Program-made: the position numbers and the translations under genes | Assembly (NCBI GenBank): GCA_964423785.1 | Contig: CAYRGZ010000002.1 | Span: forward strand, 1 to 49,612 | Reading direction: 5' to 3' | DNA: 49,612 nucleotides | Source: an uncultured Desulfobulbia bacterium | GTDB taxonomy: Bacteria; Desulfobacterota; Desulfobulbia; Desulfobulbales; S012-135 | Shown: positions 1-49,612 of the stretch, piece after piece | Layout of the letters: each line of letters opens with the position of its first letter | Numbering within the stretch: position 1 is the stretch's first letter | The notes under the pieces: generated by a model | Databases searched by the model: none | The model's input: only the letters and a program-made list of their open reading frames with translations | Told to the model about the DNA's origin: nothing

Positions 1-93
1 CCCTTCTTCACGCTCCGGCCCATGGGTGTCCATTTGGGCAGGGGCAGTTTTTCAACTCGCGCATTCACATACAGGCTTTGGACGCACCGGAAG

Positions 94-262
94 TCAAGAT
101 ATGCCTGCACATTCAGTGGTCAAGATCGTACCCTCTTCAGGGTAACAAGTTGAGAACACCAATCTTGATGGATTCGTAACAAGTCGAAAAACCGCAAGAC
201 GGCAACAATATACAGAGTGCCACCCTCCGCTACACCACTATATGTTGTGCCAGAAATCTTGA
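94..262. repeat. Cluster of short repeated motifs; candidate protein-binding (arm-type or operator) sites
   Basis: Heptamer TCAAGAT occurs at 94-100 and 120-126, and as its reverse complement ATCTTGA at 162-168 and 256-262. A 9-mer GTAACAAGT is directly repeated at 142-150 and 176-184. The region has no plausible ORF and lies just upstream of the excisionase-type HTH gene. Confidence 0.5.
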
Positions 263-414
263 CTGCTGAATTGTTACGATTCCATAAATCTTAGGTTGGC
301 AGAAAGAAAGCAGCCTCGTTTGTTCTTGACGGCATCTGTCTGTTAATGCATACTGTAATCTGTTTTCGTTGGTATTCATAGCCATTAGGCCTGCAACTGG
401 CAAAGAGGGACGAA

Positions 415-630
415 ATGACTGCTGAAGAACGATGGGTCGGCGTCGAAGATGTGGCTACGCATCTGGGCGTGAATAAAGACTCTGTATATCGCTGGATAGA
501 GAAGATGGGTTTGCCGGCCCATCGCGTCGGAAGGCTTTTTCGGTTCAAGCTTTCAGAGGTGGACGAGTGGGTTAAATCGGGCGGAGCAGCGGAGCCTGAT
601 TCTCAGAATCCAGCCCGAGGGAAAAAGTAA
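415..630 (+). CDS. Excisionase-family / MerR-like helix-turn-helix DNA-binding protein
   Basis: 71-aa ORF. The segment VEDVATHLGVNKDSVYRWIEKMGLPAHRVGRLFRFKLSEVDEWV fits the excisionase-type HTH pattern (LGVS..TVYRW...G.LPA...G+.+RF....+.EW). AGAGGGA lies upstream of the ATG. The stop overlaps the next start (TAATG at 628-632). Confidence 0.75.
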   Translation: MTAEERWVGVEDVATHLGVNKDSVYRWIEKMGLPAHRVGRLFRFKLSEVDEWVKSGGAAEPDSQNPARGKK

Positions 631-2126
631 TGGATGTTTTGCTGACATTCACAGGGTTTCATGACCCCTATTTCAAGGGGCTGGTTGACCAGGAGGAACA
701 GCCTGGCCCTATCCTTTCCCTGCTGAGCACACGCTCGTTCGATCATATCTTTCTTTTCGATACACCCAGTACCCAAAGGGTCACCGAGGAAACGAAGGAC
801 GTCATCTTAAAGCTCCATCGTGGCACTGAGGTTCACGTTCTCGAAATCAACCTTTCCGATCCGACCAATTACCAGGAGATATTCAGGGGCCTTCGTGTCC
901 ACATCCATAGCATCATTGAGGATTTTTCTTCAGCCCGTTTTTTTGTTGCCGTCGCTTCTGGAACCCCGCACATGCATGCTTGCTGGGTTCTCCTCACGGC
1001 GTCCGGCGAGATTCCAGCCCGCATTCTCCATGTGCGCCCCCCGCGTTTCGTAACGAAGGAACATCCGCTCGTGAGCGAGGTGGATTTGTCCTCTCGGGAT
1101 TTCCCTACCGTCAGGTTCCTGGACAGGCCGATCACGGTTGAGGAAGACGAAATCGATGTCAACTCCGTCAGGGTACAGCTCGGCATTGTGGGGGACCACC
1201 CCGCAATGCAGCGTTCACTCGAGATGGGTGCGATGCTGGCCCCATCACAGGCCCCGATTCTCATTCTGGGCGAGACCGGCACAGGCAAGGAGCTGTTCGC
1301 CCGGTACATCCACAGACTAAGTGGGAGGCCGCGGGGGGCCTTCGTCCCTGTAAACTGCGCGGCAATTCCGGAAGACCTTGTCGAAAGCCTGCTGTTTGGT
1401 CATAAGAAAGGAGCCTTTACCGGAGCAGTCAATGACCAGGTCGGCAAGTTTGACACAGCGGACAAGGGGACTCTCTTTCTGGATGAACTTGGAGAGCTGC
1501 CCCTGCCGGCACAGGCCAAACTGCTACGAGTTGTCCAAGATGGGTTGGTGGAGCCGATCGGACAAGCCAAGGCGCATAAAGTTGATGTGCGGATTGTGGC
1601 CGCAACGAATCGGGACTTGCGGAAACTGGTAAGGCAAGGGAAATTCCGCGAAGACCTTTTTTATAGGCTCAATGTTGGTGAAATCAAACTTCCCCCGCTT
1701 CGAGAAAGGCGTTCCGACATCCCCAAATTGGCGCTTCACATTCTCGATAGGCTGAATGGTTCGTTGCGGCGCCCAAAGAGGCTGTCGGCAGAGGCCTTAT
1801 CGAGGCTGCAATCTCACAACTGGGCGGGGAACGTTCGCGACCTGGAGAATGTCATTGAGCGATCTGTTCGGCTTTGTCGTGATGACGTCCTGGATGCTGA
1901 TGACCTCCTGATCACTGAGCCGGTCACTTACGCGGACCCGCTGGATGCGCTTCCTGACCCTTATGAAGGTTTCTCTTTGGATGAGTTCCTTGGCAGTGCT
2001 CGGAAGCAGATGATTCTCCGGGCTCTTGAAGCAGCGAACGGGAACCAGAGTCAGGCAGCTCGAATGCTTGGGATTACTCCCCAGGCGGTGCACAAGTTCC
2101 TGCAGCAATCGAAGCGAAAGACTTAA
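630..2126 (+). CDS. Sigma-54-dependent transcriptional activator with RtcR-like (CARF-type) N-terminal sensor domain
   Basis: 498 aa. The AAA+ sigma-54 interaction module has Walker A GETGTGKE, the GAFTGA loop and Walker B LFLDELGEL. The C-terminal Fis-type HTH is QSQAARMLGITPQAVHKFL. The N-terminal ~140 aa are Rossmann-like, with VAVASGTPHMHACWVLL resembling the ITTGTHVAQICWFLL segment of the E. coli RtcR CARF domain (recalled from memory, not searched). Confidence 0.85.
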   Translation: MDVLLTFTGFHDPYFKGLVDQEEQPGPILSLLSTRSFDHIFLFDTPSTQRVTEETKDVILKLHRGTEVHVLEINLSDPTNYQEIFRGLRVHIHSIIEDFSSARFFVAVASGTPHMHACWVLLTASGEIPARILHVRPPRFVTKEHPLVSEVDLSSRDFPTVRFLDRPITVEEDEIDVNSVRVQLGIVGDHPAMQRSLEMGAMLAPSQAPILILGETGTGKELFARYIHRLSGRPRGAFVPVNCAAIPEDLVESLLFGHKKGAFTGAVNDQVGKFDTADKGTLFLDELGELPLPAQAKLLRVVQDGLVEPIGQAKAHKVDVRIVAATNRDLRKLVRQGKFREDLFYRLNVGEIKLPPLRERRSDIPKLALHILDRLNGSLRRPKRLSAEALSRLQSHNWAGNVRDLENVIERSVRLCRDDVLDADDLLITEPVTYADPLDALPDPYEGFSLDEFLGSARKQMILRALEAANGNQSQAARMLGITPQAVHKFLQQSKRKT

Positions 2127-2143
2127 ACCGGAGTTTAAGATGT

Positions 2144-2159
2144 TTCAACCTGGGTTGAA
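2144..2159. promoter_or_regulatory. 16-bp palindrome; candidate enhancer (UAS) for the sigma-54 activator
   Basis: TTCAACC-TG-GGTTGAA has perfect 7-bp inverted arms. It lies about 80-90 bp upstream of the -24 element at 2237, the usual distance for bEBP binding sites. Confidence 0.35.
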
Positions 2160-2236
2160 GGGCAAGGCTGAAGAGAGGCGAACCGTGAAGGCGTCAATGC
2201 AAGGCATTCCAGCAGGTTATGTATTTTTGCAAAGTG

Positions 2237-2252
2237 TGGCATGGGCATTGCT
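2237..2252 (+). promoter_or_regulatory. Sigma-54 (-24/-12) promoter
   Basis: TGGCAT-GGGCA-TTGCT matches the TGGCAC-N5-TTGCW consensus with correct GG/GC spacing. It sits in the intergenic region directly downstream of the sigma-54 activator gene, about 55 nt upstream of the first operon gene (SD AAAGGAG, ATG at 2307). Confidence 0.7.
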
Positions 2253-2306
2253 TTGTTCGGAACACAGAGAGAATAACCAGTGGTCCGAAACCAGAAAGGA
2301 GCAACC

Positions 2307-2591
2307 ATGTCAGCTTTTACGGTCACCGCAATTATCGATGGGGATACATTCGAGGTTTCCCCTCAGTGGAAATGGAACGGCGAAACCGGCACGCGTGTCC
2401 GGCCAACGGGCTATGACGCTCCAGAGTTGCACGCCTACGGAGGCCAAGCCGCAAAGGACAAACTGTCGAGACTCATTCTCAGAAAAGAAGTCGATCTGCG
2501 GACGGCCTATAAAGTCGACCGCGGGCGGCTTGTTTGCGACGTCTACTTCCGAGGCAAGAACCTCGCTGACTACTTTCCCGAATACCAATAG
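2307..2591 (+). CDS. Small staphylococcal-nuclease (SNase/thermonuclease)-like protein
   Basis: Motifs IIDGDTFEV and RVRPTGYDAPELH (SNase pattern DGDT...R..G.DAPE) and a later VDRGRLVCDVY (YGR.L..V-like). The internal ATG at 2307 has a good SD (AAAGGAGCAACC); the listed ORF begins at 2280. Confidence 0.7.
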   Translation: MSAFTVTAIIDGDTFEVSPQWKWNGETGTRVRPTGYDAPELHAYGGQAAKDKLSRLILRKEVDLRTAYKVDRGRLVCDVYFRGKNLADYFPEYQ

Positions 2592-2594
2592 AGG

Positions 2595-4961
2595 ATGGCT
2601 GTGATGGCACGGAATGAACGGACAACTTGCAAGGAGCTGATCGAGCCGGCTCTCACCCAGGCCGGGTGGGAGTGGAAAGAGCAGCTGCGTATCGGCCCGG
2701 GCCGTGTCAATATCACCGGCGAGAGCATGTATGATGAGACACAGGAGATCATTGCCGATTATCTTCTGCTTTATCGTGGCATCCCGCTGACCATCCTCGA
2801 AGCCAAGGCCGAGTCCGAGAGTGCCGCCGATGGAATGCAGCAAGCTTCGCGCTACGCCCGCCGTTTGCTGATTCGATTCTCCCTGGCATCCAACGGCAAG
2901 GACTGGATTCTCACTGACAACGACACCGGTCATTTTGAGTCCCTCTCAGCACCGCCAACGCCCGAGGACATTGTCACCCGGCTTGGCGTCACTATTGATT
3001 GGGACAGGTGGGAATCCTCATTCACGGCGGGATACCACGTCGACCAAATCACCCGCAAAACGGTTCGCCCCTATCAGGAAATGGCGATAACCAAGACCCT
3101 TTGGCAGTTCGCGCAAGGGCAAACCCGAGCATTACTGCTCATGGCCACTGGTACCGGCAAGACCTTCGTTGTGTTCCAGCTCATCTGGAAATTGATGAAC
3201 GGTAATGCCCTCAAGCGGCAGCACGTGCTGTTTCTCACCGACCGCAACAGCCTTAAGGATCAGGCCTATCGCTCATTCGCAGCCTTTACGGCGGATGAGC
3301 GCGTCACCATCGACAAGGAAACCGTTGCCAAAGGGAAGCACCTGGTTGGCAAGGTGTTCTTCGCCAATTACCAGACCCTCGATGAGGAGCTGGATGGCAA
3401 AAAGGTCTATGAACACTACGACCCGGACTTCTTCGATCTCGTGGTGGTTGACGAGTGTCATCGCTCCGGGTTCGGCGACTGGTTCGGTGTGCTGGAGCAC
3501 TTTGGTTCTGCGCTGCAACTCGGCCTTACCGCGACCCCGCGCGAGCTTGAGGAGGGTAAGCGTGCGCTGACCGAGGAAGAGAAACGACGCGACACCTATC
3601 ATTACTTCGGCGAGCCGATCTACAGTTACAGCCTCAAGCAGGCCATCGAGGATGGATACCTCGTGCCCTATCTGCTCGAGGAGCGTATCACCAACGTCGA
3701 CGAAAATGGCTACACCGGCCCCGACGGCAAGCACTACACAACTTCGAACTTCGAGCGTGACATCCGTATGCCGGATCGCACCCGGGCTATCGCCGAGGAC
3801 CTGTGGGATATCTTCGGCAAGTACGGTCTGCGTGATGAAAAGACCATCGTTTTCTGCGTGGACGACACCCACGCCGCCTTCATGGCCCAGGAACTGCGTC
3901 GACTGGCCGGTGACAACGACTACGCGGCCCGTATCACCCGGGCCGAACGAAACAGCCACCAGTTGGAGCGCAACTTCGCTATCGTCGGTTCCGGCAAGCC
4001 GCGCATAGCCGTAACCGTTGATCTGCTGACCACCGGTTACGACGCGCCGGACGTGAGAAATATCGTCTTTGTTCGTCCGCTGCGCAGCGCGATCCTCTAC
4101 AAGCAGATGAAGGGGCGCGGAACGCGCCTCTGTGAGGATATCAACAAGCGTTACTTTACGATCTTTGACTATTCAGGTGCGAGTCAGCTTGAGGACGCCG
4201 AGTTCGACGGGCACCCCGCCAACCGGCAGAAGGGCGCGCAACCCAAGTCGAAGCCCAGGAGGAAGACAGGCGGCGAAACGACGCTCAAGCCGGTTGGTGA
4301 AGGCGTCTCCGTCATCATCTCGGCGACCAATCGTTATGTCTGCCTGGCCGACGGACGCAAGATTCCCTTCGAGGAATACACCGAGCAGTCACGCGAGTTC
4401 ATCCTCAGCGTTTCCACCAAAAGCCTGGATGAGCTGCTGGCCATCTGGATCGACAAGAAGAGCCGCAAGGAACTGCGCGAGGAGCTTCGGGACCACGACA
4501 TCTATCCTGCTGCTTTCCGCCATTATCTTGACCTTGCGGGTACCGACGACGTGGACATACTTGCCAAGATCGGCTTTAAGCTGGTGCGGGTTCCAACACG
4601 CCGTCACCGGGTCGACAGGTTCTGGGATGAAGAAGATTCATGGTTTCATGCCCAGATTCTCCAGGAGAAACAAGCGGAGATAATTCCTTTTCCATCTCGA
4701 GAAGAACTCCTGATGGCAGCGGAATCACAAGCACCTTACGGTTCTGATTCTTTCAAGCGGCAATTTTGGCAGGTCAGCCTGGATCATTACGCGCTGTTCG
4801 GCATAGACGATTTGGAACAGGCCCGCACGTATGGTGCGCCGCAGTTCGTGGAACAGTTCGGCAGCTTCCAGACGCTGACGCGTCGCTATGGGGGTGCACA
4901 GACACTCAAGGCTGATTTGGAAGCCGTGAAACAGCATCTTTACGTGCCTATGACCGTTTAG
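2595..4961 (+). CDS. hsdR: Type I restriction enzyme R subunit (HsdR), with EcoEI-R-type C-terminal domain
   Basis: The N-terminus NERTTCKELIEPALTQAGWEW is typical of the HsdR N-domain. SF2 helicase motifs are present: LLMATGTGKT (Walker A), VVDECHRS (DEAH box), LGLTATP and QMKGRGTR. The C-terminal tail resembles the EcoEI R C-terminal domain. An alternative start at 2604 has better SD spacing. Confidence 0.9.
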   Translation: MAVMARNERTTCKELIEPALTQAGWEWKEQLRIGPGRVNITGESMYDETQEIIADYLLLYRGIPLTILEAKAESESAADGMQQASRYARRLLIRFSLASNGKDWILTDNDTGHFESLSAPPTPEDIVTRLGVTIDWDRWESSFTAGYHVDQITRKTVRPYQEMAITKTLWQFAQGQTRALLLMATGTGKTFVVFQLIWKLMNGNALKRQHVLFLTDRNSLKDQAYRSFAAFTADERVTIDKETVAKGKHLVGKVFFANYQTLDEELDGKKVYEHYDPDFFDLVVVDECHRSGFGDWFGVLEHFGSALQLGLTATPRELEEGKRALTEEEKRRDTYHYFGEPIYSYSLKQAIEDGYLVPYLLEERITNVDENGYTGPDGKHYTTSNFERDIRMPDRTRAIAEDLWDIFGKYGLRDEKTIVFCVDDTHAAFMAQELRRLAGDNDYAARITRAERNSHQLERNFAIVGSGKPRIAVTVDLLTTGYDAPDVRNIVFVRPLRSAILYKQMKGRGTRLCEDINKRYFTIFDYSGASQLEDAEFDGHPANRQKGAQPKSKPRRKTGGETTLKPVGEGVSVIISATNRYVCLADGRKIPFEEYTEQSREFILSVSTKSLDELLAIWIDKKSRKELREELRDHDIYPAAFRHYLDLAGTDDVDILAKIGFKLVRVPTRRHRVDRFWDEEDSWFHAQILQEKQAEIIPFPSREELLMAAESQAPYGSDSFKRQFWQVSLDHYALFGIDDLEQARTYGAPQFVEQFGSFQTLTRRYGGAQTLKADLEAVKQHLYVPMTV

Positions 4962-4983
4962 TGGAATGCGAAAGGAGTGAACA

Positions 4984-5259
4984 ATGGGAACGAAGAAAGT
5001 GAAGTACAACAAGACCGGCATCGAACAACTCCCCAATAACAAACCTGTCCTGTACAGGATTGAAAGTGCCGGTGGGAACCAGAATTACGTTGGCATTGCC
5101 AAGCGCGGGCGGGTCCGGGAACGTATAGCCGAACATCTCGGCGAGATTCCCGGGACAACTGTTCGTATCGAGCAACTCAGTTCGATCGAAGAAGCACGGC
5201 AAAAAGAGGCGCGCGTAATCAAACGAAACCAGCCGAAATACAATAACCAGGGGAAATAA
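4984..5259 (+). CDS. Stand-alone GIY-YIG nuclease domain protein
   Basis: 91 aa. PVLYRIES...NYVGIAKRGRVRERIAEHL...EEARQKEARVIKRNQPKYN fits the GIY...YIG...R...E...N layout. The SD is AAAGGAG. The stop overlaps the hsdM start (TAATG). Confidence 0.75.
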   Translation: MGTKKVKYNKTGIEQLPNNKPVLYRIESAGGNQNYVGIAKRGRVRERIAEHLGEIPGTTVRIEQLSSIEEARQKEARVIKRNQPKYNNQGK

Positions 5260-7352
5260 TGCGAAAAAACAATGACCACCGCAGGCGGGAAGTTCAACAG
5301 ATCGTCAAGAATGCCTGCGACCAGCTCAACCAGGAGGGCGTGGACGCCCGCAACTACGTTGAGCAACTGGCCTGGCTTTTCTTCCTCAAGGCCTTCGACG
5401 AGGCTGAGTCCCGCAAGGAAGAAGAAGCCGCTTTCGACGACACGCCTTACGAACGCCGTCTCGCCGGCGAGTTCGCCTGGTCGTCCTGGGCCAAGGACAC
5501 CGATCACCCGGACCGGATGCTGGAATTCGTGCAGGGCAAGCTCTGGACCAAGCTCACCAGTCCAGACCCCAAGAAGGGCCTGGGAGATGACCTGCTGGCC
5601 CAGCGTTTCCGACGTATTTTTGACAACGTGCGCAACTACTGCCGACGGGGCGCGTCCTTCGCCAAGGTCGTTCAGCAGGTCGACAAACTGCATTTCTCCG
5701 ATGAAACCGATGTCATCGTGCTCTCGGAGATTTATGAAGATCTCCTCAAGCGCGTGGCCGCCGACTCCGCCGGGTATGCGGGCGAGTTCTACACGCAGAG
5801 GCACATCATCCGCACCATGGTCGAGGTGGTCCAGCCCAAGGCAGGGGACCGTGTTTACGACCCCTGTTTCGGCACGGCGGGTTTCCTTGGCGAGGCCGCC
5901 GATTACATCCGTGAAAGCGCTAACCTCAGCGGCAAGCAGCTTGACAAACTCCAGCGCCACACCTTCTACGGTATAGAAATCAAGCCGCTTACCTACCTGC
6001 TGGGCACCATGAACATGATCCTGCACGGCATCGAGGGAGCCAACCTGGAACTGGCCAACACACTGGAGCTTCACAGTTCGAACGTGCCCGAGAAGGACAA
6101 ATACACCGTCATCCTCTCCAATCCGCCCTATGGCGGGAAAATGGCCCAGAGTCTCCAGAACAATTTCCGTGTCAAATCCAGCGCCACCGAGTGCCTGTTT
6201 GTCCAGCACATCATGGCCAACCTCGCCAGGGGCGGGCGCGCCGGCGTGGTCATCCCGGAAGGTGTGCTTTTCCGCGGCGGGCCCGACCAGAAAGTCCGCA
6301 AGGAACTGCTGGAGCATTTCAACGTCCACACCATTCTTTCGCTCCCTGCGGGCTGTTTCCTGCCTTACACGGGCGTCAAGACCAATGTCATCTTCTTCGA
6401 CCGTCCGAAGACGCAGCCCAAGAGCGGGCAGATGGCCACCAGGAGCGTATGGTTCTATGAACTGACCAACGACGGCTTTGAACTCAAACAGACCCGCAAG
6501 CCTATCGAGGGCAGCCAGATTCCCGACTTCCTGAAAAAATGGAAAAGGCGAGTCACGGGCGAGAACTCCTGGACGGTTCCGGTCGAGGAGATCGTCGAGC
6601 GCGGCTACGACCTGTCGGCCAAGAACCCCAACCGCAAGGACGATTACGAACACCGCCCGGCGCTGGAATTGGTGCAGTCCATCAAGGCTAAGGAAGAGCG
6701 TATCATGCATCTGTTGGTTGAGCTGGAAGCATCATTGTCACGTTTTGATGATATTGATACAGCTTGGCCTACTGTGAAGCTTCGGAAACTAGCACAGAGG
6801 ATTGGTGGTGGTACGCCATCGCGAAAGACCCCAGCCTATTGGGGTGGATCAATTCCTTGGTTCACCGTTGCAGACTTGGAGGACGTTGATGATATTCAGT
6901 GTTTGTCAACAAGTCGAGAATGCATCACGCAACAAGGACTTGAACGGAGTGCGGCAAAATTGATCCCTTCTGGGGCAGTTGTTTTCTCAAGTAGAGTTGT
7001 TGTTGGCAAAGTCGGCATTGCCCAAAATGCCTTGGCAACTAACCAAGATTTTTCATCTTTTGTTCCCTCAGATGATATTACACCAGAGTTCTTAGCCTAC
7101 TATCTAATCAAGGTTAAGAATGACCTTCGAGAGCATCAGCGAGGAGCAACGATCAAAGGTGTTACAACAAAAGTCTTGGACGCAATTGATGTTCCAAAAG
7201 CTCCTGTAGATGCACAACAAACATTAGTAGATGTTATTAAGGAATGTATGGCTTATATCGCTGAGATTGAGAACCTTAATGGCTACCCATCGGAAGAAAT
7301 ATCCCAACTCCGCAAATCGATTTTACGCAAAGCTTTTGCAGGAGAACTATGA
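5259..7352 (+). CDS. hsdM: Type I R-M methyltransferase fused to a single HsdS target-recognition domain (HsdM-HsdS fusion)
   Basis: The HsdM N-domain (ARNYVEQLAWLFFLKAFDE) is followed by SAM motif I VYDPCFGTAGFL and catalytic motif IV SNPPYGG. From about aa 490 there is an HsdS-type TRD (VKLRKLAQRIGGGTPSRKTPAYWGGSIPWFTVADL ... GATIKGVTTKVL) ending in the conserved HsdS helix LRKSILRKAFAGEL. Confidence 0.9.
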   Translation: MRKNNDHRRREVQQIVKNACDQLNQEGVDARNYVEQLAWLFFLKAFDEAESRKEEEAAFDDTPYERRLAGEFAWSSWAKDTDHPDRMLEFVQGKLWTKLTSPDPKKGLGDDLLAQRFRRIFDNVRNYCRRGASFAKVVQQVDKLHFSDETDVIVLSEIYEDLLKRVAADSAGYAGEFYTQRHIIRTMVEVVQPKAGDRVYDPCFGTAGFLGEAADYIRESANLSGKQLDKLQRHTFYGIEIKPLTYLLGTMNMILHGIEGANLELANTLELHSSNVPEKDKYTVILSNPPYGGKMAQSLQNNFRVKSSATECLFVQHIMANLARGGRAGVVIPEGVLFRGGPDQKVRKELLEHFNVHTILSLPAGCFLPYTGVKTNVIFFDRPKTQPKSGQMATRSVWFYELTNDGFELKQTRKPIEGSQIPDFLKKWKRRVTGENSWTVPVEEIVERGYDLSAKNPNRKDDYEHRPALELVQSIKAKEERIMHLLVELEASLSRFDDIDTAWPTVKLRKLAQRIGGGTPSRKTPAYWGGSIPWFTVADLEDVDDIQCLSTSRECITQQGLERSAAKLIPSGAVVFSSRVVVGKVGIAQNALATNQDFSSFVPSDDITPEFLAYYLIKVKNDLREHQRGATIKGVTTKVLDAIDVPKAPVDAQQTLVDVIKECMAYIAEIENLNGYPSEEISQLRKSILRKAFAGEL

Positions 7353-8374
7353 TGCATCGAAGCCAATTGCCAGACAACTTCAGTATGGAGGTGAGCATCC
7401 CGACAGACGAGGATGGGTATCTGGATCGGGAGTGCCCCAACGATGTGTGCGAAGCGGCGTTCAAGATTCTGGTCGATGACTGGAAAGACAAGGTTCGCGA
7501 TGAAGAGGTGTTCTGTCCTGTGTGCGGACATACGGCGACATCCGACAATTGGTTGACACATGATCAGCTTGAATACTGCAAGAGCCGTCTTATGGCAGAA
7601 TTCATGCCGATGCTTGACGCGGAAATGAAACGCATGGCGCGTGATTTCAACCGCAGTATGCCCCGGGGCGGTCTGATCAGCGTATCCATGAGCTACAAGC
7701 CGTCTCGACCTATGACTGTGGTTCCTCTGGAGGCTGCGGAACTGATGCGACAACGGTACGTCTGTGAGTCGTGCGGTTGTCGGTATGCAGCGATAGGGGC
7801 GGCGTTTTTCTGCCCGTCCTGCGGCCACAACTCGGCGCGGACAGCGCTCGTAGAAACCCTGGCGACGGTTCGAAAGTTGCCTGAAGTACGAAAAGCCCTG
7901 GAAGCGGGACTCGACCGCGATGCTTCGGCCAACGCCTACCGACTCATACTCGAAGAAAACATGGGCAAGCTGGTGGCGGCCTTCCAGCGATTTGCTGAGG
8001 CTACCTTCGAGGCGCTTCCCAACGCGGGCGATTTCAGCCCTCGCCGCAACCTGTTCCAGAACCTGCCCCAGTCAAGCGACCTATGGGAACAGGCCATCGG
8101 TGTCCGCTACGAAGCCATGCTTACACCCACAGAGTGGAACGAGTTGCAACGCTGTTTTCAACAACGCCACATCCTGGCGCACAAGGATGGCATAGTGGAC
8201 GAGGATTACCTGAAAAAGACGGGCGACCGGCAGTATCAACCCGGCCAACGCTTGGTCATCAAAGAAGCCGATGTCATGCGCTTCACCGACCTGGTTAAGA
8301 AGCTCACAACTGCTCTGCATGACGCCTGCGTAGATGCAGCGGAAAATGAAAGGATTCATAACCAACGTGGTTGA
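7349..8374 (+). CDS. Double zinc-ribbon protein with C-terminal HEPN-like (Rx4H) domain
   Basis: 341 aa. The start overlaps the hsdMS stop (ATGA at 7349-7352). There are two 4-Cys clusters: CPNDVC...CPVCGH and CESCGC...CPSCGH. The helical C-terminal half carries QQRHILAHKDG (R273-x4-H278, nt 8165-8182). Confidence 0.6.
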   Translation: MMHRSQLPDNFSMEVSIPTDEDGYLDRECPNDVCEAAFKILVDDWKDKVRDEEVFCPVCGHTATSDNWLTHDQLEYCKSRLMAEFMPMLDAEMKRMARDFNRSMPRGGLISVSMSYKPSRPMTVVPLEAAELMRQRYVCESCGCRYAAIGAAFFCPSCGHNSARTALVETLATVRKLPEVRKALEAGLDRDASANAYRLILEENMGKLVAAFQRFAEATFEALPNAGDFSPRRNLFQNLPQSSDLWEQAIGVRYEAMLTPTEWNELQRCFQQRHILAHKDGIVDEDYLKKTGDRQYQPGQRLVIKEADVMRFTDLVKKLTTALHDACVDAAENERIHNQRG

Positions 8375-8378
8375 GGAA

Positions 8379-11300
8379 ATGTCACAATCCCATATCTGGC
8401 AGGTGCTCGACCATCTTCGGGACGAGTTACCCGCCCATGATGTGCCTGTGACTTTGGCCGCGCTTCTTTATCTCCGTTGGGCCGATTTCCAGGAAGCTGA
8501 GCAGGAGGCCATCGCCGCCTTTGACGAGGCTGATTACGACCCGGTGCTGCCCGCCGCGCTACACTGGCGATCCTGGTATGACCTTCCGCCACATGATCTG
8601 CCGGAACTTTTCTCGGACCGGCTTGCTCCGGCATTGGAGCGGCTGAACAATTCCCGTCACAATCCACTCGCGACCCACCTGCACCGAATTGCATCGGCGG
8701 TGAAGGACTTGGGGCGGCTGTCGCCCCACGCTCTGGAAGCGCTCATCCACTGGCTGGCACAGCAGCCCTTCGAAACACCATCGGACCGGCGCGCCTTGTT
8801 GGACGTTTTCGACGCCTTGTTGGACAGAGTTCCTGACAAGTCTTTCAGTGAGTTTCGCACCCCAGCCGCCATCGTCAGCCTGCTTGTCGAGCTGGCCGCG
8901 CCCGCGCCGGGGGACCGTGTCTACGACCCGTGCTTTGGTACGGCGGGTTTGCTCACTGCCGCCTGTGACCACGTTCTGCGCAAGGGGAAGGACCGCTTCA
9001 GCCGCAATGGCGGTCCTGGTTTGATGGTTTCGGGTGTCGAGCTGAACGCAGATGCCTTTGTCATCGGCTTGACGCGTCTTGCTTTGGCGGGTGTCGATGA
9101 TCCACAGCTTGAACTGGGCAACAGTTTGGAGCGCACGCCACCCAACAACCCGCAACAGGATGGATTTGACATTGTGTTGGCCAATCCCCCCTGGGGCATG
9201 CGTGTTCAGCCCGCTGGCCTGGATCATTTCCCCGTGCGGACCACGGACACAACGGGGCTGTTCATCCAGCATGCCTTGACCCAGCTTCGGCCTGAAGGCC
9301 GGGCCGTACTGGTTGTTCCCGAGGGGTTCCTTTTCCGAGGAGGTCCGGAGCGTAAATTGCGCAGGATGCTGGTGGAGCAGCACACGGTTGAGGCGGTTGT
9401 GTCTCTCCCCGCTGGCGCGTTCCTTCCTCATACGGGCATCAAGGCCAGTGTCCTCTTACTGCGTCGCGGTGGCTTGACAAAGCACATCCGAATGGTGGAT
9501 GCGGAATTCTACTTTGAGAAAGGCAAAGGGCGGAAACCCGCCACCATCCAACCTGAACAAATACAAAAGCTGGCCAAAGAAATCCGAACGCCAACGCCAT
9601 CCAGGAATTGCTGGGATGTGGATATTGAATCGCTGGCCGAGGTGGATTGGGATTTTACCCCGAAGCGCCGCGACCGGAGCGGCCTGCTCAGTATCCTTGA
9701 TTCGCTTCGATCCGAAGTGGACGTCCTTCCCCTCAAGGAGTGCTGCAAGATTTCAAGGGGGCGGATATTTCCGCGAGACCAACTCCTTGACGAGCCTCCA
9801 CCTCGCCCAACGGCCTGGGAACAGGCAAGTTTATTCCCTGAAACGAATACGGTACGGCAGCGAACGCTCTTCGATGCACCGATTATTCCCTATGTTCGGA
9901 TAAAGGATGTGCAACGGGGGCAGGCTTCCAGGGGGTCGTCCTGGTTATCCCCGGATGCGGCCGCTTCCGTGGATGCCAGGTGGAAGCTCAAGGCGGGCGA
10001 TGTGCTCCTTTCCAAATCCGGCACAATCGGCAAGGCCGGGGTGGTCCGAAACGGGGCGGTGGGAGCGGTTGCCGCCAGCGGCCTGTTCGTTCTTCGCCCC
10101 GACCAGGACCGCCTCGATCCGCACTTCCTTCTGGCTTACTTCGATAGCAGTGAGTGCCGGGCATGGCTGGATGACAAGGCCCGCGGGGCAACGATTCGAC
10201 ACCTGTCCAGGCGTATCCTGGGTGAGATGCCTGTGCCGCTGCCACCGCTTCAGATTCAGCAGCGTGTTGCAACTCAGCACCGCGGACATGGTGTCGATGT
10301 ATTGGCGTTCCTGGCCCAGCTCCTGACGCAGGGAGAAGATGATCCCATTGCACAGTGGCTCGACAAAGCTGCAACGGGATTGCCTCTCGATGTTGATGCG
10401 GTTGACGATCCACTGGACCTTGCCCCGCTGGATCGCCTTGCTTCGGAGGTTCGCGAGATTCGCAACCGGGTCGCGCACGACAGCCGGGGTGACAGCGCCC
10501 TTGCGGCGTGGATTCTCGCCTTTAACGAGGCAGTCTCCGGTCTTCGTGGTGTCCGCGCTATCCCGCAAGGACCAGGCCTGCTGAGCGTGTTACAGGAATC
10601 GGTCCGGGCATTGAAGGCGACGATGCCGCTGATTGCGGGGCATCTTCCGAATGAAGCTAAAGCGAGAAGTCTGACCAGGCTGGTGTCAACCTGGTTGGAC
10701 CGTGCGTGCTCGGCATTGCTTGGCAAGGTGAAAGTGGTCGTAAGCGCGGATGCCGCGACGTTGCCTGTTGGCGAAATGGTGGAGGTTACCCTCAGCGTTC
10801 ACAACCAGGGACCGCTACCATTACGCAATCTGAACATCTCGACAAGTCCTGACTGGGGGCGGGGTGATACCGACTATTTGGCAGAAGACGCAAAGATGGC
10901 TGTCGAACTGGTCGGGACCGGCCCCAAGAAAGCTGGTACGTTCACGCTGTCAGTGGAGTGGTCAGCCAACACACTTGACGGACAGACAACAGATGGGGTT
11001 CGCGAGATCGCGTTCGACGTCGTCGATACGATCCCGGATACCGGCGGGAACGATCTGGATATAGGCGGAAGCCCCTATGTTTGCGGCGATCCGGTCAGCC
11101 CCGAACGTAACGATGTGTTTTTCGGTCGTGAGGAACTACTGGAGCAGATCCGCCGTCAGGTTATCCGGAGTGGCAACGTGGTCCTGCTTGAAGGCAACCG
11201 CCGTTCGGGCAAGTCTTCTATCCTCTGGCATCTGGAGGGCACGAATGGTGTCCCCGGCTGGTTGGGTGTCTATTGCAGCCTGCAGGGTGCGGAGGGCAGC

Positions 11301-12305
11301 AAGGATGGCGTGGGCGTACCTACTGTCGAAGTGTTCCGGGAAATGGCCAAGAGCATTGCCAGGAGCATGCAGGCACTTGACGATAAAACACCTCTGCCGG
11401 ACGGCACCATACTTCCACCGGGCAAGAAACTCGGTATAGCCAAAGCATGCCGCAACGGGATCGGCGAAACGTCATCGTTTTCAGACTTCCGCGATTATGT
11501 TGAAGTCGCTCTTGAAACTCTGGCTAAACACGATCTTGGCCTGCTGTTGATGCTGGACGAGTTCGACAAGCTCCAGGAGGGCATTGATAGCGGCGTCACG
11601 TCGCCACAAGTCCCGGAAAACATTCGTTTCCTCGTTCAGTCCTACACGCGGTTTTGTGCAATCCTGACCGGCTCCCGGCGGTTGAAACGGCTGCGCGAGG
11701 AGTACTGGTCCGCCCTTTATGGTCTTGGAACCCGTTTTGGTGTGACCTCGCTGCCCGCCGAGTATGCCCGGCGTCTAGTCACCGAGCCAGTGAAGGGACG
11801 TCTTACCTACTCACGGGAAGCCGTTGAACGGGCGATCTTCCTGACCTCCGGGCAACCGTATCTCCTTCAGTGCTTGTGTAACCGTATTTTCGACATGTCC
11901 GCCCAATTGAAGACTCGGTCAGTGACGCTTGACTTGGTGGATCAGGCAGGAAATGCCCTTGTCGAGGACAACGAGCACTTCGCCAGTCTATGGGACTACG
12001 CCCAGTCTGATCGAAGGCGGTTCATCCTCGCGCTCTGCCACAAAGAAGCCGACAGCCCGGATCTCCTTCGACTGGGGGTAATTCAAGAGAGGTTATTCAG
12101 CCATGGCATCGAGGTCAGTGACGAGACCTTGATCGAGGACCTTGAATTCCTGCGAGAACTCGAACTCATCAAACTCGTAGGCGAAACCGGCGGAGGTCAC
12201 TACGTGTTGGCCATCCCGCTGATGGGGGCCTGGATCGAGAAACAACAGGACTTCGCGGCCGTCAAAAGCAAGGCAAGGTTGGAAACGGAGGATCTACATG
12301 AGTAA
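8379..12305 (+). CDS. Multidomain fusion: N6-adenine DNA methyltransferase, HsdS-type TRD, HEPN-like motif, beta-sandwich, P-loop (ORC/STAND-like) ATPase and a winged-helix-like tail
   Basis: MTase motif I is VYDPCFGTAGLL and motif IV is ANPPWGM (nt 9183-9194). The TRD reads LPLKECCKISRGRIF...GDVLLSKSGTIGKAGVV...GATIRHLSRRILGEMPVPLPPLQIQQRV. The HEPN-type motif EVREIRNRVAHD lies at nt 10461-10478. An Ig-like stretch follows (VEVTLSVHNQGPLPLRNLNIS...GTFTLSVEWS). ATPase motifs are FFGREELL...VVLLEGNRRSGKSSIL (Walker A) and LLLMLDEFDKL (Walker B). The listed ORF starts at 8334; the ATG at 8379 has SD GAGGAA and lies 4 nt after the upstream stop. Confidence 0.8.
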   Translation: MSQSHIWQVLDHLRDELPAHDVPVTLAALLYLRWADFQEAEQEAIAAFDEADYDPVLPAALHWRSWYDLPPHDLPELFSDRLAPALERLNNSRHNPLATHLHRIASAVKDLGRLSPHALEALIHWLAQQPFETPSDRRALLDVFDALLDRVPDKSFSEFRTPAAIVSLLVELAAPAPGDRVYDPCFGTAGLLTAACDHVLRKGKDRFSRNGGPGLMVSGVELNADAFVIGLTRLALAGVDDPQLELGNSLERTPPNNPQQDGFDIVLANPPWGMRVQPAGLDHFPVRTTDTTGLFIQHALTQLRPEGRAVLVVPEGFLFRGGPERKLRRMLVEQHTVEAVVSLPAGAFLPHTGIKASVLLLRRGGLTKHIRMVDAEFYFEKGKGRKPATIQPEQIQKLAKEIRTPTPSRNCWDVDIESLAEVDWDFTPKRRDRSGLLSILDSLRSEVDVLPLKECCKISRGRIFPRDQLLDEPPPRPTAWEQASLFPETNTVRQRTLFDAPIIPYVRIKDVQRGQASRGSSWLSPDAAASVDARWKLKAGDVLLSKSGTIGKAGVVRNGAVGAVAASGLFVLRPDQDRLDPHFLLAYFDSSECRAWLDDKARGATIRHLSRRILGEMPVPLPPLQIQQRVATQHRGHGVDVLAFLAQLLTQGEDDPIAQWLDKAATGLPLDVDAVDDPLDLAPLDRLASEVREIRNRVAHDSRGDSALAAWILAFNEAVSGLRGVRAIPQGPGLLSVLQESVRALKATMPLIAGHLPNEAKARSLTRLVSTWLDRACSALLGKVKVVVSADAATLPVGEMVEVTLSVHNQGPLPLRNLNISTSPDWGRGDTDYLAEDAKMAVELVGTGPKKAGTFTLSVEWSANTLDGQTTDGVREIAFDVVDTIPDTGGNDLDIGGSPYVCGDPVSPERNDVFFGREELLEQIRRQVIRSGNVVLLEGNRRSGKSSILWHLEGTNGVPGWLGVYCSLQGAEGSKDGVGVPTVEVFREMAKSIARSMQALDDKTPLPDGTILPPGKKLGIAKACRNGIGETSSFSDFRDYVEVALETLAKHDLGLLLMLDEFDKLQEGIDSGVTSPQVPENIRFLVQSYTRFCAILTGSRRLKRLREEYWSALYGLGTRFGVTSLPAEYARRLVTEPVKGRLTYSREAVERAIFLTSGQPYLLQCLCNRIFDMSAQLKTRSVTLDLVDQAGNALVEDNEHFASLWDYAQSDRRRFILALCHKEADSPDLLRLGVIQERLFSHGIEVSDETLIEDLEFLRELELIKLVGETGGGHYVLAIPLMGAWIEKQQDFAAVKSKARLETEDLHE

Positions 12306-13917
12306 TCCGAGGTTCCCCATATTAGGTACCGAGATCCCGCCGATGCTCGGCCGCGCCGGAATCATGCATCGCATCTGGAACGATCTCACCAAGACCACTC
12401 CAAGCAACCTTTCGGTGATCGGGCCGCGATTCGTGGGCAAGACAGTCATCATGAATGCCCTGGCCCAACGTATCACCGATGAAGAATCCCCCTATGAGTT
12501 CGTACTGTATTGGCACCTTGGTCATGTAGCACCGGCATCGGATGAAGATTTTATAGCCCAGCTCTGCGAGCGACTGCGCGACTGCCTGGCTCAATCACAA
12601 GCGGATACTTCCGAATATCGCAAGCACCTTGAGGATCATTCCTTCAGCAATCTGGCGGAAGTAGCTGAATTGCTTGACGGGGAGGGTTGGTCTGTTCTCA
12701 TGCTTTGGGATGGCTTCGACAAGCCTTTGGGCCAAGGAAAGCTGACGGGACACCTCTGGGATCAGATGCGGACGATGTTCTACGGCAAGAAGCACAAGAT
12801 AGTTACGGCAACGCGAAAACCGCTGAGCGAGTTGATCCGCAGTCAGGATGCCATCACCAGTCCGTTCTGGAATATCTTCGACATGAATCCCGTGCGCGTC
12901 GATGCCTTCGACGAGCAGGACCGTGAGGCGATCATCAAGGAATTATCGGCGCACAGTTTCCTGGCGGGGGCGAAAACCGAACTGGCCAACTGGTCTGCAG
13001 GATTTCCACCGCTTTTCCTGGGAATTTTGAATCAGATTGCCTGCGACATTCCGGCCGGGCAGGTGGACAACGAAACCGTCAACCGGGCGGCGAAGAAGGC
13101 CCTGGAGAATCTCTCCGATGTGATCTCGGCGATGTGGCAAGACTGTCCCGCTGGTGCAAAAGATCTCTACAGCCATCTTGTAGATCGTAGAGATTTTCTC
13201 TTCGATGATGCTGGGAAGGATGAAAGGGACTGCTTGATCGAGAAGGGCTTCGCCAGGAAAACGGGCAATAAGTTGACAGCCTCGTGTCGTATGCTTCAGG
13301 AGTATATCCAGGGTGCCGGGCCAGATGCCGGCAGCATGGCGCGCCTATTCAGATCATGGGATGATTATCAGGCTAACATCCGCGGTTTGCTCGAGCGCCG
13401 ACTGGCTCATATATCACGTTTTGATGATCGGCTGCATCGGCTCGTGGCCCGAGCTATTGAGGATATTCCTGATTTTCCTGACGACTGCCTGAACAATCTG
13501 ACGGGGATCAGAGATACCGCCTTGCAGATTATTTGGCAACGCGAGTTCGGGCCTGAAATGCGCGTGCCTCAGAATCTTGTTTCCTACTGGACGGAAAATC
13601 CACGCAGTAACCACAGATTGATTTCGGACATGATGCAGTCAGACAACTGGAGGATTTCTGACGATCCGCTGAATCAAATTCGCCTGTTGGGACTGTTGAC
13701 CGGGTGCCATAGAGATTTCGACGCGAAAGCGAAGGTCACCACAAAGGATACCTATGTTCTGATTGATGCCATTCATAACTTCCGAAACCGCTCCCAGCAC
13801 CCGGATGGACAAGCCATCCACCTTGGCGTGGCCGTCGCAGCGATCATGAGTTGCTTGGAACTACTGGCTTGCCTGGAACGGGAAAGCGTGACTTTGATAC
13901 CTGGGGGAGGGGCATGA
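12298..13917 (+). CDS. P-loop ATPase with C-terminal HEPN-like (RNxxxH) domain
   Basis: 539 aa. The start overlaps the upstream gene by 8 nt. Walker A is VIGPRFVGKTVIMNAL and Walker B-like is VLMLWDGFDKP. The C-terminal motif is IHNFRNRSQHPDG (R496-x4-H501, nt 13783-13800). Confidence 0.7.
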   Translation: MSNPRFPILGTEIPPMLGRAGIMHRIWNDLTKTTPSNLSVIGPRFVGKTVIMNALAQRITDEESPYEFVLYWHLGHVAPASDEDFIAQLCERLRDCLAQSQADTSEYRKHLEDHSFSNLAEVAELLDGEGWSVLMLWDGFDKPLGQGKLTGHLWDQMRTMFYGKKHKIVTATRKPLSELIRSQDAITSPFWNIFDMNPVRVDAFDEQDREAIIKELSAHSFLAGAKTELANWSAGFPPLFLGILNQIACDIPAGQVDNETVNRAAKKALENLSDVISAMWQDCPAGAKDLYSHLVDRRDFLFDDAGKDERDCLIEKGFARKTGNKLTASCRMLQEYIQGAGPDAGSMARLFRSWDDYQANIRGLLERRLAHISRFDDRLHRLVARAIEDIPDFPDDCLNNLTGIRDTALQIIWQREFGPEMRVPQNLVSYWTENPRSNHRLISDMMQSDNWRISDDPLNQIRLLGLLTGCHRDFDAKAKVTTKDTYVLIDAIHNFRNRSQHPDGQAIHLGVAVAAIMSCLELLACLERESVTLIPGGGA

Positions 13918-16900
13918 CGACACCAGACCCTCGTCACTCCGGCCGTTCCGTAGACCGCCGCGGCGATGCCCGTATCATCCGCGGCGCGCTCGACGAGGTC
14001 AAGGCCATCCAGACTTTGCTCGCGGATATCTACAAGGATGCGGGTGATGGCCGAACTCTGGTGCGGGAGCTTGTCCAGAACGCGGATGATGCCGGTGCGG
14101 GGCGGCTGCTGTTCGTTGTCGTGGAGCAGGGGTGGGAAAACGCCGAAAACGGCCTGCTCCGTGGTCCTGGGCTGCTCGTGGTGAACAACGGCCCTTTCCC
14201 GGCCAGGGACCGCGACGCGCTGCACCAGGCTCTCGGCGGCTCCAAGGCGGATGATACCGGAAAGGTAGGCAGGTTCGGGATCGGGCTCAAAAGCGTCTTC
14301 CATATCTGCGAGGCCATAGTGTACGTGGGAGCCGAAGCCGGCACCTTGCGGCCTGGCGCGTTGAACCCCTGGGCCGGAACGGGTGAGCAGGATGACGCGG
14401 ACCCGCTGCACCCGGACTGGGACGAGGTGGGAGATAATGACCTGGCCATGCTTGAGAAAGCGGCAACCGAGCTGCTCGGGCGGTTCGACAATGGTCTGCT
14501 CCTGTGGATCCCCCTGCGTCGGCCCGCCCATCTCGATCGGGCCAGGGACCGGCCATACGGCCTGGGCCAATTCTGCCCGACAGCGGAAGAAATAGCCGGC
14601 TGGTTTAATCGCCCCGCCACCCTGGCGCTTTTGCTCGCGCAGTGTGGCTACCTGCGTTCTATCGAGGCGGGGCGGGCTGAGACCCCGGGCGGTCTTGCCG
14701 CTCGCACGCCGCTTGCCCGTGTGTCCCGTCCCGGCTTCGAGCCAGGAGCATGGGTCGGCCGTTACGACGACGATTCCACCGTGTCAAGGCGCTCATTTGA
14801 GGGAGCCATTGAAAGCAACGCGGGGGAGAATGGTGCGGACAGATGGGCGGTCCAGGGTGTAGAGGCATTGGGGCACGACAAGCTCTTTACGCTTCGTTCC
14901 AGCGGGGATTGGCCCATTGATCTCGTTCCGAAAGACGGGCATGTCGCCGAGGTCCCCAGGAAGGCCCTGGCACATGCCGCCGTGACCGTTCTTCGCGCCA
15001 ACAGCTCTCATGGGAACCGTGCTCTACGGGTTCGCTGGGCTGTGTTTTTGCCCCTCGATGACGCTCCTGTCCCGGGATCCAACACCTTGGTAGAGACTAC
15101 CGGGAGCGGCAAGGTGAACGGGGCCTGGGATATTATTCTGCATGGATATTTCTGGCCCTCGCACGACCGCAGATCGATTCCAGGCGTCACCGATGACGAC
15201 GACGGCACGGGGGACGGAGCCATGCGCGTCCGTTGGAACCGGAGCGTTCGGGACGAGTTGCTCCTTCCCCTGGTGCCGGCCGCCCTTGCCCGGGAGACGA
15301 ACAACCTGGACGCCGGGGTAGCGTGGCAATTTTTGCAGGCTGTCACTGAGACACGGATCGTCCGGGATCACCGCGAAGCTGTTACACGGCGCCACCTGCT
15401 CCTTCCAACCCTCACTGAAAGCGGCATCCGTTGGGACAAGAAAGCGAGAGAGGGGATGCGGATTTTGTCCATCCCAGCGTGGACAAAGGCACCTGAAGCG
15501 GTACGCAAGTCGTTTGCCGCGTTTTTGTCAAAACAGCCGGACAAGGTCGTGTTTATCGATAACGACGCACCGAGACTCGGCGGGGAACCGGGCCGATGGC
15601 CTGCGGACTGGCTGAAACGGCTGCTGGACTGCGTGCCGGCGGAGGCCTTTCACACGCCCCGGGACCTGAGATGGATCGAAGTCCTTGTTCGCCATGTCAT
15701 GGGATCCGGGGACTCTTTGGACGATGAGCTTGTCATTATCGTTGCCCGTTGGATTGGCCAGCGGATCGGCGAAGGGGTGTTGACACCCACGACGGGCGGA
15801 CCGGTCGACGATACGCGGGAGGACTTGCGGGAAGCCTGGCGGAGTCTTTTTTCCGCGTTCCCCGAAGAATGGCTGGTGGATGCCCCGGTGGACAGTCAAC
15901 ACGCCGTGGTTGAGCTGGCGGCCGCAGGCCTTGTCGGTGAGGGCCTTCTGCCGATCCCGCTCGGACGTCGGCCAGGCGCGCCCCCACGATCGCGGCCGGA
16001 GCCACAGCGCCTGGACAGTGCGCTGCTGGAGCTCGGAAGACGCCTTGCAGGGCCGGAAGGGACATCACAGCGCACCCGGAGATCCAGGCTGCTGCTGGCG
16101 GAGTCCCTCCTTGCCGTGCGCGAGGATATTCCTCTCGAGGAAGAGTTGGAATCCTTACCGCTGCTGCGTGCGCGCAGGTTGCCGGAGGACAGGGACGAGG
16201 CCTGGTCGATTGGGGATCTGCGTCGTCAGAATGAACGTCATCGCGTGTTCGCCCGGCCCAGCACCGACGTCGAAGACAGTGAGAGTGAGGAGGATGGCTC
16301 CTCCCTCGAAGCGCCGTCAGACCCCAAGCGCGCAGTGCAGGAGCTGTCCAGGGCGATCGGTGAACCTGTGTGGCTTGTCGAGGCAGCGGTCGGGGCTGCG
16401 GTTCGCGCGCCGGTTCCTGCGGCCGGCCCGCTGGCCAGCGCAGTACTATGTTCCGGGGCTATCCGGTCCGATCCATTGGAGCGACAGCCGCTTCTGCAGA
16501 GGATTTCGGCGGATTTGGTGGCGCTCGCAGCCGACGACGGAGACACCGTGCGTAATGCGATTCGGGCGCTGCTGACCGGGAGAGTCGCGGACGACGCGAT
16601 GGATGGCAGGCTTTACTATGTCCGGAGCCAGGACTCGGAACAGGCGGAGAACCAGAAGACGCTTGAAATTTTGCTCCGGCTCCTCAACCGGTCATGGTGC
16701 ATGGTCAGACCGGCGCTGATCGAATCGCTTCCGCATGCACTCGTGGAGGACCTCCTCGTCAAAGCCGTCGATGCAGGCGTACTCCATGATCTGCTGCGTG
16801 AGGCGCTGGATGAACCTGTCGACTGGAGCATGCTCGAACAATCAGAAGCCCTGCACCTGCTCAGGCACCTGTTCGAGACTGCACCCGAGAAGAAGGCGGC

Positions 16901-19900
16901 CTGGCGGGAGATGCCGCTCCACCGGGGGATCGACGGTGAACGCGGCCCCATTGACGGGCGGACATTTCGTCTCGCAGGGGATCTTCGGCCGCCGGCGGAT
17001 CTCGCTGCGGAAATCCGGCTGCTTGCCCCCGATCCAGAAGCAGCCGACCTCTATCATGATATTCGGGAGCTGGATGACGACGGCATTCTCCGGGCGATGC
17101 TGCAGAGTAAACGTCCCTGGCGGTTTGCCGACCAGATCATCAGGGGCCTTCAGCCTGACAACGAGGGGCGAGTGACCCTGCCAAGGGATAAGGAGCTTTT
17201 AGACCTGCTCAGACAAACCGATTGGTTGCCTGATAGTAACTCCCAAGGAGGCATTGCCCCCCAACAGATCCTCCTCCTTCCGAATGCATTGGAGACAGGT
17301 GTCTCAGTGCTCGCGAGCTCAGGCGCCCTTGGCGGCTACCGTCGCACCAATGACGTTCTGCCGGCGGTATGGAGCGCGGCGGGAAAAATCGTCCACGAGA
17401 TCCTCGGTCGTCCGGGTCGCTCTCGTCAGGTGCAGCATCTCGCTCAAGCCCTGGAGCCGGATCGGGTCGCCCGGGTCGACAATGGAGCATTCCTGATTCT
17501 GCCGGAAGCGCAGGCAATCGACATTTTGCTGATAAGGGACGCTCTTGAAACGCCGCTGGCAGGCTCTCATCAAGGGTGGGCGCTTCTCCATGCGGCGGCG
17601 GAAGCGGTCAAGGGCACCAAGCAATCCTTTGAGGATGTCACAGCGGCTGCTCGTGATGCCGTCATGGAGCTGGCCCGGTCGCTTTGTGCTCCCGCCCCTG
17701 CCTCGCGCCAGCTGGACATGTTAAAAACACTCTCGGCATCACGTCCCGCGAAAGACTCGGCATCCGGTCGTCTGTTTGGCAGACTCTTGGAATGCTTTGC
17801 GCGCACCGACGGGTTTTTCGAGGAGGTCCTGCCCGGCATGGACCTGCCGACCCAGGACGGCCGGTGGCATCCATCCCGCGAGGTTGCCCGGTCGGCCTCA
17901 GGCGTCGCGCGACGGCATCGAGTCCTGTCCGATCTTCGCGCCAGCCTTCGGCTCGACAGTGATGAGCCTGTCCGGGAGCAGGCGGCGGCTACGAAAGCCC
18001 GGATCGGACCCGGCACGGCCGATGCGCTCGCGAAATACTTCGAATCCTGGTCGGAACGAATCCCGCGCGGCGCTGTCGGCGCCTTCCTCGGGTTGCTCGG
18101 AAACGGGAAGGGCGATGCCATAGCGCGGCTGGCGGAAGAGTGGCTCGGGGATGATGTCAGTGTGGAGGGGATGCGCGCTGATCTAATCCCCGAGGATGAG
18201 AATGATTTCTGGGATGAGGAAGGGAACAATTTCTGGGACAAGGTCAAGGTCTTCGTGTCCGGGAGTGTCGCCCGAGGCAGCCGTGTGGAGGCGGTCAACG
18301 TCCTGGGGGAGCGGATCGAGATGGACGCCGACTCCGATCAGGATACCATCCTTGCCACCGACCCCATCCGGTGTCACTCCGTGCTCGGTGATTTCTGGGA
18401 TATTACGCTTCGCGATGTCGACCCGCAGCGCCGAACGGCCCCCGAACTTATCGGGCTGCTCGGAGGGACGGTAGAGTGGTGGGCTGTCCACATTCTGCGG
18501 GTTGATCCGCAGGCCGTGCGTGCCTGGTGGTCGCGCTGGGGGACGGGATCTCAGGCTCAGGTAGGACCCGTGCGGGCATCCATTCTGGCCCACCTGCCGC
18601 TTACCCTTCACCAGCTTGATGTGCGCGAATGTCCACCGCTTTGGGATGCGCTACGCGATGCTCAGCGGGCCCAGCGAAAACGTGAACAGGCCCCGCCGGC
18701 GCAGCTTCGGGATGCGATGAAAGCGGAACGGAGCGCGCTGGACCGGCTTGCGTCCCTCATTTGCGATGACCCGCAGCACCAGCGTTTCCTTTGGGAGCGC
18801 GTCCAGGGGCTGATACAACGCTTCGGCTACCGCGAAGACAGCGTTCTGCTTGAGCTCGCGCAGAATGCGGACGATGCCCTCGCTCAGGCCGCCGAGATCG
18901 CTGGAGGTGAGCTTGCGCCTGCCGCGCGCAGGCTCCTTGTCCGGATTCATGAGGTCGACGGCATACCGACGTTGGATATCACGCATTATGGACGACCGAT
19001 CAACGATACGGGAGGTGCCTCTTTCCCCCAGGGGCGCGAGCGGCAATGGGATCAGGATCTCTACTTCATGATGCTGCTGAACCTGAGCGGCAAGCCTGGC
19101 GAGGCGCCGGGCCACAGTACGGCCGCCTCGACGACCGGACGTTTTGGTCTCGGGTTCAAGTCGATCCATATCGTGTCGCGGAACCCGTCGGTGGTCAGCG
19201 GTTTTTTGGCCTTCTCTATCGCCGGAGGGTTGCTTCCCTCGGAGCAACCTGTTCCCGACGATCCCGACTTGCAGCCGGTGGAGGGATACCGGGCGACGCG
19301 AGTTCGATTGCCCTTGCGTGATGACCTGGATCCAACAGACCTTGTGCGGAAACTGTTTCAGCGCTTCATGTATGCGCGTACGCTCCTCCCTGTGTTCGCC
19401 CGTCAGCTTCGCGAGGTTGTTGTTGAAGGTGGCCCCTTCCCTGGAATCGCCAGGTTCAAGGAGGAGGTCATCATGGGCGCGCCAGGGTGGGCCGTTGCGA
19501 CGGAAACCACCGAGCTGCCGAATCACGAGCGGTGGCGCCTCGTGCGTTTCCGGCCTCCTGGCGCGAAGGGAAGCACGGTCGCGCTTGTGTTCGGTCTGAT
19601 AAACGGCGCTCCCGCCCCTTTCCCGTCGGATATGCCGTTCCTGTGGAATGTGACCCCTACGAGCGAGGGCTGGGGCTGCGGCTATGCGATCAACGGTCCC
19701 TTCAAACTGGACCCGGGAAGGACCCATGTCTCGTTGGATAGCGAGGAGACTCTCGCAGTCGTCGGCATGCTCGGAAAGGCTCTCGGCGCCGGCCTGGTTG
19801 AGCTGCACGACGCGCTGGAGGCTTCTGCGGGCGCCCTCGCACACGACCTGCCCACCACCGACAGGCTGCCCTCCTTCCTTGCGTCACTCTGGACCGTGCT

Positions 19901-21689
19901 CATCTCCGGGATCGACACCACTGACAATCTGCGGCAGAAGCTTCTTCTCCACCTCCACGGTGACGGACACGGGCTGTCCGCCTGGATGAGTACCCGGTCT
20001 GTGGTGCCTTCTGAATTGCCGGCGCCGTTTCCGGAACGGCTGCCGCCGTTGAAGCCCGAGACCCGGATCGAGGTCGCGGTGGGTGGCCTGGACGATCCGG
20101 ACATTTGCAAAGCCTTCGCAGACATCGACGATGTTGCCTCGCTGCTGAAGAGGCGCTGCGTCGTCTCCGGCAAGGTGGCGCGGCGCCTGCGTCCACTCCT
20201 CCCCGGCACCATCCGGCAGATTCAACCGTCGGACGTCCTCTCGGAACTCGCGGACGCGTGGGATAATTTCCTGTCGGCTGAGCGGTTACACTCGCTGCGG
20301 CCGCTTGCGGACGACGCGGTTTGGAGATTGCTCACGACGAGCGGGCAGGGACCTGGATGGGCCTCTCAGCTCGTTGCTTTGGCGGCGGATGGTTCCCGGG
20401 CCAGCCTGAGATCTCTACTGCTTCCGAGGGAGCTACCGCTTCCCGACGAGAGATCAGATATCGAAGACGAGCTTTTACGGGCTGTGTTCGCCCCCGACTC
20501 GCGAATCCTTGCCAAGAGCTACATCGTAACGTCCAAGGATCTGACCGTGTTCCAGCACCTCCGGGCGAGGCATGAAGTCGATGCCGCGACCATGGCCGCC
20601 TGGTACCAGGACATTCCGCCGCAGCGACGTAAGGCAGCCCTTCGCTATCTCCTCCACGGCAGTCTCCAGCATGAGATCCTTGAGCGGCTGGTGCCTTTCG
20701 ATACGCGTCCAATCTGGTTGGCAGAGTACGATGAGGTGCGCGAGATGCTCGAAGACACGGGCGAGGAGGAATGGCGGTGCCAGCGGCTTCTGGCTGCTCT
20801 TTTCCCGAGTCAATTTGAAGACAGGACCGAGCAGGAACCGCAATCCCCGCTGCCTCATTCGACGCGGCGGACCTTCTTCGAGCGCATGCAGGCGTGGTGG
20901 GACAATGAAGAGATGCGCCGCGAGGTCATAGGAACATACGAGGCCAGGGTCTGGCCAGCGTGGCTCCGGCAGACACCCATCGCGGACGGGCTCCGCTCCG
21001 ATTCCAGCGAGCATTGGCTGGCCCTGCTTGTCCTGGGAGCCTGTCAGAGCCTTGGTCGTACAAAGGATGGGCACCACCGCACCTTTCTTGAACGGGCATA
21101 CGACGATGGTTGGTGGATGGTCTTCAAGACACCCGATGACAAGGCAGCCTGGATGGATATCCTCCGCACCTGGCAGGATCGTGCTGTTAAGGATTTACCG
21201 TACGCACGATGGATGTCGCTCTTTCCCGCCATCTACCAGCTCAGCCGGTATCTCGAGAAGTATCGACGTCTGCTCCGTACGGCGGGGCGACGTCCCGCCG
21301 AGCTATACCGGGTGAGCTGTTTGCTCGCGCCGCGGGAGGATGAGGCGCTTACAGGGGCTGGTCAACAGTTCGACGCCCCGCCGGCGCCGCTGAACATGGG
21401 CCTTCACTGGGTTCTCCGAGAGCTCGTGCGACTGGGCGTGCTCGAAGGCGACCATCTCCTGCCCGACTGCTGGGTGCCGTCAGAGCAACTGCTCCGCTTC
21501 CTCCGGCCTCTCGGTCTTCACGTTCCCGATAGCGGTGCGTCCAACTTGGAAAAAGCCAGGGCAGTGTTCGATTTCCTCGCAGCGGAGCTCGACACGCCGA
21601 CGCCGCATCTCCATAGGGCTTTCGATATCCCACTACGTCACATCGACGATGACCCGCATTTGAAACGACAGCTCGGATTGGAGGATTGA
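13914..21689 (+). CDS. Giant (about 2591 aa) protein with two sacsin-like GHKL/HSP90-type ATPase modules
   Basis: Module 1 has LVRELVQNADDAGA (nt 14067-14093) and GKVGRFGIGLKSVFHI. Module 2 has VLLELAQNADDALA (nt 18852-18878) and TTGRFGLGFKSIHIV. Both match the ExxQNAxDA N-box plus GRFGxGFxS G-box seen in sacsin-type GHKL domains. The ATG at 13914 overlaps the upstream stop (ATGA); the listed ORF starts at 13851. The remaining ~1700 aa have no motif I recognise. Confidence 0.8.
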   Translation: MTTPDPRHSGRSVDRRGDARIIRGALDEVKAIQTLLADIYKDAGDGRTLVRELVQNADDAGAGRLLFVVVEQGWENAENGLLRGPGLLVVNNGPFPARDRDALHQALGGSKADDTGKVGRFGIGLKSVFHICEAIVYVGAEAGTLRPGALNPWAGTGEQDDADPLHPDWDEVGDNDLAMLEKAATELLGRFDNGLLLWIPLRRPAHLDRARDRPYGLGQFCPTAEEIAGWFNRPATLALLLAQCGYLRSIEAGRAETPGGLAARTPLARVSRPGFEPGAWVGRYDDDSTVSRRSFEGAIESNAGENGADRWAVQGVEALGHDKLFTLRSSGDWPIDLVPKDGHVAEVPRKALAHAAVTVLRANSSHGNRALRVRWAVFLPLDDAPVPGSNTLVETTGSGKVNGAWDIILHGYFWPSHDRRSIPGVTDDDDGTGDGAMRVRWNRSVRDELLLPLVPAALARETNNLDAGVAWQFLQAVTETRIVRDHREAVTRRHLLLPTLTESGIRWDKKAREGMRILSIPAWTKAPEAVRKSFAAFLSKQPDKVVFIDNDAPRLGGEPGRWPADWLKRLLDCVPAEAFHTPRDLRWIEVLVRHVMGSGDSLDDELVIIVARWIGQRIGEGVLTPTTGGPVDDTREDLREAWRSLFSAFPEEWLVDAPVDSQHAVVELAAAGLVGEGLLPIPLGRRPGAPPRSRPEPQRLDSALLELGRRLAGPEGTSQRTRRSRLLLAESLLAVREDIPLEEELESLPLLRARRLPEDRDEAWSIGDLRRQNERHRVFARPSTDVEDSESEEDGSSLEAPSDPKRAVQELSRAIGEPVWLVEAAVGAAVRAPVPAAGPLASAVLCSGAIRSDPLERQPLLQRISADLVALAADDGDTVRNAIRALLTGRVADDAMDGRLYYVRSQDSEQAENQKTLEILLRLLNRSWCMVRPALIESLPHALVEDLLVKAVDAGVLHDLLREALDEPVDWSMLEQSEALHLLRHLFETAPEKKAAWREMPLHRGIDGERGPIDGRTFRLAGDLRPPADLAAEIRLLAPDPEAADLYHDIRELDDDGILRAMLQSKRPWRFADQIIRGLQPDNEGRVTLPRDKELLDLLRQTDWLPDSNSQGGIAPQQILLLPNALETGVSVLASSGALGGYRRTNDVLPAVWSAAGKIVHEILGRPGRSRQVQHLAQALEPDRVARVDNGAFLILPEAQAIDILLIRDALETPLAGSHQGWALLHAAAEAVKGTKQSFEDVTAAARDAVMELARSLCAPAPASRQLDMLKTLSASRPAKDSASGRLFGRLLECFARTDGFFEEVLPGMDLPTQDGRWHPSREVARSASGVARRHRVLSDLRASLRLDSDEPVREQAAATKARIGPGTADALAKYFESWSERIPRGAVGAFLGLLGNGKGDAIARLAEEWLGDDVSVEGMRADLIPEDENDFWDEEGNNFWDKVKVFVSGSVARGSRVEAVNVLGERIEMDADSDQDTILATDPIRCHSVLGDFWDITLRDVDPQRRTAPELIGLLGGTVEWWAVHILRVDPQAVRAWWSRWGTGSQAQVGPVRASILAHLPLTLHQLDVRECPPLWDALRDAQRAQRKREQAPPAQLRDAMKAERSALDRLASLICDDPQHQRFLWERVQGLIQRFGYREDSVLLELAQNADDALAQAAEIAGGELAPAARRLLVRIHEVDGIPTLDITHYGRPINDTGGASFPQGRERQWDQDLYFMMLLNLSGKPGEAPGHSTAASTTGRFGLGFKSIHIVSRNPSVVSGFLAFSIAGGLLPSEQPVPDDPDLQPVEGYRATRVRLPLRDDLDPTDLVRKLFQRFMYARTLLPVFARQLREVVVEGGPFPGIARFKEEVIMGAPGWAVATETTELPNHERWRLVRFRPPGAKGSTVALVFGLINGAPAPFPSDMPFLWNVTPTSEGWGCGYAINGPFKLDPGRTHVSLDSEETLAVVGMLGKALGAGLVELHDALEASAGALAHDLPTTDRLPSFLASLWTVLISGIDTTDNLRQKLLLHLHGDGHGLSAWMSTRSVVPSELPAPFPERLPPLKPETRIEVAVGGLDDPDICKAFADIDDVASLLKRRCVVSGKVARRLRPLLPGTIRQIQPSDVLSELADAWDNFLSAERLHSLRPLADDAVWRLLTTSGQGPGWASQLVALAADGSRASLRSLLLPRELPLPDERSDIEDELLRAVFAPDSRILAKSYIVTSKDLTVFQHLRARHEVDAATMAAWYQDIPPQRRKAALRYLLHGSLQHEILERLVPFDTRPIWLAEYDEVREMLEDTGEEEWRCQRLLAALFPSQFEDRTEQEPQSPLPHSTRRTFFERMQAWWDNEEMRREVIGTYEARVWPAWLRQTPIADGLRSDSSEHWLALLVLGACQSLGRTKDGHHRTFLERAYDDGWWMVFKTPDDKAAWMDILRTWQDRAVKDLPYARWMSLFPAIYQLSRYLEKYRRLLRTAGRRPAELYRVSCLLAPREDEALTGAGQQFDAPPAPLNMGLHWVLRELVRLGVLEGDHLLPDCWVPSEQLLRFLRPLGLHVPDSGASNLEKARAVFDFLAAELDTPTPHLHRAFDIPLRHIDDDPHLKRQLGLED

Positions 21690-24379
21690 TGGCAACCTTC
21701 GAGAAGAACGCAACTGTTCGACATGCCCGTTTCGGAACGGGACGAGTCCGCATGGACGACGGCAAGAGCGTCCTCGTCAGATTCGAGCACGGTATCGAGG
21801 AGTGTCTTCCTGGCGATCTTGAGCTTGTCAAGGGCTTGAGCGAGCGCGCTGCAGAAGCGCGGTTCGACCCGACTGTCAATGTGGTCACGAAAATCCTCGG
21901 AAACTGCATCGCCTCGGTGAATGACTCGTGGGGGGTTTTCTCCCGGTCGCGGATCACGCTTCTCCCCCATCAGCTCTGGGTGTGCAAGCGAGTTCTCGAA
22001 TCCTGGCCGACACGCTGGCTCGTGGCAGATGACGTCGGCCTCGGCAAGACCATTGAGGCGGGTTTGATCCTCACTCCGCTTTTGTCCTCGGGAAGGGTCC
22101 GCCGTCTCCTCATCCTGGCTCCAGCGAGCCTGGTAGAGCAGTGGCAGGTGAGACTACGCGAGATGTTTGACATTCGCGTTTCACTCTACGCACCATCCGT
22201 CGATACGGAGACCTCGGACTACTGGAATACCCACGACAAGGTCGTGGCATCCGCTCACACGTTGCGGATGGATACGGGAGGGCGCTGGGATCGCCTGCAG
22301 GAAGCCAAGCCCTGGGATCTCGTGCTGGTGGATGAGGCCCATCACATGAACGTGGACGAGGAGCGCGGACGAACGCTGTCCTTTCAACTCGTCGAGCGAC
22401 TGCAGACCCGAGGTCGTGTGCACTCGATGGTGCTGTTCACCGGAACCCCCCACCGAGGCAAGGACTACGGATTCCTGTCCCTGCTCAAGTTGCTCCGCCC
22501 CGACGAATTCAATCCGCAAGAGCCTCTTGAAAAGCAGGTTCAGAAGCTGCGGGATGTGATGATCCGCAACAACAAGCAGCGGGTCACCGATATGACCGGC
22601 ACCCCGATCTTTACCCCCGTAATTCCCCGTCAGGAGACCTACACATACTCGCCCGAAGAGGCGCGCTTCTACGCAAAGCTCACGGAATTCATCGCCACAG
22701 GAAAGGCGTATGCAGCCGGACTCGGCCAGCAACAGCGACGGATGGCCATTCTCGTCCTCATCACCATGCAGAAGCTGGCATCGAGCTCGGTCGCCGCCGT
22801 GCGACGTGCGCTCGCCAAGCGGTTAATGCGACTCCAGGAAGCCAAGGTGAAGATGGAGCAGTCCGCTCCGGACATGGCGCGGATGCAAGAGCTGTTGGAC
22901 GAAGACGACCCCGCCAACCTGGACGAGATCGCCCGCCTTGAGGAGCGTGTTGTGGAAAACCTCGGTGACATGATCCACCTGAACCCAAACGAGATCCCGG
23001 CCCTCGAGGAACTCATTGCAGCGGCCGACGAGGTGGATCAAGAGACAAAGATCGCGCGGATCATAGAGGTCGTCGACGAGTCGTTCACTGGCAGATCTGT
23101 GTTGTTCTTCACGGAGTACAAGGCGACGCAGGCGTTGCTGATGAGTGCTCTGCAGGCTCGGTACGGCGACGGCTGCGTTGCGTTTATCAATGGTGATGGC
23201 TTCATTGAGGGTGTCAAGGACTCACAAGGGCGTACGTCTCTCATCAGAGAGGACCGGCGCAGAGCCGCCGACAGATTCAACCGTGGCAACGTCCGCTTCC
23301 TGGTGTCGACAGAAGCGGCAGGCGAGGGTATCGATCTCCAGGAGAGCTGCAGCGCCCTCATCCACGTCGATCTCCCCTGGAACCCCATGCGACTGCATCA
23401 GCGCGTCGGGCGACTCAGTCGTTACGGCCAGACCAAGCCGGTTGACGTCGTGACGATTCGGAACCCCGAAACGGTCGAGAGTCGAATTTGGGAGTGCCTG
23501 GACCAGAAGCTTGATCGCATCACCCTGGCTTTCCAGGGTGCGATGGAGGACCCGGAGGACATGCGACAGCTGGTGATCGGCATGGCGTCGCCGCGGATGT
23601 TCACCAAGGTGTTCGCCGACGCGGATCCCGAGCTTAGCGGACAGCGGCTCGAGCAGTGGTTCGACGCAAAGACGGCAACGTTTGGCGGTGAGGATGCGGT
23701 TGGCGTCGTTCGTAGTCTGTTTGGCAACGTCGCTCGGTTCGACTTCGGCGAAGTGGTGGATGAGATTCCGAAGGTAGACCTGCCCGACTTGGTGCCTTTT
23801 TTCAAGTCTGTCCTGGCAATGTTCGGCAGACGCCCACACCAGGTTGACGATGTGCGCTTAAGATTCAAGACGCCCCAGCAATGGCTGGACGATTTCACCA
23901 TAGCTGAACGTTATGATCTCCTCTTCGCTCGTGAACCTAGCCCGCATGAAGGCGAGGATGTCGCGGGCGTTGGACTGCGGGTTGTTGACCGTGCCTTACG
24001 GGAGGCCTCCGAAGTCGTTGACGCTCTTGCCCCTATGGGTGAACTGAAAGGAGCGCTCGTGGTTTTCGCCCTCCGCGACCGCATTACCGGAGCAGAAGGG
24101 GTGGTACGGAAAGTAGTCGTTGGACTCCAGCGAGGCGAGGGACCTGAGTGGAAGCTGGTTCGCGACTGGGAGTTGCTCAAGCTGCTGAACCCCGCGGCAG
24201 ACAAGCCCCGAAGTAACGTATTCGACGTCAAGTCCAAGGGCGGTGTGGACACAGAGAATCTGCTCCACGAGGCAGAAGTTGCTCTCGAAGCTCGTCTCAA
24301 CGAGTTGGATCTACCGTTCCGGTTACCCGCCATCGAGCGTCTCGCCATGCTGGTCCCGGGAGAGCCAGACAAGACATGA
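21689..24379 (+). CDS. SNF2-family helicase/translocase with N-terminal Tudor-like domain
   Basis: SNF2 motifs: LLPHQLWVCKRV, LVADDVGLGKTIEAG (I), VLVDEAHHM (II), LFTGTPHRG (III), VSTEAAGEGIDLQ (V) and DLPWNPMRLHQRVGRLSRYGQ (VI). The N-terminus ATVRHARFGTGRVRMDDGKSVLVRFEHG resembles the PcrA/UvrD/RapA-type Tudor fold. The ATG at 21689 overlaps the upstream TGA (TGATG). Confidence 0.9.
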   Translation: MATFEKNATVRHARFGTGRVRMDDGKSVLVRFEHGIEECLPGDLELVKGLSERAAEARFDPTVNVVTKILGNCIASVNDSWGVFSRSRITLLPHQLWVCKRVLESWPTRWLVADDVGLGKTIEAGLILTPLLSSGRVRRLLILAPASLVEQWQVRLREMFDIRVSLYAPSVDTETSDYWNTHDKVVASAHTLRMDTGGRWDRLQEAKPWDLVLVDEAHHMNVDEERGRTLSFQLVERLQTRGRVHSMVLFTGTPHRGKDYGFLSLLKLLRPDEFNPQEPLEKQVQKLRDVMIRNNKQRVTDMTGTPIFTPVIPRQETYTYSPEEARFYAKLTEFIATGKAYAAGLGQQQRRMAILVLITMQKLASSSVAAVRRALAKRLMRLQEAKVKMEQSAPDMARMQELLDEDDPANLDEIARLEERVVENLGDMIHLNPNEIPALEELIAAADEVDQETKIARIIEVVDESFTGRSVLFFTEYKATQALLMSALQARYGDGCVAFINGDGFIEGVKDSQGRTSLIREDRRRAADRFNRGNVRFLVSTEAAGEGIDLQESCSALIHVDLPWNPMRLHQRVGRLSRYGQTKPVDVVTIRNPETVESRIWECLDQKLDRITLAFQGAMEDPEDMRQLVIGMASPRMFTKVFADADPELSGQRLEQWFDAKTATFGGEDAVGVVRSLFGNVARFDFGEVVDEIPKVDLPDLVPFFKSVLAMFGRRPHQVDDVRLRFKTPQQWLDDFTIAERYDLLFAREPSPHEGEDVAGVGLRVVDRALREASEVVDALAPMGELKGALVVFALRDRITGAEGVVRKVVVGLQRGEGPEWKLVRDWELLKLLNPAADKPRSNVFDVKSKGGVDTENLLHEAEVALEARLNELDLPFRLPAIERLAMLVPGEPDKT

Positions 24380-24395
24380 TGGTCATCCGCTGCGG

Positions 24396-24626
24396 AGCCC
24401 TACGTGGGCTCGTGGGCTCGGACTTCTGGACGCGGCGCGGGAGACCTTGACGGGCGCCCTGCGCCGGAAGAAGGGTCGGTCCGAGGAACTGATTCGGGCG
24501 CTCCGGTACGAACGGGCCCTGGTCTACGAGGACCTCGGCCAGCGCCGGCGGGCACGCAGCGAGCTCGAGAAGCTCTACGCCGAGGACCTGGATTACGAGG
24601 ACGTGGCGGCCCGGTTGGGACTGTAG
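24396..24626 (+). pseudogene. Start-less 3' fragment of a TPR-like gene; possible insertion-truncated remnant
   Basis: The frame reads GLGLLDAARETLTGALRRKKGRSEELIRALRYERALVYEDLGQRRRARSELEKLYAEDLDYEDVAARLGL*. This is TPR-like helical repeat text with no in-frame ATG or GTG start or SD after the SNF2 stop at 24379. Confidence 0.35.
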
Positions 24627-24709
24627 CGGAAATCCGAATCAACCCCGCTTCCGCCCCGTCGAAAACGGCCCGTTCTTTGATAACTCGTTGAATTACGAAG
24701 GCTTACGGC

Positions 24710-24738
24710 TTGACAGCCGGATGGAGAAGGGTTATGAA
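24710..24738 (+). promoter_or_regulatory. Candidate sigma-70 promoter
   Basis: TTGACA (24710-24715), a 17-nt spacer, then TATGAA (24733-24738). No ORF follows; only about 95 nt lie before the terminator at 24800-24840. Confidence 0.3.
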
Positions 24739-24799
24739 GAGGGTTGCATACGGGGAGCCAGATTACAATCCGCCAATTTGGGCGGTTCTTGGTTAACAC

Positions 24800-24840
24800 A
24801 AAACCCCGATGGCTAGCGCCTTCGGGGTTTTGTCGTTTCT
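24800..24840. terminator. Bidirectional Rho-independent terminator
   Basis: The stem AAAACCCCGA (24800-24809) pairs with TCGGGGTTTT (24822-24831) around a 12-nt loop. A T-run follows on the plus strand (TTTTGTCGTTTCTTCTTTTC) and also on the minus strand (TTTTGTGTT). It sits between the convergent plus-strand island operon and the minus-strand EPS operon. Confidence 0.7.
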
Positions 24841-24928
24841 TCTTTTCTTCTTTCCCCTCACATCAATACAAGGGCATGAATGCCGATCTCCTCGCCGGAG
24901 GGGTTGACACGTCTCTTTGAGACGTGGG

Positions 24929-25789
24929 TCAGAACCGTTTCAGGGAGTGACCCAGGGCCTGGAGGGCACGTTTCACGATTCCTGGCCGGGGGGCGAGATT
25001 GGTCAGCCAAGGGCGCCACCGTTCCACGAAGGCGGCCATCTCGTGGTGCTGATTGGCTGCCAGCGCCAGGCCGGGGGGAGGCGGTCCCGTGGGGCCGGCC
25101 AGGGGCGCGGTGATCACCACCACCAGCCGCCGGTGGCGGCCGTAAAAGCCGTACGCCCCGATGACCTTGATCCAGGCGCCGTTCACCCGACCCCAGAAGG
25201 CCGCCCAGCGCAAGCCGTCGCCTCGTCCGCTGGTATAGAGTCGGTAGGGAGGCGGCACCGGGTAATCACGGAGGGGAAAGGCGGCTGTCTCGCTTTGTTG
25301 CAGGATAAAATTGACGTACGTATCTTCCGGTACCTGGAACAACCACGATTCGATGGTGGTGGGCCCCACCACCCGGCGGTTACTGGTGACCAAGGAGGCG
25401 TTCGCCGGCACGGCAAAGACGGTATCGAAGGCGTGTATGGTGTCGTCGGTACGTGTGCCGAGGGACGGCGGAGGGGGAAGAGAGTCCGTCTTGCTGGCGG
25501 CCGTCGCCGGCGGTGTCCGGCTCCAGCCCATCCGCGCTAAGCAGCGGTCATACAGTTCGGCATAGGTCTCCGGCCGGTAGTGCCGGTGCCGGGCGGTCGC
25601 GGCGATGGCCTGCCGCCGGGCAATGATTTCGCATTCCCGGGAGTCGATGTCGAATTCCCGCTGGCTGCCGCCCGCCTTGTACCAGGTCTGGGGCGTGGCG
25701 GCGCAGCCCGCGACCAGCATGCCCATCAACAGCGCCGGCCACCACCACCATCCACGTCGCATTCGAAGTGTTGTGCGTTCGACGGTCAT
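24929..25789 (-). CDS. Lipoprotein of unknown function; last gene of the EPS export operon
   Basis: 286 aa from MTVERTTLRMRRGWWWWPALLMGMLVAGC, a signal peptide with an LVAGC lipobox. The ATG overlaps the yjbH-like stop (ATGA at 25786-25789). The listed 576-aa ORF extends upstream, but that part overlaps the YjbH-like gene in another frame. Confidence 0.7.
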   Translation of the reverse strand: MTVERTTLRMRRGWWWWPALLMGMLVAGCAATPQTWYKAGGSQREFDIDSRECEIIARRQAIAATARHRHYRPETYAELYDRCLARMGWSRTPPATAASKTDSLPPPPSLGTRTDDTIHAFDTVFAVPANASLVTSNRRVVGPTTIESWLFQVPEDTYVNFILQQSETAAFPLRDYPVPPPYRLYTSGRGDGLRWAAFWGRVNGAWIKVIGAYGFYGRHRRLVVVITAPLAGPTGPPPPGLALAANQHHEMAAFVERWRPWLTNLAPRPGIVKRALQALGHSLKRF

Positions 25790-27915
25790 GGCCGCATGTC
25801 CTCCAGATGCCGGCGAGTGTGATCCACACTGCCGAAGAGGTCCATGGGATAGAGCATGGACGGCTGGCTCACCAGGGCCCCCTGGTCCCGGGTGAAGCTG
25901 GTGAACTCGTAGCGCAGGTGACCGCGGATGTCCCGGTCGACGAAGAGGGAGAGGGGAATCCGGATATAGACTCCTTTTTCGGCCACGCCGCGGTTTTTCG
26001 GATCGGAGAACACGTCGGTGTCGGTGGCCGTGTACCAGCCGCCGATGGTGAAGTAGCGGTACGATCGTCGCAATTCCAGCCGCACGCCGGTATCGCCGCC
26101 CAGGAAGCGACCGATCTTGAGGCCGCCCTCCAGGCCGAGATCCGGCCAGAGCTGGGCGTAGAGGTTCAGAAAGGAGGTGGCATAGGTTTTCGTTATGCGG
26201 GGATGCAGGCGGAAATCGTTTTCCGGATCGCGTTTGCGCACTATCTCGCTTTCCACGCCGATGCCGAACCGCCCCTCCTGGAAGAAGCGGAACAGTTCTC
26301 CCCCCACGCCGGCATAGGCATTCTCGAAGTAGCCGGCCGCGCACCGGCCCAGCACGTTGCCCGGCAACTCGACGTACTGCTCGAGGGCGAGGACCGACAG
26401 CCGGGTGAAGGAGTGGCGCTCGAAGTCGAGCAGGTCGGTGCGGGTTGGTTGCGGCTCGTTGGTTCCGTAGTCCACGGTGTCCCACTCGTTGTAGAACGGG
26501 ATCTCGATGCCCACGTGGATGGTGGCGTCGCGCCAGGGATGAATCTTGAGCCGCGGTTCCAGCAGGGCCTTGAACTTGAAGAACCCCCGGCGGTTGTTGA
26601 GAAAGGTCCTGACCCGCGGATTGAGTTCGAAGCTGAACCAGTTTTTGCGGGGACGCCACGGCCGTGGCGTCCCCGGTTTTTCGAAAAATTCCTGGTAATG
26701 CAGCGTACCGTATGGTTCCAGCTCGGCAAAGGTGAGGAACCCTTGTTTGTCCAGCCGGCTGTCCAGGAAGGCGCGCAGGTTTTCCCGGCTCGTCTTCAGG
26801 CTCTGGCTGATCTGGCCGCGGCGGGTGAGGTTGATGTAAAAGGTGGTGATGGTCGGCGGGCAGATTTCGTCGGCAATGGTCGCCAGCCGGCCCATGGCCT
26901 TGGCGTCGGAGAGGTAGCGGGTATTGGCCGCCTCCAACCAGAGGGCGTCGTCGCGTACCGATACCGCCACTTGGGAGAACCCGTCGGCCTTCACGTTTTC
27001 GCCGACCAGTTCGGCGAGTTTGCGGTCATCCGCCTCGACGGCCTGCCAGCGGGTCTGCTCGTCGGCCCGGTACGGCTCTTCCTTCTTCCAGACCAACAGC
27101 CCTTCCGGGGAAAGCGGCATGTCGGCCGAAAGGCCAATGGCCACCTCCTGGCCGCGCATCCAGCCGCCCTGCAGGGTGAGATGCGGCCAGGGTCGGTACT
27201 TGAAGCCGATGTTGATCGGTGAATCCGCCTTTTCCGGCGCGCCGAAGAGGGACTCGTAGCGCAGAGAGGAGTATTCGGCGGTCAGGGTGAGTTTGGGGGA
27301 ATGGTGATATTCCACTCCGCCGAACACCCGGGTGGGCCGCAGCGGCGAGGAGCGCAGGAAGGTGGTGTCGAAGGCTTCGGGCGTGTCGGCGTTTTCCCGT
27401 TCCGCCTGGATTTCCCGGTAGCCCTGGCCGCCGAGAATGCCCTGGCCGAGACCGAGGGTGAGGTCGAAATTCCGCCAGTGCTTCGAGGCCACGAGGTAGC
27501 GGGAGGGGAAGAGCAGGGTACCGATGGGGTCGTAGGCCCCCACCGCCACCTGGGGAAACCAGGTCCGTTCCTTCCAGAGCACGAGACGGGCGCCGGCGGA
27601 CCGGTCCTTGTAGTACCCGTAGTCGTAGCCGGGAAAGGCGATGAGGGTGGAGATCTCAGTGAACTGGCCGTGGATTTCGAGGATGTCGAACAGGCCGAGG
27701 GCAACCCCGTAGTAGCGGTAGGGCTCGGCTCGCCCGTACTTGATCCGGACGCTCCAGTCCGGCAGAACCCGGGCGGTGGGCATGTCCCACAGGCCGGTAG
27801 CGGCCTGCAGGCCGGCCAGGGCCGGCGGAGGTGGATCGCCGATTTCCGCGGCCGGCAGGGTTTGGCCGGCGAGCAGGAGCAGGACGAGGAGGGGGAGGAT
27901 GAGGTGCCGCATCAC
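25786..27915 (-). CDS. YjbH-family outer-membrane exopolysaccharide production protein
   Basis: 709 aa with a signal peptide (MMRHLILPLLVLLLLAGQTLPA). The segments GLWDMPTARV...YRYYGVALGLF...LVLWKERTWFPQVAVGAYDPIGTLLFPSRYLVASKHWRNFDLTLGLGQG closely parallel the E. coli YjbH N-terminal region (recalled from memory). Confidence 0.85.
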   Translation of the reverse strand: MMRHLILPLLVLLLLAGQTLPAAEIGDPPPPALAGLQAATGLWDMPTARVLPDWSVRIKYGRAEPYRYYGVALGLFDILEIHGQFTEISTLIAFPGYDYGYYKDRSAGARLVLWKERTWFPQVAVGAYDPIGTLLFPSRYLVASKHWRNFDLTLGLGQGILGGQGYREIQAERENADTPEAFDTTFLRSSPLRPTRVFGGVEYHHSPKLTLTAEYSSLRYESLFGAPEKADSPINIGFKYRPWPHLTLQGGWMRGQEVAIGLSADMPLSPEGLLVWKKEEPYRADEQTRWQAVEADDRKLAELVGENVKADGFSQVAVSVRDDALWLEAANTRYLSDAKAMGRLATIADEICPPTITTFYINLTRRGQISQSLKTSRENLRAFLDSRLDKQGFLTFAELEPYGTLHYQEFFEKPGTPRPWRPRKNWFSFELNPRVRTFLNNRRGFFKFKALLEPRLKIHPWRDATIHVGIEIPFYNEWDTVDYGTNEPQPTRTDLLDFERHSFTRLSVLALEQYVELPGNVLGRCAAGYFENAYAGVGGELFRFFQEGRFGIGVESEIVRKRDPENDFRLHPRITKTYATSFLNLYAQLWPDLGLEGGLKIGRFLGGDTGVRLELRRSYRYFTIGGWYTATDTDVFSDPKNRGVAEKGVYIRIPLSLFVDRDIRGHLRYEFTSFTRDQGALVSQPSMLYPMDLFGSVDHTRRHLEDMRP

Positions 27916-27930
27916 GCCTCCCCTGGATGG

Positions 27931-28962
27931 TCACCCATCGCTTTCGGCCGCCTCATCGTGCCGCTGGCGGGCGTTTTGTACGGCATGGTGGGCGAAGACG
28001 AGAAAAACGGCGAGAAAGAGGCTTGTCACCATGGTGAGGGCCACGATGAGGGACCGCTTCGGTTTGTACTTCCTCTCGGGTACGAAGGGCGGGTCGAGGA
28101 CCTTGAAGGTGATGTTCTCCCGGGCCTCGGAGATCTTGGCCAACTCGAGCTGCTTGCGCAGCTCGGTGTACACGGTTTGGGCCGCCAGCCGCTCCCGGGT
28201 GATCTTGGCCAAGGTGAGTTCCTCGCTCGGCACCTGCCGTTCCCAGTACTCCAGCTCGGCGGTGGCCTTGGCGAGTTGCTTCTCGACGAATTCCCGTTCG
28301 CGTCGGGCGTCAGTGACGTACTCGTTTTCCAGGAAGAACTGGAGTTCATCGATGACGTGCTGCAGCATCTCGGCGCAAAAAGCCGGATCTTCCCCCTCCC
28401 AGGCGATGGTCACGAGGTCGGTTTTCTTATCCTGTGACACCGAAAAGAGATTGTCGAGGACCTTCGATTGCAGGGCCTTGACCACGGTAGGCGCGTCGGC
28501 AGGGTCCTCCACCGTCCAGGTCTTGCGGTTCGGGTCCCAGATGTCCGGGTAGAGGACCGGCAGAAGATTGTACTTCTTGATCAGCCGTTCCTTCAGGGTG
28601 CGGCTGTTCAGAAAGTTCGTGATGCCGGACCCGCCGCCCGGCAAGGAGATGGGCAGGGGCAGGCTGCCCACCAAGCCGGAGAGGGCCCCGAGACCGGATT
28701 GTTCCTTTTGCACCGGCGCCAGGACCGCCTCGGAGCGGTAGATCACCGGCAGGACGTAGAGGGAGACCAGCACGGCGGCCGCGGTGGCCAGGAAGGTGAC
28801 GCCGGCGATGAACCAGCGGCCGGACCAGATCACCCGCCAGAGATCCAGGAGGTCGATTTCGTCTTCCTCGTAGGGCGGCCCGAAGGCGGGTTGCAGGTAG
28901 ACTATCTCCTTGCGCTGGTCGGTGGCTGGCGGTTCGTTTCCCATGGTGCGATCGGTGTTCAT
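27931..28962 (-). CDS. Wzz-type polysaccharide chain-length determinant (PCP family, no kinase domain)
   Basis: 343 aa. IDLLDLWRVIWSGRWFIAGVTFLATAAAVLVSLYVLPVIYRSEAVL is the typical Wzz N-terminal TM segment. A coiled-coil periplasmic region and a C-terminal TM helix (SLIVALTMVTSLFLAVFLVF) follow. Confidence 0.8.
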   Translation of the reverse strand: MNTDRTMGNEPPATDQRKEIVYLQPAFGPPYEEDEIDLLDLWRVIWSGRWFIAGVTFLATAAAVLVSLYVLPVIYRSEAVLAPVQKEQSGLGALSGLVGSLPLPISLPGGGSGITNFLNSRTLKERLIKKYNLLPVLYPDIWDPNRKTWTVEDPADAPTVVKALQSKVLDNLFSVSQDKKTDLVTIAWEGEDPAFCAEMLQHVIDELQFFLENEYVTDARREREFVEKQLAKATAELEYWERQVPSEELTLAKITRERLAAQTVYTELRKQLELAKISEARENITFKVLDPPFVPERKYKPKRSLIVALTMVTSLFLAVFLVFAHHAVQNARQRHDEAAESDG

Positions 28963-28975
28963 CCGTGCAGGCGGT

Positions 28976-31507
28976 TCATAGCGCCATGGCCACCCCGGCA
29001 GTGGTGGCGATCTTGAACAGGATATCGGCGATGTCCCGGGTGACCAGGAGATAGGGGATCCGTTCCAGTTTTTCCGGTACCACCACGGTGTCGCCGGGCA
29101 TGAGGCGCATACTGAAAAAGGTCGAGGAGAATATGCCTTCCTGGGTGCGGGCCGCCACCTCGCCGTTGGCCTTCAGCACGTAGATGTACTTCTTGTCGGC
29201 GTTGCGGGTGGGCCCGCCGGCCCGTTCGAGATAGTCGGCCACGGTGAGGTGCGGCTGATAGAGAAAGGAATTCGGCGTGTAGACCGCTCCCACCACGGAG
29301 ACGAACTCCGGCCGTTTGGGAATCACCAGACGATCCCCGTCTTGCAGCACGATATTCTGGTCCGAGTTGCGTAAGGACTCGAGATCGGCGATGTGGAGCG
29401 CCACCCGGCCGCTCGCCTTGATGGTCCGTAGCCGTTCCACCAGCCGTCGTAGGGCGTTCTGGCCGGCAGCCAACGTTGCGGCATCCTGCTGGCTGGAGAC
29501 GGTCTGCACCTGGTCGGCGAGTACGGTCTCGGCCCGGATCTGGAGGTCGTCGATCAACTGGTCGAGGCTCTGCTGCTGAATCTTCTGGGCCGTGGTCGAG
29601 AAGTACCGTACTCCGTAGAAATAGGCTTCGTCCGTGAAACCGCCGGCCCGCTCGATAAGGTCGGCCAGCCGTTCGCCCTTCTTGATCCGGTAGGTGCCAG
29701 GATAGAGGACCTCGCCCTCGATGGTCACCTGGTTGAAGCTGGTGGCGTCTTTGACCTGGCGGACGAAGAGGTAGTCGTATGGCTGCAGGACGAAGTCTTT
29801 GTCCTTTGTCGCGTTGATTCGGTAGTGGGTGGTGATCACCTCTTTGTTCTCAATCGTCTGGCGGCTCAGATCGATGCGGGAGGCGTCGGCGCCGAACCGC
29901 AGGCCGCCGGCCAGGGACAGGAGTCCTTCCACGGTCAGGCCCGGTTGATAGGGGAACGTTCCCGGCCGCCACACAGCCCCCTCGATCCGCACCGGTTCCT
30001 GGATGCCGAATTCACGGCGGGAAAGGATTTGGATGCGGTCGTGGGGTTTGAGTTCCAGGTCGAAGGTGCCGGCGAAAAGTTGCTGCAGGGGAATGGAGCG
30101 GACGCTGTAGCGGGTGGTGACGGGATCGTACCGGTGCAGGTAGGCAAACTCGGTCACCGCGCCCGGTTGCAACAGTTCCGGACTCTTCAGGATGTCGGAA
30201 AGCCGCAGACCTTCCCTCCACGCGAACACGTCCGGAAACCAGACGTGGCCCTCCAGGCGTACGGTCTCCGGCCAGGCGGCGCCGAGGAACTGCAGCTCCA
30301 CCAGATCGCCGTCGGCAATGGTGACGGCGGCGAGCGCGTCCTGTTCGCGGCTGGCATCGATGTCGCGGACGACGAATTCCCGGTGGTCGGCAAAGCGGCG
30401 CAGGTAGATGCGGTCGGCAAAGGCCTGCGGCAGGCGGCCGCCGGCTAGGTCGACGAGGTCCTGGATCGTCTGTTCTCCCGCCAGTTCGTAGATGGCCGGC
30501 CTAGCCACCGCGCCGACGATGGCGGCGGTGGGACCGATGCGGGGCACGAAGATGATGTCGCGGTCGGTGAGCAGCAGATCGTTTTTCTTGGTGCCCCGCA
30601 GGAGCAAGTCGTAGAGGTCCAGGGTGGCGACGGTTTTGTCGCCCCGGATCAGCTGGATGCGGCGTAGCGACCCGGATTTTTTGACCCCGCCGGCATTGAC
30701 GAGGCCGCCGAGGATGGAGGAGAAGGGCGGCACCAGGTGGAGGCCCGGCCGCCGAACCTCGCCCACCACGTAGATTTCCAGGGAGCGCAGTTCGGCCAGC
30801 GAGACGTGGATGTTGATGCCCTGGACATACTTCTCCGCCTCCCGCCGGATGATGGTCTCCGCGTCTCCGAAGCGGCTGCCGGCCAGGGGGACGATGCCGA
30901 TCTTCGGGACGTTGATATTGCCGTTTCTGTCGATGGCGCCGGTGAACTCGGCATCCAGTCCGGCGCCCCACACCCGGATGCGCAGCCGGTCGCCGGGCCC
31001 CAGCATGTAGGAATCGTCGGGTACCGCCAGGCGCGAGGGGGCGGTGCTGCCGGTGGAGAAGATCTCGTAGCCGAATTGGGTGAGGTCGGCGGCCAGCGGA
31101 CTGGCATAATTGCGCCGGTAGATCTGCTCCAGGGAGGAGTATTCCCGGCGGGTGCGTTGCTGGTCGGCGGTCGCCTCCCCAGCGGCGGCTTCTTTTTCCG
31201 GGGCCGCGCTCCCCTCTCCGATGGCTTCACTTTCGGCCGGGGCCGACTCCCCGGTTGATACTGTTTCTTGACCGCCGACTTGTTCCATGATCCGTTGTAC
31301 TTGGGAGGGGGCCATCCCTTCGATGGCTTGTTGGATCTGGGCCGGGGTCATGCCGCTGACGGTTCGTTGCCCCTGGGTCGAAACCAGGTTCTGGATGGCC
31401 TGCGGCGTCAGGGCCGGGGCGGCGGGTTCCTGGGCTGCTGTCCGGCCGACCCCGACCAGGGCGGCGAGACAGAGGAAGAAAGCAAAGAAGATGGTGTGGC
31501 GCATCAT
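28976..31507 (-). CDS. Polysaccharide export protein (Wza/Poly_export domain plus multiple SLBB repeats)
   Basis: 843 aa with a signal peptide (MMRHTIFFAFFLCLAALVGVGRTAAQ). It has the Poly_export-like motif LGPGDRLRIRVWG and repeated SLBB-type blocks (IYVVGEVRRPGLH, IEGAVWRPGTFPY, IEGEVLYPGTYRI, VSVVGAVYTPNSF). Confidence 0.85.
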   Translation of the reverse strand: MMRHTIFFAFFLCLAALVGVGRTAAQEPAAPALTPQAIQNLVSTQGQRTVSGMTPAQIQQAIEGMAPSQVQRIMEQVGGQETVSTGESAPAESEAIGEGSAAPEKEAAAGEATADQQRTRREYSSLEQIYRRNYASPLAADLTQFGYEIFSTGSTAPSRLAVPDDSYMLGPGDRLRIRVWGAGLDAEFTGAIDRNGNINVPKIGIVPLAGSRFGDAETIIRREAEKYVQGINIHVSLAELRSLEIYVVGEVRRPGLHLVPPFSSILGGLVNAGGVKKSGSLRRIQLIRGDKTVATLDLYDLLLRGTKKNDLLLTDRDIIFVPRIGPTAAIVGAVARPAIYELAGEQTIQDLVDLAGGRLPQAFADRIYLRRFADHREFVVRDIDASREQDALAAVTIADGDLVELQFLGAAWPETVRLEGHVWFPDVFAWREGLRLSDILKSPELLQPGAVTEFAYLHRYDPVTTRYSVRSIPLQQLFAGTFDLELKPHDRIQILSRREFGIQEPVRIEGAVWRPGTFPYQPGLTVEGLLSLAGGLRFGADASRIDLSRQTIENKEVITTHYRINATKDKDFVLQPYDYLFVRQVKDATSFNQVTIEGEVLYPGTYRIKKGERLADLIERAGGFTDEAYFYGVRYFSTTAQKIQQQSLDQLIDDLQIRAETVLADQVQTVSSQQDAATLAAGQNALRRLVERLRTIKASGRVALHIADLESLRNSDQNIVLQDGDRLVIPKRPEFVSVVGAVYTPNSFLYQPHLTVADYLERAGGPTRNADKKYIYVLKANGEVAARTQEGIFSSTFFSMRLMPGDTVVVPEKLERIPYLLVTRDIADILFKIATTAGVAMAL

Positions 31508-31716
31508 GGTGTGCCGGTCTCGCGGGAAATTATATGATCAGGGTTGGTGGCTGATACGGAGGAAGAACCCGTGGCACGGTACAGTATTTTTTTGGTGATG
31601 ACAAGATGATAAATGAAAAAGGATGAAGCCGTGCCAACTCGTGGTCGGTCCTGGCCTGACCGGGTATGCAATGGGTCGCAAACCGTGAACTCGATGGACT
31701 CGCACCAGCGATTCCA

Positions 31717-31754
31717 TCAAAAAAGGGGATTGCGGCGTGATGCCGAATCCCCTT
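31717..31754 (-). terminator. Rho-independent terminator immediately downstream of the tRNA-Arg 3' end
   Basis: On the minus strand this reads AAGGGGATT-(14-nt loop)-AATCCCCTT followed by TTTTTTGA. On the plus strand the stem arms are at 31723-31731 and 31746-31754. It lies about 14 nt after the tRNA CCA end. Confidence 0.6.
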
Positions 31755-31767
31755 GTGCGAGTTGTAC

Positions 31768-31818
31768 TGGTGGGCGGTACAGGATTCGAACCTGTGGCCT
31801 TTGGCTCCGGAGGCCAAC
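31768..31818 (-). tRNA. Truncated tRNA-Arg(CCG): 3' portion only (anticodon arm, variable loop, T-arm, acceptor 3' strand, CCA); probable island att-site remnant
   Basis: The minus strand reads G-TTGGC-CTCCGGA-GCCAA-AGGCC-ACAGG-TTCGAAT-CCTGT-ACCGCCC-A-CCA. The T-arm and T-loop are canonical, and the 7-nt anticodon loop CU-CCG-GA gives Arg. The sequence 5' of it (31819-31850) cannot form a D-stem (no GUYY to pair with GGAC), and a 5' acceptor strand GGGCGGT is absent. Confidence 0.6.
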
Positions 31819-32254
31819 GTCCTACATTCCCTTAAGGGATCTCGGTGGCCTCGAATATGCCTTAATCTGTTGTATTTGTTTGAAGTTTTCGAGCATCCCT
31901 TCCGCGCTTCGTGTCAAATAAGGTCACTTTGGGGTGCGCAAAATGGGCGCGAAATGAGACACGAAAATCGATCGCTAGCCGACCTTTTTTGGCCGACGAG
32001 CTGATACTTACCCTTTCCTCTGGCGTCTGTCAAGCTAAGCGTCATGTAACTCCACCTTGCAGGCGGATGGTGGAGATGTATCCGGTTGTCGATGTTGTCC
32101 GCCGATGTTGGGGATATCCCAGGGTCGGCAGGCTGGTCGTCGGGTTGTGGAGGCAAAGGTCTGGCATTTGGCCAGGGCTCGAAGGAGTCGAGCAGTTCCG
32201 GTTCGAGGTTCCAGGGTAGCAGGTCTGTCAACACCGACGGGGTTTGACCGATAA

Positions 32255-35200
32255 TCAGGCTTGCCGCACATACCATGAGGTAGCATGAGACCGGCTCATT
32301 GCCTTGATCGCGATCTGTGTTTTCAGCAGACATTCAGCCTGGTGTTCAGCACGTTGATGAAATGGAAATGGAGCGCTTCCCCCATCGATTCCCCAATAGC
32401 CCACGCCCTGGTCCAATCGGATCTCATATCCTGTGCCATCCGGCCATGACAGGGTCAAGACGCGCGCATGAGGCAAATCCCTTCTGCTTAGGGCATCGTC
32501 AAAGATGAAATCCAGGCACCAGTCGAACAAGATATTGTAGACTTGCCGGCGGATGCGATTGTTTTGCCAATTGTGGTAAAGATATGTTGTCGGCCTCGAT
32601 GTATTCGAATGCAGATTTGCCGTGGTGACGCGGACTTTTGTGGCATCCACGATACCTCCTGAAAATGTTTTCAGTGCCTTGAGCAGGTTGCGTAACAGGA
32701 GCGCCATTAGTGGAGAACACAGATAACGATCGCTATAGGCAACCTCTGATAACGGAACCTCGACTGTCAGCTTCCTTTTCAAGCCTTCGTCTTTCGAGAG
32801 CAGCAACGACCACGCCTTGGTGCCGAAGTCATCGAGATTTCCGTCCATCTCATGACCGATTTCAATGGTCATGGTATCCCGATCGACTTTTCCGAGATCC
32901 ACCACCTTTCTGATACTCCAGACGTCAGGCACGGCCTCTAGTGCTCTGTCCTCCCGTATCCGCACGAATTGCCCTTCACCGCTCCCCGTCCCCCACTCTT
33001 GTCCAGGAACCAATGTCTCCTCTCTGCTTGCGGCCCACCGCACCGAGGCCCTTTCGCTGCCGATTTCCACGGCCCGATACATCTTGGCCTTTCCCTCCGT
33101 GAGGACCGGTGCGCTCTTGGGGCAATAGACATGGGGAACTCCGACCATGGTCGATAGGGCGATCAATTCGTCGAGCTGGGAAGGTTCCAGCCTGTCCAGA
33201 GTCTCTTCCGGAATCACCATATCGATTTTCACGCCGGCTTGGTTGAGGGAACGTAGTTCATCGACCAGACGCCAGCTGATGGGCTCCCACAACCTTGGAT
33301 CACCGGCCAGAAAGATCCGCACCTCGTGAGCAGAAATCTTCTGGTATTCACGCCGCAAGGCAAGAGCGAGTGGTTCCATTTCCAATCGCGTCTCTGGGCC
33401 AAAAACCTGCAGGGATTGCGGCAGGCCCCAGAGAGCCATGAACCGATCGTCCACCAGTTTCAAGGCATGGTTTCGGTCCAGTTTGTCGATGTGATACTGG
33501 GTTCCGTAGGTCAGCAGACAGGCCTGACAGGCGCTGTCGCAATTGCGGGGGCAGGCAAGATTGTCGCGCACCCGCTCGAACAGCTCCGGCAGCAGATGTA
33601 TTGCCTGGGACACATAACCTGCTCCTCCCGAGGCCGTGTCATGCAAATAGAGAGAATGGATGGAATGCCCGTCCCTATCGAGAACCGGAGCAACCGTGAC
33701 CCCGATTTCCCGCTCGACGATCCCCAGCTTTTCCGCCAAGGCGCGCCGCAAGGCAACGCCAATTGTATATGCGGCAGTCTCGTCCACAGGCTGCCCTGTC
33801 ACGCTGTACAGTTGCAGCTCGAACACCTCTGTCCTTCTGCTGACACCCAGTCTCAGGTCACGCTTGATGGCCCAAGGCTCGTGACTTCCTGGACAGTCCT
33901 GTTCACCGCCAGGCACCGTTTTTCCTCCACGCAGCGGTTTATGGGGCTTGGGCTCTCCCTGGGCATCAGTAAAGATCCGGGGTAGCTCCCCGGAAGGTGT
34001 CATGGAATCAGCCCGGCCACAGCGTAGGCACAGGGCGTAGCCGTTGCCATACAGGCCATCGGTACGATGAATGATCATCGCCTCGCTGCTGACCCGGCAG
34101 CGGCCAAGAGCAACGGACGGTAGGGTCACCCACTCTGCATTTCCCATGGAAACGAGGGGATCCACCACCGGGATGTATTGGGGAACATCGATTCTGTTAT
34201 GAGGCTCGTGTCTGATGTCGACCGCGAAACCGGACGGCTGTAGGTATTCGTAACTCTTTATGTGATTCTGCTTCCCATTGCCGCAATACTGGCAGATGGC
34301 TGGCCTGACCGGCGAATCGCCCACTGCGCCGCAGACGAGGCACCGCCATATCCAGCGAAAGGATTGCAGCTCCGGGGGGCCTTCCTGGTCAGCCGGGATA
34401 TGCCAGTTCAGGGTAACCCCGCCACAACGATAGACCCGTCCGTTCAGCACCGTGTCCGTGCCCGGCGCATAGTCTCTGATGGCAATGGCGACATCCCTGG
34501 CCGGATACCCGGCCCGCATCATACGGTTATCCTCTCTGCTTTTGCTTTCCCGCCGACGGGAAAGCTCCTCGGCAGTCGTCGTGATCAGGGAGACCACCTC
34601 GCCGGGAAAACCATAACCGGGTAAATATCCCCTGGTCGTCAACTCCGAGAGCAGATACTCCTTGCGGAATCGCTGCAACTGCAACCCAATGGCCCGCTCT
34701 GCAGCGGAATCACCATCAGGAGTCTTTACATTGTCGAGATGTTTCAGCAATGCCCCGACTTCATCCAGCCAGCCTTCGGCGGCGCGCTTCAGCATGGCAG
34801 AGCATTCATCGAGGGTTTCTCTCGCACTGCTTCCCTCGAGACAGGTACGGCGCAGCAAGAGTCTCATTCCGGTGCGGAGACCGTCATGTTCCTCGGCAGG
34901 TCCGGAGCACCAGTCGACGAATCTTCTCCAGGGCGCGCTGATCTCGTCGTCCTGGGACTCGAAGAACCATCCTGCCGTCAGCCGGTGCAGATCGTCGGGA
35001 GCGGATTCACCGAGAAATACGGAGAGCACGAGGGCGTTGACGTGGCGCTGGACGATGTAGCGGCTGTGCAGGGAAACGCGGGGAGCGGCCAGGCGGGCGG
35101 TAAAGGGCCAGAGGGGATTTCGGAAGACCGCCTCTCCATGGGGCGTGCTGTTGCAAAGGGTGTAGCTGAGGGCGCCCGCCTCGCCACGGCGGCCGGCCCG

Positions 35201-38200
35201 TCCGGCCCGCTGCAGGTAGTTGGCCGGGTTGGGCGGTGCGTTGTGCATGGCGACTGCCGACAGACCGCCGATATCGACACCCATCTCCATGGTGGTGGAG
35301 CAAGAGAGCAGGTTGATCCTGCCGACCTTGAAGTCTCGCTCTCGCTCCGTCAGGGTGACGGCAGGGAGCTGGGCCGAATGTTCGGCGCAGCGGAAATACC
35401 TGCTGAACTCGGCTATCCGGTCATTGACGTTCACCCATATTCCCTGGCGGCGCAGCGAGGTCACCGTCTCGTCCGTCTCCAGCCATCTTTCCGCCTGTTC
35501 AGGAGAACTCTTGGCCCAGAACGGGTCGGGTAGCACCGGCATGCTTATCCGTCGACAGCGTGCGAGTTCCGGGACCGGGTTCTCTGGGAGATAGGGCGTG
35601 ACACCACGGAACGTCACCGGAAGAACCCTCCGAGTAACCGGACAGAACCATGCCTCACGCACTTGGCATATTTCCGCCTGGTCCGCCATGTTCAGGACAT
35701 ATCCCTTCTCCGTGGCAGTCAGCACGGTGCGGCAGTCCTCCCACAGCGCCCGTAGCAATTCCTCGATGGTGTGGCGCTGATCGGTATCCTCCAGATTCAG
35801 TTCCAATGCATGGGCCAGCATCCGCACCAGGCGGGACCGCCGCCTACCGGGCGTGGCCGTAGACGGCCACGTCTCGTGGATAAAGAGCTTTTCCTCTTCC
35901 CGACCCGGTGGCAGCATCACAGTGGGGCGACCTGGGTAGCCAATCCAGCGCATGGTATCTTTGCCGATGGCCACCGCTGTCTTGAATCTCACGGCAAAAT
36001 CCAGGAAGATCCGCGCCAACACACGCCATTCTTCGTCGGAGATCCGCAGCCGGGCCGCAACGTCCGGCACGCGGTCGATCTTCTTCAACCCACTGTAGTC
36101 GATGGCGAGCATGCCGTTGGTTTCCAGAGACCATTGCCGTTTCGGCCTGCGGAAGAATTCCCGCCACAGGCAAAGCTCGGCCAGTTGGTTGTTCTCCAGC
36201 CCCAAACACTGCTCTTTTAGAGTCGGAAGTAAGTGGCGATTGAAAATCGGATTGCTCAGCAACAGATCGCGAGCTTCGATCCATTGCATCCTGCCAATAG
36301 GCGATGATGCAAGTTCTGCCAATTCCTTTTTCTTCTCCTCGAGAAGATTCTGTAAGACAGGACTGCCACGTGCCAATCTCTCAAGCTCGGCAACTTCGTT
36401 TTCAAGTTTTTCTCGTTTTCCTTCGGTGTCGAGTGGTCTTTTGTTTGCCACGCCATGGTAGAGTAGACTACGGACGAAGTCCCGTTCCGCGGCCATTTGC
36501 ATCTTCACGGCAATCCTTGCCGTTCCCTGTCGGCTATCCGTAAAACTCAAAATCCTGCGGCCATCCCACGGCAGGAGATCCTTGCCCCCCATGGGAGGTA
36601 GATGGCCGAGCAGGAGCGGGATGGCGGTCTGCAGAAAGAACGGCGCCCCAAGTCGGACGGGAATCCCGAGCCGGCCGTATCGCTCCGGCTCATTGCAAAA
36701 CGGACAGTGGATGACATCACCCTCGTCTGGCCCGAGGAGATGAATGGGAACCCCGCCGCTCCTTTCTCCGCGCCAGTCGAGAACACCATCGGCAAGCAGG
36801 GTAACCCTATTCCCCTTGGGCGGGGCCACGATTATCCGCCGCAGGCCCGGACCGACCGACTTTTCGACATCGTCGCCGTTGTCATCGATACTTTCCTGGT
36901 CCACGGGGTCGAGCTCCTGCCGGAATTCGTCCTCATCGATTTCATAGACATCCGGATTGAGCCGATCCTCGCCCTCGAGCGACTGCTCCAGAACCGCCAG
37001 ATGCTCATCCCCGCAATGCCGGCACTGCATCAGCTCGAAGACGGGAAACCCGCAGGCATCACAGGATTTATGGCGTTCGAGAAAAACCTTGCCAAAGGGC
37101 CATTCCTCGTCGTCCAGTCTGGTATTCTTCCTGCCCTCACACTCGGGGTTGGCGCAGGCCCAGAGTCCGGCCAGTGTTCTCTGGAAAAGATGGCCCCGTA
37201 AGGGCAGAAAGGCCCCCTGCCCCTTTCCTCCGACAGCCTGGGTAGCCAAGTCGAGCAGTTCCAGACTACGGGACAGGGTTTCGGTCTCCCTTTTTCGAAA
37301 GATCCTCTCGGCAATCTCGGACAGGGTATGTGCTCTCCTGGCCAACGCTGTCCGCAGTTCACGCATGGCCGGCTGGCCGCAGAGCATCATGAACCGCTTC
37401 TCCGGCTCCGCCTTCCGTAGGGCACGAAGGTCCGGCACGATGCCGTTTCCTGTCCTCGTCTCTACCTCGGGCAGCTCCGGGATCTCCCGCTCTCCCATGA
37501 CAACGCTGATCCGCGAGGGGCTTACCCCGGCAATGTCGGCGAGAAACTCTCTGAGGCGGTCGGCGGCATCCTCTCCGTCGGCGATGGTTGCCGATGTGGC
37601 GATGAAATGGACATCCTCGGGCCGGCAGCCGAAACCATGCAGCACCCGGCGCAGCAGTAAGGTCAGTTCGGCAGCCTGGGAACCGATGTAGGTGTGGGCC
37701 TCGTCGATGACGATCCAGCGCAGCTTCCCCTGTGACGCATCCAGGATCGGCCGGTCATCGTTGCGGACGAGCATGTACTCCAGCATGGTGGCATTGGTCA
37801 CCAGAATGGGCGGCGGTTCGTTGCGTAGCCTCTTCCTATCCGCGACCTCGCTCTTCCATCGTGAAGCCCTGGCCTCGAGAGGGGTCTCCCCGTTGTACAG
37901 GCAATACCTGATCTTGCCGCCAAACGGCTCGGACCAGGCGGTCAGCCGATCCTTCTGGCTCTTGATCAGGGCATTGAGCGGATACAGAAACAGTGCCCGC
38001 ACCCCGACGAGTCTCTCCTGTCTCTGCTCCACTTCCCGGGCAAGGTCGTTGAGGATGGGAATGAGAAAACACTCGGTCTTGCCGGAGCCCGTGCCGCTCG
38101 ACACGAGAACGGAGCGCGGCGGCGTGACCGACAGGGCCTCCCATGTCTCCAACTGATGCCTGTATGGACGGCGATTCTCGGGAAAGACATAATCCTCGCT

Positions 38201-38476
38201 CATGCCTTCCACTTTGGTGGCTAGAGCCTTGACCAGTGACGGCTGTAAGAGGGAACCGGCAAGATCGGCGAAGGTCTTGTCCGCAGATTTCCAGCCAAAG
38301 GTGGTCTCGAAGACCAAGTCGGCCAGAAAGGAATGTTCCATCCCCGGCTGCTGCTCGAAAAGCTTTCTCAAGTGCTCGCGTAGCGGGTTGTTGCGAAAGC
38401 TCAGAATGCCAAGAGAGGCCCGGGTGGCCCCGCGGTTCAGATGCCTGACAAGGGAAGTGAAGAAAGTGTCGGTCAT
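32255..38476 (-). CDS. druE: Very large DEAD/DEAH-box helicase with DUF1998-type Zn-Cys module; DruE-like (Druantia)
   Basis: 2073 aa. Helicase motifs: VSSGTGSGKTECFLIPIL (I), VIDEAHTY (II), TSATIAD (III), TTMEMGVDIGGL (V) and QRAGRAGRRG (VI). Downstream Cys clusters are CLVCGAV...CQYCGNG, CLRCGR and CPRNCDSACQACLLTY, typical of DUF1998/MrfA-type Zn binding. The size and the large gene immediately upstream fit Druantia type III. The SD GGAG lies 9 nt before the ATG. Confidence 0.7.
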   Translation of the reverse strand: MTDTFFTSLVRHLNRGATRASLGILSFRNNPLREHLRKLFEQQPGMEHSFLADLVFETTFGWKSADKTFADLAGSLLQPSLVKALATKVEGMSEDYVFPENRRPYRHQLETWEALSVTPPRSVLVSSGTGSGKTECFLIPILNDLAREVEQRQERLVGVRALFLYPLNALIKSQKDRLTAWSEPFGGKIRYCLYNGETPLEARASRWKSEVADRKRLRNEPPPILVTNATMLEYMLVRNDDRPILDASQGKLRWIVIDEAHTYIGSQAAELTLLLRRVLHGFGCRPEDVHFIATSATIADGEDAADRLREFLADIAGVSPSRISVVMGEREIPELPEVETRTGNGIVPDLRALRKAEPEKRFMMLCGQPAMRELRTALARRAHTLSEIAERIFRKRETETLSRSLELLDLATQAVGGKGQGAFLPLRGHLFQRTLAGLWACANPECEGRKNTRLDDEEWPFGKVFLERHKSCDACGFPVFELMQCRHCGDEHLAVLEQSLEGEDRLNPDVYEIDEDEFRQELDPVDQESIDDNGDDVEKSVGPGLRRIIVAPPKGNRVTLLADGVLDWRGERSGGVPIHLLGPDEGDVIHCPFCNEPERYGRLGIPVRLGAPFFLQTAIPLLLGHLPPMGGKDLLPWDGRRILSFTDSRQGTARIAVKMQMAAERDFVRSLLYHGVANKRPLDTEGKREKLENEVAELERLARGSPVLQNLLEEKKKELAELASSPIGRMQWIEARDLLLSNPIFNRHLLPTLKEQCLGLENNQLAELCLWREFFRRPKRQWSLETNGMLAIDYSGLKKIDRVPDVAARLRISDEEWRVLARIFLDFAVRFKTAVAIGKDTMRWIGYPGRPTVMLPPGREEEKLFIHETWPSTATPGRRRSRLVRMLAHALELNLEDTDQRHTIEELLRALWEDCRTVLTATEKGYVLNMADQAEICQVREAWFCPVTRRVLPVTFRGVTPYLPENPVPELARCRRISMPVLPDPFWAKSSPEQAERWLETDETVTSLRRQGIWVNVNDRIAEFSRYFRCAEHSAQLPAVTLTERERDFKVGRINLLSCSTTMEMGVDIGGLSAVAMHNAPPNPANYLQRAGRAGRRGEAGALSYTLCNSTPHGEAVFRNPLWPFTARLAAPRVSLHSRYIVQRHVNALVLSVFLGESAPDDLHRLTAGWFFESQDDEISAPWRRFVDWCSGPAEEHDGLRTGMRLLLRRTCLEGSSARETLDECSAMLKRAAEGWLDEVGALLKHLDNVKTPDGDSAAERAIGLQLQRFRKEYLLSELTTRGYLPGYGFPGEVVSLITTTAEELSRRRESKSREDNRMMRAGYPARDVAIAIRDYAPGTDTVLNGRVYRCGGVTLNWHIPADQEGPPELQSFRWIWRCLVCGAVGDSPVRPAICQYCGNGKQNHIKSYEYLQPSGFAVDIRHEPHNRIDVPQYIPVVDPLVSMGNAEWVTLPSVALGRCRVSSEAMIIHRTDGLYGNGYALCLRCGRADSMTPSGELPRIFTDAQGEPKPHKPLRGGKTVPGGEQDCPGSHEPWAIKRDLRLGVSRRTEVFELQLYSVTGQPVDETAAYTIGVALRRALAEKLGIVEREIGVTVAPVLDRDGHSIHSLYLHDTASGGAGYVSQAIHLLPELFERVRDNLACPRNCDSACQACLLTYGTQYHIDKLDRNHALKLVDDRFMALWGLPQSLQVFGPETRLEMEPLALALRREYQKISAHEVRIFLAGDPRLWEPISWRLVDELRSLNQAGVKIDMVIPEETLDRLEPSQLDELIALSTMVGVPHVYCPKSAPVLTEGKAKMYRAVEIGSERASVRWAASREETLVPGQEWGTGSGEGQFVRIREDRALEAVPDVWSIRKVVDLGKVDRDTMTIEIGHEMDGNLDDFGTKAWSLLLSKDEGLKRKLTVEVPLSEVAYSDRYLCSPLMALLLRNLLKALKTFSGGIVDATKVRVTTANLHSNTSRPTTYLYHNWQNNRIRRQVYNILFDWCLDFIFDDALSRRDLPHARVLTLSWPDGTGYEIRLDQGVGYWGIDGGSAPFPFHQRAEHQAECLLKTQIAIKAMSRSHATSWYVRQA

Positions 38477-38501
38477 CGTCCGGCTCCAAAAGGATCGTTC
38501 C

Positions 38502-41500
38502 TCAACACAAGGCCGTCAGTTCGAGGCAAAGGGCAAAGGCAAAGGCCATGTCGAACCAGTCGCGGTCGAAATTGCGCAATTCCTGCAATTCGAAGAGGAC
38601 ATCCTTGTCACAAGACTCTCCTCTGGCTGCGATGAACGCGGCGACGAAGGGTGCGCAGCGCACCGGGCGGTAGAATCGGCTCAAATTGTGAAAGACGAAC
38701 TCCTCTCTGAACCCTGGCCGCGTTACCCATTTCAAGATCCGACGACCCGGTGGATATTTTTCGTCAGCGTTGTGTCGGTTCTGGAATTTCCGCTCTTCTT
38801 CCCTGATGAAACCAAGGATCACGTCCGGAGCCTGCCGGGCAAGCATGAGCTCGCTGTTGTCGAGCGTCTGAGCCGGGAATAGAGTTAGAGAAAGCCAGTC
38901 ACAGACTTGACGAAAAAACGGCTGCCGGCCCGATACCCTCTCACGAAAGGCGAGAAAGTCATCACGAACATATCTCTCGCCGTCAGGTAGATCCGCAAGG
39001 GCCTGCCGCATAGCGCCGAAATAGTTTTCAGCAGACTTCTTCCAGTCCCCGACCGGGACGAGATGCCAGGAGAAGGGTAGAGCGTCGGCCAGGGACCACA
39101 CCGTATCGAAATCATCGTCGGAGCTTCTCAGAAGAGCCATGACCATGGTTTGCGGATGGCCGACCATGGCACTCAGCAGATCATAGGTGCAGGCGGGATA
39201 ACGGCGGCTCAAGGCCACGAAGGTGTCGACCCGCGGCCAGTCGGGATGATTTGGGTCGTCGGCGAGCCGCTGGAGTAGCTCGTCCATCAACCGTTGTCTG
39301 AGATCGGCGTCCGCCTGCCGGATGGCCTGCTCCAGCTCACCGCCGCCAGGGGCAGCCTCTCCGGCGACATTCCACAGCACAGGGCGAAACCGGGGCCAGT
39401 CGCCGTCCTCCCCCAGCACCAACCACGGCCCTGGTTCGAGTCGATCTGGTACTTCCCAGGAATCGCCGGTTCCGGTAAGTTCGAGAACGACCTGTTCCGC
39501 ATCCGGATCCCAGAGCCTCATCATCGATACCCGCAACCGCTGAGGCCATTCATCCCCCAGGTCACGCAGGGATTCCTCGCTCAACCGGATGATGCCTGCG
39601 TCGTAATCCGGAACAAACCATGATTCGAAGAGACCGACCCGTAGCTCGGCCAAGACATCTCCGCCCTGGCCCAGGATGCGAATACTGCCCACGGCGTCGA
39701 GGTTGCCGGTAAGGGCCAGCCAGGACTTCACATCTTCTTGAATATGGAGGAGGTCGAACTCGCCACGGCCGTATTCGTCCGCCTGGATATGTCGTTCCAG
39801 AAAGAAACCGATGGGTTCGTCATGGGACCGAACATTGGCTTCCAGGACAAAGGACCGGTTGCCCAAGGGCTGCTGGACCACGGCCTGCACGACCGCGAGC
39901 CTGGAAACGGCCACCCTCGCGCCAGGGGGTAGAGCCTTTCCTCCGAGAACGAAGGCGGCGCTGCTACCGGGAAACGGCAAGGTCAGGGTGAGAAAACGGT
40001 TCTCATCCCAGTAGAGCCGGCAGGAAAACTGCGGCATCGGCAGGGGCAGTTCGGTACGGCAGAGGAGCCGCACGCCGTCATCGCATCTTTCCACGGCAAA
40101 CTGGTAGCCTTCGATCGTTTCCGGCCGGACATCCGCCAACCGACCATCGGTCAACTTCAGGACGCCGCTGGTGATGGAATTACCGATTCTTTCCGCCTGC
40201 ACGGCGAAGGAATCGGGAACGAGTTGAATCCTACGCAAGAGAAGCAAGCGGTCGTCCCTGTCGACATACCGTATCCAGACATCTCCGGCGCAGGCATCGA
40301 GATCCGTACTCCAGTCTTCCCCCCTGGCTGGCCGCCAACTCGCCCTGGCCCCGGCAACGTCTTTGCGCAGGCCGCTTCGGCCGATGGAGACGAGACGAGG
40401 AATGCCACGATACGGCGGCGTTCCACCGAGAGAGACGGGCAAGGACAACTGCGGACCATCGAGAACCAGCTCTGCGGCCAGTTCCTCGACCGTGGAGCAT
40501 TGAAATGGCACGACGCCTACACCAGGATGTCGCCACCTTCCGCTGCCCCGCAACAAGAACACCATTCGCCCGCATTCAGTCGCTTCCCCCTTTGGCTCGG
40601 CCTCGCCGTCGAACTCCCCTGTCGGGGGTGCCAGGGCATAGACGCTTTCCGCCCTGGTCTTGACCGCCCCCTCGCCAATGAACCGCAGCTCGTTGTCATG
40701 GGCCTCGAAGAACCAGGGGAGTTCGCCAAGCTCCTGCTCGCCGGGGACGGAAAACCGATATTTCCCTTGTCCGTCACTGAGATAAAGTGCCGTGCCCGCG
40801 ACAGCGGCCCTGCCGGCAAGCCTGACGCCTCCCCTTGGCAAGATTTCACAACGGTAAACGGCTTCATCGCCTTTGCCCCTGAGAAGGGTCAGTAGGGCAA
40901 CCTGTTCCTGTATCCCGGCAGCCTGCAGAAACAGGCGCAGCCGGGGAATCTCCGTTATCTTTCTGTTGTTGCTCAGCTGCTGCAGGGCCAGGCCCGAAAT
41001 CTTTCTGGGAAGCTCGAGGCTCATCGACAGGGACCAGTGGCGGTCCCCGCGGACGAGGAGCCGCCGCCAGCGGATGTGATGGCGGGCAAGGCGTACACTC
41101 TCGTCCATCAGATTCTTGAGCAGCGCCTTGGCGATGTCGTTTTCCAACGGCAAGGGCAGCTCCATACGCCAGTCCGGCCTCTGATCATCGAGAGCGGCTA
41201 CGGGATCTTCGGTGTCCCCAACCAATTCCTGCAACTCGATGATTTTTCCTATCAGCTCGTCGCTCAACGAAAAAACGATCTCCTGCCTCAAGGAGGGGGG
41301 GAGATCGGCAGCACAGCGCCGAGCCAGAGGCAGTCTCTGCAGCACGCCGAACTTCTTTTCCTCATGATATACGTTTAGTACATTGCGAAAGAACTTCCTC
41401 AGAGATGCATTTTCCTTCTGCAGTAGCTTCAGCGGCAATCCACCCTCACAGGCAATGGTCACCAGAAACCGGCGGCTGCTTGCCGTTGTCAGCAATGGCC

Positions 41501-41822
41501 TCTTCCACCACTTCAGGCCATGCTCGACCACGGACGCAATCCAATTATGGCTGGGAACTTCCTGGCCGATTTCATTGAACACGGTTTCCCAGGCCCAACG
41601 ACCACCGTCATGACGGCGCCGCCAGGTCTCGGCAGCAAACAGACAGAACAACCGGTCGAAAACGAGACTCTGGCCTGCCCTTCCCCTGGCAAACTCCTGC
41701 CGGACCAGCTCCCTGAGTTCCAGATAATCTTTTTCCCTGATCTTGTACGCGTACAAAGGCCTGCCGTCGGGTTCTGCTGCCCTGCACGAGATGAAGAGCA
41801 CTTTGATGAGCCAGTTGTTCAT
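38502..41822 (-). CDS. Large protein of unknown function directly upstream of the DruE-like helicase; DruH-like by position and size
   Basis: About 1106 aa from MNNWLIKVLF (ATG at 41822, SD GGAGG 9 nt upstream); the listed ORF extends to 41894. I see no recognisable catalytic motif. The stop is 25 nt before the druE-like start. The assignment rests on synteny and size only. Confidence 0.5.
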   Translation of the reverse strand: MNNWLIKVLFISCRAAEPDGRPLYAYKIREKDYLELRELVRQEFARGRAGQSLVFDRLFCLFAAETWRRRHDGGRWAWETVFNEIGQEVPSHNWIASVVEHGLKWWKRPLLTTASSRRFLVTIACEGGLPLKLLQKENASLRKFFRNVLNVYHEEKKFGVLQRLPLARRCAADLPPSLRQEIVFSLSDELIGKIIELQELVGDTEDPVAALDDQRPDWRMELPLPLENDIAKALLKNLMDESVRLARHHIRWRRLLVRGDRHWSLSMSLELPRKISGLALQQLSNNRKITEIPRLRLFLQAAGIQEQVALLTLLRGKGDEAVYRCEILPRGGVRLAGRAAVAGTALYLSDGQGKYRFSVPGEQELGELPWFFEAHDNELRFIGEGAVKTRAESVYALAPPTGEFDGEAEPKGEATECGRMVFLLRGSGRWRHPGVGVVPFQCSTVEELAAELVLDGPQLSLPVSLGGTPPYRGIPRLVSIGRSGLRKDVAGARASWRPARGEDWSTDLDACAGDVWIRYVDRDDRLLLLRRIQLVPDSFAVQAERIGNSITSGVLKLTDGRLADVRPETIEGYQFAVERCDDGVRLLCRTELPLPMPQFSCRLYWDENRFLTLTLPFPGSSAAFVLGGKALPPGARVAVSRLAVVQAVVQQPLGNRSFVLEANVRSHDEPIGFFLERHIQADEYGRGEFDLLHIQEDVKSWLALTGNLDAVGSIRILGQGGDVLAELRVGLFESWFVPDYDAGIIRLSEESLRDLGDEWPQRLRVSMMRLWDPDAEQVVLELTGTGDSWEVPDRLEPGPWLVLGEDGDWPRFRPVLWNVAGEAAPGGGELEQAIRQADADLRQRLMDELLQRLADDPNHPDWPRVDTFVALSRRYPACTYDLLSAMVGHPQTMVMALLRSSDDDFDTVWSLADALPFSWHLVPVGDWKKSAENYFGAMRQALADLPDGERYVRDDFLAFRERVSGRQPFFRQVCDWLSLTLFPAQTLDNSELMLARQAPDVILGFIREEERKFQNRHNADEKYPPGRRILKWVTRPGFREEFVFHNLSRFYRPVRCAPFVAAFIAARGESCDKDVLFELQELRNFDRDWFDMAFAFALCLELTALC

Positions 41823-42006
41823 GCCCCCCCGCCTCCATAGCCATTGTTGGTTTCTGGTTTGGAGTCTACGCTGTTTTACTCTTGCTGGAGCCAAGCTCTT
41901 CTGGCTCCACAGAGCCGGACATCAAACTGGCGGCGTAACCCACGAAATTATCCACCTATCCACCTTATTCCGGCCGCCAAACTGTCCAACGATAGGGGGC
42001 CCACCT

Positions 42007-42924
42007 CTATGGACGTTCGGTCCGTCTCCCGATCAGGAGCATCGGTTCTGCAGCTGGATCGAACTCGGTCGTCGCAGGGTCGTATTGTCGGCAGCGAGTC
42101 TCGTATTGTTTCTTGTCGAGGAGCATGATGTCGTCGCTCTCGCCGTCGTGACCGGAGTCGAGACCGTGGAGAAAGGTGACTCCTCCGAGGTCGGTCAGAA
42201 TGTAACGGTTGTGGAGTCGTTGTCCGTTGGGGCGCTCCCGCCAACGGAAGAGGGTCACCCGGAGGCCCTTGGGGATCGCCTTCTCGTAAGAATCTCGCAG
42301 CCATTCGCTTGAGGCGCCGTCGTCCCCGGTATGTATCTCGATGGCATCCGGTGGTCCCACCGGCCGCTCTGCCGCCAGCAGCCTCAGGAAGGCGCTCAAG
42401 GAGCTCCTGTGCCGGGTCTTGGCCAGCACGAAATAGGGATCGACGAACTTCACCCACCGGCAGCGGCCGAGGAGCATTGCCAGTGCCTCGGCCATCTCCT
42501 GGGCGTTGCGGACGACGACCTTGCCGTGAGGCGTGTCCCATCCAGGACATGGCGAAATGGCTATGTCGTCTTCCTGCAGGATCGCCTCGTCGTCGTTTGG
42601 ATTGGCTCGAGCGAGGATCCTTCTGAAGGGATGGCGCTCGTGCTCGATGACGGCGTTCGAGAGCCACTCCTTGGAGTCGTCCCAGTGATAGTTCTTGCGC
42701 TTCACGGATGCCTCTTTCATTCTGGCCAGGAGTTCCTCGAGTCTCTTGCGCTCCATGTCGTCCGTGCTCTCGAACGCCGTCCAGACCATTCGTACCCAAT
42801 GTCTTGGATAGCGGGAGACGACTCGTCCCTTGCCAATGCCGAATGCGTCGATGAAGAACCGGCAGTCGCGAACGTTCCCCCACTTCGCGACCATTTCCGG
42901 CTCGAGGGCATACTCGTAGATCAT
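42007..42924 (-). CDS. Hypothetical partner protein of the ATPase; weak PLD-like HxRx4D motif
   Basis: 305 aa from MIYEYALEPEM. Its ATG overlaps the ATPase stop (ATGA, plus-strand tcat at 42921-42924). The C-terminal segment QRLHNRYILTDLGGVTFLHGLDSG loosely resembles an HxKx4D PLD motif with K replaced by R. The listed ORF starts at 42969. Confidence 0.55.
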   Translation of the reverse strand: MIYEYALEPEMVAKWGNVRDCRFFIDAFGIGKGRVVSRYPRHWVRMVWTAFESTDDMERKRLEELLARMKEASVKRKNYHWDDSKEWLSNAVIEHERHPFRRILARANPNDDEAILQEDDIAISPCPGWDTPHGKVVVRNAQEMAEALAMLLGRCRWVKFVDPYFVLAKTRHRSSLSAFLRLLAAERPVGPPDAIEIHTGDDGASSEWLRDSYEKAIPKGLRVTLFRWRERPNGQRLHNRYILTDLGGVTFLHGLDSGHDGESDDIMLLDKKQYETRCRQYDPATTEFDPAAEPMLLIGRRTERP

Positions 42925-44945
42925 TGGAACAACTCCTTGGCTCTCTCGGCGAAGAAACCGTTCGGCCAAGGTTTCGTGAAGTCTCCATCCTCGTCGACGG
43001 GGATGTGAACCACTCGCGAGCCGTCGTCCCCGGGTTCGACGTAGAGAATGGAGACGTCCGCGGGCGTGATCGGAGGGACGTCGTTCGGTAGCTCTCCGGA
43101 CGTCGTCTCCCTGATTCGGCGCAGAATGCGTAGGATGAGGTGCTCGGAATGCGTCTCGAGGATGAACGTGTTGCGTTTCTCCGTCTCGTACGAGGGAGCA
43201 CCGATGTATGGTTCCTTCTCCCGTGCCAATGCCCCCCGTATGAAGATGTCGCCCAGTTCCGCCTGCATGGCTGGATGCAGATGTAACTCTGGCTGTTCTA
43301 TCATGATGTTAGCGTAGAACGACAGACAGCTTTGAACGACGATCGGCAACAGTTGGCTGAAGCCGAAGCCGACATCCTTGATGTTTGCCTTGATCCCCGT
43401 CTTTCGGTCGATGAATCGCAAGACGAATACGCCACCGATATCCCTTTCCTCGTTCGACAGCTCCACTAGCTCGACCCGGTATCCGGCACGAATCCGAGCG
43501 AGCTCGTCGTTCACCCGATCCACGAGTTCGCCGTTCCTGTAGAGCAGGGCCGCGATGTTCTCTCCTTGCCGACCGAGTCCCACAGTTGGGTTGCCCTCTG
43601 CAATGTAGTATCTGTCGGGTTCCTTCCTGATGGGACCTATATACTGAATGCTTTCGAGGAATCTTTTTACGTGTGCTGCGACGAGAGGGGTGATCTGTCC
43701 AGGATGTATGGGATCCCAGTCGATGCGATATAATTTATCCGTTTCTATATATGATTTTGATATAGTTTTGTCTATCGTCATGCCGGCAAAACCGTCTGGA
43801 AGGAAAGAGCTATGTAGCCACGAGATGAAATCTACATCATAAGATGTATGTTCTTCGTAGAGCTCGAGAAATATCTTGTATCCAGGTCTACCTGAGCGCA
43901 ATTCTCGTTTCAGTCTCTCGAGATGGTCGTCGTGCTGGTCGACGATCATGAGTGCATCGAGGGCGGCTTCTGGTAGGTGTCGCTGCTCGTACAGTTTTCG
44001 TAGCCTTGCCATTTCCTCGGGGGACGCCTCCCGTCGGTCTATGACCATCGGGTAGTTGCGCCGATGAATATCGTGGTCGTCTCGCCCAGGTTCGTCGTCT
44101 TCGAGGAACATGTCGTACGTTCTGTTCAGGTGCGATATCGTGATCTGCTCCGACAGTAGGCTGTCTCGTATTTTCGTCAGCCTCTCGCAGTCTTCGTCGT
44201 TCTTGGCGATCCTGTTTTCGATCTTTCGTATGAGTCTATCATATTTGTGCTTTTCGTCTCCTGTCATTTCTCGTGTAAACGAAATCGGAGGTGGTGATAT
44301 TGTTGTATTTGGATTTAAAATTGCTTTGATGAAACCAAATATCGATCGATTTATCTCTTCTTGGAATTCATTGAAGAAATCGAGCCAGAAAGGATCATCG
44401 ATGTTGAACTTGCTGTATCCTTCTTTTTCATGTCGAAGGATTGGGGCGACTCCTTTGTCGAGAAATATTTTCGTCTCCGAGAGCCGTGGTAGGCCGTTGG
44501 CATTGGCAAAGGAGAAGGATATGCATATGGCGTCATGTTTTCGCAGGCAACGTTTCAGTCTGTCGGCATGGCTCGACAGCTCCGGGTCTCTCATGAGCCA
44601 TTCAGTTTCGCCGTATGCGTATGATAGAGTTTCGTCGAAGAGCTCGTCCGTATCCATTTCGAACTCGAATGCTATCTCGAAGGTGCGCGATGTGTCGCGG
44701 CCGTAGACGATGTCTTGGTAGCGACCGAGATCCACGTACTTTCCCTTCGGTATCAAGGGGGGAGCGGTGTCGTGGGGCGAAGCGAATGGGGTGTCGAGCG
44801 ACTGGGCGAGCAGGGCGAGGCATTGGAGGATGGCGCTCTTTCCGGCGGAGTTCTGTCCGAAGATCAGGGTGATCGGTCGAATCGGAATGGTGATCGTCCG
44901 GCCAAAGGGTTTGAAGTTGCTGATTCGGATCTCTCGGAGAATCAT
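42921..44945 (-). CDS. SMC/ABC-type (AAA_15/21-like) ATPase with DUF3696-like C-terminal region
   Basis: 674 aa. The N-terminus is MILREIRISNFKPFGRTITIPIRPITLIFGQNSAGKSAILQCL (SMC-like start with Walker A). The C-terminus has VGFGFSQLLPIVV, MIEQPELHLHPAMQAELGD (Walker B/D-loop) and ILETHSEHLILRILRR (H-loop). The SD is AAAGGAG. Confidence 0.85.
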   Translation of the reverse strand: MILREIRISNFKPFGRTITIPIRPITLIFGQNSAGKSAILQCLALLAQSLDTPFASPHDTAPPLIPKGKYVDLGRYQDIVYGRDTSRTFEIAFEFEMDTDELFDETLSYAYGETEWLMRDPELSSHADRLKRCLRKHDAICISFSFANANGLPRLSETKIFLDKGVAPILRHEKEGYSKFNIDDPFWLDFFNEFQEEINRSIFGFIKAILNPNTTISPPPISFTREMTGDEKHKYDRLIRKIENRIAKNDEDCERLTKIRDSLLSEQITISHLNRTYDMFLEDDEPGRDDHDIHRRNYPMVIDRREASPEEMARLRKLYEQRHLPEAALDALMIVDQHDDHLERLKRELRSGRPGYKIFLELYEEHTSYDVDFISWLHSSFLPDGFAGMTIDKTISKSYIETDKLYRIDWDPIHPGQITPLVAAHVKRFLESIQYIGPIRKEPDRYYIAEGNPTVGLGRQGENIAALLYRNGELVDRVNDELARIRAGYRVELVELSNEERDIGGVFVLRFIDRKTGIKANIKDVGFGFSQLLPIVVQSCLSFYANIMIEQPELHLHPAMQAELGDIFIRGALAREKEPYIGAPSYETEKRNTFILETHSEHLILRILRRIRETTSGELPNDVPPITPADVSILYVEPGDDGSRVVHIPVDEDGDFTKPWPNGFFAERAKELFQ

Positions 44946-45035
44946 GGGGGTGGCTCCTTTCCGTGTGCTCGCGAGGTCGGGGTTCGTTCTCCTTGGTTCG
45001 TATGCTGGGGAGGTGTCTTCGTGGTAGTGAGTCTC

Positions 45036-45051
45036 AGCAACGGTCGTGCCA
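45036..45051 (-). promoter_or_regulatory. Sigma-54 (-24/-12) promoter
   Basis: The minus strand reads TGGCAC-GACCG-TTGCT, a perfect match to TGGCAC-N5-TTGCW. It begins 3 nt after the stop of the second sigma-54 activator gene and lies about 90 nt upstream of the ATPase ATG at 44945. Confidence 0.7.
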
Positions 45052-45053
45052 GT

Positions 45054-46724
45054 CTATTCGAGGCCGTACCTTCGGAGCCAGTTGGTCAGTGTCTGGTAGC
45101 TCGGCAATCCCAGGAGTTTTGCGGCCTTGGTCTTGTTGCCCCGGGTTTCGGCAAGGCCTCTTTCGAGGTAGTGGACCGCCACGGTCTTCATGATTCCCGG
45201 GAGATCGATCCCCTGGCTGAGGGGGCGATCGAGAATGGTTTCGGGCGTCCGTCCGGCAGTGGGCAGGGGGAGGATGGCCTCTCGAATGTCGTCTGCCCCG
45301 ATCTCCTCTTCTGCCGACCACACGGCGGCCCTGGTCAAGGTGTTCTGCAGTTCCCGGACGTTGCCCGGCCAGGAGTGGGTGAGCAGAAGATTTCTTGCGG
45401 AGGCAGAAATTCTCTTCTGTTTGCGGGCCGCTCCTTCGCAACCTTCCTGACCGATCCGGGCGAGAAAGTGATCGATCAGTAGGCCGATGTCGCCCTCCCG
45501 TTCGCGCAAGGGCGGGAGTTTGATCACACCGACGGCCAGGCGGTAGAAAAGGTCCTCCCGAAAGTTTCCGGCTGCGACTTCGGCGAGGAGATCCCTGTTG
45601 GTCGCCGCAACGATCCGCACGTCGATCTTCTTCGCCCTGGTTGCCCCGATGCGTTTGATCTCTCCCTCCTGCAGGGTCCGCAGGAGCTTGACCTGCATTG
45701 GCTTGGGCAGCTCGCCGATTTCGTCGAGAAAGACGGTGCCGGTGTGGGCCGCCTCGAAATGACCGATCCTTGCGCTACTGGCTCCTGTGAAGGCCCCTTT
45801 CTCGTGGCCGAAGAGCTCGGATTCCATGAGTTCCGCCGGAATCGCGCCGCAGTTGATGACCACGAAGGGCTTGTCCTTCCTGGGGCTGGCATCGTGGATG
45901 GCGCGGGCGAACAGTTCCTTGCCGGTGCCGGACTCGCCCTCCAGGAGGACGGGGATGGAGTGGGGTGCGATACGCCGCGCCTTGAGCACCGCCCGTCGCA
46001 TCACTTCGCTCCGGTGGACGATGTCGTCGAATTCCGGGGCGGCATCGGGCAGGCCGGCGGCCAGTCGTTCGAGTCTCTCGTCCGCTCTCGTCAGGAGATC
46101 GGGGATGAAGTCTGCGGAGATGTCGAAGGGGACGGACGCGGTGCGGACGCCATGCTCCTTCGACGACTCGATCAGCTCCGCCGGGAAGCGGGTCTTGGCG
46201 AGCAGGATCCAGACCGCGGCCATCGCCGGCGTTCCAGGGCTCAGGTGGAAGACGAGGTCGGTGCCGCGCCCGTGTTGCCGGAGTCTCTCGTCGACGATGG
46301 CCGAAGCGGCTCGATGGATCTCGCCGAAGTCCGTTGGGGAGGAGAGTCGAACGTGGTGGAGAGAGATCGTTGCCGGTGTTCGTTGCCGTAGCCAGTCGAC
46401 ATACCGGTCGGCCTCGGCCTCTTCCCAATCGTTGAGCAGCACGATTTCCCCGTACGAGCCCACCTCGGCCGCCTGGGCCACCGGACCCGCGCCGATGTCC
46501 GCTCGTCCGGCGGCCGCCTTCAGGTCCGTCGCACCCAACCAACAGAACAGGATCCTCGTCTTCATGGCTAGTGCTATGGCTACAAGATTTCTTGCGAAGA
46601 TGCAAATCGTTTCGTCGTCTAGTGGATGTTTGGTTGCGCTTCGGGGGGTAGGAATACCCGTTGGGCATGTCGAGAGGCGGTTGTCTCGTGAGTCTCGCTC
46701 GATCTCCTCCCGTTCGTATTTCAT
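45054..46724 (-). CDS. Second sigma-54-dependent activator with RtcR-like (CARF-type) N-terminal domain
   Basis: AAA+ motifs: LLEGESGTGKE, GAFTGA and VFLDEIGEL. The C-terminal HTH is KTKAAKLLGLPSYQTLTNWLRRYGL. The N-domain ILFCWLGATDL...VFHLSPGTPAMAAVWILL parallels the RtcR TGTHVAQICWFLL segment. The start at 46724 has SD GGAG; an alternative start lies at 46565 (MKTRILF). Confidence 0.85.
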   Translation of the reverse strand: MKYEREEIERDSRDNRLSTCPTGIPTPRSATKHPLDDETICIFARNLVAIALAMKTRILFCWLGATDLKAAAGRADIGAGPVAQAAEVGSYGEIVLLNDWEEAEADRYVDWLRQRTPATISLHHVRLSSPTDFGEIHRAASAIVDERLRQHGRGTDLVFHLSPGTPAMAAVWILLAKTRFPAELIESSKEHGVRTASVPFDISADFIPDLLTRADERLERLAAGLPDAAPEFDDIVHRSEVMRRAVLKARRIAPHSIPVLLEGESGTGKELFARAIHDASPRKDKPFVVINCGAIPAELMESELFGHEKGAFTGASSARIGHFEAAHTGTVFLDEIGELPKPMQVKLLRTLQEGEIKRIGATRAKKIDVRIVAATNRDLLAEVAAGNFREDLFYRLAVGVIKLPPLREREGDIGLLIDHFLARIGQEGCEGAARKQKRISASARNLLLTHSWPGNVRELQNTLTRAAVWSAEEEIGADDIREAILPLPTAGRTPETILDRPLSQGIDLPGIMKTVAVHYLERGLAETRGNKTKAAKLLGLPSYQTLTNWLRRYGLE

Positions 46725-47005
46725 GGTTGGCTCCGGAGGAACGAGAAAAAATGCAGAACGGTGAAATTTATTTTTTCAGCAATATCGGCTTTGTTGGTTA
46801 TTAAAAAAATCTAAATATTTTTGTATGCAAAAAAATTGTTGACCAATATTTTGGTTTGCTGTATTGGATGTTCCGCATCCTGCGGATGCTTGCATTGTTG
46901 TTGGTATGGGTATGAATATATTTTTGTTTCTCGTCATATCCGATGGCTGTTCGGTCTTTCATTCGGCATCGTGCCGTCTCGTCGCAACCTATTTGGTAAG
47001 GAGAT
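46725..47005. promoter_or_regulatory. AT-rich divergent intergenic control region with palindromic candidate operator
   Basis: This stretch is markedly AT-rich and lies between divergent genes (activator on minus, recombinase on plus). A 15-bp palindrome GCATCC-tgc-GGATGC is at 46875-46889, with an extra GGATG at 46866-46870. A TTGACC -35-like hexamer is present. A strong SD (TAAGGAGAT) precedes the ATG at 47006. Confidence 0.4.
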
Positions 47006-49522
47006 ATGTCCTGGGTCCCTCCTGTAAACAGCAAACCATTTGATACGTTGCTACGTCTTGCGGTGGATGCTGGCCTCTCGGAGGAGAGGTTGCGAGAGTT
47101 CCTCTGGCTCCTGAACGCTCATCCCCAGCTCACCTCTTTCGTGCACGTCTGTATCAATCTCTCGGAATCTCTGCGGGCCTTGCAGAGGCAGCGGGTGCGC
47201 TTCTCGGATTACGGAATCGAAGAATGGCCGAAGATCGTCGAATGGGTGAAAAAGGGCGCCTCATCCTTCAGGGAGTATTTCGACGAGGAGTTCTTTCATC
47301 TGCCCAAGACATCATCGCACCACCCACTTTCCTACAAGGGATTGGGACGGCATGGTGTCTACTGTCTCTTCTGCAATGCACATGAGCACGAAAGATACCG
47401 TGGACGCTACAGTCTGTTGTTGGGACATCTGTTGCTTGCGCATGTGGAGTCGATGCGGGAGTTCGTGCCGCTGTACGTCTGGGAACATTACCAGGACGAG
47501 GCGGAGATCCTCTACGACCATCGGCCGGTCTACGCCGCGACCCTGGCTCTACGTGAGCTCAGCCTGGCGAAGCATCTCGATCACTTCCTCGCCGTCGCCC
47601 GTGCGATGCCGACCTCCCACTACCTCGCGTACATCGAAGGGATACGGCCAGCCGACTTCGGGGAGTTCGCCAGGCACATCGGCAATCTCCGCAACTTTCT
47701 CCTCAATCGCTGTGTACGGAAGCGGAGCAGGAAGAGAGAGGACGACGAAGAGGGCGGTGGGAGGGGGCCGGTGGAGTCCGGCCACATCGGGATCGCCACG
47801 GATGATACCGACGACTTCGATCTTGGCGATCCGGACGATCCCGCATACGACTGGAAGCGGATGGAGGTGATAGGCCGCGGAGCCGATCCGGCCCGCTTGG
47901 ACGAGGACGACCTCGAGGCGGCCGGGGAGGACGTGCCTCTCGATGAATTGGCGGCCGACGACGACATCCTGCTCGGTGAACAGGACTGTGAGTCCGCCCG
48001 TAAGGGACTGGCTGGCATCGTCCATACGGCAAGGGCACAGATGCGTCACCGGAGCATGGTCAATCAGTTGTTGCCATGGAGCTACGGGCTGTTGACCACC
48101 AGCGAGTACACAGAGCTGGTGAGGATGTTCGACGAAAGGTTCCAAGAACTCGAAGGACGGTGCGATGAGTGGACGGAGGAGGAGAGCCTGGAGGCCGAGA
48201 CCATCGTCATGGTGAGCATCTGCTTCTGGCTGGGGTGTGGACTGGAGGCGGTGCATGGCATGCACGTCATCAGCCGGGATCACAATCCGCCATGCCAGTT
48301 GGGCTTATACGAGCGACGAAGGCAAGGAGAATCCGTGGGGTACGAGTGGCGGGTGCGCAGCATCAATGTCGAGCACTTCACGGATAGGGCGGATTCCGCC
48401 GTAAAGTCGAAGCCGAGGGTCGACTATGTATCCCTGCCAGATCTCGTCGGTCTTGCGAAGAAGTTCGGTGTGATCAGGAAGCGGCGCCCAGGTAAAAACA
48501 CTGAGTTCTTCGGGCGGCCGCTCGAAGAATACCGGCAGGCGTTTCGGAAGTTGCTGCAAAACATGAGACATGGTGAGCGCATCACGATCACGAAGATCGA
48601 GAGGTTCCTCTTCCACCAGGTGGTCATGCGAGTCGGCGACGTGGTGGTGGCCGCGGCGATTACCGGCCAGCACCACTGGCTCACCCGGGTGCGAGCCCAT
48701 TACTCCACCCTCGATCTCAGTTTTCTTCGAGGCATCTATGCCGAAACCGTTCGCGAGATCGTTGCAAAGACTAGCCTGACACCATCCGGCCCACGAATGC
48801 CTCCTCCCAATCTATCGAACAAGCATGTGGGCAGTCGGATGTGTCCACGATTCGACACGGTGGTCGAGGTGGTAGCCAACATGAAGCGACGGCTGAAGTC
48901 CTGTCCAGCCGGCGGATTACAGAGGATATGGGAGTATCACAACCGATACACCATCTACACGGTCTACCTCTTCGGCTTCGCCACCGCCTGCCGGGCCATC
49001 GTCGATCCCTTGCGTCGTGTCTCGATCATCGACGGTGAGTCTGGTCTCGCCGTCCTGCCGGACAAGGAGGACGAGTATGGAAGCAAGAGCAGGCCCCTGT
49101 GGATCCCTGGTTTCGTCCGGAAACAGCTCGAAAGCTATGAGCGCCACCGTGCCTGGTTGTTCGAGAACGGTGTGGTCGCCAACCCTGCGGATGCCGAGAG
49201 ATGGGGAGGTTTCTTCCTCGACGAGGTGGGGAGGGCGGAACGGGTACGGCCGAGACGAATCGCCGAGCTGACGGAACGGTACTTTCCGTTTCCGGCGAAC
49301 GTCCATCGCCGGTTCGTCCGGACGCATCTGCTGGAGTCCGGATGTCCACCAGAGGTGATCGATGCGTGGATGGGGCACTGGTCCCTGGGCCAGCTCCCGT
49401 GGGGACGGTTCGCTTCCCTGTCTTACGCCGACTACGTTGCAGTGCTCCGTGCCCATCTGTTGCCGCTGCTCGAGGAACTGGGGTGGAGCCACGTGCCGAG
49501 TTTGCTTGCGGAGGAGGAGTAA
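47006..49522 (+). CDS. Large atypical tyrosine recombinase/integrase-like protein
   Basis: 838 aa. The C-terminus aligns to integrase box II: ANVHRRFVRTHLLESGCPPEVIDAWMGHWSLGQ...SYADY, compared with HDLRHTFATHLLENG....I...LGH......Y. A candidate box I Arg lies in FATACRAIVDPL. The N-terminal half is unrecognised and includes CLFC...HLLLAH and a long acidic linker. Confidence 0.6.
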   Translation: MSWVPPVNSKPFDTLLRLAVDAGLSEERLREFLWLLNAHPQLTSFVHVCINLSESLRALQRQRVRFSDYGIEEWPKIVEWVKKGASSFREYFDEEFFHLPKTSSHHPLSYKGLGRHGVYCLFCNAHEHERYRGRYSLLLGHLLLAHVESMREFVPLYVWEHYQDEAEILYDHRPVYAATLALRELSLAKHLDHFLAVARAMPTSHYLAYIEGIRPADFGEFARHIGNLRNFLLNRCVRKRSRKREDDEEGGGRGPVESGHIGIATDDTDDFDLGDPDDPAYDWKRMEVIGRGADPARLDEDDLEAAGEDVPLDELAADDDILLGEQDCESARKGLAGIVHTARAQMRHRSMVNQLLPWSYGLLTTSEYTELVRMFDERFQELEGRCDEWTEEESLEAETIVMVSICFWLGCGLEAVHGMHVISRDHNPPCQLGLYERRRQGESVGYEWRVRSINVEHFTDRADSAVKSKPRVDYVSLPDLVGLAKKFGVIRKRRPGKNTEFFGRPLEEYRQAFRKLLQNMRHGERITITKIERFLFHQVVMRVGDVVVAAAITGQHHWLTRVRAHYSTLDLSFLRGIYAETVREIVAKTSLTPSGPRMPPPNLSNKHVGSRMCPRFDTVVEVVANMKRRLKSCPAGGLQRIWEYHNRYTIYTVYLFGFATACRAIVDPLRRVSIIDGESGLAVLPDKEDEYGSKSRPLWIPGFVRKQLESYERHRAWLFENGVVANPADAERWGGFFLDEVGRAERVRPRRIAELTERYFPFPANVHRRFVRTHLLESGCPPEVIDAWMGHWSLGQLPWGRFASLSYADYVAVLRAHLLPLLEELGWSHVPSLLAEEE

Positions 49523-49528
49523 CGAACG

Positions 49529-49612
49529 ATGCTGGATCGTGCACGGAAAGTGGCCATTCAGAGGTTGTGGGATCTCGACGGGATTTGCGACGACCGTGAG
49601 GTGCGCAAGGCG
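49529..49612 (+). CDS. 5' end of an unidentified ORF running off the window
   Basis: An ATG at 49529 is preceded by GGAGGAGGAG, and the open frame MLDRARKVAIQRLWDLDGICDDREVRK runs to the window edge. It is too short to classify. Confidence 0.25.
   Translation, partial: MLDRARKVAIQRLWDLDGICDDREVRKA

Follow-up and report, generated by a model that had tools for sequence, protein, structure and literature searches.

A predicted sigma-54-dependent switch with an RtcR-family CARF activator at the head of a type I restriction-modification and defence operon

Little is known about how bacteria choose the moment to make defences that are costly or harmful to themselves, and the usual assumption is that most defence islands are constitutive. 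The stretch of DNA analyzed here (the window; 49,612 nt from an uncultured Desulfobulbia bacterium) raises the question of whether a restriction-modification (R-M) and defence operon is switched on by a dedicated sigma-54 activator, how far such control would reach, and which signal would trigger it. We consider it highly probable that positions 630–2310 specify a self-contained transcriptional switch, in which an activator acts through its own dyads on a sigma-54 promoter to serve a defence operon. The comparison set comprised 80 related loci; individual counts refer to 64, 47, 51, 50, 43 or 69 loci.

A CARF-AAA+-HTH activator of the RtcR family

The open reading frame at 630–2126 (+ strand) encodes a 498-residue protein whose translation contains ASGTPHMHACWVLL. 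Profile searches and a predicted model support its assignment as a CARF-AAA+-HTH enhancer-binding protein of the RtcR family. The protein can be divided into a CARF sensor (residues 1 to ~165; 630–1124), a sigma-54 AAA+ domain (residues 186–352; 1185–1685), a lid (residues 358–426) and a Fis-type HTH (residues 459–488; 2004–2093). Pfam Sigma54_activat (PF00158) matches at 9.1e-68 over 167 of 168 positions, AAA_lid_14 and HTH_8 are also matched, and GETGTGKE, GAFTGA and LFLDELGE are readable in the translation, giving the Walker A and B motifs and the GAFTGA loop of bacterial enhancer-binding proteins. Residues 185–488 match enhancer-binding proteins in the PDB (NifA, ZraR, FleQ and NtrC; 1e-70 to 1e-80), and the PADLOC profile RtcR_PspF2--CARF_AAA_HTH (PDLC01995) matches the full length of the protein (1.7e-138; residues 2–494 on profile positions 2–478 of 481). 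The recognition helix, PQAVHKFL, is nearly invariant among the relatives.

The sensor domain scores 44.6 bits against Pfam RtcR (PF06956; cut-off 23.1), with a weaker match to Cas_Csm6_CARF. Its AF2 model (pLDDT 88, pTM 0.84) retrieves only CARF proteins among the top 50 PDB matches in Foldseek, led by Csm6 (6tug; E = 9e-9). Among the relatives, 24 columns of the domain are invariant, including G9, D12, P13 and S110-G-T-P113, and the GFHDP and SGTP(Q/H)MH motifs, which align with Csm6 motifs, are invariant or nearly so, in agreement with the Rossmann-like six-stranded CARF fold and its conserved motifs following strands 1 and 4. A previous reading of this DNA made from sequence alone (the sequence-only reading) had placed an RtcR-type N-domain with a CARF/Rossmann fold on a sigma-54 activator, and both the profile matches and the model agree with it.

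The same reading drew an analogy with RtcR itself, which holds for family and architecture but not for orthology. We rejected the assignment of the protein as an RtcR orthologue: it scores 357.2 bits against the RtcR equivalog (NCBIfam NF038308; cut-off 650), and profile scans gave no RtcA or RtcB family match among the large open reading frames of the window. Because the activator is not an orthologue, a ligand shared with RtcR is an assumption, and because its sensor falls below the equivalog cut-off, the regulatory logic of RtcR may not transfer. RtcR of Salmonella and E. coli is activated by tRNA fragments with 2',3'-cyclic phosphates and/or by RtcAB binding to the CARF domain (PMC7790460, PMC9650030). 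Compared with the RtcR-rtcBA systems of these organisms (Genschik, 1998; Hughes, 2020, PMC7790460; Kotta-Loizou, 2022, PMC9650030), the locus has the same CARF-AAA+-HTH architecture, a homologous N-domain (26–32% identity to annotated Rhizobium rtcR) and a neighbouring sigma-54 promoter, activation of which is here predicted. Unlike the divergent regulator of rtcBA, it is co-directional with and 5' of its presumed target, which consists of nuclease, R-M and defence genes rather than rtcA and rtcB, and its ligand-pocket motifs are closer to those of cA6-binding Csm6.

Control elements between the activator and the first operon gene

A candidate sigma-54 −24/−12 promoter, TGGCATGGGCATTGCT, lies at 2237–2252 (+ strand; GG at 2238–2239, GC at 2250–2251), 54 nt from its end to the ATG at 2307. 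It has one mismatch to TGGCAC-N5-TTGCW, the −24 element being TGGCAT rather than TGGCAC. Within the window alone the match is not significant (4 matches with at most one mismatch compared with 1.46 expected; 6 of 100 shuffles reach 4), and its significance comes instead from a position conserved among loci; an information-content profile also supports the site. With a site defined as GG-N10-GC with no more than two mismatches over 12 positions in a 460-nt region, 52 of the 64 homologous loci have a site ~95–120 nt past the activator stop codon, against a chance rate of 0.023 per locus, and 42 of the 52 are non-redundant (<75% identity in the control region). Most of the 12 loci scored as negative have a weaker site at the same position or a disrupted activator gene. 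A ribosome-binding site (GGAG; 2298–2301, + strand), 5 nt 5' of the ATG, falls within a conserved GAAAGGAGCA motif in the promoter-anchored comparison.

Two putative enhancer dyads (upstream activator sites) lie farther upstream. The proximal dyad, TTCAACCTGGGTTGAA (2144–2159; TTCAACC-TG-GGTTGAA, 7-bp arms), matches the family consensus TTYAACC-NN-GGTTRAA at 14 of 14 positions and no other site in the window reaches the full score. The dyad is centred 84 nt ahead of TGGCAT in the promoter, at about −110 from the expected start, and in 51 of 51 loci the centre is at −84 ± 2. The distal dyad, TTAAACCGGAGTTTAA (2123–2138), is an imperfect palindrome over the activator stop codon that is conserved in relatives. 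A centre-to-centre distance of 21 bp, corresponding to two helical turns, separates the dyads and recurs in 43 of 47 related loci; together they lie some 110–130 nt 5' of the expected start. The dyad core, AAC-N4-GTT, is invariant among related loci, and the dyads are conserved even when located within coding sequence. The sequence-only reading had reported both the 16-bp palindrome at 2144–2159 and TGGCAT-N5-TTGCT at 2237–2252, about 55 nt before the first gene, and we recovered both; it had listed a single palindrome, and the imperfect dyad at 2123–2138 is an additional element.

The arrangement supports a rigid enhancer-promoter module, as judged from sequence conservation, formed by two dyads and a promoter; it recurs in dozens of loci across many phyla, from Planctomycetota through Thermodesulfobacteriota to Gammaproteobacteria. 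The window itself contains another member of this activator family (45054–46565, − strand; PADLOC RtcR_PspF2--CARF_AAA_HTH 1.4e-200; RtcR equivalog 347.4 bits, cut-off 650), with a perfect sigma-54 site, TGGCACGACCGTTGCT, 2 nt past its stop codon, heading a Druantia-III operon (AAA_15, DruH and DruE). Four of five plasmid-borne relatives of this second activator have a −24/−12-like site at the stop codon, the fifth (L083) having only a weak match ~165 nt downstream; in all five, type I R-M or vWA/PP2C/kinase and AAA operons follow. The second activator is thus an independent repeat of the predicted promoter and operon design. rpoN is not within the 49,612-nt window; its presence in the host is likely because two sigma-54 activators occur within 49 kb.

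The first gene and the downstream array

The first gene after the promoter (2307–2591, + strand) encodes a 94-residue truncated staphylococcal-nuclease-like protein (mini-SNase). It occupies this position in 43 of 50 related loci and belongs to a family that forms over 1066 clusters at 90% identity. The Pfam SNase score (17 bits) is below the cut-off of 21, and the C-terminal helices of SNase are absent (94 compared with 149 residues). The AF2 model (pLDDT 87) nevertheless has staphylococcal nuclease as its top Foldseek matches (TM 0.66, range 0.62–0.67, probability 1.00), which assigns it to the OB-fold barrel of SNase. Residues D11, G12, D13, T14, R30, R32, E40, D71 and G73 are invariant, and the DGDT, RVRP, DAPE and DRGR positions vary little or not at all; by our own alignment to the known SNase sequence, we take these motifs to correspond to D19/D21, R35, D40, E43 and R87 of SNase, whose fold carries calcium-binding Asp and catalytic Glu and Arg residues. 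The mini-SNase is the only invariant downstream partner across loci, the later cargo being variable.

All genes that follow are on the + strand. The mini-SNase is succeeded by a type I HsdR (EcoAI/type IB-like; 2595–4961; Pfam ResIII, HSDR_N and EcoEI_R_C; PADLOC REase_I 9e-101; NCBIfam restrict_EcoAI 533 bits, cut-off 550), a small GIY-YIG domain protein (4984–5259; Pfam 5e-5, 23.9 bits, cut-off 22.6) and an HsdM fused to one specificity (TRD) domain (5259–7352; Pfam N6_Mtase 1.6e-67, HsdM_N and Methylase_S; PADLOC MTase_I 3e-140). A PDC-M14A-like Zn-ribbon protein (7349–8374; PADLOC PDC-M14A 1.3e-21), which has a homologue in locus L050, precedes a second HsdM-like methyltransferase and TRD fused to a STAND NTPase (8334–12305; Pfam N6_Mtase 2.5e-43, Methylase_S, AAA_16 and nSTAND1). 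Beyond these lie a weakly matched NACHT/AAA_16-like NTPase (12298–13917; Pfam below gathering scores), a 2612-residue protein whose one assigned part is a sacsin-type GHKL ATPase-like domain at the N terminus (13851–21689; Pfam SACS 6e-25; NCBIfam P_loop_sacsin 105 bits; N-terminal PADLOC TmtA matches) and, as the last co-directional gene, a DrmD-like SNF2 helicase (21686–24379; PADLOC DrmD PDLC02634 4e-288 over the full length; Pfam SNF2-rel_dom and Helicase_C; NCBIfam DISARM_DrmD 284 bits, cut-off 610).

The HsdR, the HsdM-TRD fusion and the second methyltransferase with its TRD together supply the components of type I R-M. The R-M, GHKL and SNF2 genes named in the sequence-only reading were recovered by profile matches, but its HEPN effectors were not: Pfam, PADLOC and NCBIfam scans of the operon proteins detected no HEPN domain. 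Successive gaps from 2307 to 24379 are 3, 22, −1, −4, −41, −8, −67 and −4 nt, in line with its estimate that none exceeds about 22 nt. Among relatives, HsdR-HsdM-HsdS follows the mini-SNase with a median intergenic gap of 9 nt; in 33 of 43 loci the first three downstream genes include HsdR or HsdM, with variable defence-like cargo thereafter. Some relatives carry vWA/PP2C/kinase triads and a UPF1-like helicase, the helicase only in L027.

Reach of the predicted switch, its signal and its relation to known systems

Transcription into the operon that depends on the activator and sigma-54 is very likely, because of the CARF-AAA+-HTH architecture and the rigidly conserved enhancer-promoter module. 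In the mechanism we propose, activator dimers would occupy both dyads through the HTH, and the CARF domain, by analogy with E. coli RtcR, would hold the ATPase inactive until a nucleotide- or RNA-derived signal from infection or RNA damage binds. The AAA+ ring would then assemble, reach the sigma-54 holoenzyme via DNA looping and open the promoter. Transcription would pass into the mini-SNase gene and the closely spaced genes of type I R-M, and probably further into the STAND, GHKL and SNF2 genes. Basal expression for methylation of the chromosome would probably come from read-through from an upstream promoter or from internal promoters.

The gene preceding the activator offers another role for the palindromes. 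This small gene (415–630, + strand) encodes an excisionase/AlpA-like, MAD1-like HTH_17 protein (Pfam HTH_17 2e-13; NCBIfam antiphage_MADS1 61.6 bits, cut-off 80; excise domain 55 bits) and is translationally coupled to the activator through a TAATG overlap; in 23 of 69 related loci a homologue immediately precedes the activator gene. The palindromes could accordingly be operators for this protein; alternatively, as they coincide with the end of the activator gene, they could stop or attenuate its transcription. We regard this as quite improbable: the dyads are kept in many loci with no detectable HTH_17 gene, and their distance to the −24 element, fixed within ± 2 nt, fits an enhancer and not a terminator. 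In addition, dyad positions 3 and 14 vary with no strict complementarity, and the RNA structure at 2144–2159 is no better than that of shuffled sequences (z = −0.57) and has no T-run. More weight attaches to the view, which we hold to be somewhat unlikely, that the switch governs only the promoter-proximal genes (the mini-SNase and perhaps HsdR), with the methyltransferase, STAND, GHKL and SNF2 genes served mainly by internal or read-through sigma-70 transcription. The strict activator dependence of the whole 22 kb suggested by the sequence-only reading is overstated. R-M biology needs constitutive methylation, and strict dependence is biologically awkward because the chromosome would stay unmethylated for as long as the R-M system awaited induction. 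A candidate sigma-70-like promoter (326–354, + strand; TTGACG-17-CATACT, 9 of 12 positions) lies 5' of the HTH_17/activator pair; it is a consensus match only, in a region with 2 such matches compared with 1.6 by chance. Because the activator is co-directional with the operon and no terminator-like structure was found between its stop codon and the sigma-54 promoter, read-through from this site could provide basal, activator-independent expression. The invariance of the mini-SNase amid varying cargo also favours proximal control, and internal promoters are expected in the passages on comparable loci in Bell 2024 (PMC11090510). Control confined to the proximal genes is, however, at odds with the short gaps and overlapping stop and start codons all along to 24379, with the recurrence of closely spaced HsdR-HsdM-HsdS genes after the mini-SNase in relatives, and with the sigma-70-like matches in 2300–22299, which are not enriched (4 compared with 5.6 expected).

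The sensor could answer oligoadenylates, either cyclic or linear (cA6-like or A_n>p), that are produced elsewhere in the cell, for instance by a type III CRISPR system or another cyclase, rather than tRNA fragments with 2',3'-cyclic phosphates; we think this doubtful. The best structure and sequence matches of the domain are the CARF domains of cA6-binding Csm6 (6tug, 8pe3), with which it has GxxDP and SGTPQM motifs in common, and its score below the RtcR equivalog cut-off points the same way. Thr114 and Gln116 of EiCsm6 contact cA6 (PMC7101355), and their equivalents fall within the SGTPQM motif by alignment. Yet the activator of the window has His at the Gln116 position, the sensor has Phe and His where EiCsm6 has Asn10 and Thr11, and neither a cyclase nor a Cas10 was detected in the window proteins scanned. 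Of the CARF-family models, Pfam RtcR still scores best, and the PDB searches returned no RtcR CARF structure for comparison. If the oligoadenylate reading is correct, a nucleotide second-messenger pathway would be tied to transcription of R-M and other defences.

Part of this design has precedents. Section 7 of Makarova 2014 predicted sigma-54-dependent activation of downstream restriction genes by infection-derived ligands (PMC4012209), and with type I R-M downstream, the window activator is a member of the R-M-associated RtcR-like family described in those passages, which mention neither promoter or enhancer elements nor a small-nuclease partner; both are defined here from 80 loci. In section 11 and Figure 8 of Bell 2024, RtcR homologues head defence "superoperons" with Type II/III-A CoCoNuTs (PMC11090510). 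As described there, these have in common with the present locus the 5' RtcR homologue, a long co-directional array, Type I R-M, SNF2 and Druantia III components and the logic of induced, layered defence, and with some of our relatives the vWA/PP2C/kinase triads and UPF1-like helicases. Neither window operon contains a match to the CoCoNuT core (McrB-like CnuB, McrC-like CnuC or the CnuH/UPF1-like helicase). The same parts of Bell 2024 make no mention of a staphylococcal-type nuclease and refer to promoters only as possible internal, RtcR-independent ones. The idea of a rewired RtcR sensor, in the form of RtcR-like sigma-54 activators of R-M and defence superoperons, is thus not new (PMC4012209, 2014; PMC11090510, 2024), whereas no earlier description seems to exist of the DNA control elements or of the small nuclease partner.

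The Csa3-type CARF regulators of CRISPR-Cas loci and the WYL/BrxR-type regulators of defence islands likewise control immune genes through the fusion of a ligand-sensing and a DNA-binding domain. They act at sigma-70 promoters as simple repressors or activators, whereas an ATP-driven sigma-54 activator would in principle work at an off-by-default promoter. The controller (C) proteins of type II R-M resemble the present system in their dedicated control of restriction genes by a small cis-encoded regulator at dyad operators, but they act at sigma-70 promoters to time establishment after transfer, and have neither a sensor domain nor an enhancer-dependent promoter.

The invariant trio of CARF activator, enhancer-promoter and mini-SNase might also be a signalling circuit of its own, a suggestion we put forward tentatively and think unlikely to hold in full. 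The mini-SNase, made first on induction, would make or destroy the CARF ligand, and may thus provide positive feedback, by analogy with RtcA, or a reset, by analogy with ring nucleases. The trio would then be a portable alarm cassette for varied cargo (type I R-M, TerY-P/helicase and AAA_15 systems) across many phyla, and type I R-M could be run as an inducible rather than a constitutive immune arm. How an inducible type I R-M system spares its own under-methylated chromosome is a puzzle that the locus poses. We propose the module as a concrete case for enhancer-dependent, off-by-default control of restriction and defence through a CARF domain presumed to sense nucleotides. With the promoter, both putative activator sites and the conserved first target gene located to the base, the predictions of 2014 and 2024 become directly testable.

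The activator and its CARF-type sensor

The activator gene (630–2126, forward strand) encodes a 498-residue protein with a Pfam sigma-54 interaction domain (PF00158, 9e-68, residues 186–352), an AAA+ lid and a Fis-type HTH_8 domain (residues 459–488). The translation contains GETGTGKE (Walker A), GAFTGA (the sigma-54 contact loop) and LFLDELGE (Walker B), as well as the RtcR-type N-terminal motif ASGTPHMHACWVLL that the sequence-only reading had picked out. The N-terminus matches Pfam RtcR (PF06956) with 44.6 bits (cut-off 23.1) and, more weakly, Cas_Csm6_CARF.

The AlphaFold model of residues 1–175 is confident (pLDDT 88, pTM 0.84) and does model as CARF; failure to do so was one of the refuting outcomes named by the earlier reading. 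The best PDB matches are all CARF proteins, among them the cA6-binding Csm6 of Enterococcus italicus (EiCsm6; E = 9e-9, TM 0.68), S. thermophilus Csm6', Cam1, Cdn1, Can2, Card1 and ring nucleases. EiCsm6 was also found by sequence with a profile of the sensor domain (7e-5), and the profile alignment places GFHDP and SGTPQM of the activator family over GNTDP and SGTPQM of Csm6. Sensing of cA6 by EiCsm6 requires Asn10, Thr114 and Gln116 (PMC7101355). In the activator family the equivalents of Thr114 and Gln116 are conserved and Asn10 and Thr11 are replaced; the window's own activator has His at the Gln116 position. The predicted ligand pocket is Csm6-like in character.

The earlier description of the activator as RtcR-like holds at the level of the family (PF06956, the CARF model) but does not extend to RtcR proper. 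The protein scores 357 bits against the 650-bit threshold of the NCBI RtcR equivalog, and its N-domain is only 26–32% identical to those of annotated rtcR genes; it is therefore an RtcR-family paralogue. The ligand of RtcR cannot simply be carried over to it.

A small HTH_17 gene (415–630) overlaps the activator start (TAATG), and its best NCBIfam match, below cut-off, is MAD1 of the MADS defence system. In 23 of 69 related loci a homologue lies ahead of the activator. The HTH_17 protein may act as a co-regulator or be an excisionase of a mobile element.

Control region between activator and operon

A -24/-12 element, TGGCATGGGCATTGCT, lies at 2237–2252 (forward strand), as the sequence-only reading had placed it, and ends 54 nt before the ATG at 2307. 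Within the window alone this match does not stand out from chance: TGGCAC-N5-TTGCW with at most one mismatch occurs four times against 1.46 expected, and 6 of 100 shuffled sequences reach the same count. Conservation is the deciding test. Since a homologue search with the N-domain gave only short fragments, genomic loci were used in their place: the N-terminal domain was aligned with the protein-database fragments, and the alignment was used to fetch 80 loci spanning Planctomycetota, Thermodesulfobacteriota, Nitrospirota, Acidobacteriota, Gammaproteobacteria and others. Of these, 64 contain the whole activator gene plus at least 300 nt of downstream sequence. A site was scored as GG-N10-GC and had to agree with TGGCACG-N4-TTGCW at 10 or more of its 12 specified positions.

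Such a site lies 95–120 nt past the activator stop in 52 of the 64 loci, against a background of 0.023 per 460-nt region. Among the 12 loci scored as negative, several keep the upstream elements and have a slightly weaker site at the corresponding position; in others the activator is frameshifted or interrupted, or small genes have been inserted. The set comprises 42 non-redundant control regions (<75% identity). In three loci (L045, L056, L069), small, apparently unrelated ORFs after the activator stop replace the upstream palindromes and the sigma-54 promoter. The MAGs that carry L001–L013 and L072 are classified in different phyla (Planctomycetota, Poribacteria, Thermodesulfobacteriota, Nitrospirales and one 'Methanobacteriota archaeon' bin) and their sensor domains are 84–97% identical, which suggests either that the cassette has spread horizontally of late or that there are binning errors. 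A culturable bacterium, Pseudoalteromonas phenolica a1, carries this cassette too (L040; NZ_CP173161.1, 1482081–1502605).

The 16-bp perfect palindrome reported by the sequence-only reading, TTCAACC-TG-GGTTGAA (2144–2159), is present, but as one of two copies: a distal dyad, TTAAACCGGAGTTTAA, at 2123–2138 overlaps the TAA stop of the activator. Promoter-anchored comparison of the loci gives the dyad consensus TTYAACC-NN-GGTTRAA, with an invariant core AAC-N4-GTT and a position 3/14 that is variable and lacks strict symmetry. The spacing is rigid. The dyad centres are 21 bp apart in 43 of 47 loci, and the centre of the proximal dyad lies 84 ± 2 nt upstream of TGGCAC in all 51 loci compared, which puts the dyads at about -110 and -131 relative to the expected transcription start, predicted for the window at about 2262–2264. 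The distal dyad falls inside coding sequence in some relatives and is conserved nonetheless; in L036, L038, L047, L051, L061, L067 and others it lies within the last codons of the activator, whose C-terminal peptide ...FNRS is there encoded by the putative binding site GATTTCAACCGGAGTTGA. PQAVHKFL, predicted to be the recognition helix, hardly varies among the activators either, so that covariation between helix and dyad, both nearly invariant, was uninformative.

Palindromes beside a stop codon could also be read as a terminator or attenuator. We dropped this reading because the predicted fold of the 2115–2175 RNA is no more stable than that of shuffled sequence (z = -0.57) and a T-run is absent. 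An Rfam scan of 1–3000 found nothing relevant. The dyads, phased rigidly to the -24/-12 promoter across the loci, look like an enhancer for the AAA+ activator. Between enhancer and promoter, 17–32 nt before TGGCAC, related loci carry a moderately conserved aataACAA...GTT element that resembles an IHF site in many of them (WATCAANNNNTTR). The match in the window (2205–2220) is poor, and the element is not counted as part of its control region for that reason.

The window holds a second activator of the RtcR_PspF2 family, a PADLOC profile family, at 45054–46565 (reverse strand; ORF as listed starts at 46724; PADLOC 1.4e-200), which shares 39% identity with the first. A gap of 2 nt separates its stop codon from a perfect sigma-54 site, TGGCACGACCGTTGCT (45036–45051, reverse strand), which is followed on the same strand by an operon containing an AAA_15/DUF3696 ATPase (42921–44945), an unassigned 417-residue ORF, and the Druantia type III proteins DruH (38502–41894) and DruE (32255–38476). 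No enhancer dyad was identified for this activator, only short inverted repeats at chance level, and the promoter abuts the stop codon. Plasmids of Pseudomonas luteola, Azotobacter chroococcum and Polaromonas naphthalenivorans carry relatives of this activator. Five plasmid-borne relatives have type I R-M, or vWA/PP2C/kinase and large AAA proteins, downstream; in four of the five a -24/-12-like site lies at the stop codon or within a few nucleotides of it, and in the fifth (L083) the sole match is weak and about 165 nt downstream. The order activator gene, own sigma-54 promoter, defence operon is thus a family-wide design. An 838-residue ORF with no Pfam or PADLOC match (47006–49522, forward strand) diverges from the second activator.

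A nuclease-first operon with variable cargo

The first gene after the promoter encodes the 94-residue protein of window 2307–2591 in 43 of 50 related loci, and the ribosome-binding region ahead of it, GAAAGGAGCA, is conserved. Its only PDB-sequence profile match, IcmE/DotG, is a spurious repeat match, so a fold search was needed. The model (pLDDT 87) matches staphylococcal nuclease with TM 0.62–0.67, and we call the protein mini-SNase. At 90% identity the family falls into more than 1066 clusters; almost all are exactly 94 residues long, and some sources label the family 'thermonuclease family'. The DGDT, RVRP, DAPE and DRGR positions are invariant or nearly so; we take them to align with the Ca-binding and catalytic residues of staphylococcal nuclease.

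In the related loci HsdR, HsdM and HsdS follow the mini-SNase in 33 of 43 cases, in arrays with a median intergenic gap of 9 nt. Later cargo varies and includes DUF3800, AAA_15/DUF3696 ATPases, Ser/Thr kinases, a pPIWI-associated nuclease domain, GmrSD, DUF2130 and vWA/WXG/FtsK-like/Card1-type nuclease sets. Judged by this gene order, the invariant partner of the switch is the mini-SNase and not the R-M system. Some loci have a Card1-type CARF nuclease or a UPF1-like helicase beside the same activator and mini-SNase (L023 18756–20525; L027 10915–14124), so that a cassette headed by a CARF activator can have another CARF protein among its cargo.

The window operon is the compact array that had been described, with gaps between 2307 and 24379 of 3, 22, -1, -4, -41, -8, -67 and -4 nt. 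Its cargo comprises an EcoAI-like HsdR, a GIY-YIG protein, an HsdM-TRD fusion, a PDC-M14A-like Zn-ribbon protein, a second M-TRD fused to a STAND NTPase, a NACHT-like NTPase, a 2612-residue protein with a sacsin-type GHKL domain and a DrmD-like SNF2 helicase. We considered two named systems and rejected both: for DISARM, the operon has no DrmA, DrmB or DrmC, and its DrmD-like protein scores under the NCBIfam cut-off; for MADS, the MAD1, MAD2 and MAD5 matches are all far below equivalog cut-offs and reflect generic HTH or type I M/S similarity.

An exopolysaccharide export cluster (YjbH, a Wzz/GNVR chain-length determinant and Poly_export/SLBB; 25786–31507, reverse strand), apparently unrelated housekeeping cargo, separates the two convergent defence operons. 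A 576-residue ORF without Pfam match (24929–26659, reverse strand) overlaps the YjbH ORF and may not be a real gene. The window gave no sign of a tRNA or an attachment site.

Reach of the proposed switch and published precedents

In the proposed mechanism, dimers of the activator would occupy both dyads while the CARF domain would keep the ATPase inactive as long as no nucleotide- or RNA-derived signal is present; once it appears, the AAA+ ring would open the sigma-54 promoter, and the mini-SNase, R-M and defence genes would then be induced. The sensor of E. coli RtcR reportedly has an inhibitory role, which is the basis for the inhibition proposed here. Given the conserved promoter and dyads, the sigma-54 switch proposed by the sequence-only reading is very probably real. 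The HEPN component of that proposal was not recovered: Pfam, PADLOC and NCBIfam gave no HEPN domain in any operon protein, and none turned up in the 2612-residue, 341-residue and NTPase proteins at E ≤ 1.

The earlier reading also suggested that the entire 22-kb operon may be strictly activator-dependent. The activator is co-directional with the operon, nothing terminator-like lies between them and a sigma-70-like promoter candidate lies upstream of the activator (326–354); read-through could therefore give the operon basal expression. The chromosome of a cell with a type I R-M system has to stay methylated, a requirement that speaks for hsdM being expressed constitutively to some extent. Type IA and IB enzymes are known to undergo ClpXP-dependent restriction alleviation, which could also buffer induction. 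Inside the operon, sigma-70-like matches number 4 where 5.6 are expected, a chance-level count that weighs neither for nor against internal promoters.

Makarova et al. (2014; PMC4012209) describe a family, often R-M-associated, that joins an RtcR-like CARF domain to an NtrC-type AAA+ domain and an HTH, and predict that infection-derived ligands lead to sigma-54-dependent activation of downstream genes; the PADLOC RtcR_PspF2 profile covers this family. Bell et al. (2024; PMC11090510) describe RtcR homologues that head co-directional 'superoperons' of up to 40 kb, with Type I R-M, SNF2 and Druantia III genes alongside CoCoNuT systems, and propose induction via an upstream activating sequence, with internal promoters probably existing. 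The sequence-only reading is therefore a rediscovery of a published prediction. Unlike those superoperons, the window operon lacks CoCoNuT and carries unusual STAND/GHKL/SNF2 cargo. Term searches of Bell et al. (2024) returned no mention of a staphylococcal-type nuclease and, for promoters, only possible internal RtcR-independent ones; experimental studies of RtcR-like control of defence operons were not found in the literature searched.

The concept, then, is already published, and what is added here is the base-level cis-architecture with its statistical support, the mini-SNase as invariant partner and the Csm6-like pocket. That the nuclease-first order is conserved hints at a feedback circuit, undescribed in the literature found, and the system is now unusually ready for experiment.

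Follow-up and report, generated by a model that had tools for sequence, protein, structure and literature searches.

The anticodon nuclease PrrC is kept in check by the restriction-modification (R-M) enzyme EcoprrI, and in 2013 the HEPN domains of R-M systems were described as fusing to nucleases, helicases and ATPases, "but not to the methylases" (PMC3710099). A 2026 survey of STAND proteins never mentions methyltransferase in its main text. Defence superoperons headed by RtcR often hold type I R-M and Druantia III genes (PMC11090510). In the locus considered here, a type I methylase with one target-recognition domain (TRD) is fused to a switch-like P-loop ATPase, and an overlapping downstream gene encodes a second ATPase with a putative RNase domain. 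With modest confidence, the two are read as a two-protein NLR-like (STAND) anti-phage module that usually lies inside a type I R-M operon.

Organization of the locus

The window, meaning the whole stretch of 49,612 nucleotides that was analysed, contains the following features, all on the forward (+) strand; the fused gene is called the target.

630..2126, +, RtcR/PspF2-type CARF-AAA-HTH sigma-54 activator, operon head (Pfam and PADLOC, E 1.7e-138)
2237..2252, +, sigma-54 -24/-12 promoter, TGGCATGGGCATTGCT
2595..4961, +, HsdR with intact PD-(D/E)xK, GTGKT and DECH motifs
5259..7352, +, canonical HsdM, fused here to one TRD
7349..8374, +, accessory Zn-ribbon protein resembling PADLOC candidate PDC-M14A (PADLOC E 1.3e-21)
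8379..12305, +, target ORF, 1308 aa: HsdM-like methylase, single TRD, helical bundle, putative beta-sandwich, P-loop STAND-like ATPase, C-terminal region
8385..8681, +, HsdM N-terminal helical domain, weak match (Pfam HsdM_N E 5.8e-4, under cut-off)
8802..9668, +, N6-adenine methyltransferase domain, aa 142-430 (Pfam N6_Mtase E 2.4e-43; PADLOC MTase_I E 1.1e-68)
8925..8948, +, motif I DPCFGTAG, aa 183-190
9183..9194, +, motif IV NPPW, aa 269-272
9885..10271, +, single HsdS-type TRD fused to the methylase, aa 503-631 (Pfam Methylase_S E 1.7e-7)
10296..10754, +, all-alpha bundle of six helices, RNRVAH (10461-10478) closing helix 3 (AF2 pLDDT 90.7)
10731..11063, +, putative beta-sandwich (Ig-like)
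11088..11897, +, P-loop NTPase, AAA_16/STAND type
11193..11219, +, Walker A GNRRSGKSS, aa 939-947
11544..11567, +, Walker B LLMLDEFD, aa 1056-1063
11898..12302, +, conserved C-terminal region (DNEHF, LWDY, RRR, LRELEL; conservation map), possibly winged helix
12298..13917, +, obligate partner, 539 aa, STAND/NACHT-like NTPase with C-terminal HEPN domain (NACHT, AAA_16 and NB-ARC matches)
12421..12444, +, partner Walker A
12697..12720, +, partner Walker B
13309..13914, +, partner C-terminal HEPN-like domain (AF2 pLDDT 92.9; Foldseek)
13783..13800, +, partner RNRSQH

The usual operon order in the family is RtcR-like activator, sigma-54 promoter, HsdR, HsdM, HsdS, target and partner. Among the 56 loci with enough flanking sequence, an RtcR-like gene lies upstream of the target in 33, HsdR in 39 and a type I R-M pair (HsdR plus HsdM) in 37, and a sigma-54 element occupies the RtcR-HsdR spacer of 24 of 39 related loci. 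The link to R-M is not obligatory, because 10 of the 56 have neither R-M nor RtcR nearby. Most related loci possess a separate HsdS of about 400 residues with two TRDs, unlike the HsdM-TRD fusion of the window (5259-7352), which bears out the original prediction that the target is a second methylase and TRD in its operon. The Zn-ribbon protein falls outside the conserved core, being found in only 4 related loci. The window also encodes a DrmD-like helicase, Druantia III genes and a second RtcR operon, and as a whole forms a defence island.

A conserved fusion

The target reading frame (8379-12305, +) is unbroken over its 1308 residues, and the motifs that the original prediction had placed on one polypeptide are located where it put them. 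A GAGGA ribosome-binding site precedes the ATG, which lies 5 nt past the upstream stop at 8374, and this start is backed by homologues, whose alignments begin at residue 1-2; that of the solved HsdM chain 5ybb_A begins at residue 5. The RNRVAH motif, given with exact nucleotide coordinates, occupies residues 695-700, the earlier numbering of R710/H715 having been counted from an ATG further upstream, at 8334.

The reading frame could in principle owe its length to a sequencing or assembly error (a missed stop or a frameshift). Such an origin would fit the Janthinobacterium locus L078, in which the two halves are separate genes 33 nt apart, broken at the boundary between TRD and helical domain, and the many database entries that are fragments of 713 residues or fewer. 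Yet single ORFs of about 1300 residues, with query coverage 1-1305, are present in Pseudomonas sp. KNUC1026, Variovorax paradoxus NBRC 15149, Novipirellula and an Acinetobacter plasmid, all independent assemblies that include isolates and complete chromosomes. The domain order, which the original prediction proposed seeking in other genomes, was recovered by homologue search from 77 loci (genomes) of at least 15 phyla at 32-67% identity, and relatives at E<=1e-30 form 301 protein clusters, the majority of about 1300 residues. Because so many genomes, phyla and clusters share this architecture, an artificial fusion is rejected, its probability being practically negligible. The target protein is thus a member of a widespread, unnamed family, patchily spread across phyla and in one case plasmid-borne (Acinetobacter), which databases annotate only as 'N-6 DNA methylase'.

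The methylase half

The N-terminal 640 residues are homologous to HsdM plus one HsdS TRD, with solved HsdM chains matching at E 6.5e-45 and solved S subunits matching the TRD at E 3e-8. Both the SAM motif I and the catalytic NPPW of the original prediction are present, and motif I is kept throughout the family in the conservation map. Since NPPW is intact in the window protein, this protein may methylate DNA. Motif IV opens with N in 31 of 71 family members, with D in 4 and with S in 1, against V in 15, A in 14, Q in 3, H in 2 and T in 1, the motif being non-canonical in 35. The canonical form, [NDS]PP[YFW], is found in 18 of the 39 loci with HsdR upstream and in none of the 17 without it.

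What had been called a complete HsdS-like TRD is recognizable as such, but it is one TRD and not a whole HsdS, lacking both a second TRD and coiled-coil conserved regions. Unlike the HsdS of the same locus it is not hypervariable: mean pairwise identity is 0.41 for the TRD and 0.39 for the catalytic domain, whereas the neighbouring HsdS averages 0.28 against 0.67 for HsdM. Furthermore, it is no nearer to the HsdS of its own locus than to those of other loci. Because conservation of the TRD matches that of the catalytic domain while HsdS is hypervariable, and because motif IV is non-canonical in about half of the family, the suggestion that such loci carry two DNA specificities appears doubtful for the family. 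With canonical motif IV confined to HsdR-containing loci, motif I kept, and a TRD neither hypervariable nor related to the same-locus HsdS, the methylase half looks like a sensor.

Conceivably this half is instead an active enzyme that unites methylase and specificity subunit in one chain, as type ISP, type IIG and BREX PglX enzymes do, and labels its own asymmetric site as self, the ATPase and partner regulating HsdR or loading it on unmodified DNA; the locus would then count as an R-M or BREX-like variant that targets DNA and has two specificities. The intact motif I and NPPW of the window protein, its clearly HsdM/HsdS-derived N-terminal half and the restriction of canonical motif IV to loci with HsdR are all consistent with this idea, as is the existence of type I systems that contain two distinct M subunits (PMC5100572). 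In three loci (L021, L062 and the Acinetobacter plasmid), moreover, HsdR lies directly upstream of the target without a separate HsdM or HsdS. However, two of these three, L062 (APPW) and the plasmid (AHPPVG), are among the 35 of 71 members with non-canonical motif IV, and restriction unaccompanied by modification would be self-destructive there. Nor does the TRD display the diversification of specificity subunits; a PADLOC search detected no PglZ, BrxL or BrxC; and the obligate STAND-HEPN partner is left unexplained. A working methylase is on these grounds unlikely.

The ATPase and its flanking regions

The Walker A/B NTPase of the original prediction is upheld: neither motif varies among 71 sequences, and no other region of the target is so well conserved, which rules out a degenerate C-terminal NTPase. 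The matches of the window protein to AAA_16 and nSTAND1 both lie under Pfam cut-offs; of 37 divergent relatives, all match AAA_16 and 21 match nSTAND1. The Ig-like stretch and winged-helix-like tail proposed on either side are weakly supported, the former having sub-threshold matches to DUF11 (E 0.001, 19.8 bits against a cut-off of 24.6), DUF7507 and integrin-Ig, and the latter only an Arg_repressor wHTH match at E 0.06. Overall, then, the fusion, methylase, TRD and ATPase of the original prediction stand, and its HEPN fold, Ig-like stretch and winged helix stay putative.

Two candidate HEPN domains

A partner homologue directly follows the target in every locus with enough downstream sequence, including the split Janthinobacterium version and the Acinetobacter plasmid. 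In the window its start overlaps the target stop by 8 nt (ATGAGTAA), and in 65 of 67 loci it begins within 20 nt of that stop, mostly overlapping it (median overlap 7 nt). Of the top 20 Foldseek matches to its C-terminal domain, 18 are HEPN toxins, HEPN-domain proteins or Csm6, an assignment based on E-values of 0.2-1 together with the motif, Pfam and PDB sequence profiles giving no match in support. In the AF2 model the last helix but one ends with RNRSQH, whose histidine does not vary across 71 aligned partner sequences (A3). Of 74 partners, 72 retain the motif, with G[DN]FGQH in place of RNxxxH in 48, so that RNase activity may have disappeared or changed in the majority of members.

In its first interpretation, the target was itself the RNase, its RNRVAH domain a catalytic HEPN domain and the one polypeptide combining sensor, switch and effector. 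RNRVAH conforms to Rx4-6H and has the usual N following R, and in the confident AF2 model it ends the third helix, where HEPN motifs sit (PMC3710099). In 25 of 71 relatives, which belong to widely differing clades, R[ND]xxxH stands at this position of the alignment, where chance would give 0.74, and the only repeat Pfam matches of the region are to HEPN families (Swt1 in 4 members, RiboL-PSP in 2), DUF4145 and Abi_2 matching once each. On the other hand, the motif is missing from 46 of the 71, and its presence in the target does not track that of RNxxxH in the partner. Foldseek against PDB and BFVD returned no HEPN among the top 50, only generic four-helix bundles (best E 0.5), although the same procedure readily recovers HEPN for the partner; all Pfam HEPN matches are sub-threshold (E>=0.016) and cover about 17 residues around the motif; and hhalign found no relationship to the partner HEPN domain (probability 0.7%). 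Because fold and profile searches do not recover HEPN, the identity of the bundle is unproven: it appears HEPN-like in motif and motif position, and the motif lies at the coordinates first given for it. HEPN is better supported by the models in the partner than in the target, and a target that is its own RNase is possible but doubtful.

A proposed anti-phage module

Coupling of recognition to an effector through a STAND switch, as first suggested, remains the best reading. From the observed domain architecture, gene pairing, conservation patterns and promoter, we infer the ligand, activation step, RNase activity and defence role of the module as follows. The HsdM-TRD half would act as a sensor head, and not primarily as a modification enzyme, binding a conserved ligand: perhaps DNA of a given sequence or modification state, perhaps a factor directed against the methylase cores of type I enzymes. 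The invariant P-loop ATPase would turn binding into a nucleotide-dependent switch or oligomerisation, whereupon the translationally coupled STAND-HEPN partner might be recruited or released as an RNase effector; the RNxxxH-bearing bundle of the target may contribute to this step. Where HsdR is adjacent, two layers of DNA and RNA cleavage would result, as in EcoprrI-PrrC, and the RtcR-like CARF activator and sigma-54 promoter would make the operon inducible, plausibly by 2',3'-cyclic phosphate RNA ends.

A role outside defence, in which an orphan or regulatory methylase-ATPase serves epigenetic control or DNA repair and just hitch-hikes with R-M genes, might be argued from a TRD conserved as in orphan methylases, from the inferential nature of the defence role and from the bare database name. 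It is highly improbable, however, given the location in type I R-M operons and defence islands, the patchy distribution and plasmid-borne copy, the loss of methylase catalytic residues in half of the family and the pairing with a STAND-HEPN protein. Since a methylase-TRD is fused to a switch-like ATPase and an RNase-domain ATPase is always next to it, the family looks like an anti-phage module joined to type I restriction systems, and one apparently undescribed: the literature searched yielded no description of a methylase-STAND fusion with such a partner.

Comparison with known systems

As in RtcR-headed superoperons with CoCoNuT, an RtcR-like CARF-AAA-HTH protein stands at the 5' end of a long unidirectional operon, of which the window has two; McrBC-type CoCoNuT genes were not found in the window, and the methylase-STAND fusion and partner are absent from the keyword-matching passages of PMC11090510. 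Type ISP, type IIG and BREX PglX enzymes share the one-chain methylase-TRD layout, and in BREX, too, a methylase of this layout is accompanied by an ATPase of ORC/STAND-like type, BrxC (PMC12839542). Unlike these and type I enzymes, the target family has a motif IV degenerate in half of its members and a conserved rather than hypervariable TRD. Unlike BREX, the target locus has no detected PglZ, BrxL or BrxA, and MADS and BREX models score far under their cut-offs.

The antiviral STAND proteins Avs and bNACHT resemble the module in placing a STAND P-loop switch between sensor and effector, in their HEPN effector class and in their occurrence in defence islands. The sensors that the 2026 survey lists for STAND proteins are TPR, WD40 and other domains, whereas here the sensor would be a type I methylase with TRD, sensor and effector would lie on two separate, co-translated STAND proteins, and the STAND matches of the target are sub-threshold in Pfam. 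In plant paired NLRs with integrated decoys (RGA5/RGA4, RRS1/RPS4), one protein bears an added copy of a host-target domain and its mate is the executor. The module likewise comprises two adjacent NLR/STAND genes, one with an extra domain, and by analogy only, homology not being implied, its HsdM-TRD half might be a decoy.

The module is broadly comparable to the anticodon nucleases PrrC and RloC, which also place an NTPase and a HEPN RNase within an hsdR/M/S operon, with the RNase of PrrC serving as a second-line effector whose activity depends on the condition of the R-M enzyme (PMC3710099). PrrC, however, is one protein with an ABC (Rad50-like) ATPase, whereas the module has two STAND-type NTPases, one of which bears its own HsdM-TRD copy, and it also occurs without any adjacent R-M system.

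Architecture and distribution of the fusion protein

The fusion protein is encoded by a single uninterrupted frame whose ATG, preceded by a GAGGA ribosome-binding site, lies 5 nt past the stop codon of the upstream gene. All of the motifs quoted in the original prediction are found in it at the expected places, and are given here with the Pfam domains of its N-terminal half.

Motifs and domains of the fusion protein
8379-12305, + strand: fusion protein, single uninterrupted frame, 1308 aa
8925-8948, aa 183-190: motif I, DPCFGTAG
9183-9194, aa 269-272: motif IV, NPPW
10461-10478, aa 695-700: RNRVAH
11193-11219, aa 939-947: Walker A, GNRRSGKSS
11544-11567, aa 1056-1063: Walker B, LLMLDEFD
aa 142-430: N6_Mtase (Pfam E 2.4e-43)
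aa 503-631: Methylase_S (Pfam E 1.7e-7)

Homology to N6_Mtase together with SAM motif I identifies an HsdM-like methylase, for which the HsdM_N match is weak, and the best PDB sequence matches of the protein are solved HsdM (5ybb_A, E 6.5e-45) and HsdS chains (E 3e-8). The Methylase_S match and the solved S subunits likewise identify the fold of a target-recognition domain (TRD). The TRD had been described as complete and HsdS-like, which holds for its fold but not for its setting, as it is a single TRD fused to a methylase rather than a separate subunit with two. Nor is the layout of HsdS retained, the TRD being followed by the short helices of a globular bundle and by no long coiled coil. 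As far as sequence comparison can tell, derivation from HsdM and HsdS applies to the N-terminal half only. Within the C-terminal half, matches of the window protein to AAA_16 and nSTAND1 (aa 904-1173) fall under the Pfam gathering cut-offs; this half has no homologue among phage genomes, and a sequence search with it against solved structures returned nothing useful. Two smaller elements of the prediction remain putative: the Ig-like stretch drew sub-threshold matches only (DUF11, E 0.001), and the sole hint of a winged-helix tail is a sub-threshold match to the Arg_repressor wHTH (E 0.06).

When a single genome of each species was scanned, relatives spanning residues ~1-1305 at 32-67% identity came up at 77 loci, and the family reaches at least 15 phyla. 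Hosts include Desulfobacterota, Planctomycetota, Gemmatimonadota, Acidobacteriota, Cyanobacteria, Spirochaetota, Verrucomicrobiota, Armatimonadota, Chloroflexota, Nitrospirota, Myxococcota, Latescibacterota, Binatia and many Pseudomonadota, the last with complete chromosomes of Pseudomonas sp. KNUC1026 and Variovorax paradoxus. When aa 640-1308 were searched exhaustively with HMMER, 301 clusters defined at 50% identity reached E<=1e-30; the majority are ~1300 aa long and are matched in their C-terminal half. The recurrence of one architecture in 77 loci and ~300 clusters establishes the fusion as genuine, and the independent full-length relatives exclude the assembly artefact against which the prediction had cautioned. 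Among 37 divergent full-length members, N6_Mtase and AAA_16 were each found in all 37 and Methylase_S in 34, with nSTAND1 in 21, ATPase_2 in 17 and NACHT in five. In a Janthinobacterium genome the two halves are adjacent genes, split exactly at the boundary between TRD and helical domain. In databases the members go by 'N-6 DNA methylase', 'type I restriction enzyme M protein' or 'hypothetical protein'. Automated annotation probably treats them as additional methylases, which would inflate the predicted number of methylation specificities.

Genetic context

The commonest gene order is an RtcR-like CARF-AAA-HTH activator, a sigma-54 promoter, HsdR, HsdM, a two-TRD HsdS, the fusion protein and a partner gene. 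The corresponding region of the window, and what surrounds it, is as follows.

Features of the window around the fusion protein
630-2126, + strand: RtcR/PspF2-type CARF-AAA-HTH activator (PADLOC RtcR_PspF2, E 1.7e-138)
2237-2252, + strand: predicted sigma-54 -24/-12 promoter by sequence match, TGGCAT-N5-TTGCT
2308-2591, + strand: 94-aa ORF between promoter and hsdR
4984-5259, + strand: 91-aa ORF with a GIY-YIG domain, between hsdR and hsdM
5259-7352, + strand: HsdM fused to one TRD
7349-8374, + strand: 341-aa Zn-ribbon protein (PADLOC candidate PDC-M14A, E 1.3e-21)
12298-13917, + strand: partner gene, 539 aa, overlapping the stop of the fusion protein by 8 nt, ATGAGTAA
13914-21689, + strand: sacsin/TmtA-like N-terminal ATPase protein, ~2590-2612 aa
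21686-24379, + strand: DrmD-like SNF2 helicase (PADLOC E 4e-288)
25786-31507, - strand: polysaccharide export cluster
32255-44945, - strand: Druantia type III-like genes
45036-45051: second predicted -24/-12 promoter, perfect match, TGGCACGACCGTTGCT
45054-46724, - strand: second RtcR/PspF2-type activator
47006-49522, + strand: 838-aa ORF

Upstream genes were counted at the 56 loci with at least 7.5 kb of sequence upstream of the fusion protein. HsdR and HsdM are both present in 37 of these, 27 of which carry RtcR too; two loci have HsdR only, six RtcR only, one an HsdM-like gene only, and ten none of the three. In the window the nuclease and helicase motifs of HsdR are intact. Two of its features are unusual: the canonical HsdM has a single fused TRD, where more than 40 related loci have a separate two-TRD HsdS of ~400 aa, and a PDC-M14A-like gene is present. 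The spacer that separates RtcR from HsdR contains a TGGCA[CT]-N5-TTGC element, both in the window and at 24 of 39 related loci, and an activator followed by a predicted -24/-12 promoter is consistent with an RtcR-regulated sigma-54 operon.

Several neighbours were considered as further components and set aside. The Zn-ribbon protein was rejected as a core component since it is found between HsdS/HsdM and the fusion protein in only four related loci (L002, L013, L016 and L059; L-numbers denote loci elsewhere that encode relatives of the fusion protein). The sacsin-like gene, whose ATG overlaps the partner stop (ATGA), and the DrmD-like gene overlapping it in turn are translationally coupled to the module in the window but are not conserved beside the fusion protein, and were likewise dismissed as parts of the system.

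The two small ORFs recur elsewhere. The 94-aa ORF, which has no Pfam match and by eye resembles staphylococcal nuclease (DGDTF...GYDAPE), is found in the same place in four loci (L012, L020, L059 and L065), and the GIY-YIG ORF in two (L004 and L023). Both RtcR-type activators are followed by a predicted -24/-12 promoter and lead long defence operons, which run on opposite strands of the window. Downstream of the second, the Druantia region contains DruH3 (1130 aa), a 2073-aa helicase with an MrfA Zn-binding domain, a 417-aa protein and a 674-aa AAA_15/AAA_21 ATPase that is PDC-M55A/NsnB-like; the 838-aa ORF adjoining this activator matches nothing in Pfam or PADLOC. The export cluster between the two operons encodes YjbH, Wzz-like and Wza-like proteins, the last with SLBB repeats, and its high G+C content yields long spurious antisense ORFs.

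A compact version of the locus is carried on the IMP-4 carbapenemase plasmid NZ_MH220285 of Acinetobacter ursingii (L079, 6623-14406), and consists of an HsdR-like gene, a homologue of the fusion protein and the partner. The homologue has AHPPVG at motif IV, helicase motif II of the HsdR-like protein reads LSDTSN instead of DECH, and a WYL regulator stands upstream where RtcR would be.

A co-translated STAND partner with a HEPN-like domain

Wherever a locus reaches far enough downstream, the fusion protein is followed by a homologue of the partner, and the inferred start of the partner lies no more than 20 nt from the stop of the fusion protein in 65 of 67 loci, with a median overlap of 7 nt (usually 1-11 nt). 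The N-terminal half of the partner is a STAND NTPase, matched by AAA_16 in 69, NACHT in 61 and NB-ARC in 38 of 71 members. The C-terminal 200 residues (aa 338-539) have no match to Pfam HEPN models, and sequence searches of the partner against solved structures found nothing useful. Their predicted structure (AF2 pLDDT 92.9) was compared with the PDB by Foldseek, where 18 of the 20 top matches are HEPN-MNT toxins, HEPN proteins or Csm6, among them 2hsb (probability 1.00, TM 0.68), 1wwp and 1jog, at E-values of just 0.2-1. The sequence RNRSQH (aa 496-501) ends the penultimate helix (model helix 146-163), and this motif position, together with the similarity to solved HEPN folds, identifies the domain as HEPN-like. 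Its histidine is invariant in a 71-sequence alignment (A3). Two forms of the motif, R[ND]xxxH (24 members) and G[DN]FGQH (48 members), account for 72 of 74 sequences, arginine thus being replaced by glycine in 48 of 74.

The helical domain of the fusion protein

The original prediction had placed its HEPN motif in the fusion protein itself, within what is modelled as a six-helix domain (aa 632-792; AF2 pLDDT 90.7 from a 68-sequence alignment). According to Anantharaman et al. 2013 (PMC3710099), the HEPN Rx4-6H motif closes helix 3 or opens the loop after it. In the helical domain (aa 640-792) RNRVAH occupies this position, running from the tail of the third helix into the loop behind it (model residues 64-69, helix 51-69). 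At the aligned position R[ND]xxxH is found in 25 of 71 relatives, and is degenerate in the other 46. Because shuffling predicts 0.74 occurrences (maximum 3) and the 25 belong to very different clades, the motif is ancestral and under selection in some lineages.

Searches for the fold gave a different picture. Foldseek comparison of the helical domain with the PDB returned generic four-helix bundles (best E 0.5) and no HEPN in the top 50, and comparison with the viral structures of BFVD returned Avd-like and other generic bundles, again with no HEPN. A family profile of the domain found nothing useful among PDB sequences (Csm6 at E 0.44), the helical region alone as query in a homologous-protein search had two matches only, and no Pfam HEPN model is significant for the RNRVAH region of the window protein. 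HEPN_Swt1 aligns to 17 residues around RNRVAH (E ~0.1-0.2), and in per-member Pfam scans of the domain only HEPN families recur, at E-values of 0.016-0.2. What had been called a classic HEPN motif is thus borne out as a motif at the helix-3 position and not by fold or profile searches: on the model the domain is HEPN-like in motif and motif position, and a HEPN fold is putative. Judged from the two models, the HEPN assignment of the partner is the better supported. That the helical domain is itself a catalytic HEPN is a minority possibility in our estimate, doubtful in view of these searches and favoured by the selected motif, and would be compatible with the two-protein reading set out below. 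Only in that case would the fusion protein be a counter-example to the 2013 survey (PMC3710099), in which HEPN domains associated with restriction-modification are not fused to methylases.

The helical domain and the partner HEPN were also considered as duplicates of one another, an idea rejected for want of detectable homology (hhalign probability 0.7%), and the presence of RNxxxH in the fusion protein does not track its presence in the partner. Seven planctomycete and spirochaete members (L006, L007, L009, L019, L021, L028 and L044) have a cysteine-rich, Zn-ribbon-like insert of ~45 residues (CxxC...CxxC) in the helical domain, adjoining the RNxxxH position (window aa ~680-695).

Conservation of the ATPase and the methylase-TRD half

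The ATPase is the best-conserved part of the fusion protein, with a mean pairwise identity of 0.57 as against 0.39 for the methylase, 0.41 for the TRD and 0.24 for the helical domain. Both GNRRxGK[TS]S and [LV]LMLDEFD are invariant across 71 family sequences, which disposes of the concern, raised with the original prediction, that the NTPase might be degenerate.

In the methylase, SAM motif I (YDPCFG) is at least 90% conserved. Motif IV begins with N, D or S in 36 of 71 members and with V, A, Q, H or T in the remaining 35, and 12 of the 71 lack its aromatic residue. Of the 39 loci with HsdR upstream, 18 have canonical [NDS]PP[YFW], as against 0 of 17 with neither HsdR nor HsdM upstream, the loci of both groups being phylogenetically non-independent; the latter pattern offers a simple rule for flagging non-catalytic members. 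Whereas HsdS of the same loci is hypervariable (identity 0.28, versus 0.67 for HsdM and 0.70 for HsdR), the TRD of the fusion protein is no more variable than its own methylase domain. A specificity shared between this TRD and the cognate HsdS was rejected, the TRD being no closer to HsdS of its own locus (32.9 bits) than to that of other loci (33.3 bits), with uniform ranks. Taken together, these patterns argue that, family-wide, the methylase-TRD half would be a conserved module for binding and not an enzyme of modification that diversifies.

The window protein retains NPPW, and may therefore be an active methylase. This intact motif, and the loci in which HsdR lies directly upstream of the fusion protein, would favour a true second methylase of restriction-modification or BREX-like type with a specificity of its own. 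Such an interpretation is weakened by the dead motif IV in half of the family and by the non-variable TRD, and is considered unlikely.

A proposed paired STAND module

The reading favoured here, to which we give somewhat better than an even chance, is that the fusion protein and its partner form a paired STAND module with a putative role in defence. The HsdM-TRD head would bind a conserved ligand, the invariant ATPase would act as a switch, and the co-translated STAND-HEPN partner would supply an RNase output, possibly together with the RNxxxH bundle of the fusion protein. Where HsdR is present it would add DNA cleavage, and the RtcR-like activator would make the operon inducible. Of this picture, the domain architecture, gene pairing, conservation patterns and promoter are observed in the sequences, and the ligand, activation step, RNase activity and role in defence are proposals.

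A more speculative proposal, which we regard as improbable, casts the HsdM-TRD half as an integrated decoy and likens the fusion protein and partner to a sensor/helper pair of NLR-like STAND proteins. As a catalytically dispensable copy of the type I methylase core, this half would serve as bait for the anti-restriction factors of phages, candidate triggers being DNA mimics (Ocr, ArdA), Stp-like peptides or SAM depletion. Engagement of the bait would turn on the fused ATPase, which would license the partner HEPN RNase, leading to abortive infection exactly when restriction is disarmed. The decoy fits the loss of the catalytic motif in half of the members alongside retention of the SAM motif, the conserved and non-diversifying TRD unrelated to neighbouring HsdS, and the obligate second STAND protein.

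Should the paired STAND reading be correct, a large family without assigned function, present in at least 15 phyla and amounting to ~300 clusters at 50% identity, would be a distinct anti-phage module. Its STAND switch would take a reused restriction methylase and recognition unit for a sensor, and sensing and killing would be divided between two co-translated STAND proteins. Tractable sources of the family are Pseudomonas sp. KNUC1026, Variovorax paradoxus NBRC 15149 and the Acinetobacter ursingii plasmid.

Relationship to known systems

No account of the family turned up in the searchable literature, either under the PADLOC candidate names or under methylase-STAND fusions; the works covered include a 2013 survey of HEPN domains, the CoCoNuT paper of 2024, and surveys of BREX and of STAND proteins, both from 2026. 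Defence superoperons headed by RtcR, including type I restriction-modification and Druantia III, are described by Bell et al. 2024 (PMC11090510), and the window has two operons of the kind portrayed there, the second on the minus strand.

Membership of BREX, MADS or DISARM was rejected because signature genes of BREX (PglZ, BrxC, BrxL), MADS (MAD1-8) and DISARM (DrmA, DrmB, DrmC) are absent from the conserved module in PADLOC and model scores are far below threshold (NCBIfam MAD2, 70 bits against a cut-off of 720; PglX, 20 against 500). The DrmD-like gene found downstream does not accompany the fusion protein at other loci, and no other DISARM gene is present in the window.

In its proposed working, the module is closest to EcoprrI-PrrC and to the Avs/bNACHT STAND defences. 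PrrC and RloC join an N-terminal ABC (Rad50/SbcC-like) ATPase and a C-terminal HEPN in one protein; the NTPases of the fusion protein and the partner both match AAA_16/NACHT/STAND families and not ABC ATPases, and the module therefore stands outside the PrrC family. If the paired STAND reading holds, it would represent a second, independent answer to the problem that PrrC meets, namely a challenge to the type I restriction of the cell.

Follow-up and report, generated by a model that had tools for sequence, protein, structure and literature searches.

RtcR/rtcBA of E. coli and Salmonella combines a CARF-AAA+-HTH activator with a sigma-54 promoter as its target, and in E. coli rtcR is located divergently from rtcBA. 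Deletion of the CARF domain of RtcR was shown to result in constitutive activity, and ligand binding to result in oligomerisation (PMC7790460). For RtcR-like CARF-AAA+-HTH regulators, linkage to defence loci and a computationally predicted sigma-54-dependent activation of the genes downstream are described in those passages of Makarova et al. (2014, PMC4012209) that concern them. The corresponding passages of Bell et al. (2024, PMC11090510) place 'RtcR homologs' at the head of Type I R-M/Druantia III/CoCoNuT superoperons, and there the linkage of Druantia III to these regulators is noted only in CoCoNuT contexts. Going by these passages of both papers, a recurring module that controls defence genes has already been published as a computational prediction. 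No experimental test of defence regulators of the CARF-bEBP type (bEBP, bacterial enhancer-binding protein) was found in the literature searched. To our knowledge, there are few regulators for which it is understood how defence islands are switched on.

The window analysed here, i.e., the whole 49,612-nt stretch from an uncultured Desulfobulbia bacterium, contains on its minus strand a locus that shares with the published RtcR-like defence regulators the domain architecture, as well as the 5′-end position and orientation before defence genes. The cargo differs from that of the published superoperons, being without R-M and CoCoNuT genes and consisting of an NsnB-like ATPase/PLD-fold pair followed by Druantia III. 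Compared to RtcR/rtcBA, the genes downstream are ATPase, partner, DruH and DruE and not rtcA/rtcB, and the activator is co-directional with its target, with the promoter abutting the stop codon. In our reading, the locus is probably a compact sensor-switch cassette ahead of defence genes. The promoter most likely switches on the ATPase/nuclease-like pair and perhaps Druantia III too. The following features were assigned, given in the direction of transcription:

46581..46594, minus strand: candidate operator/enhancer CAAGAAATCTTGTA (palindrome CAAGA-AA-TCTTG; exact motif match), 29 nt before the ATG of the activator gene
45054..46565, minus strand: gene for a CARF-AAA+-HTH sigma-54 activator of 503 aa (Pfam and PADLOC matches, homologue lengths), with CARF at about residues 1-145, AAA+ with GAFTGA at about 182-348 and HTH_8 at about 466-500
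45384..45417, minus strand: conserved in-gene DNA block AAGAGAATTTCTGCCTCCGCAAGAAATCTTCTG, codons 384-394 (lowest third-position entropy)
45397-45384, minus strand: second motif copy CAAGAAATCTTCTG inside this block, which precedes the -24 element by about 340 nt and is a candidate enhancer
45037..45051, minus strand: predicted sigma-54 promoter TGGCACGACCGTTGC, -24 TGGCAC and -12 TTGC (exact consensus, positional conservation)
44946..45036, minus strand: leader of about 80 nt, with Shine-Dalgarno (SD) sequence AAAGGAGCCACC at 44960-44949
42921..44945, minus strand: NsnB-like ABC-type ATPase (AAA_15/AAA_21) carrying a DUF3696 helix at its C-terminus (Pfam, PADLOC)
42007..42924, minus strand: partner of 305 aa, translationally coupled by an ATGA overlap with the ATPase stop (homology clustering)
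38502..41822, minus strand: DruH of Druantia type III (PADLOC DruH3, 285 bits; start codon checked)
32255..38476, minus strand: DruE of Druantia type III, 2073 aa, DEAD/Helicase_C/MZB (PADLOC DruE3, 2254 bits; Pfam)

For the activator, the three peptide motifs quoted in a preliminary description of this DNA were all present in the minus-strand ORF ending at 45054 (stop codon TAG, 45056-45054). A start at 46724 was replaced by the ATG at 46565, which is almost certainly the correct one because the homologues (more than 120 clusters, 67-77% identity) are about 503 aa long and the alignment to the PADLOC model begins at residue 57 of the long ORF. This model, RtcR_PspF2 (CARF_AAA_HTH; PDLC01995), matched the activator over positions 2-481 of 481 (665 bits, E = 1.4e-200). 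Both an AAA+ sigma-54 interaction domain and a C-terminal HTH, as expected for a bEBP, were found: Sigma54_activat (Pfam PF00158) matched over the whole model length with 235 bits, HTH_8 matched the C-terminus with 26.0 bits (cut-off 22), and the sequence contains the Walker A motif GESGTGKE, FLDEIGEL and GAFTGA, the latter being the loop for contact with sigma-54. Together with the predicted fold of the N-terminal domain, these matches agree with the CARF-bEBP identity proposed earlier. RtcR (NF038308) was the top NCBIfam match and the PADLOC group is RtcR_PspF2; with scores below the cut-offs (for this activator, 347 bits against 650 for NF038308 and 16.3 bits against 23.1 for the Pfam RtcR domain PF06956), neither activator of the window is an RtcR orthologue. 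No rpoN gene was found within the window.

An AlphaFold2 model of the N-domain (residues 1-145) consisted of blocks mostly with pLDDT 80-96, and each of the top 16 Foldseek matches to it was a CARF protein (lowest E 5e-5), the best being Csm6, Can2, Cdn1, Card1, Cad1 and VC1899. CARF motifs after strands 1 and 4 are present as CWLGATD and HLSPGTPAM. Membership of the N-domain in the CARF superfamily, with its Rossmann-like six-stranded fold, is thus supported by the model. The sensor differs from those of PspF- and NtrC-type systems, which use partner proteins or receiver domains, and, by analogy with RtcR, it may be a negative regulatory domain that is released by ligand. By analogy with RtcR, PspF and NtrC, the CARF domain would prevent oligomerisation of the AAA+ domain in the absence of ligand; on binding a signal from infection or nucleic-acid damage, the activator would assemble on its DNA sites, loop to the closed sigma-54 holoenzyme complex and use ATP for promoter opening. 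Activation from a distance via looping is established for NtrC. Tight silencing is the likely benefit of such an arrangement, since the basal activity of sigma-54 promoters is almost nil and costly or self-harming defence genes would stay off until needed. The reading predicts that an activator deleted for its CARF domain gives constitutive expression of the cargo.

Candidates for the signal are an RNA fragment with a 2′,3′-cyclic phosphate end, as for RtcR, or a cyclic oligonucleotide. An alternative that accepts the promoter and its control by the activator takes the signal to be a cyclic nucleotide (an oligoadenylate or some other one) and not an RNA end of the RtcR type; a separate sensor (type III CRISPR Cas10 or a CD-NTase) would make it, and the module would be the transcriptional output of a second-messenger pathway. 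The top folds for the N-domain are CARFs bound to cOA (Csm6 with a cA6 analogue; Can2, Card1 and Cdn1 with cA4), the Pfam Csm6 CARF model also matches activator 1, the Pfam RtcR domain stays below its cut-off in activator 2, and CARF-domain identity across phyla amounts to 54-71%, suggestive of a single small ligand common to all. Nevertheless, RtcR is the best family at sequence level, neither the window nor the surveyed flanks showed a gene for a cyclase or Cas10, and the motif after strand 4, SPGTPAM, is without the K/R typical of cOA binders, a feature of RtcR-like CARFs in the parts of Makarova et al. (2014, PMC4012209) that deal with it. The nearest folds are indeed cOA-binding, but RtcR is absent from the ranking: a sequence search of the PDB copy with a profile of the CARF domain returned nothing useful, with no relative of solved structure and none from the RtcR CARF either, so the fold search was unable to rank RtcR. 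We consider this alternative somewhat unlikely.

The sequence TGGCAC-GACCG-TTGC-T at 45051-45036 was as described previously, two bases after the activator stop, and the distance of about 90 nt to the ATPase gene was reproduced as well (ATG at 44945, 90 nt past the element). The element was also rightly called perfect: GG and GC are found 10 nt apart within TGGCAC-N5-TTGC at 45051-45037, and the 15-mer pattern has no second exact match in the window. Transcription is predicted to start near 45025. Neither the intergenic region upstream nor the stretches separating the cargo genes contained a competing sigma-54 motif. Candidate sigma-54 promoters belonging to the divergent upstream gene, DruH or DruE were rejected, each having at most 7/10 matching positions.

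Within the window alone, matches with at most one mismatch to the 15-mer were statistically unremarkable (6 observed, 3.3 expected). This would be in line with a fortuitous match or a relic, the activator serving a distant regulon and the downstream genes being unrelated neighbours, and so would the 10 of 66 homologous loci in which a good match at the stop is missing. In six of these ten loci (five Myxococcota, one Longimicrobiales) TTGC at -12 is replaced by TTGA. The remaining 56 of the 66 loci, which span more than 10 phyla, contained an element with at least 9/10 consensus positions within -25..+30 of the activator stop, and in 52/66 it begins 0-4 nt past the stop. The same match was found in 81 of 13,200 control windows (0.6%), and chance is therefore untenable as an explanation of the position-locked element. 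Loci with the promoter include Thermodesulfobacteriota, Myxococcota, Planctomycetota, Latescibacterota, Gemmatimonadota, Acidobacteriota and Pseudomonadota. The relative on a Rhodoferax antarcticus plasmid has TGGCAC-N5-GTGC overlying the last codons of the activator. An alignment of the 55 distinct element sequences gave T52 G55 G55 C54 A55 C43/T12, N5, T51 T55 G55 C49, i.e., GG in 55/55 and GC in 49/55 with a variable spacer. In the sister subfamily, to which the other activator of the window belongs, the promoter is located about 110 nt past the stop in 53/53 homologous metagenome loci. With the cargo in addition co-oriented and tightly spaced, and with no other sigma-54 motif nearby, a fortuitous or relic match is highly improbable, and the earlier statement that the arrangement is not a coincidence was borne out. 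These comparisons support a conserved sigma-54 promoter with a fixed position throughout the activator family; at sequence level, the junction of activator stop and promoter stays constant in the family, with changing genes behind it.

The palindrome upstream of the activator and its in-gene copy together form a candidate operator or enhancer. A search of 82 loci (1.24 Mb, both strands) gave 200 matches to the motif with at most three mismatches, 60 of which were located at -100..0 of the activator start; matches at +1100..1199 of the activator gene numbered 47. Third-position entropy in the block at 45384-45417 was 0.84, the minimum of the gene (mean 1.60), and five of the six lowest among 276 degenerate codon columns sit in this block. 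GC3 (G+C at third codon positions) was 0.31 in the block compared to 0.63 in the whole gene, and the AT-rich codons are retained even in homologue genes with GC3 above 0.7. In the subfamily of activator 1, the equivalent codons are without such constraint, and a conserved block is found in the 110-nt spacer instead. As in PspF/pspA, tandem palindromic sites at the activator's own start suggest autoregulation, which the upstream palindrome probably also serves. A candidate enhancer inside the coding sequence of the activator differs from the situation in PspF and NtrC; it is located about 340 nt and the upstream copy about 1.55 kb from the promoter, where 80-150 nt is usual, and the in-gene constraint could serve another purpose, be it autoregulation, a roadblock function or an RNA element. 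A keyword search of the texts of PMC4012209 and PMC11090510 found no description of a promoter locked in position at the stop codon, of the binding-site motif or of its in-gene copy. Parts of the locus that lend themselves to experiments are the exact promoter, with its predicted start, and the candidate motif in its two defined copies.

Regarding the first cargo gene, PADLOC matches were to PDC-M55A, NsnB and HEC-03B (1e-36 to 1e-51); the domains of NsnB are described in PMC12065111. The ATPase had previously been called SMC-like. This name was abandoned, as the SMC_N match, with a score under the Pfam cut-off, is confined to the first 43 residues, and the protein is of the OLD/ABC type with AAA_15/AAA_21 and a DUF3696 tail. 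The proposed ATPase/partner pair is present, with the partner in the frame 42007-42924 and not in the longer overlapping ORF 41948-43201; the latter (417 aa) was rejected since it gave no family matches, and homology clustering and the ATGA overlap favour the shorter frame. The partner has 451 homologues, none of them annotated, and matched no Pfam, PADLOC or NCBIfam model. Its AlphaFold2 model (pLDDT 94.6) has a C-terminal PLD-like fold, and the top Foldseek matches (SauUSI nuclease, TrmBL2, PLD) reached probability 1.0, although with E values near 1e-3 and TM near 0.3. Among the invariant residues H238-N239-R240, R replaces the K of HxK(x)4D, and the downstream D is not invariant. In all nine surveyed loci carrying it, the partner directly follows the ATPase.

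An ABC ATPase with a small coupled downstream partner of nuclease-type fold is also found in Menshen (NsnB-NsnC), PARIS (AriA-AriB) and Septu (PtuA-PtuB), and NsnB of Menshen has the same AAA_15/AAA_21 ATPase with a DUF3696 tail. The locus differs from Menshen (NsnABC) in containing the NsnB-like ATPase only, with no NsnA/DUF262 gene at 32255-46565 and no NsnC match for the partner. It differs from the ATPase-effector pairs in general in that the PLD-like partner fold has H-N-R and not H-x-K, and the effector is putative. From sequence and predicted structure, the pair is likely an ATPase-controlled effector of the PARIS/Septu/Menshen type, and the PLD-fold partner family may be regarded as a candidate new effector.

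Druantia type III is represented by DruH followed by DruE in canonical order with strong PADLOC matches, as in described systems; here, these genes are different in being located downstream of an ATPase/partner pair under predicted sigma-54 control. Of the CoCoNuT components CnuB (McrB-like GTPase), McrC-like nuclease and CnuH helicase, none is encoded in the region from the promoter through DruE, after which polysaccharide export genes follow. The gap between partner and DruH is 184 nt and contains no terminator-like or sigma-54-like site. Because there is no terminator between the two genes, the transcript, which would encode the NsnB-like ATPase and the PLD-fold partner, probably also covers DruH-DruE; at sequence level the transcription unit may thus extend past the ATPase/partner pair, although the gap could hide an independent promoter.

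This gap also bears on a further explanation, in which the -24/-12 element mainly gives a boost, basal and relevant expression of the cargo is achieved through read-through from the activator and internal sigma-70 promoters, and DruH-DruE is a separate unit. Read-through from the activator's own promoter is possible since no terminator fits into the short interval between stop codon and promoter. In R-M systems, a constitutive methylase is needed for host protection, and internal promoters would therefore be required in relatives with HsdR-HsdM-HsdS cargo. Internal promoters are also assumed in parts of the text of Bell et al. (PMC11090510), and the ATPase/partner pair occurs elsewhere without the activator (locus L083). 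However, scanning the minus strand of the gap and of the leader for the consensus revealed no sigma-70-like site, the conserved operator-like site at the activator start suggests that transcription of the activator is kept low, and such strict conservation of the sigma-54 element speaks for its being the main control point. We consider this explanation unlikely. If the preferred reading of a sigma-54 switch is true, sigma-54 promoters, with their near-zero basal activity, would serve bacteria to keep restriction and abortive-type effectors silent as long as no danger signal in the form of a nucleotide or RNA is present, and the locus would provide a compact inducible cassette.

Among 63 surveyed loci of the family, the genes downstream were overwhelmingly defence genes, in agreement with the proposed recurring control module. 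HsdR of Type I R-M was the first cargo in 45 loci and the ATPase in four; BREX-like, reverse-transcriptase or DruE-containing cargo was found in others. The closest relatives of activator 2 (76-77% identity) were found to head the same R-M cargo as activator 1 heads in the window. Type I R-M as the usual first cargo and recurrent Druantia III are features shared with the published RtcR-like defence regulators. No RNA-ligase or cyclase family was found among the downstream genes of the 63 loci (cluster representatives, comprising all with at least three members and some smaller). Cultured carriers are Desulfobulbus oligotrophicus, Geomonas azotofigens, Pelotalea chapellei and, on a plasmid, Rhodoferax antarcticus; this plasmid relative carries a CoCoNuT-like set.

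The module at the other end of the window contains two corresponding features:

630..2126, plus strand: first CARF-bEBP of the window, belonging to a different subfamily (39% identity to the second activator)
2237..2251, plus strand: predicted module-1 sigma-54 promoter TGGCATGGGCATTGC, 110 nt after the stop of the first activator

Two copies of the same arrangement had been proposed; this holds in that both promoters are conserved in their families, but the activators belong to separate subfamilies and the spacing is 0-4 nt in one and about 110 nt in the other. In module 1, a DGDT motif had led to the guess that the first cargo (2308-2592) is a small SNase-like protein; Pfam gave no match, and the guess was dropped.

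The SD contexts of the first cargo genes had also been described as alike. They indeed share the exact 12-mer AAAGGAGCMACC, which is found exactly twice in the window (at 2295 and 44949) and is statistically unusual; its spacing to the ATG is different in module 2. As the 12-mer in module 1 is part of a leader conserved across the whole subfamily and the ATG spacing in module 2 differs, the resemblance is weak evidence for anything beyond a strong SD. The SD similarity was rejected as evidence of common origin, the remaining module-2 leader being unlike the module-1 leader. Two further ideas on the module-2 leader were discarded: a riboswitch or structured RNA (no Rfam match; folding no better than shuffled sequences, z = 0.97) and a remnant of a deleted hsdR 5′ end (no convincing homology past the promoter in alignments to seven HsdR-first loci).

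More tentatively, and with less than an even chance in our judgement, the activator gene may be a horizontally mobile, self-contained 'plug-in switch' of about 1.6 kb, comprising a 5′ operator, an enhancer at synonymous sites and a stop-fused promoter. Whatever defence cargo came to lie behind it would be silent until CARF senses a nucleotide or RNA signal derived from infection. The two cassettes, differing in subfamily and in DNA specificity, would operate next to each other in the same island without cross-talk, and regulators and cargo would have been exchanged between them in the course of evolution.

Activator 2, the CARF-AAA+-HTH sigma-54 activator (bEBP) of module 2, was found to be encoded by a minus-strand ORF that ends with a TAG stop codon at 45056–45054 and includes SPGTPAMAAVWILL, GESGTGKE and GAFTGA, the three peptide motifs quoted in a preliminary description of this DNA. 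The gene start placed there at 46724 was replaced by the ATG at 46565, since homologues have a uniform length of approximately 503 aa and the PADLOC model for the RtcR_PspF2--CARF_AAA_HTH group, which aligned end to end with activator 2 (665 bits), does not begin to align until residue 57 of the longer frame. Pfam searches recovered the sigma-54 interaction domain over its full length (235 bits), together with the AAA lid and an HTH of the Fis type. For the N-terminal 195 residues, an AlphaFold2 model was confident across the first ~145, and its best PDB matches were all CARF proteins (Csm6, Can2, Cdn1, Card1, Cad1, and VC1899). RtcR was the best-scoring named family, and in this sense the name RtcR-like was retained; however, scores were below the curated thresholds (NCBIfam, 347 vs. 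650 bits; Pfam RtcR domain, 16 bits vs. a cut-off of 23) and the target genes are not rtcBA, and thus activator 2 is not an RtcR orthologue. The sequence leans towards RNA ends of the RtcR type as ligand, and the nearest solved folds to the N-domain are cOA binders.

Features of the two modules
45051–45037, minus strand: sigma-54 promoter TGGCACGACCGTTGC, beginning after 2 bases past the activator 2 stop
42007–42924, minus strand: partner, 305 aa, start overlapping the ATPase stop (ATGA)
2595–12305: activator 1 cargo, comprising HsdR (788 aa), an HsdM/S fusion, a 341-aa PDC-M14A-like protein and a 1323-aa methylase-specificity-STAND fusion

The promoter was the sole exact match to TGGCAC-N5-TTGC within the window, and the first cargo gene, encoding an ATPase, starts at 44945, preceded by AAAGGAGCCACC. 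Because the promoter-match statistics were weak for the window taken alone, homologous loci were collected: 436 CARF-domain relatives were found across many phyla, 80 loci encoding such relatives in species-representative genomes were surveyed, and the 66 with a complete activator gene were scored. An element with nine or more of the 10 consensus positions, lying between −25 and +30 of the stop, was present in 56 of the 66 loci, starting 0–4 nt past the stop in 52 of these, compared to 0.6% of random windows from the same loci reaching that score. In the logo, GG was invariant and GC nearly so, with a 5-nt spacer free to vary, i.e., the sigma-54 signature. Thus, the sigma-54 promoter sequence claimed just after the activator 2 stop was borne out by both its exact consensus and its conserved position. 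In a more distant plasmid-borne relative from Rhodoferax antarcticus, the element overlaps the last codons of the activator gene.

A TGGCAC-N5-TTGA form, without the usual GC at −12, was seen at the stop codon in five Myxococcota loci (L060, L065, L076, L077, and L079), whereas in a Longimicrobiales locus (L078) it precedes the stop by 15 nt; it may represent a variant −12 element or else indicate decay. Besides, many loci with HsdR (~1125 aa) as the first cargo (L004, L005, L011, L013, L019, L034, L036, and others) have an ATG in a TTGCTnTATAGGGGGCATGnnnATCATG-like motif ~12–15 nt past the −12 TTGC, and the leader of the first cargo gene would therefore be very short or absent.

Activator 1 (630–2126), which represents a second subfamily (subfamily 1), showed 39% identity to activator 2. 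In subfamily 1 the promoter was located ~110 nt past the stop in all 53 metagenome loci, followed by a conserved leader. As promoter position is conserved in both subfamilies, the window contains two copies of one regulatory design, as the preliminary description had proposed, with a geometry specific to each subfamily. A conserved ACCAGGGTTTAAGATGTTTCAACCTGGGTTGAAGG-like block lies directly 3′ of the subfamily 1 stop (window 2127–2310; loci L087–L166), and the leader terminates in AGAAAGGAGCAnCCATG, ahead of a conserved small ORF (2308–2592 here, 94 aa) without Pfam match.

The module 2 promoter abuts the stop codon and thus leaves no space between the genes in which an enhancer could lie. 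When 65 activator genes were aligned by codon (276 degenerate columns), the strongest synonymous constraint of the whole gene fell at codons 384–393, where third-position entropy was 0.84 compared to a gene mean of 1.60; this block holds five of the six most constrained columns and retains AT-rich codons even in genes with GC3 above 0.7. In activator 2 it contains CAAGAAATCTTCTG, and a near-identical palindrome, CAAGAAATCTTGTA, was found 29 nt upstream of the ATG. Among 200 motif matches in all loci (1.24 Mb, both strands), 60 were upstream of the activator start, in many loci as two tandem copies spaced by about two helical turns, and 47 were at the in-gene block. These two copies are candidate operator and enhancer sites of the activator. 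The in-gene candidate lies ~340 nt from the promoter, which is longer than usual; looping over distances of this kind is established for NtrC-type activators. Subfamily 1 showed no constraint at the equivalent codons and instead carries a conserved block in its 110-nt spacer.

The ATPase/partner pair described behind the promoter is present, but gene boundaries and protein naming had to be corrected. The first gene encodes a 674-aa ABC-type ATPase (AAA_15/AAA_21) with a DUF3696 tail, the same architecture as described for Menshen NsnB (PMC12065111), and its best defence-model matches were PDC-M55A, NsnB and HEC-03B. The partner is the 42007–42924 frame; a longer overlapping ORF (41948–43201) was rejected as spurious. 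Its family comprises 451 unannotated proteins, for which Pfam, PADLOC and NCBIfam gave no match. The partner model (pLDDT 94.6) showed a C-terminal PLD-like fold with SauUSI nuclease, TrmBL2 and PLD as top matches, and an invariant H-N-R occupies the position of H-x-K in PLD enzymes. The partner may thus have nuclease activity. In all nine surveyed loci having the partner, it was located directly 3′ of the DUF3696 ATPase. DruH and DruE (Druantia type III, PADLOC) follow the partner after a 184-nt gap, in which no terminator-like or sigma-54-like site was found.

Cargo was surveyed in 63 homologous loci. Immediately behind the activator lay HsdR in 45, usually followed by HsdM and HsdS and often by the same ATPase/partner pair, and the ATPase in four; other first cargo comprised a DruE-containing pair (L072), DUF4007 with a PglX-like methylase, a reverse transcriptase, a RecQ-type helicase and a few unknowns. 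The pair was also found without any activator among housekeeping genes (L083), as the last genes of an R-M operon, and in the canonical order activator-HsdRMS-ATPase-partner. The closest relatives of activator 2 (76–77% identity; L081 and L082) head the same cargo as activator 1 in the window, i.e., HsdR, HsdM, HsdS, a ~340-aa protein and a ~1320-aa methylase fusion. Thus, regulators and cargo have been exchanged, and the two subfamilies are interchangeable over one cargo.

These comparisons establish the parts of the regulatory cassette and their conservation, and sequence conservation supports its interpretation as a recurring control module for defence genes. By analogy with RtcR, where a ligand releases oligomerisation of the bEBP (PMC7790460), ligand binding would release oligomerisation of the activator, which would loop to the sigma-54 closed complex and switch on the ATPase/partner genes, and probably DruHE, at the level of transcription. 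Makarova et al. (2014; PMC4012209) linked RtcR-like CARF-NtrC-HTH proteins to R-M systems, not Rtc, and predicted sigma-54-dependent activation of the genes downstream, and Bell et al. (2024; PMC11090510) reported RtcR homologues heading superoperons with Type I R-M, Druantia III and CoCoNuTs. A CARF-bEBP ahead of defence genes is therefore of a kind already predicted computationally; keyword searches of the literature covered here retrieved no experiments on a module of this type. The stop-codon-locked promoter, the candidate in-gene site and the unannotated PLD-fold partner family appear to be new details. The module will not surprise a specialist, yet it is now sharply testable.

The R. antarcticus relative (L086; NZ_CP019242, 37966–51460) is located on a mobilizable plasmid, at the head of a triad of VWA, PP2C phosphatase and kinase; behind the triad come large AAA proteins and one with DUF2357. 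This set looks like the CoCoNuT type III-A arrangement outlined by Bell et al., and the plasmid host is a cultured strain usable for experiments. In the window, NACHT/STAND ATPases (8334–13917) lie just 5′ of the gene for a 2612-aa protein (13851–21689, plus strand), whose sole Pfam match is an N-terminal Sacsin-type domain, and a DrmD-like SNF2 helicase (21686–24379, plus strand; PADLOC 956 bits) follows directly, all co-directional with module 1. An 838-aa ORF divergent from activator 2 (47006–49522, plus strand) had no Pfam, PADLOC or NCBIfam match. Polysaccharide-export genes (YjbH, Wzz/GNVR, and Poly_export/SLBB; 25786–31507, minus strand) lie between the two defence modules, and the window thus holds two separate islands and not a single continuous one.
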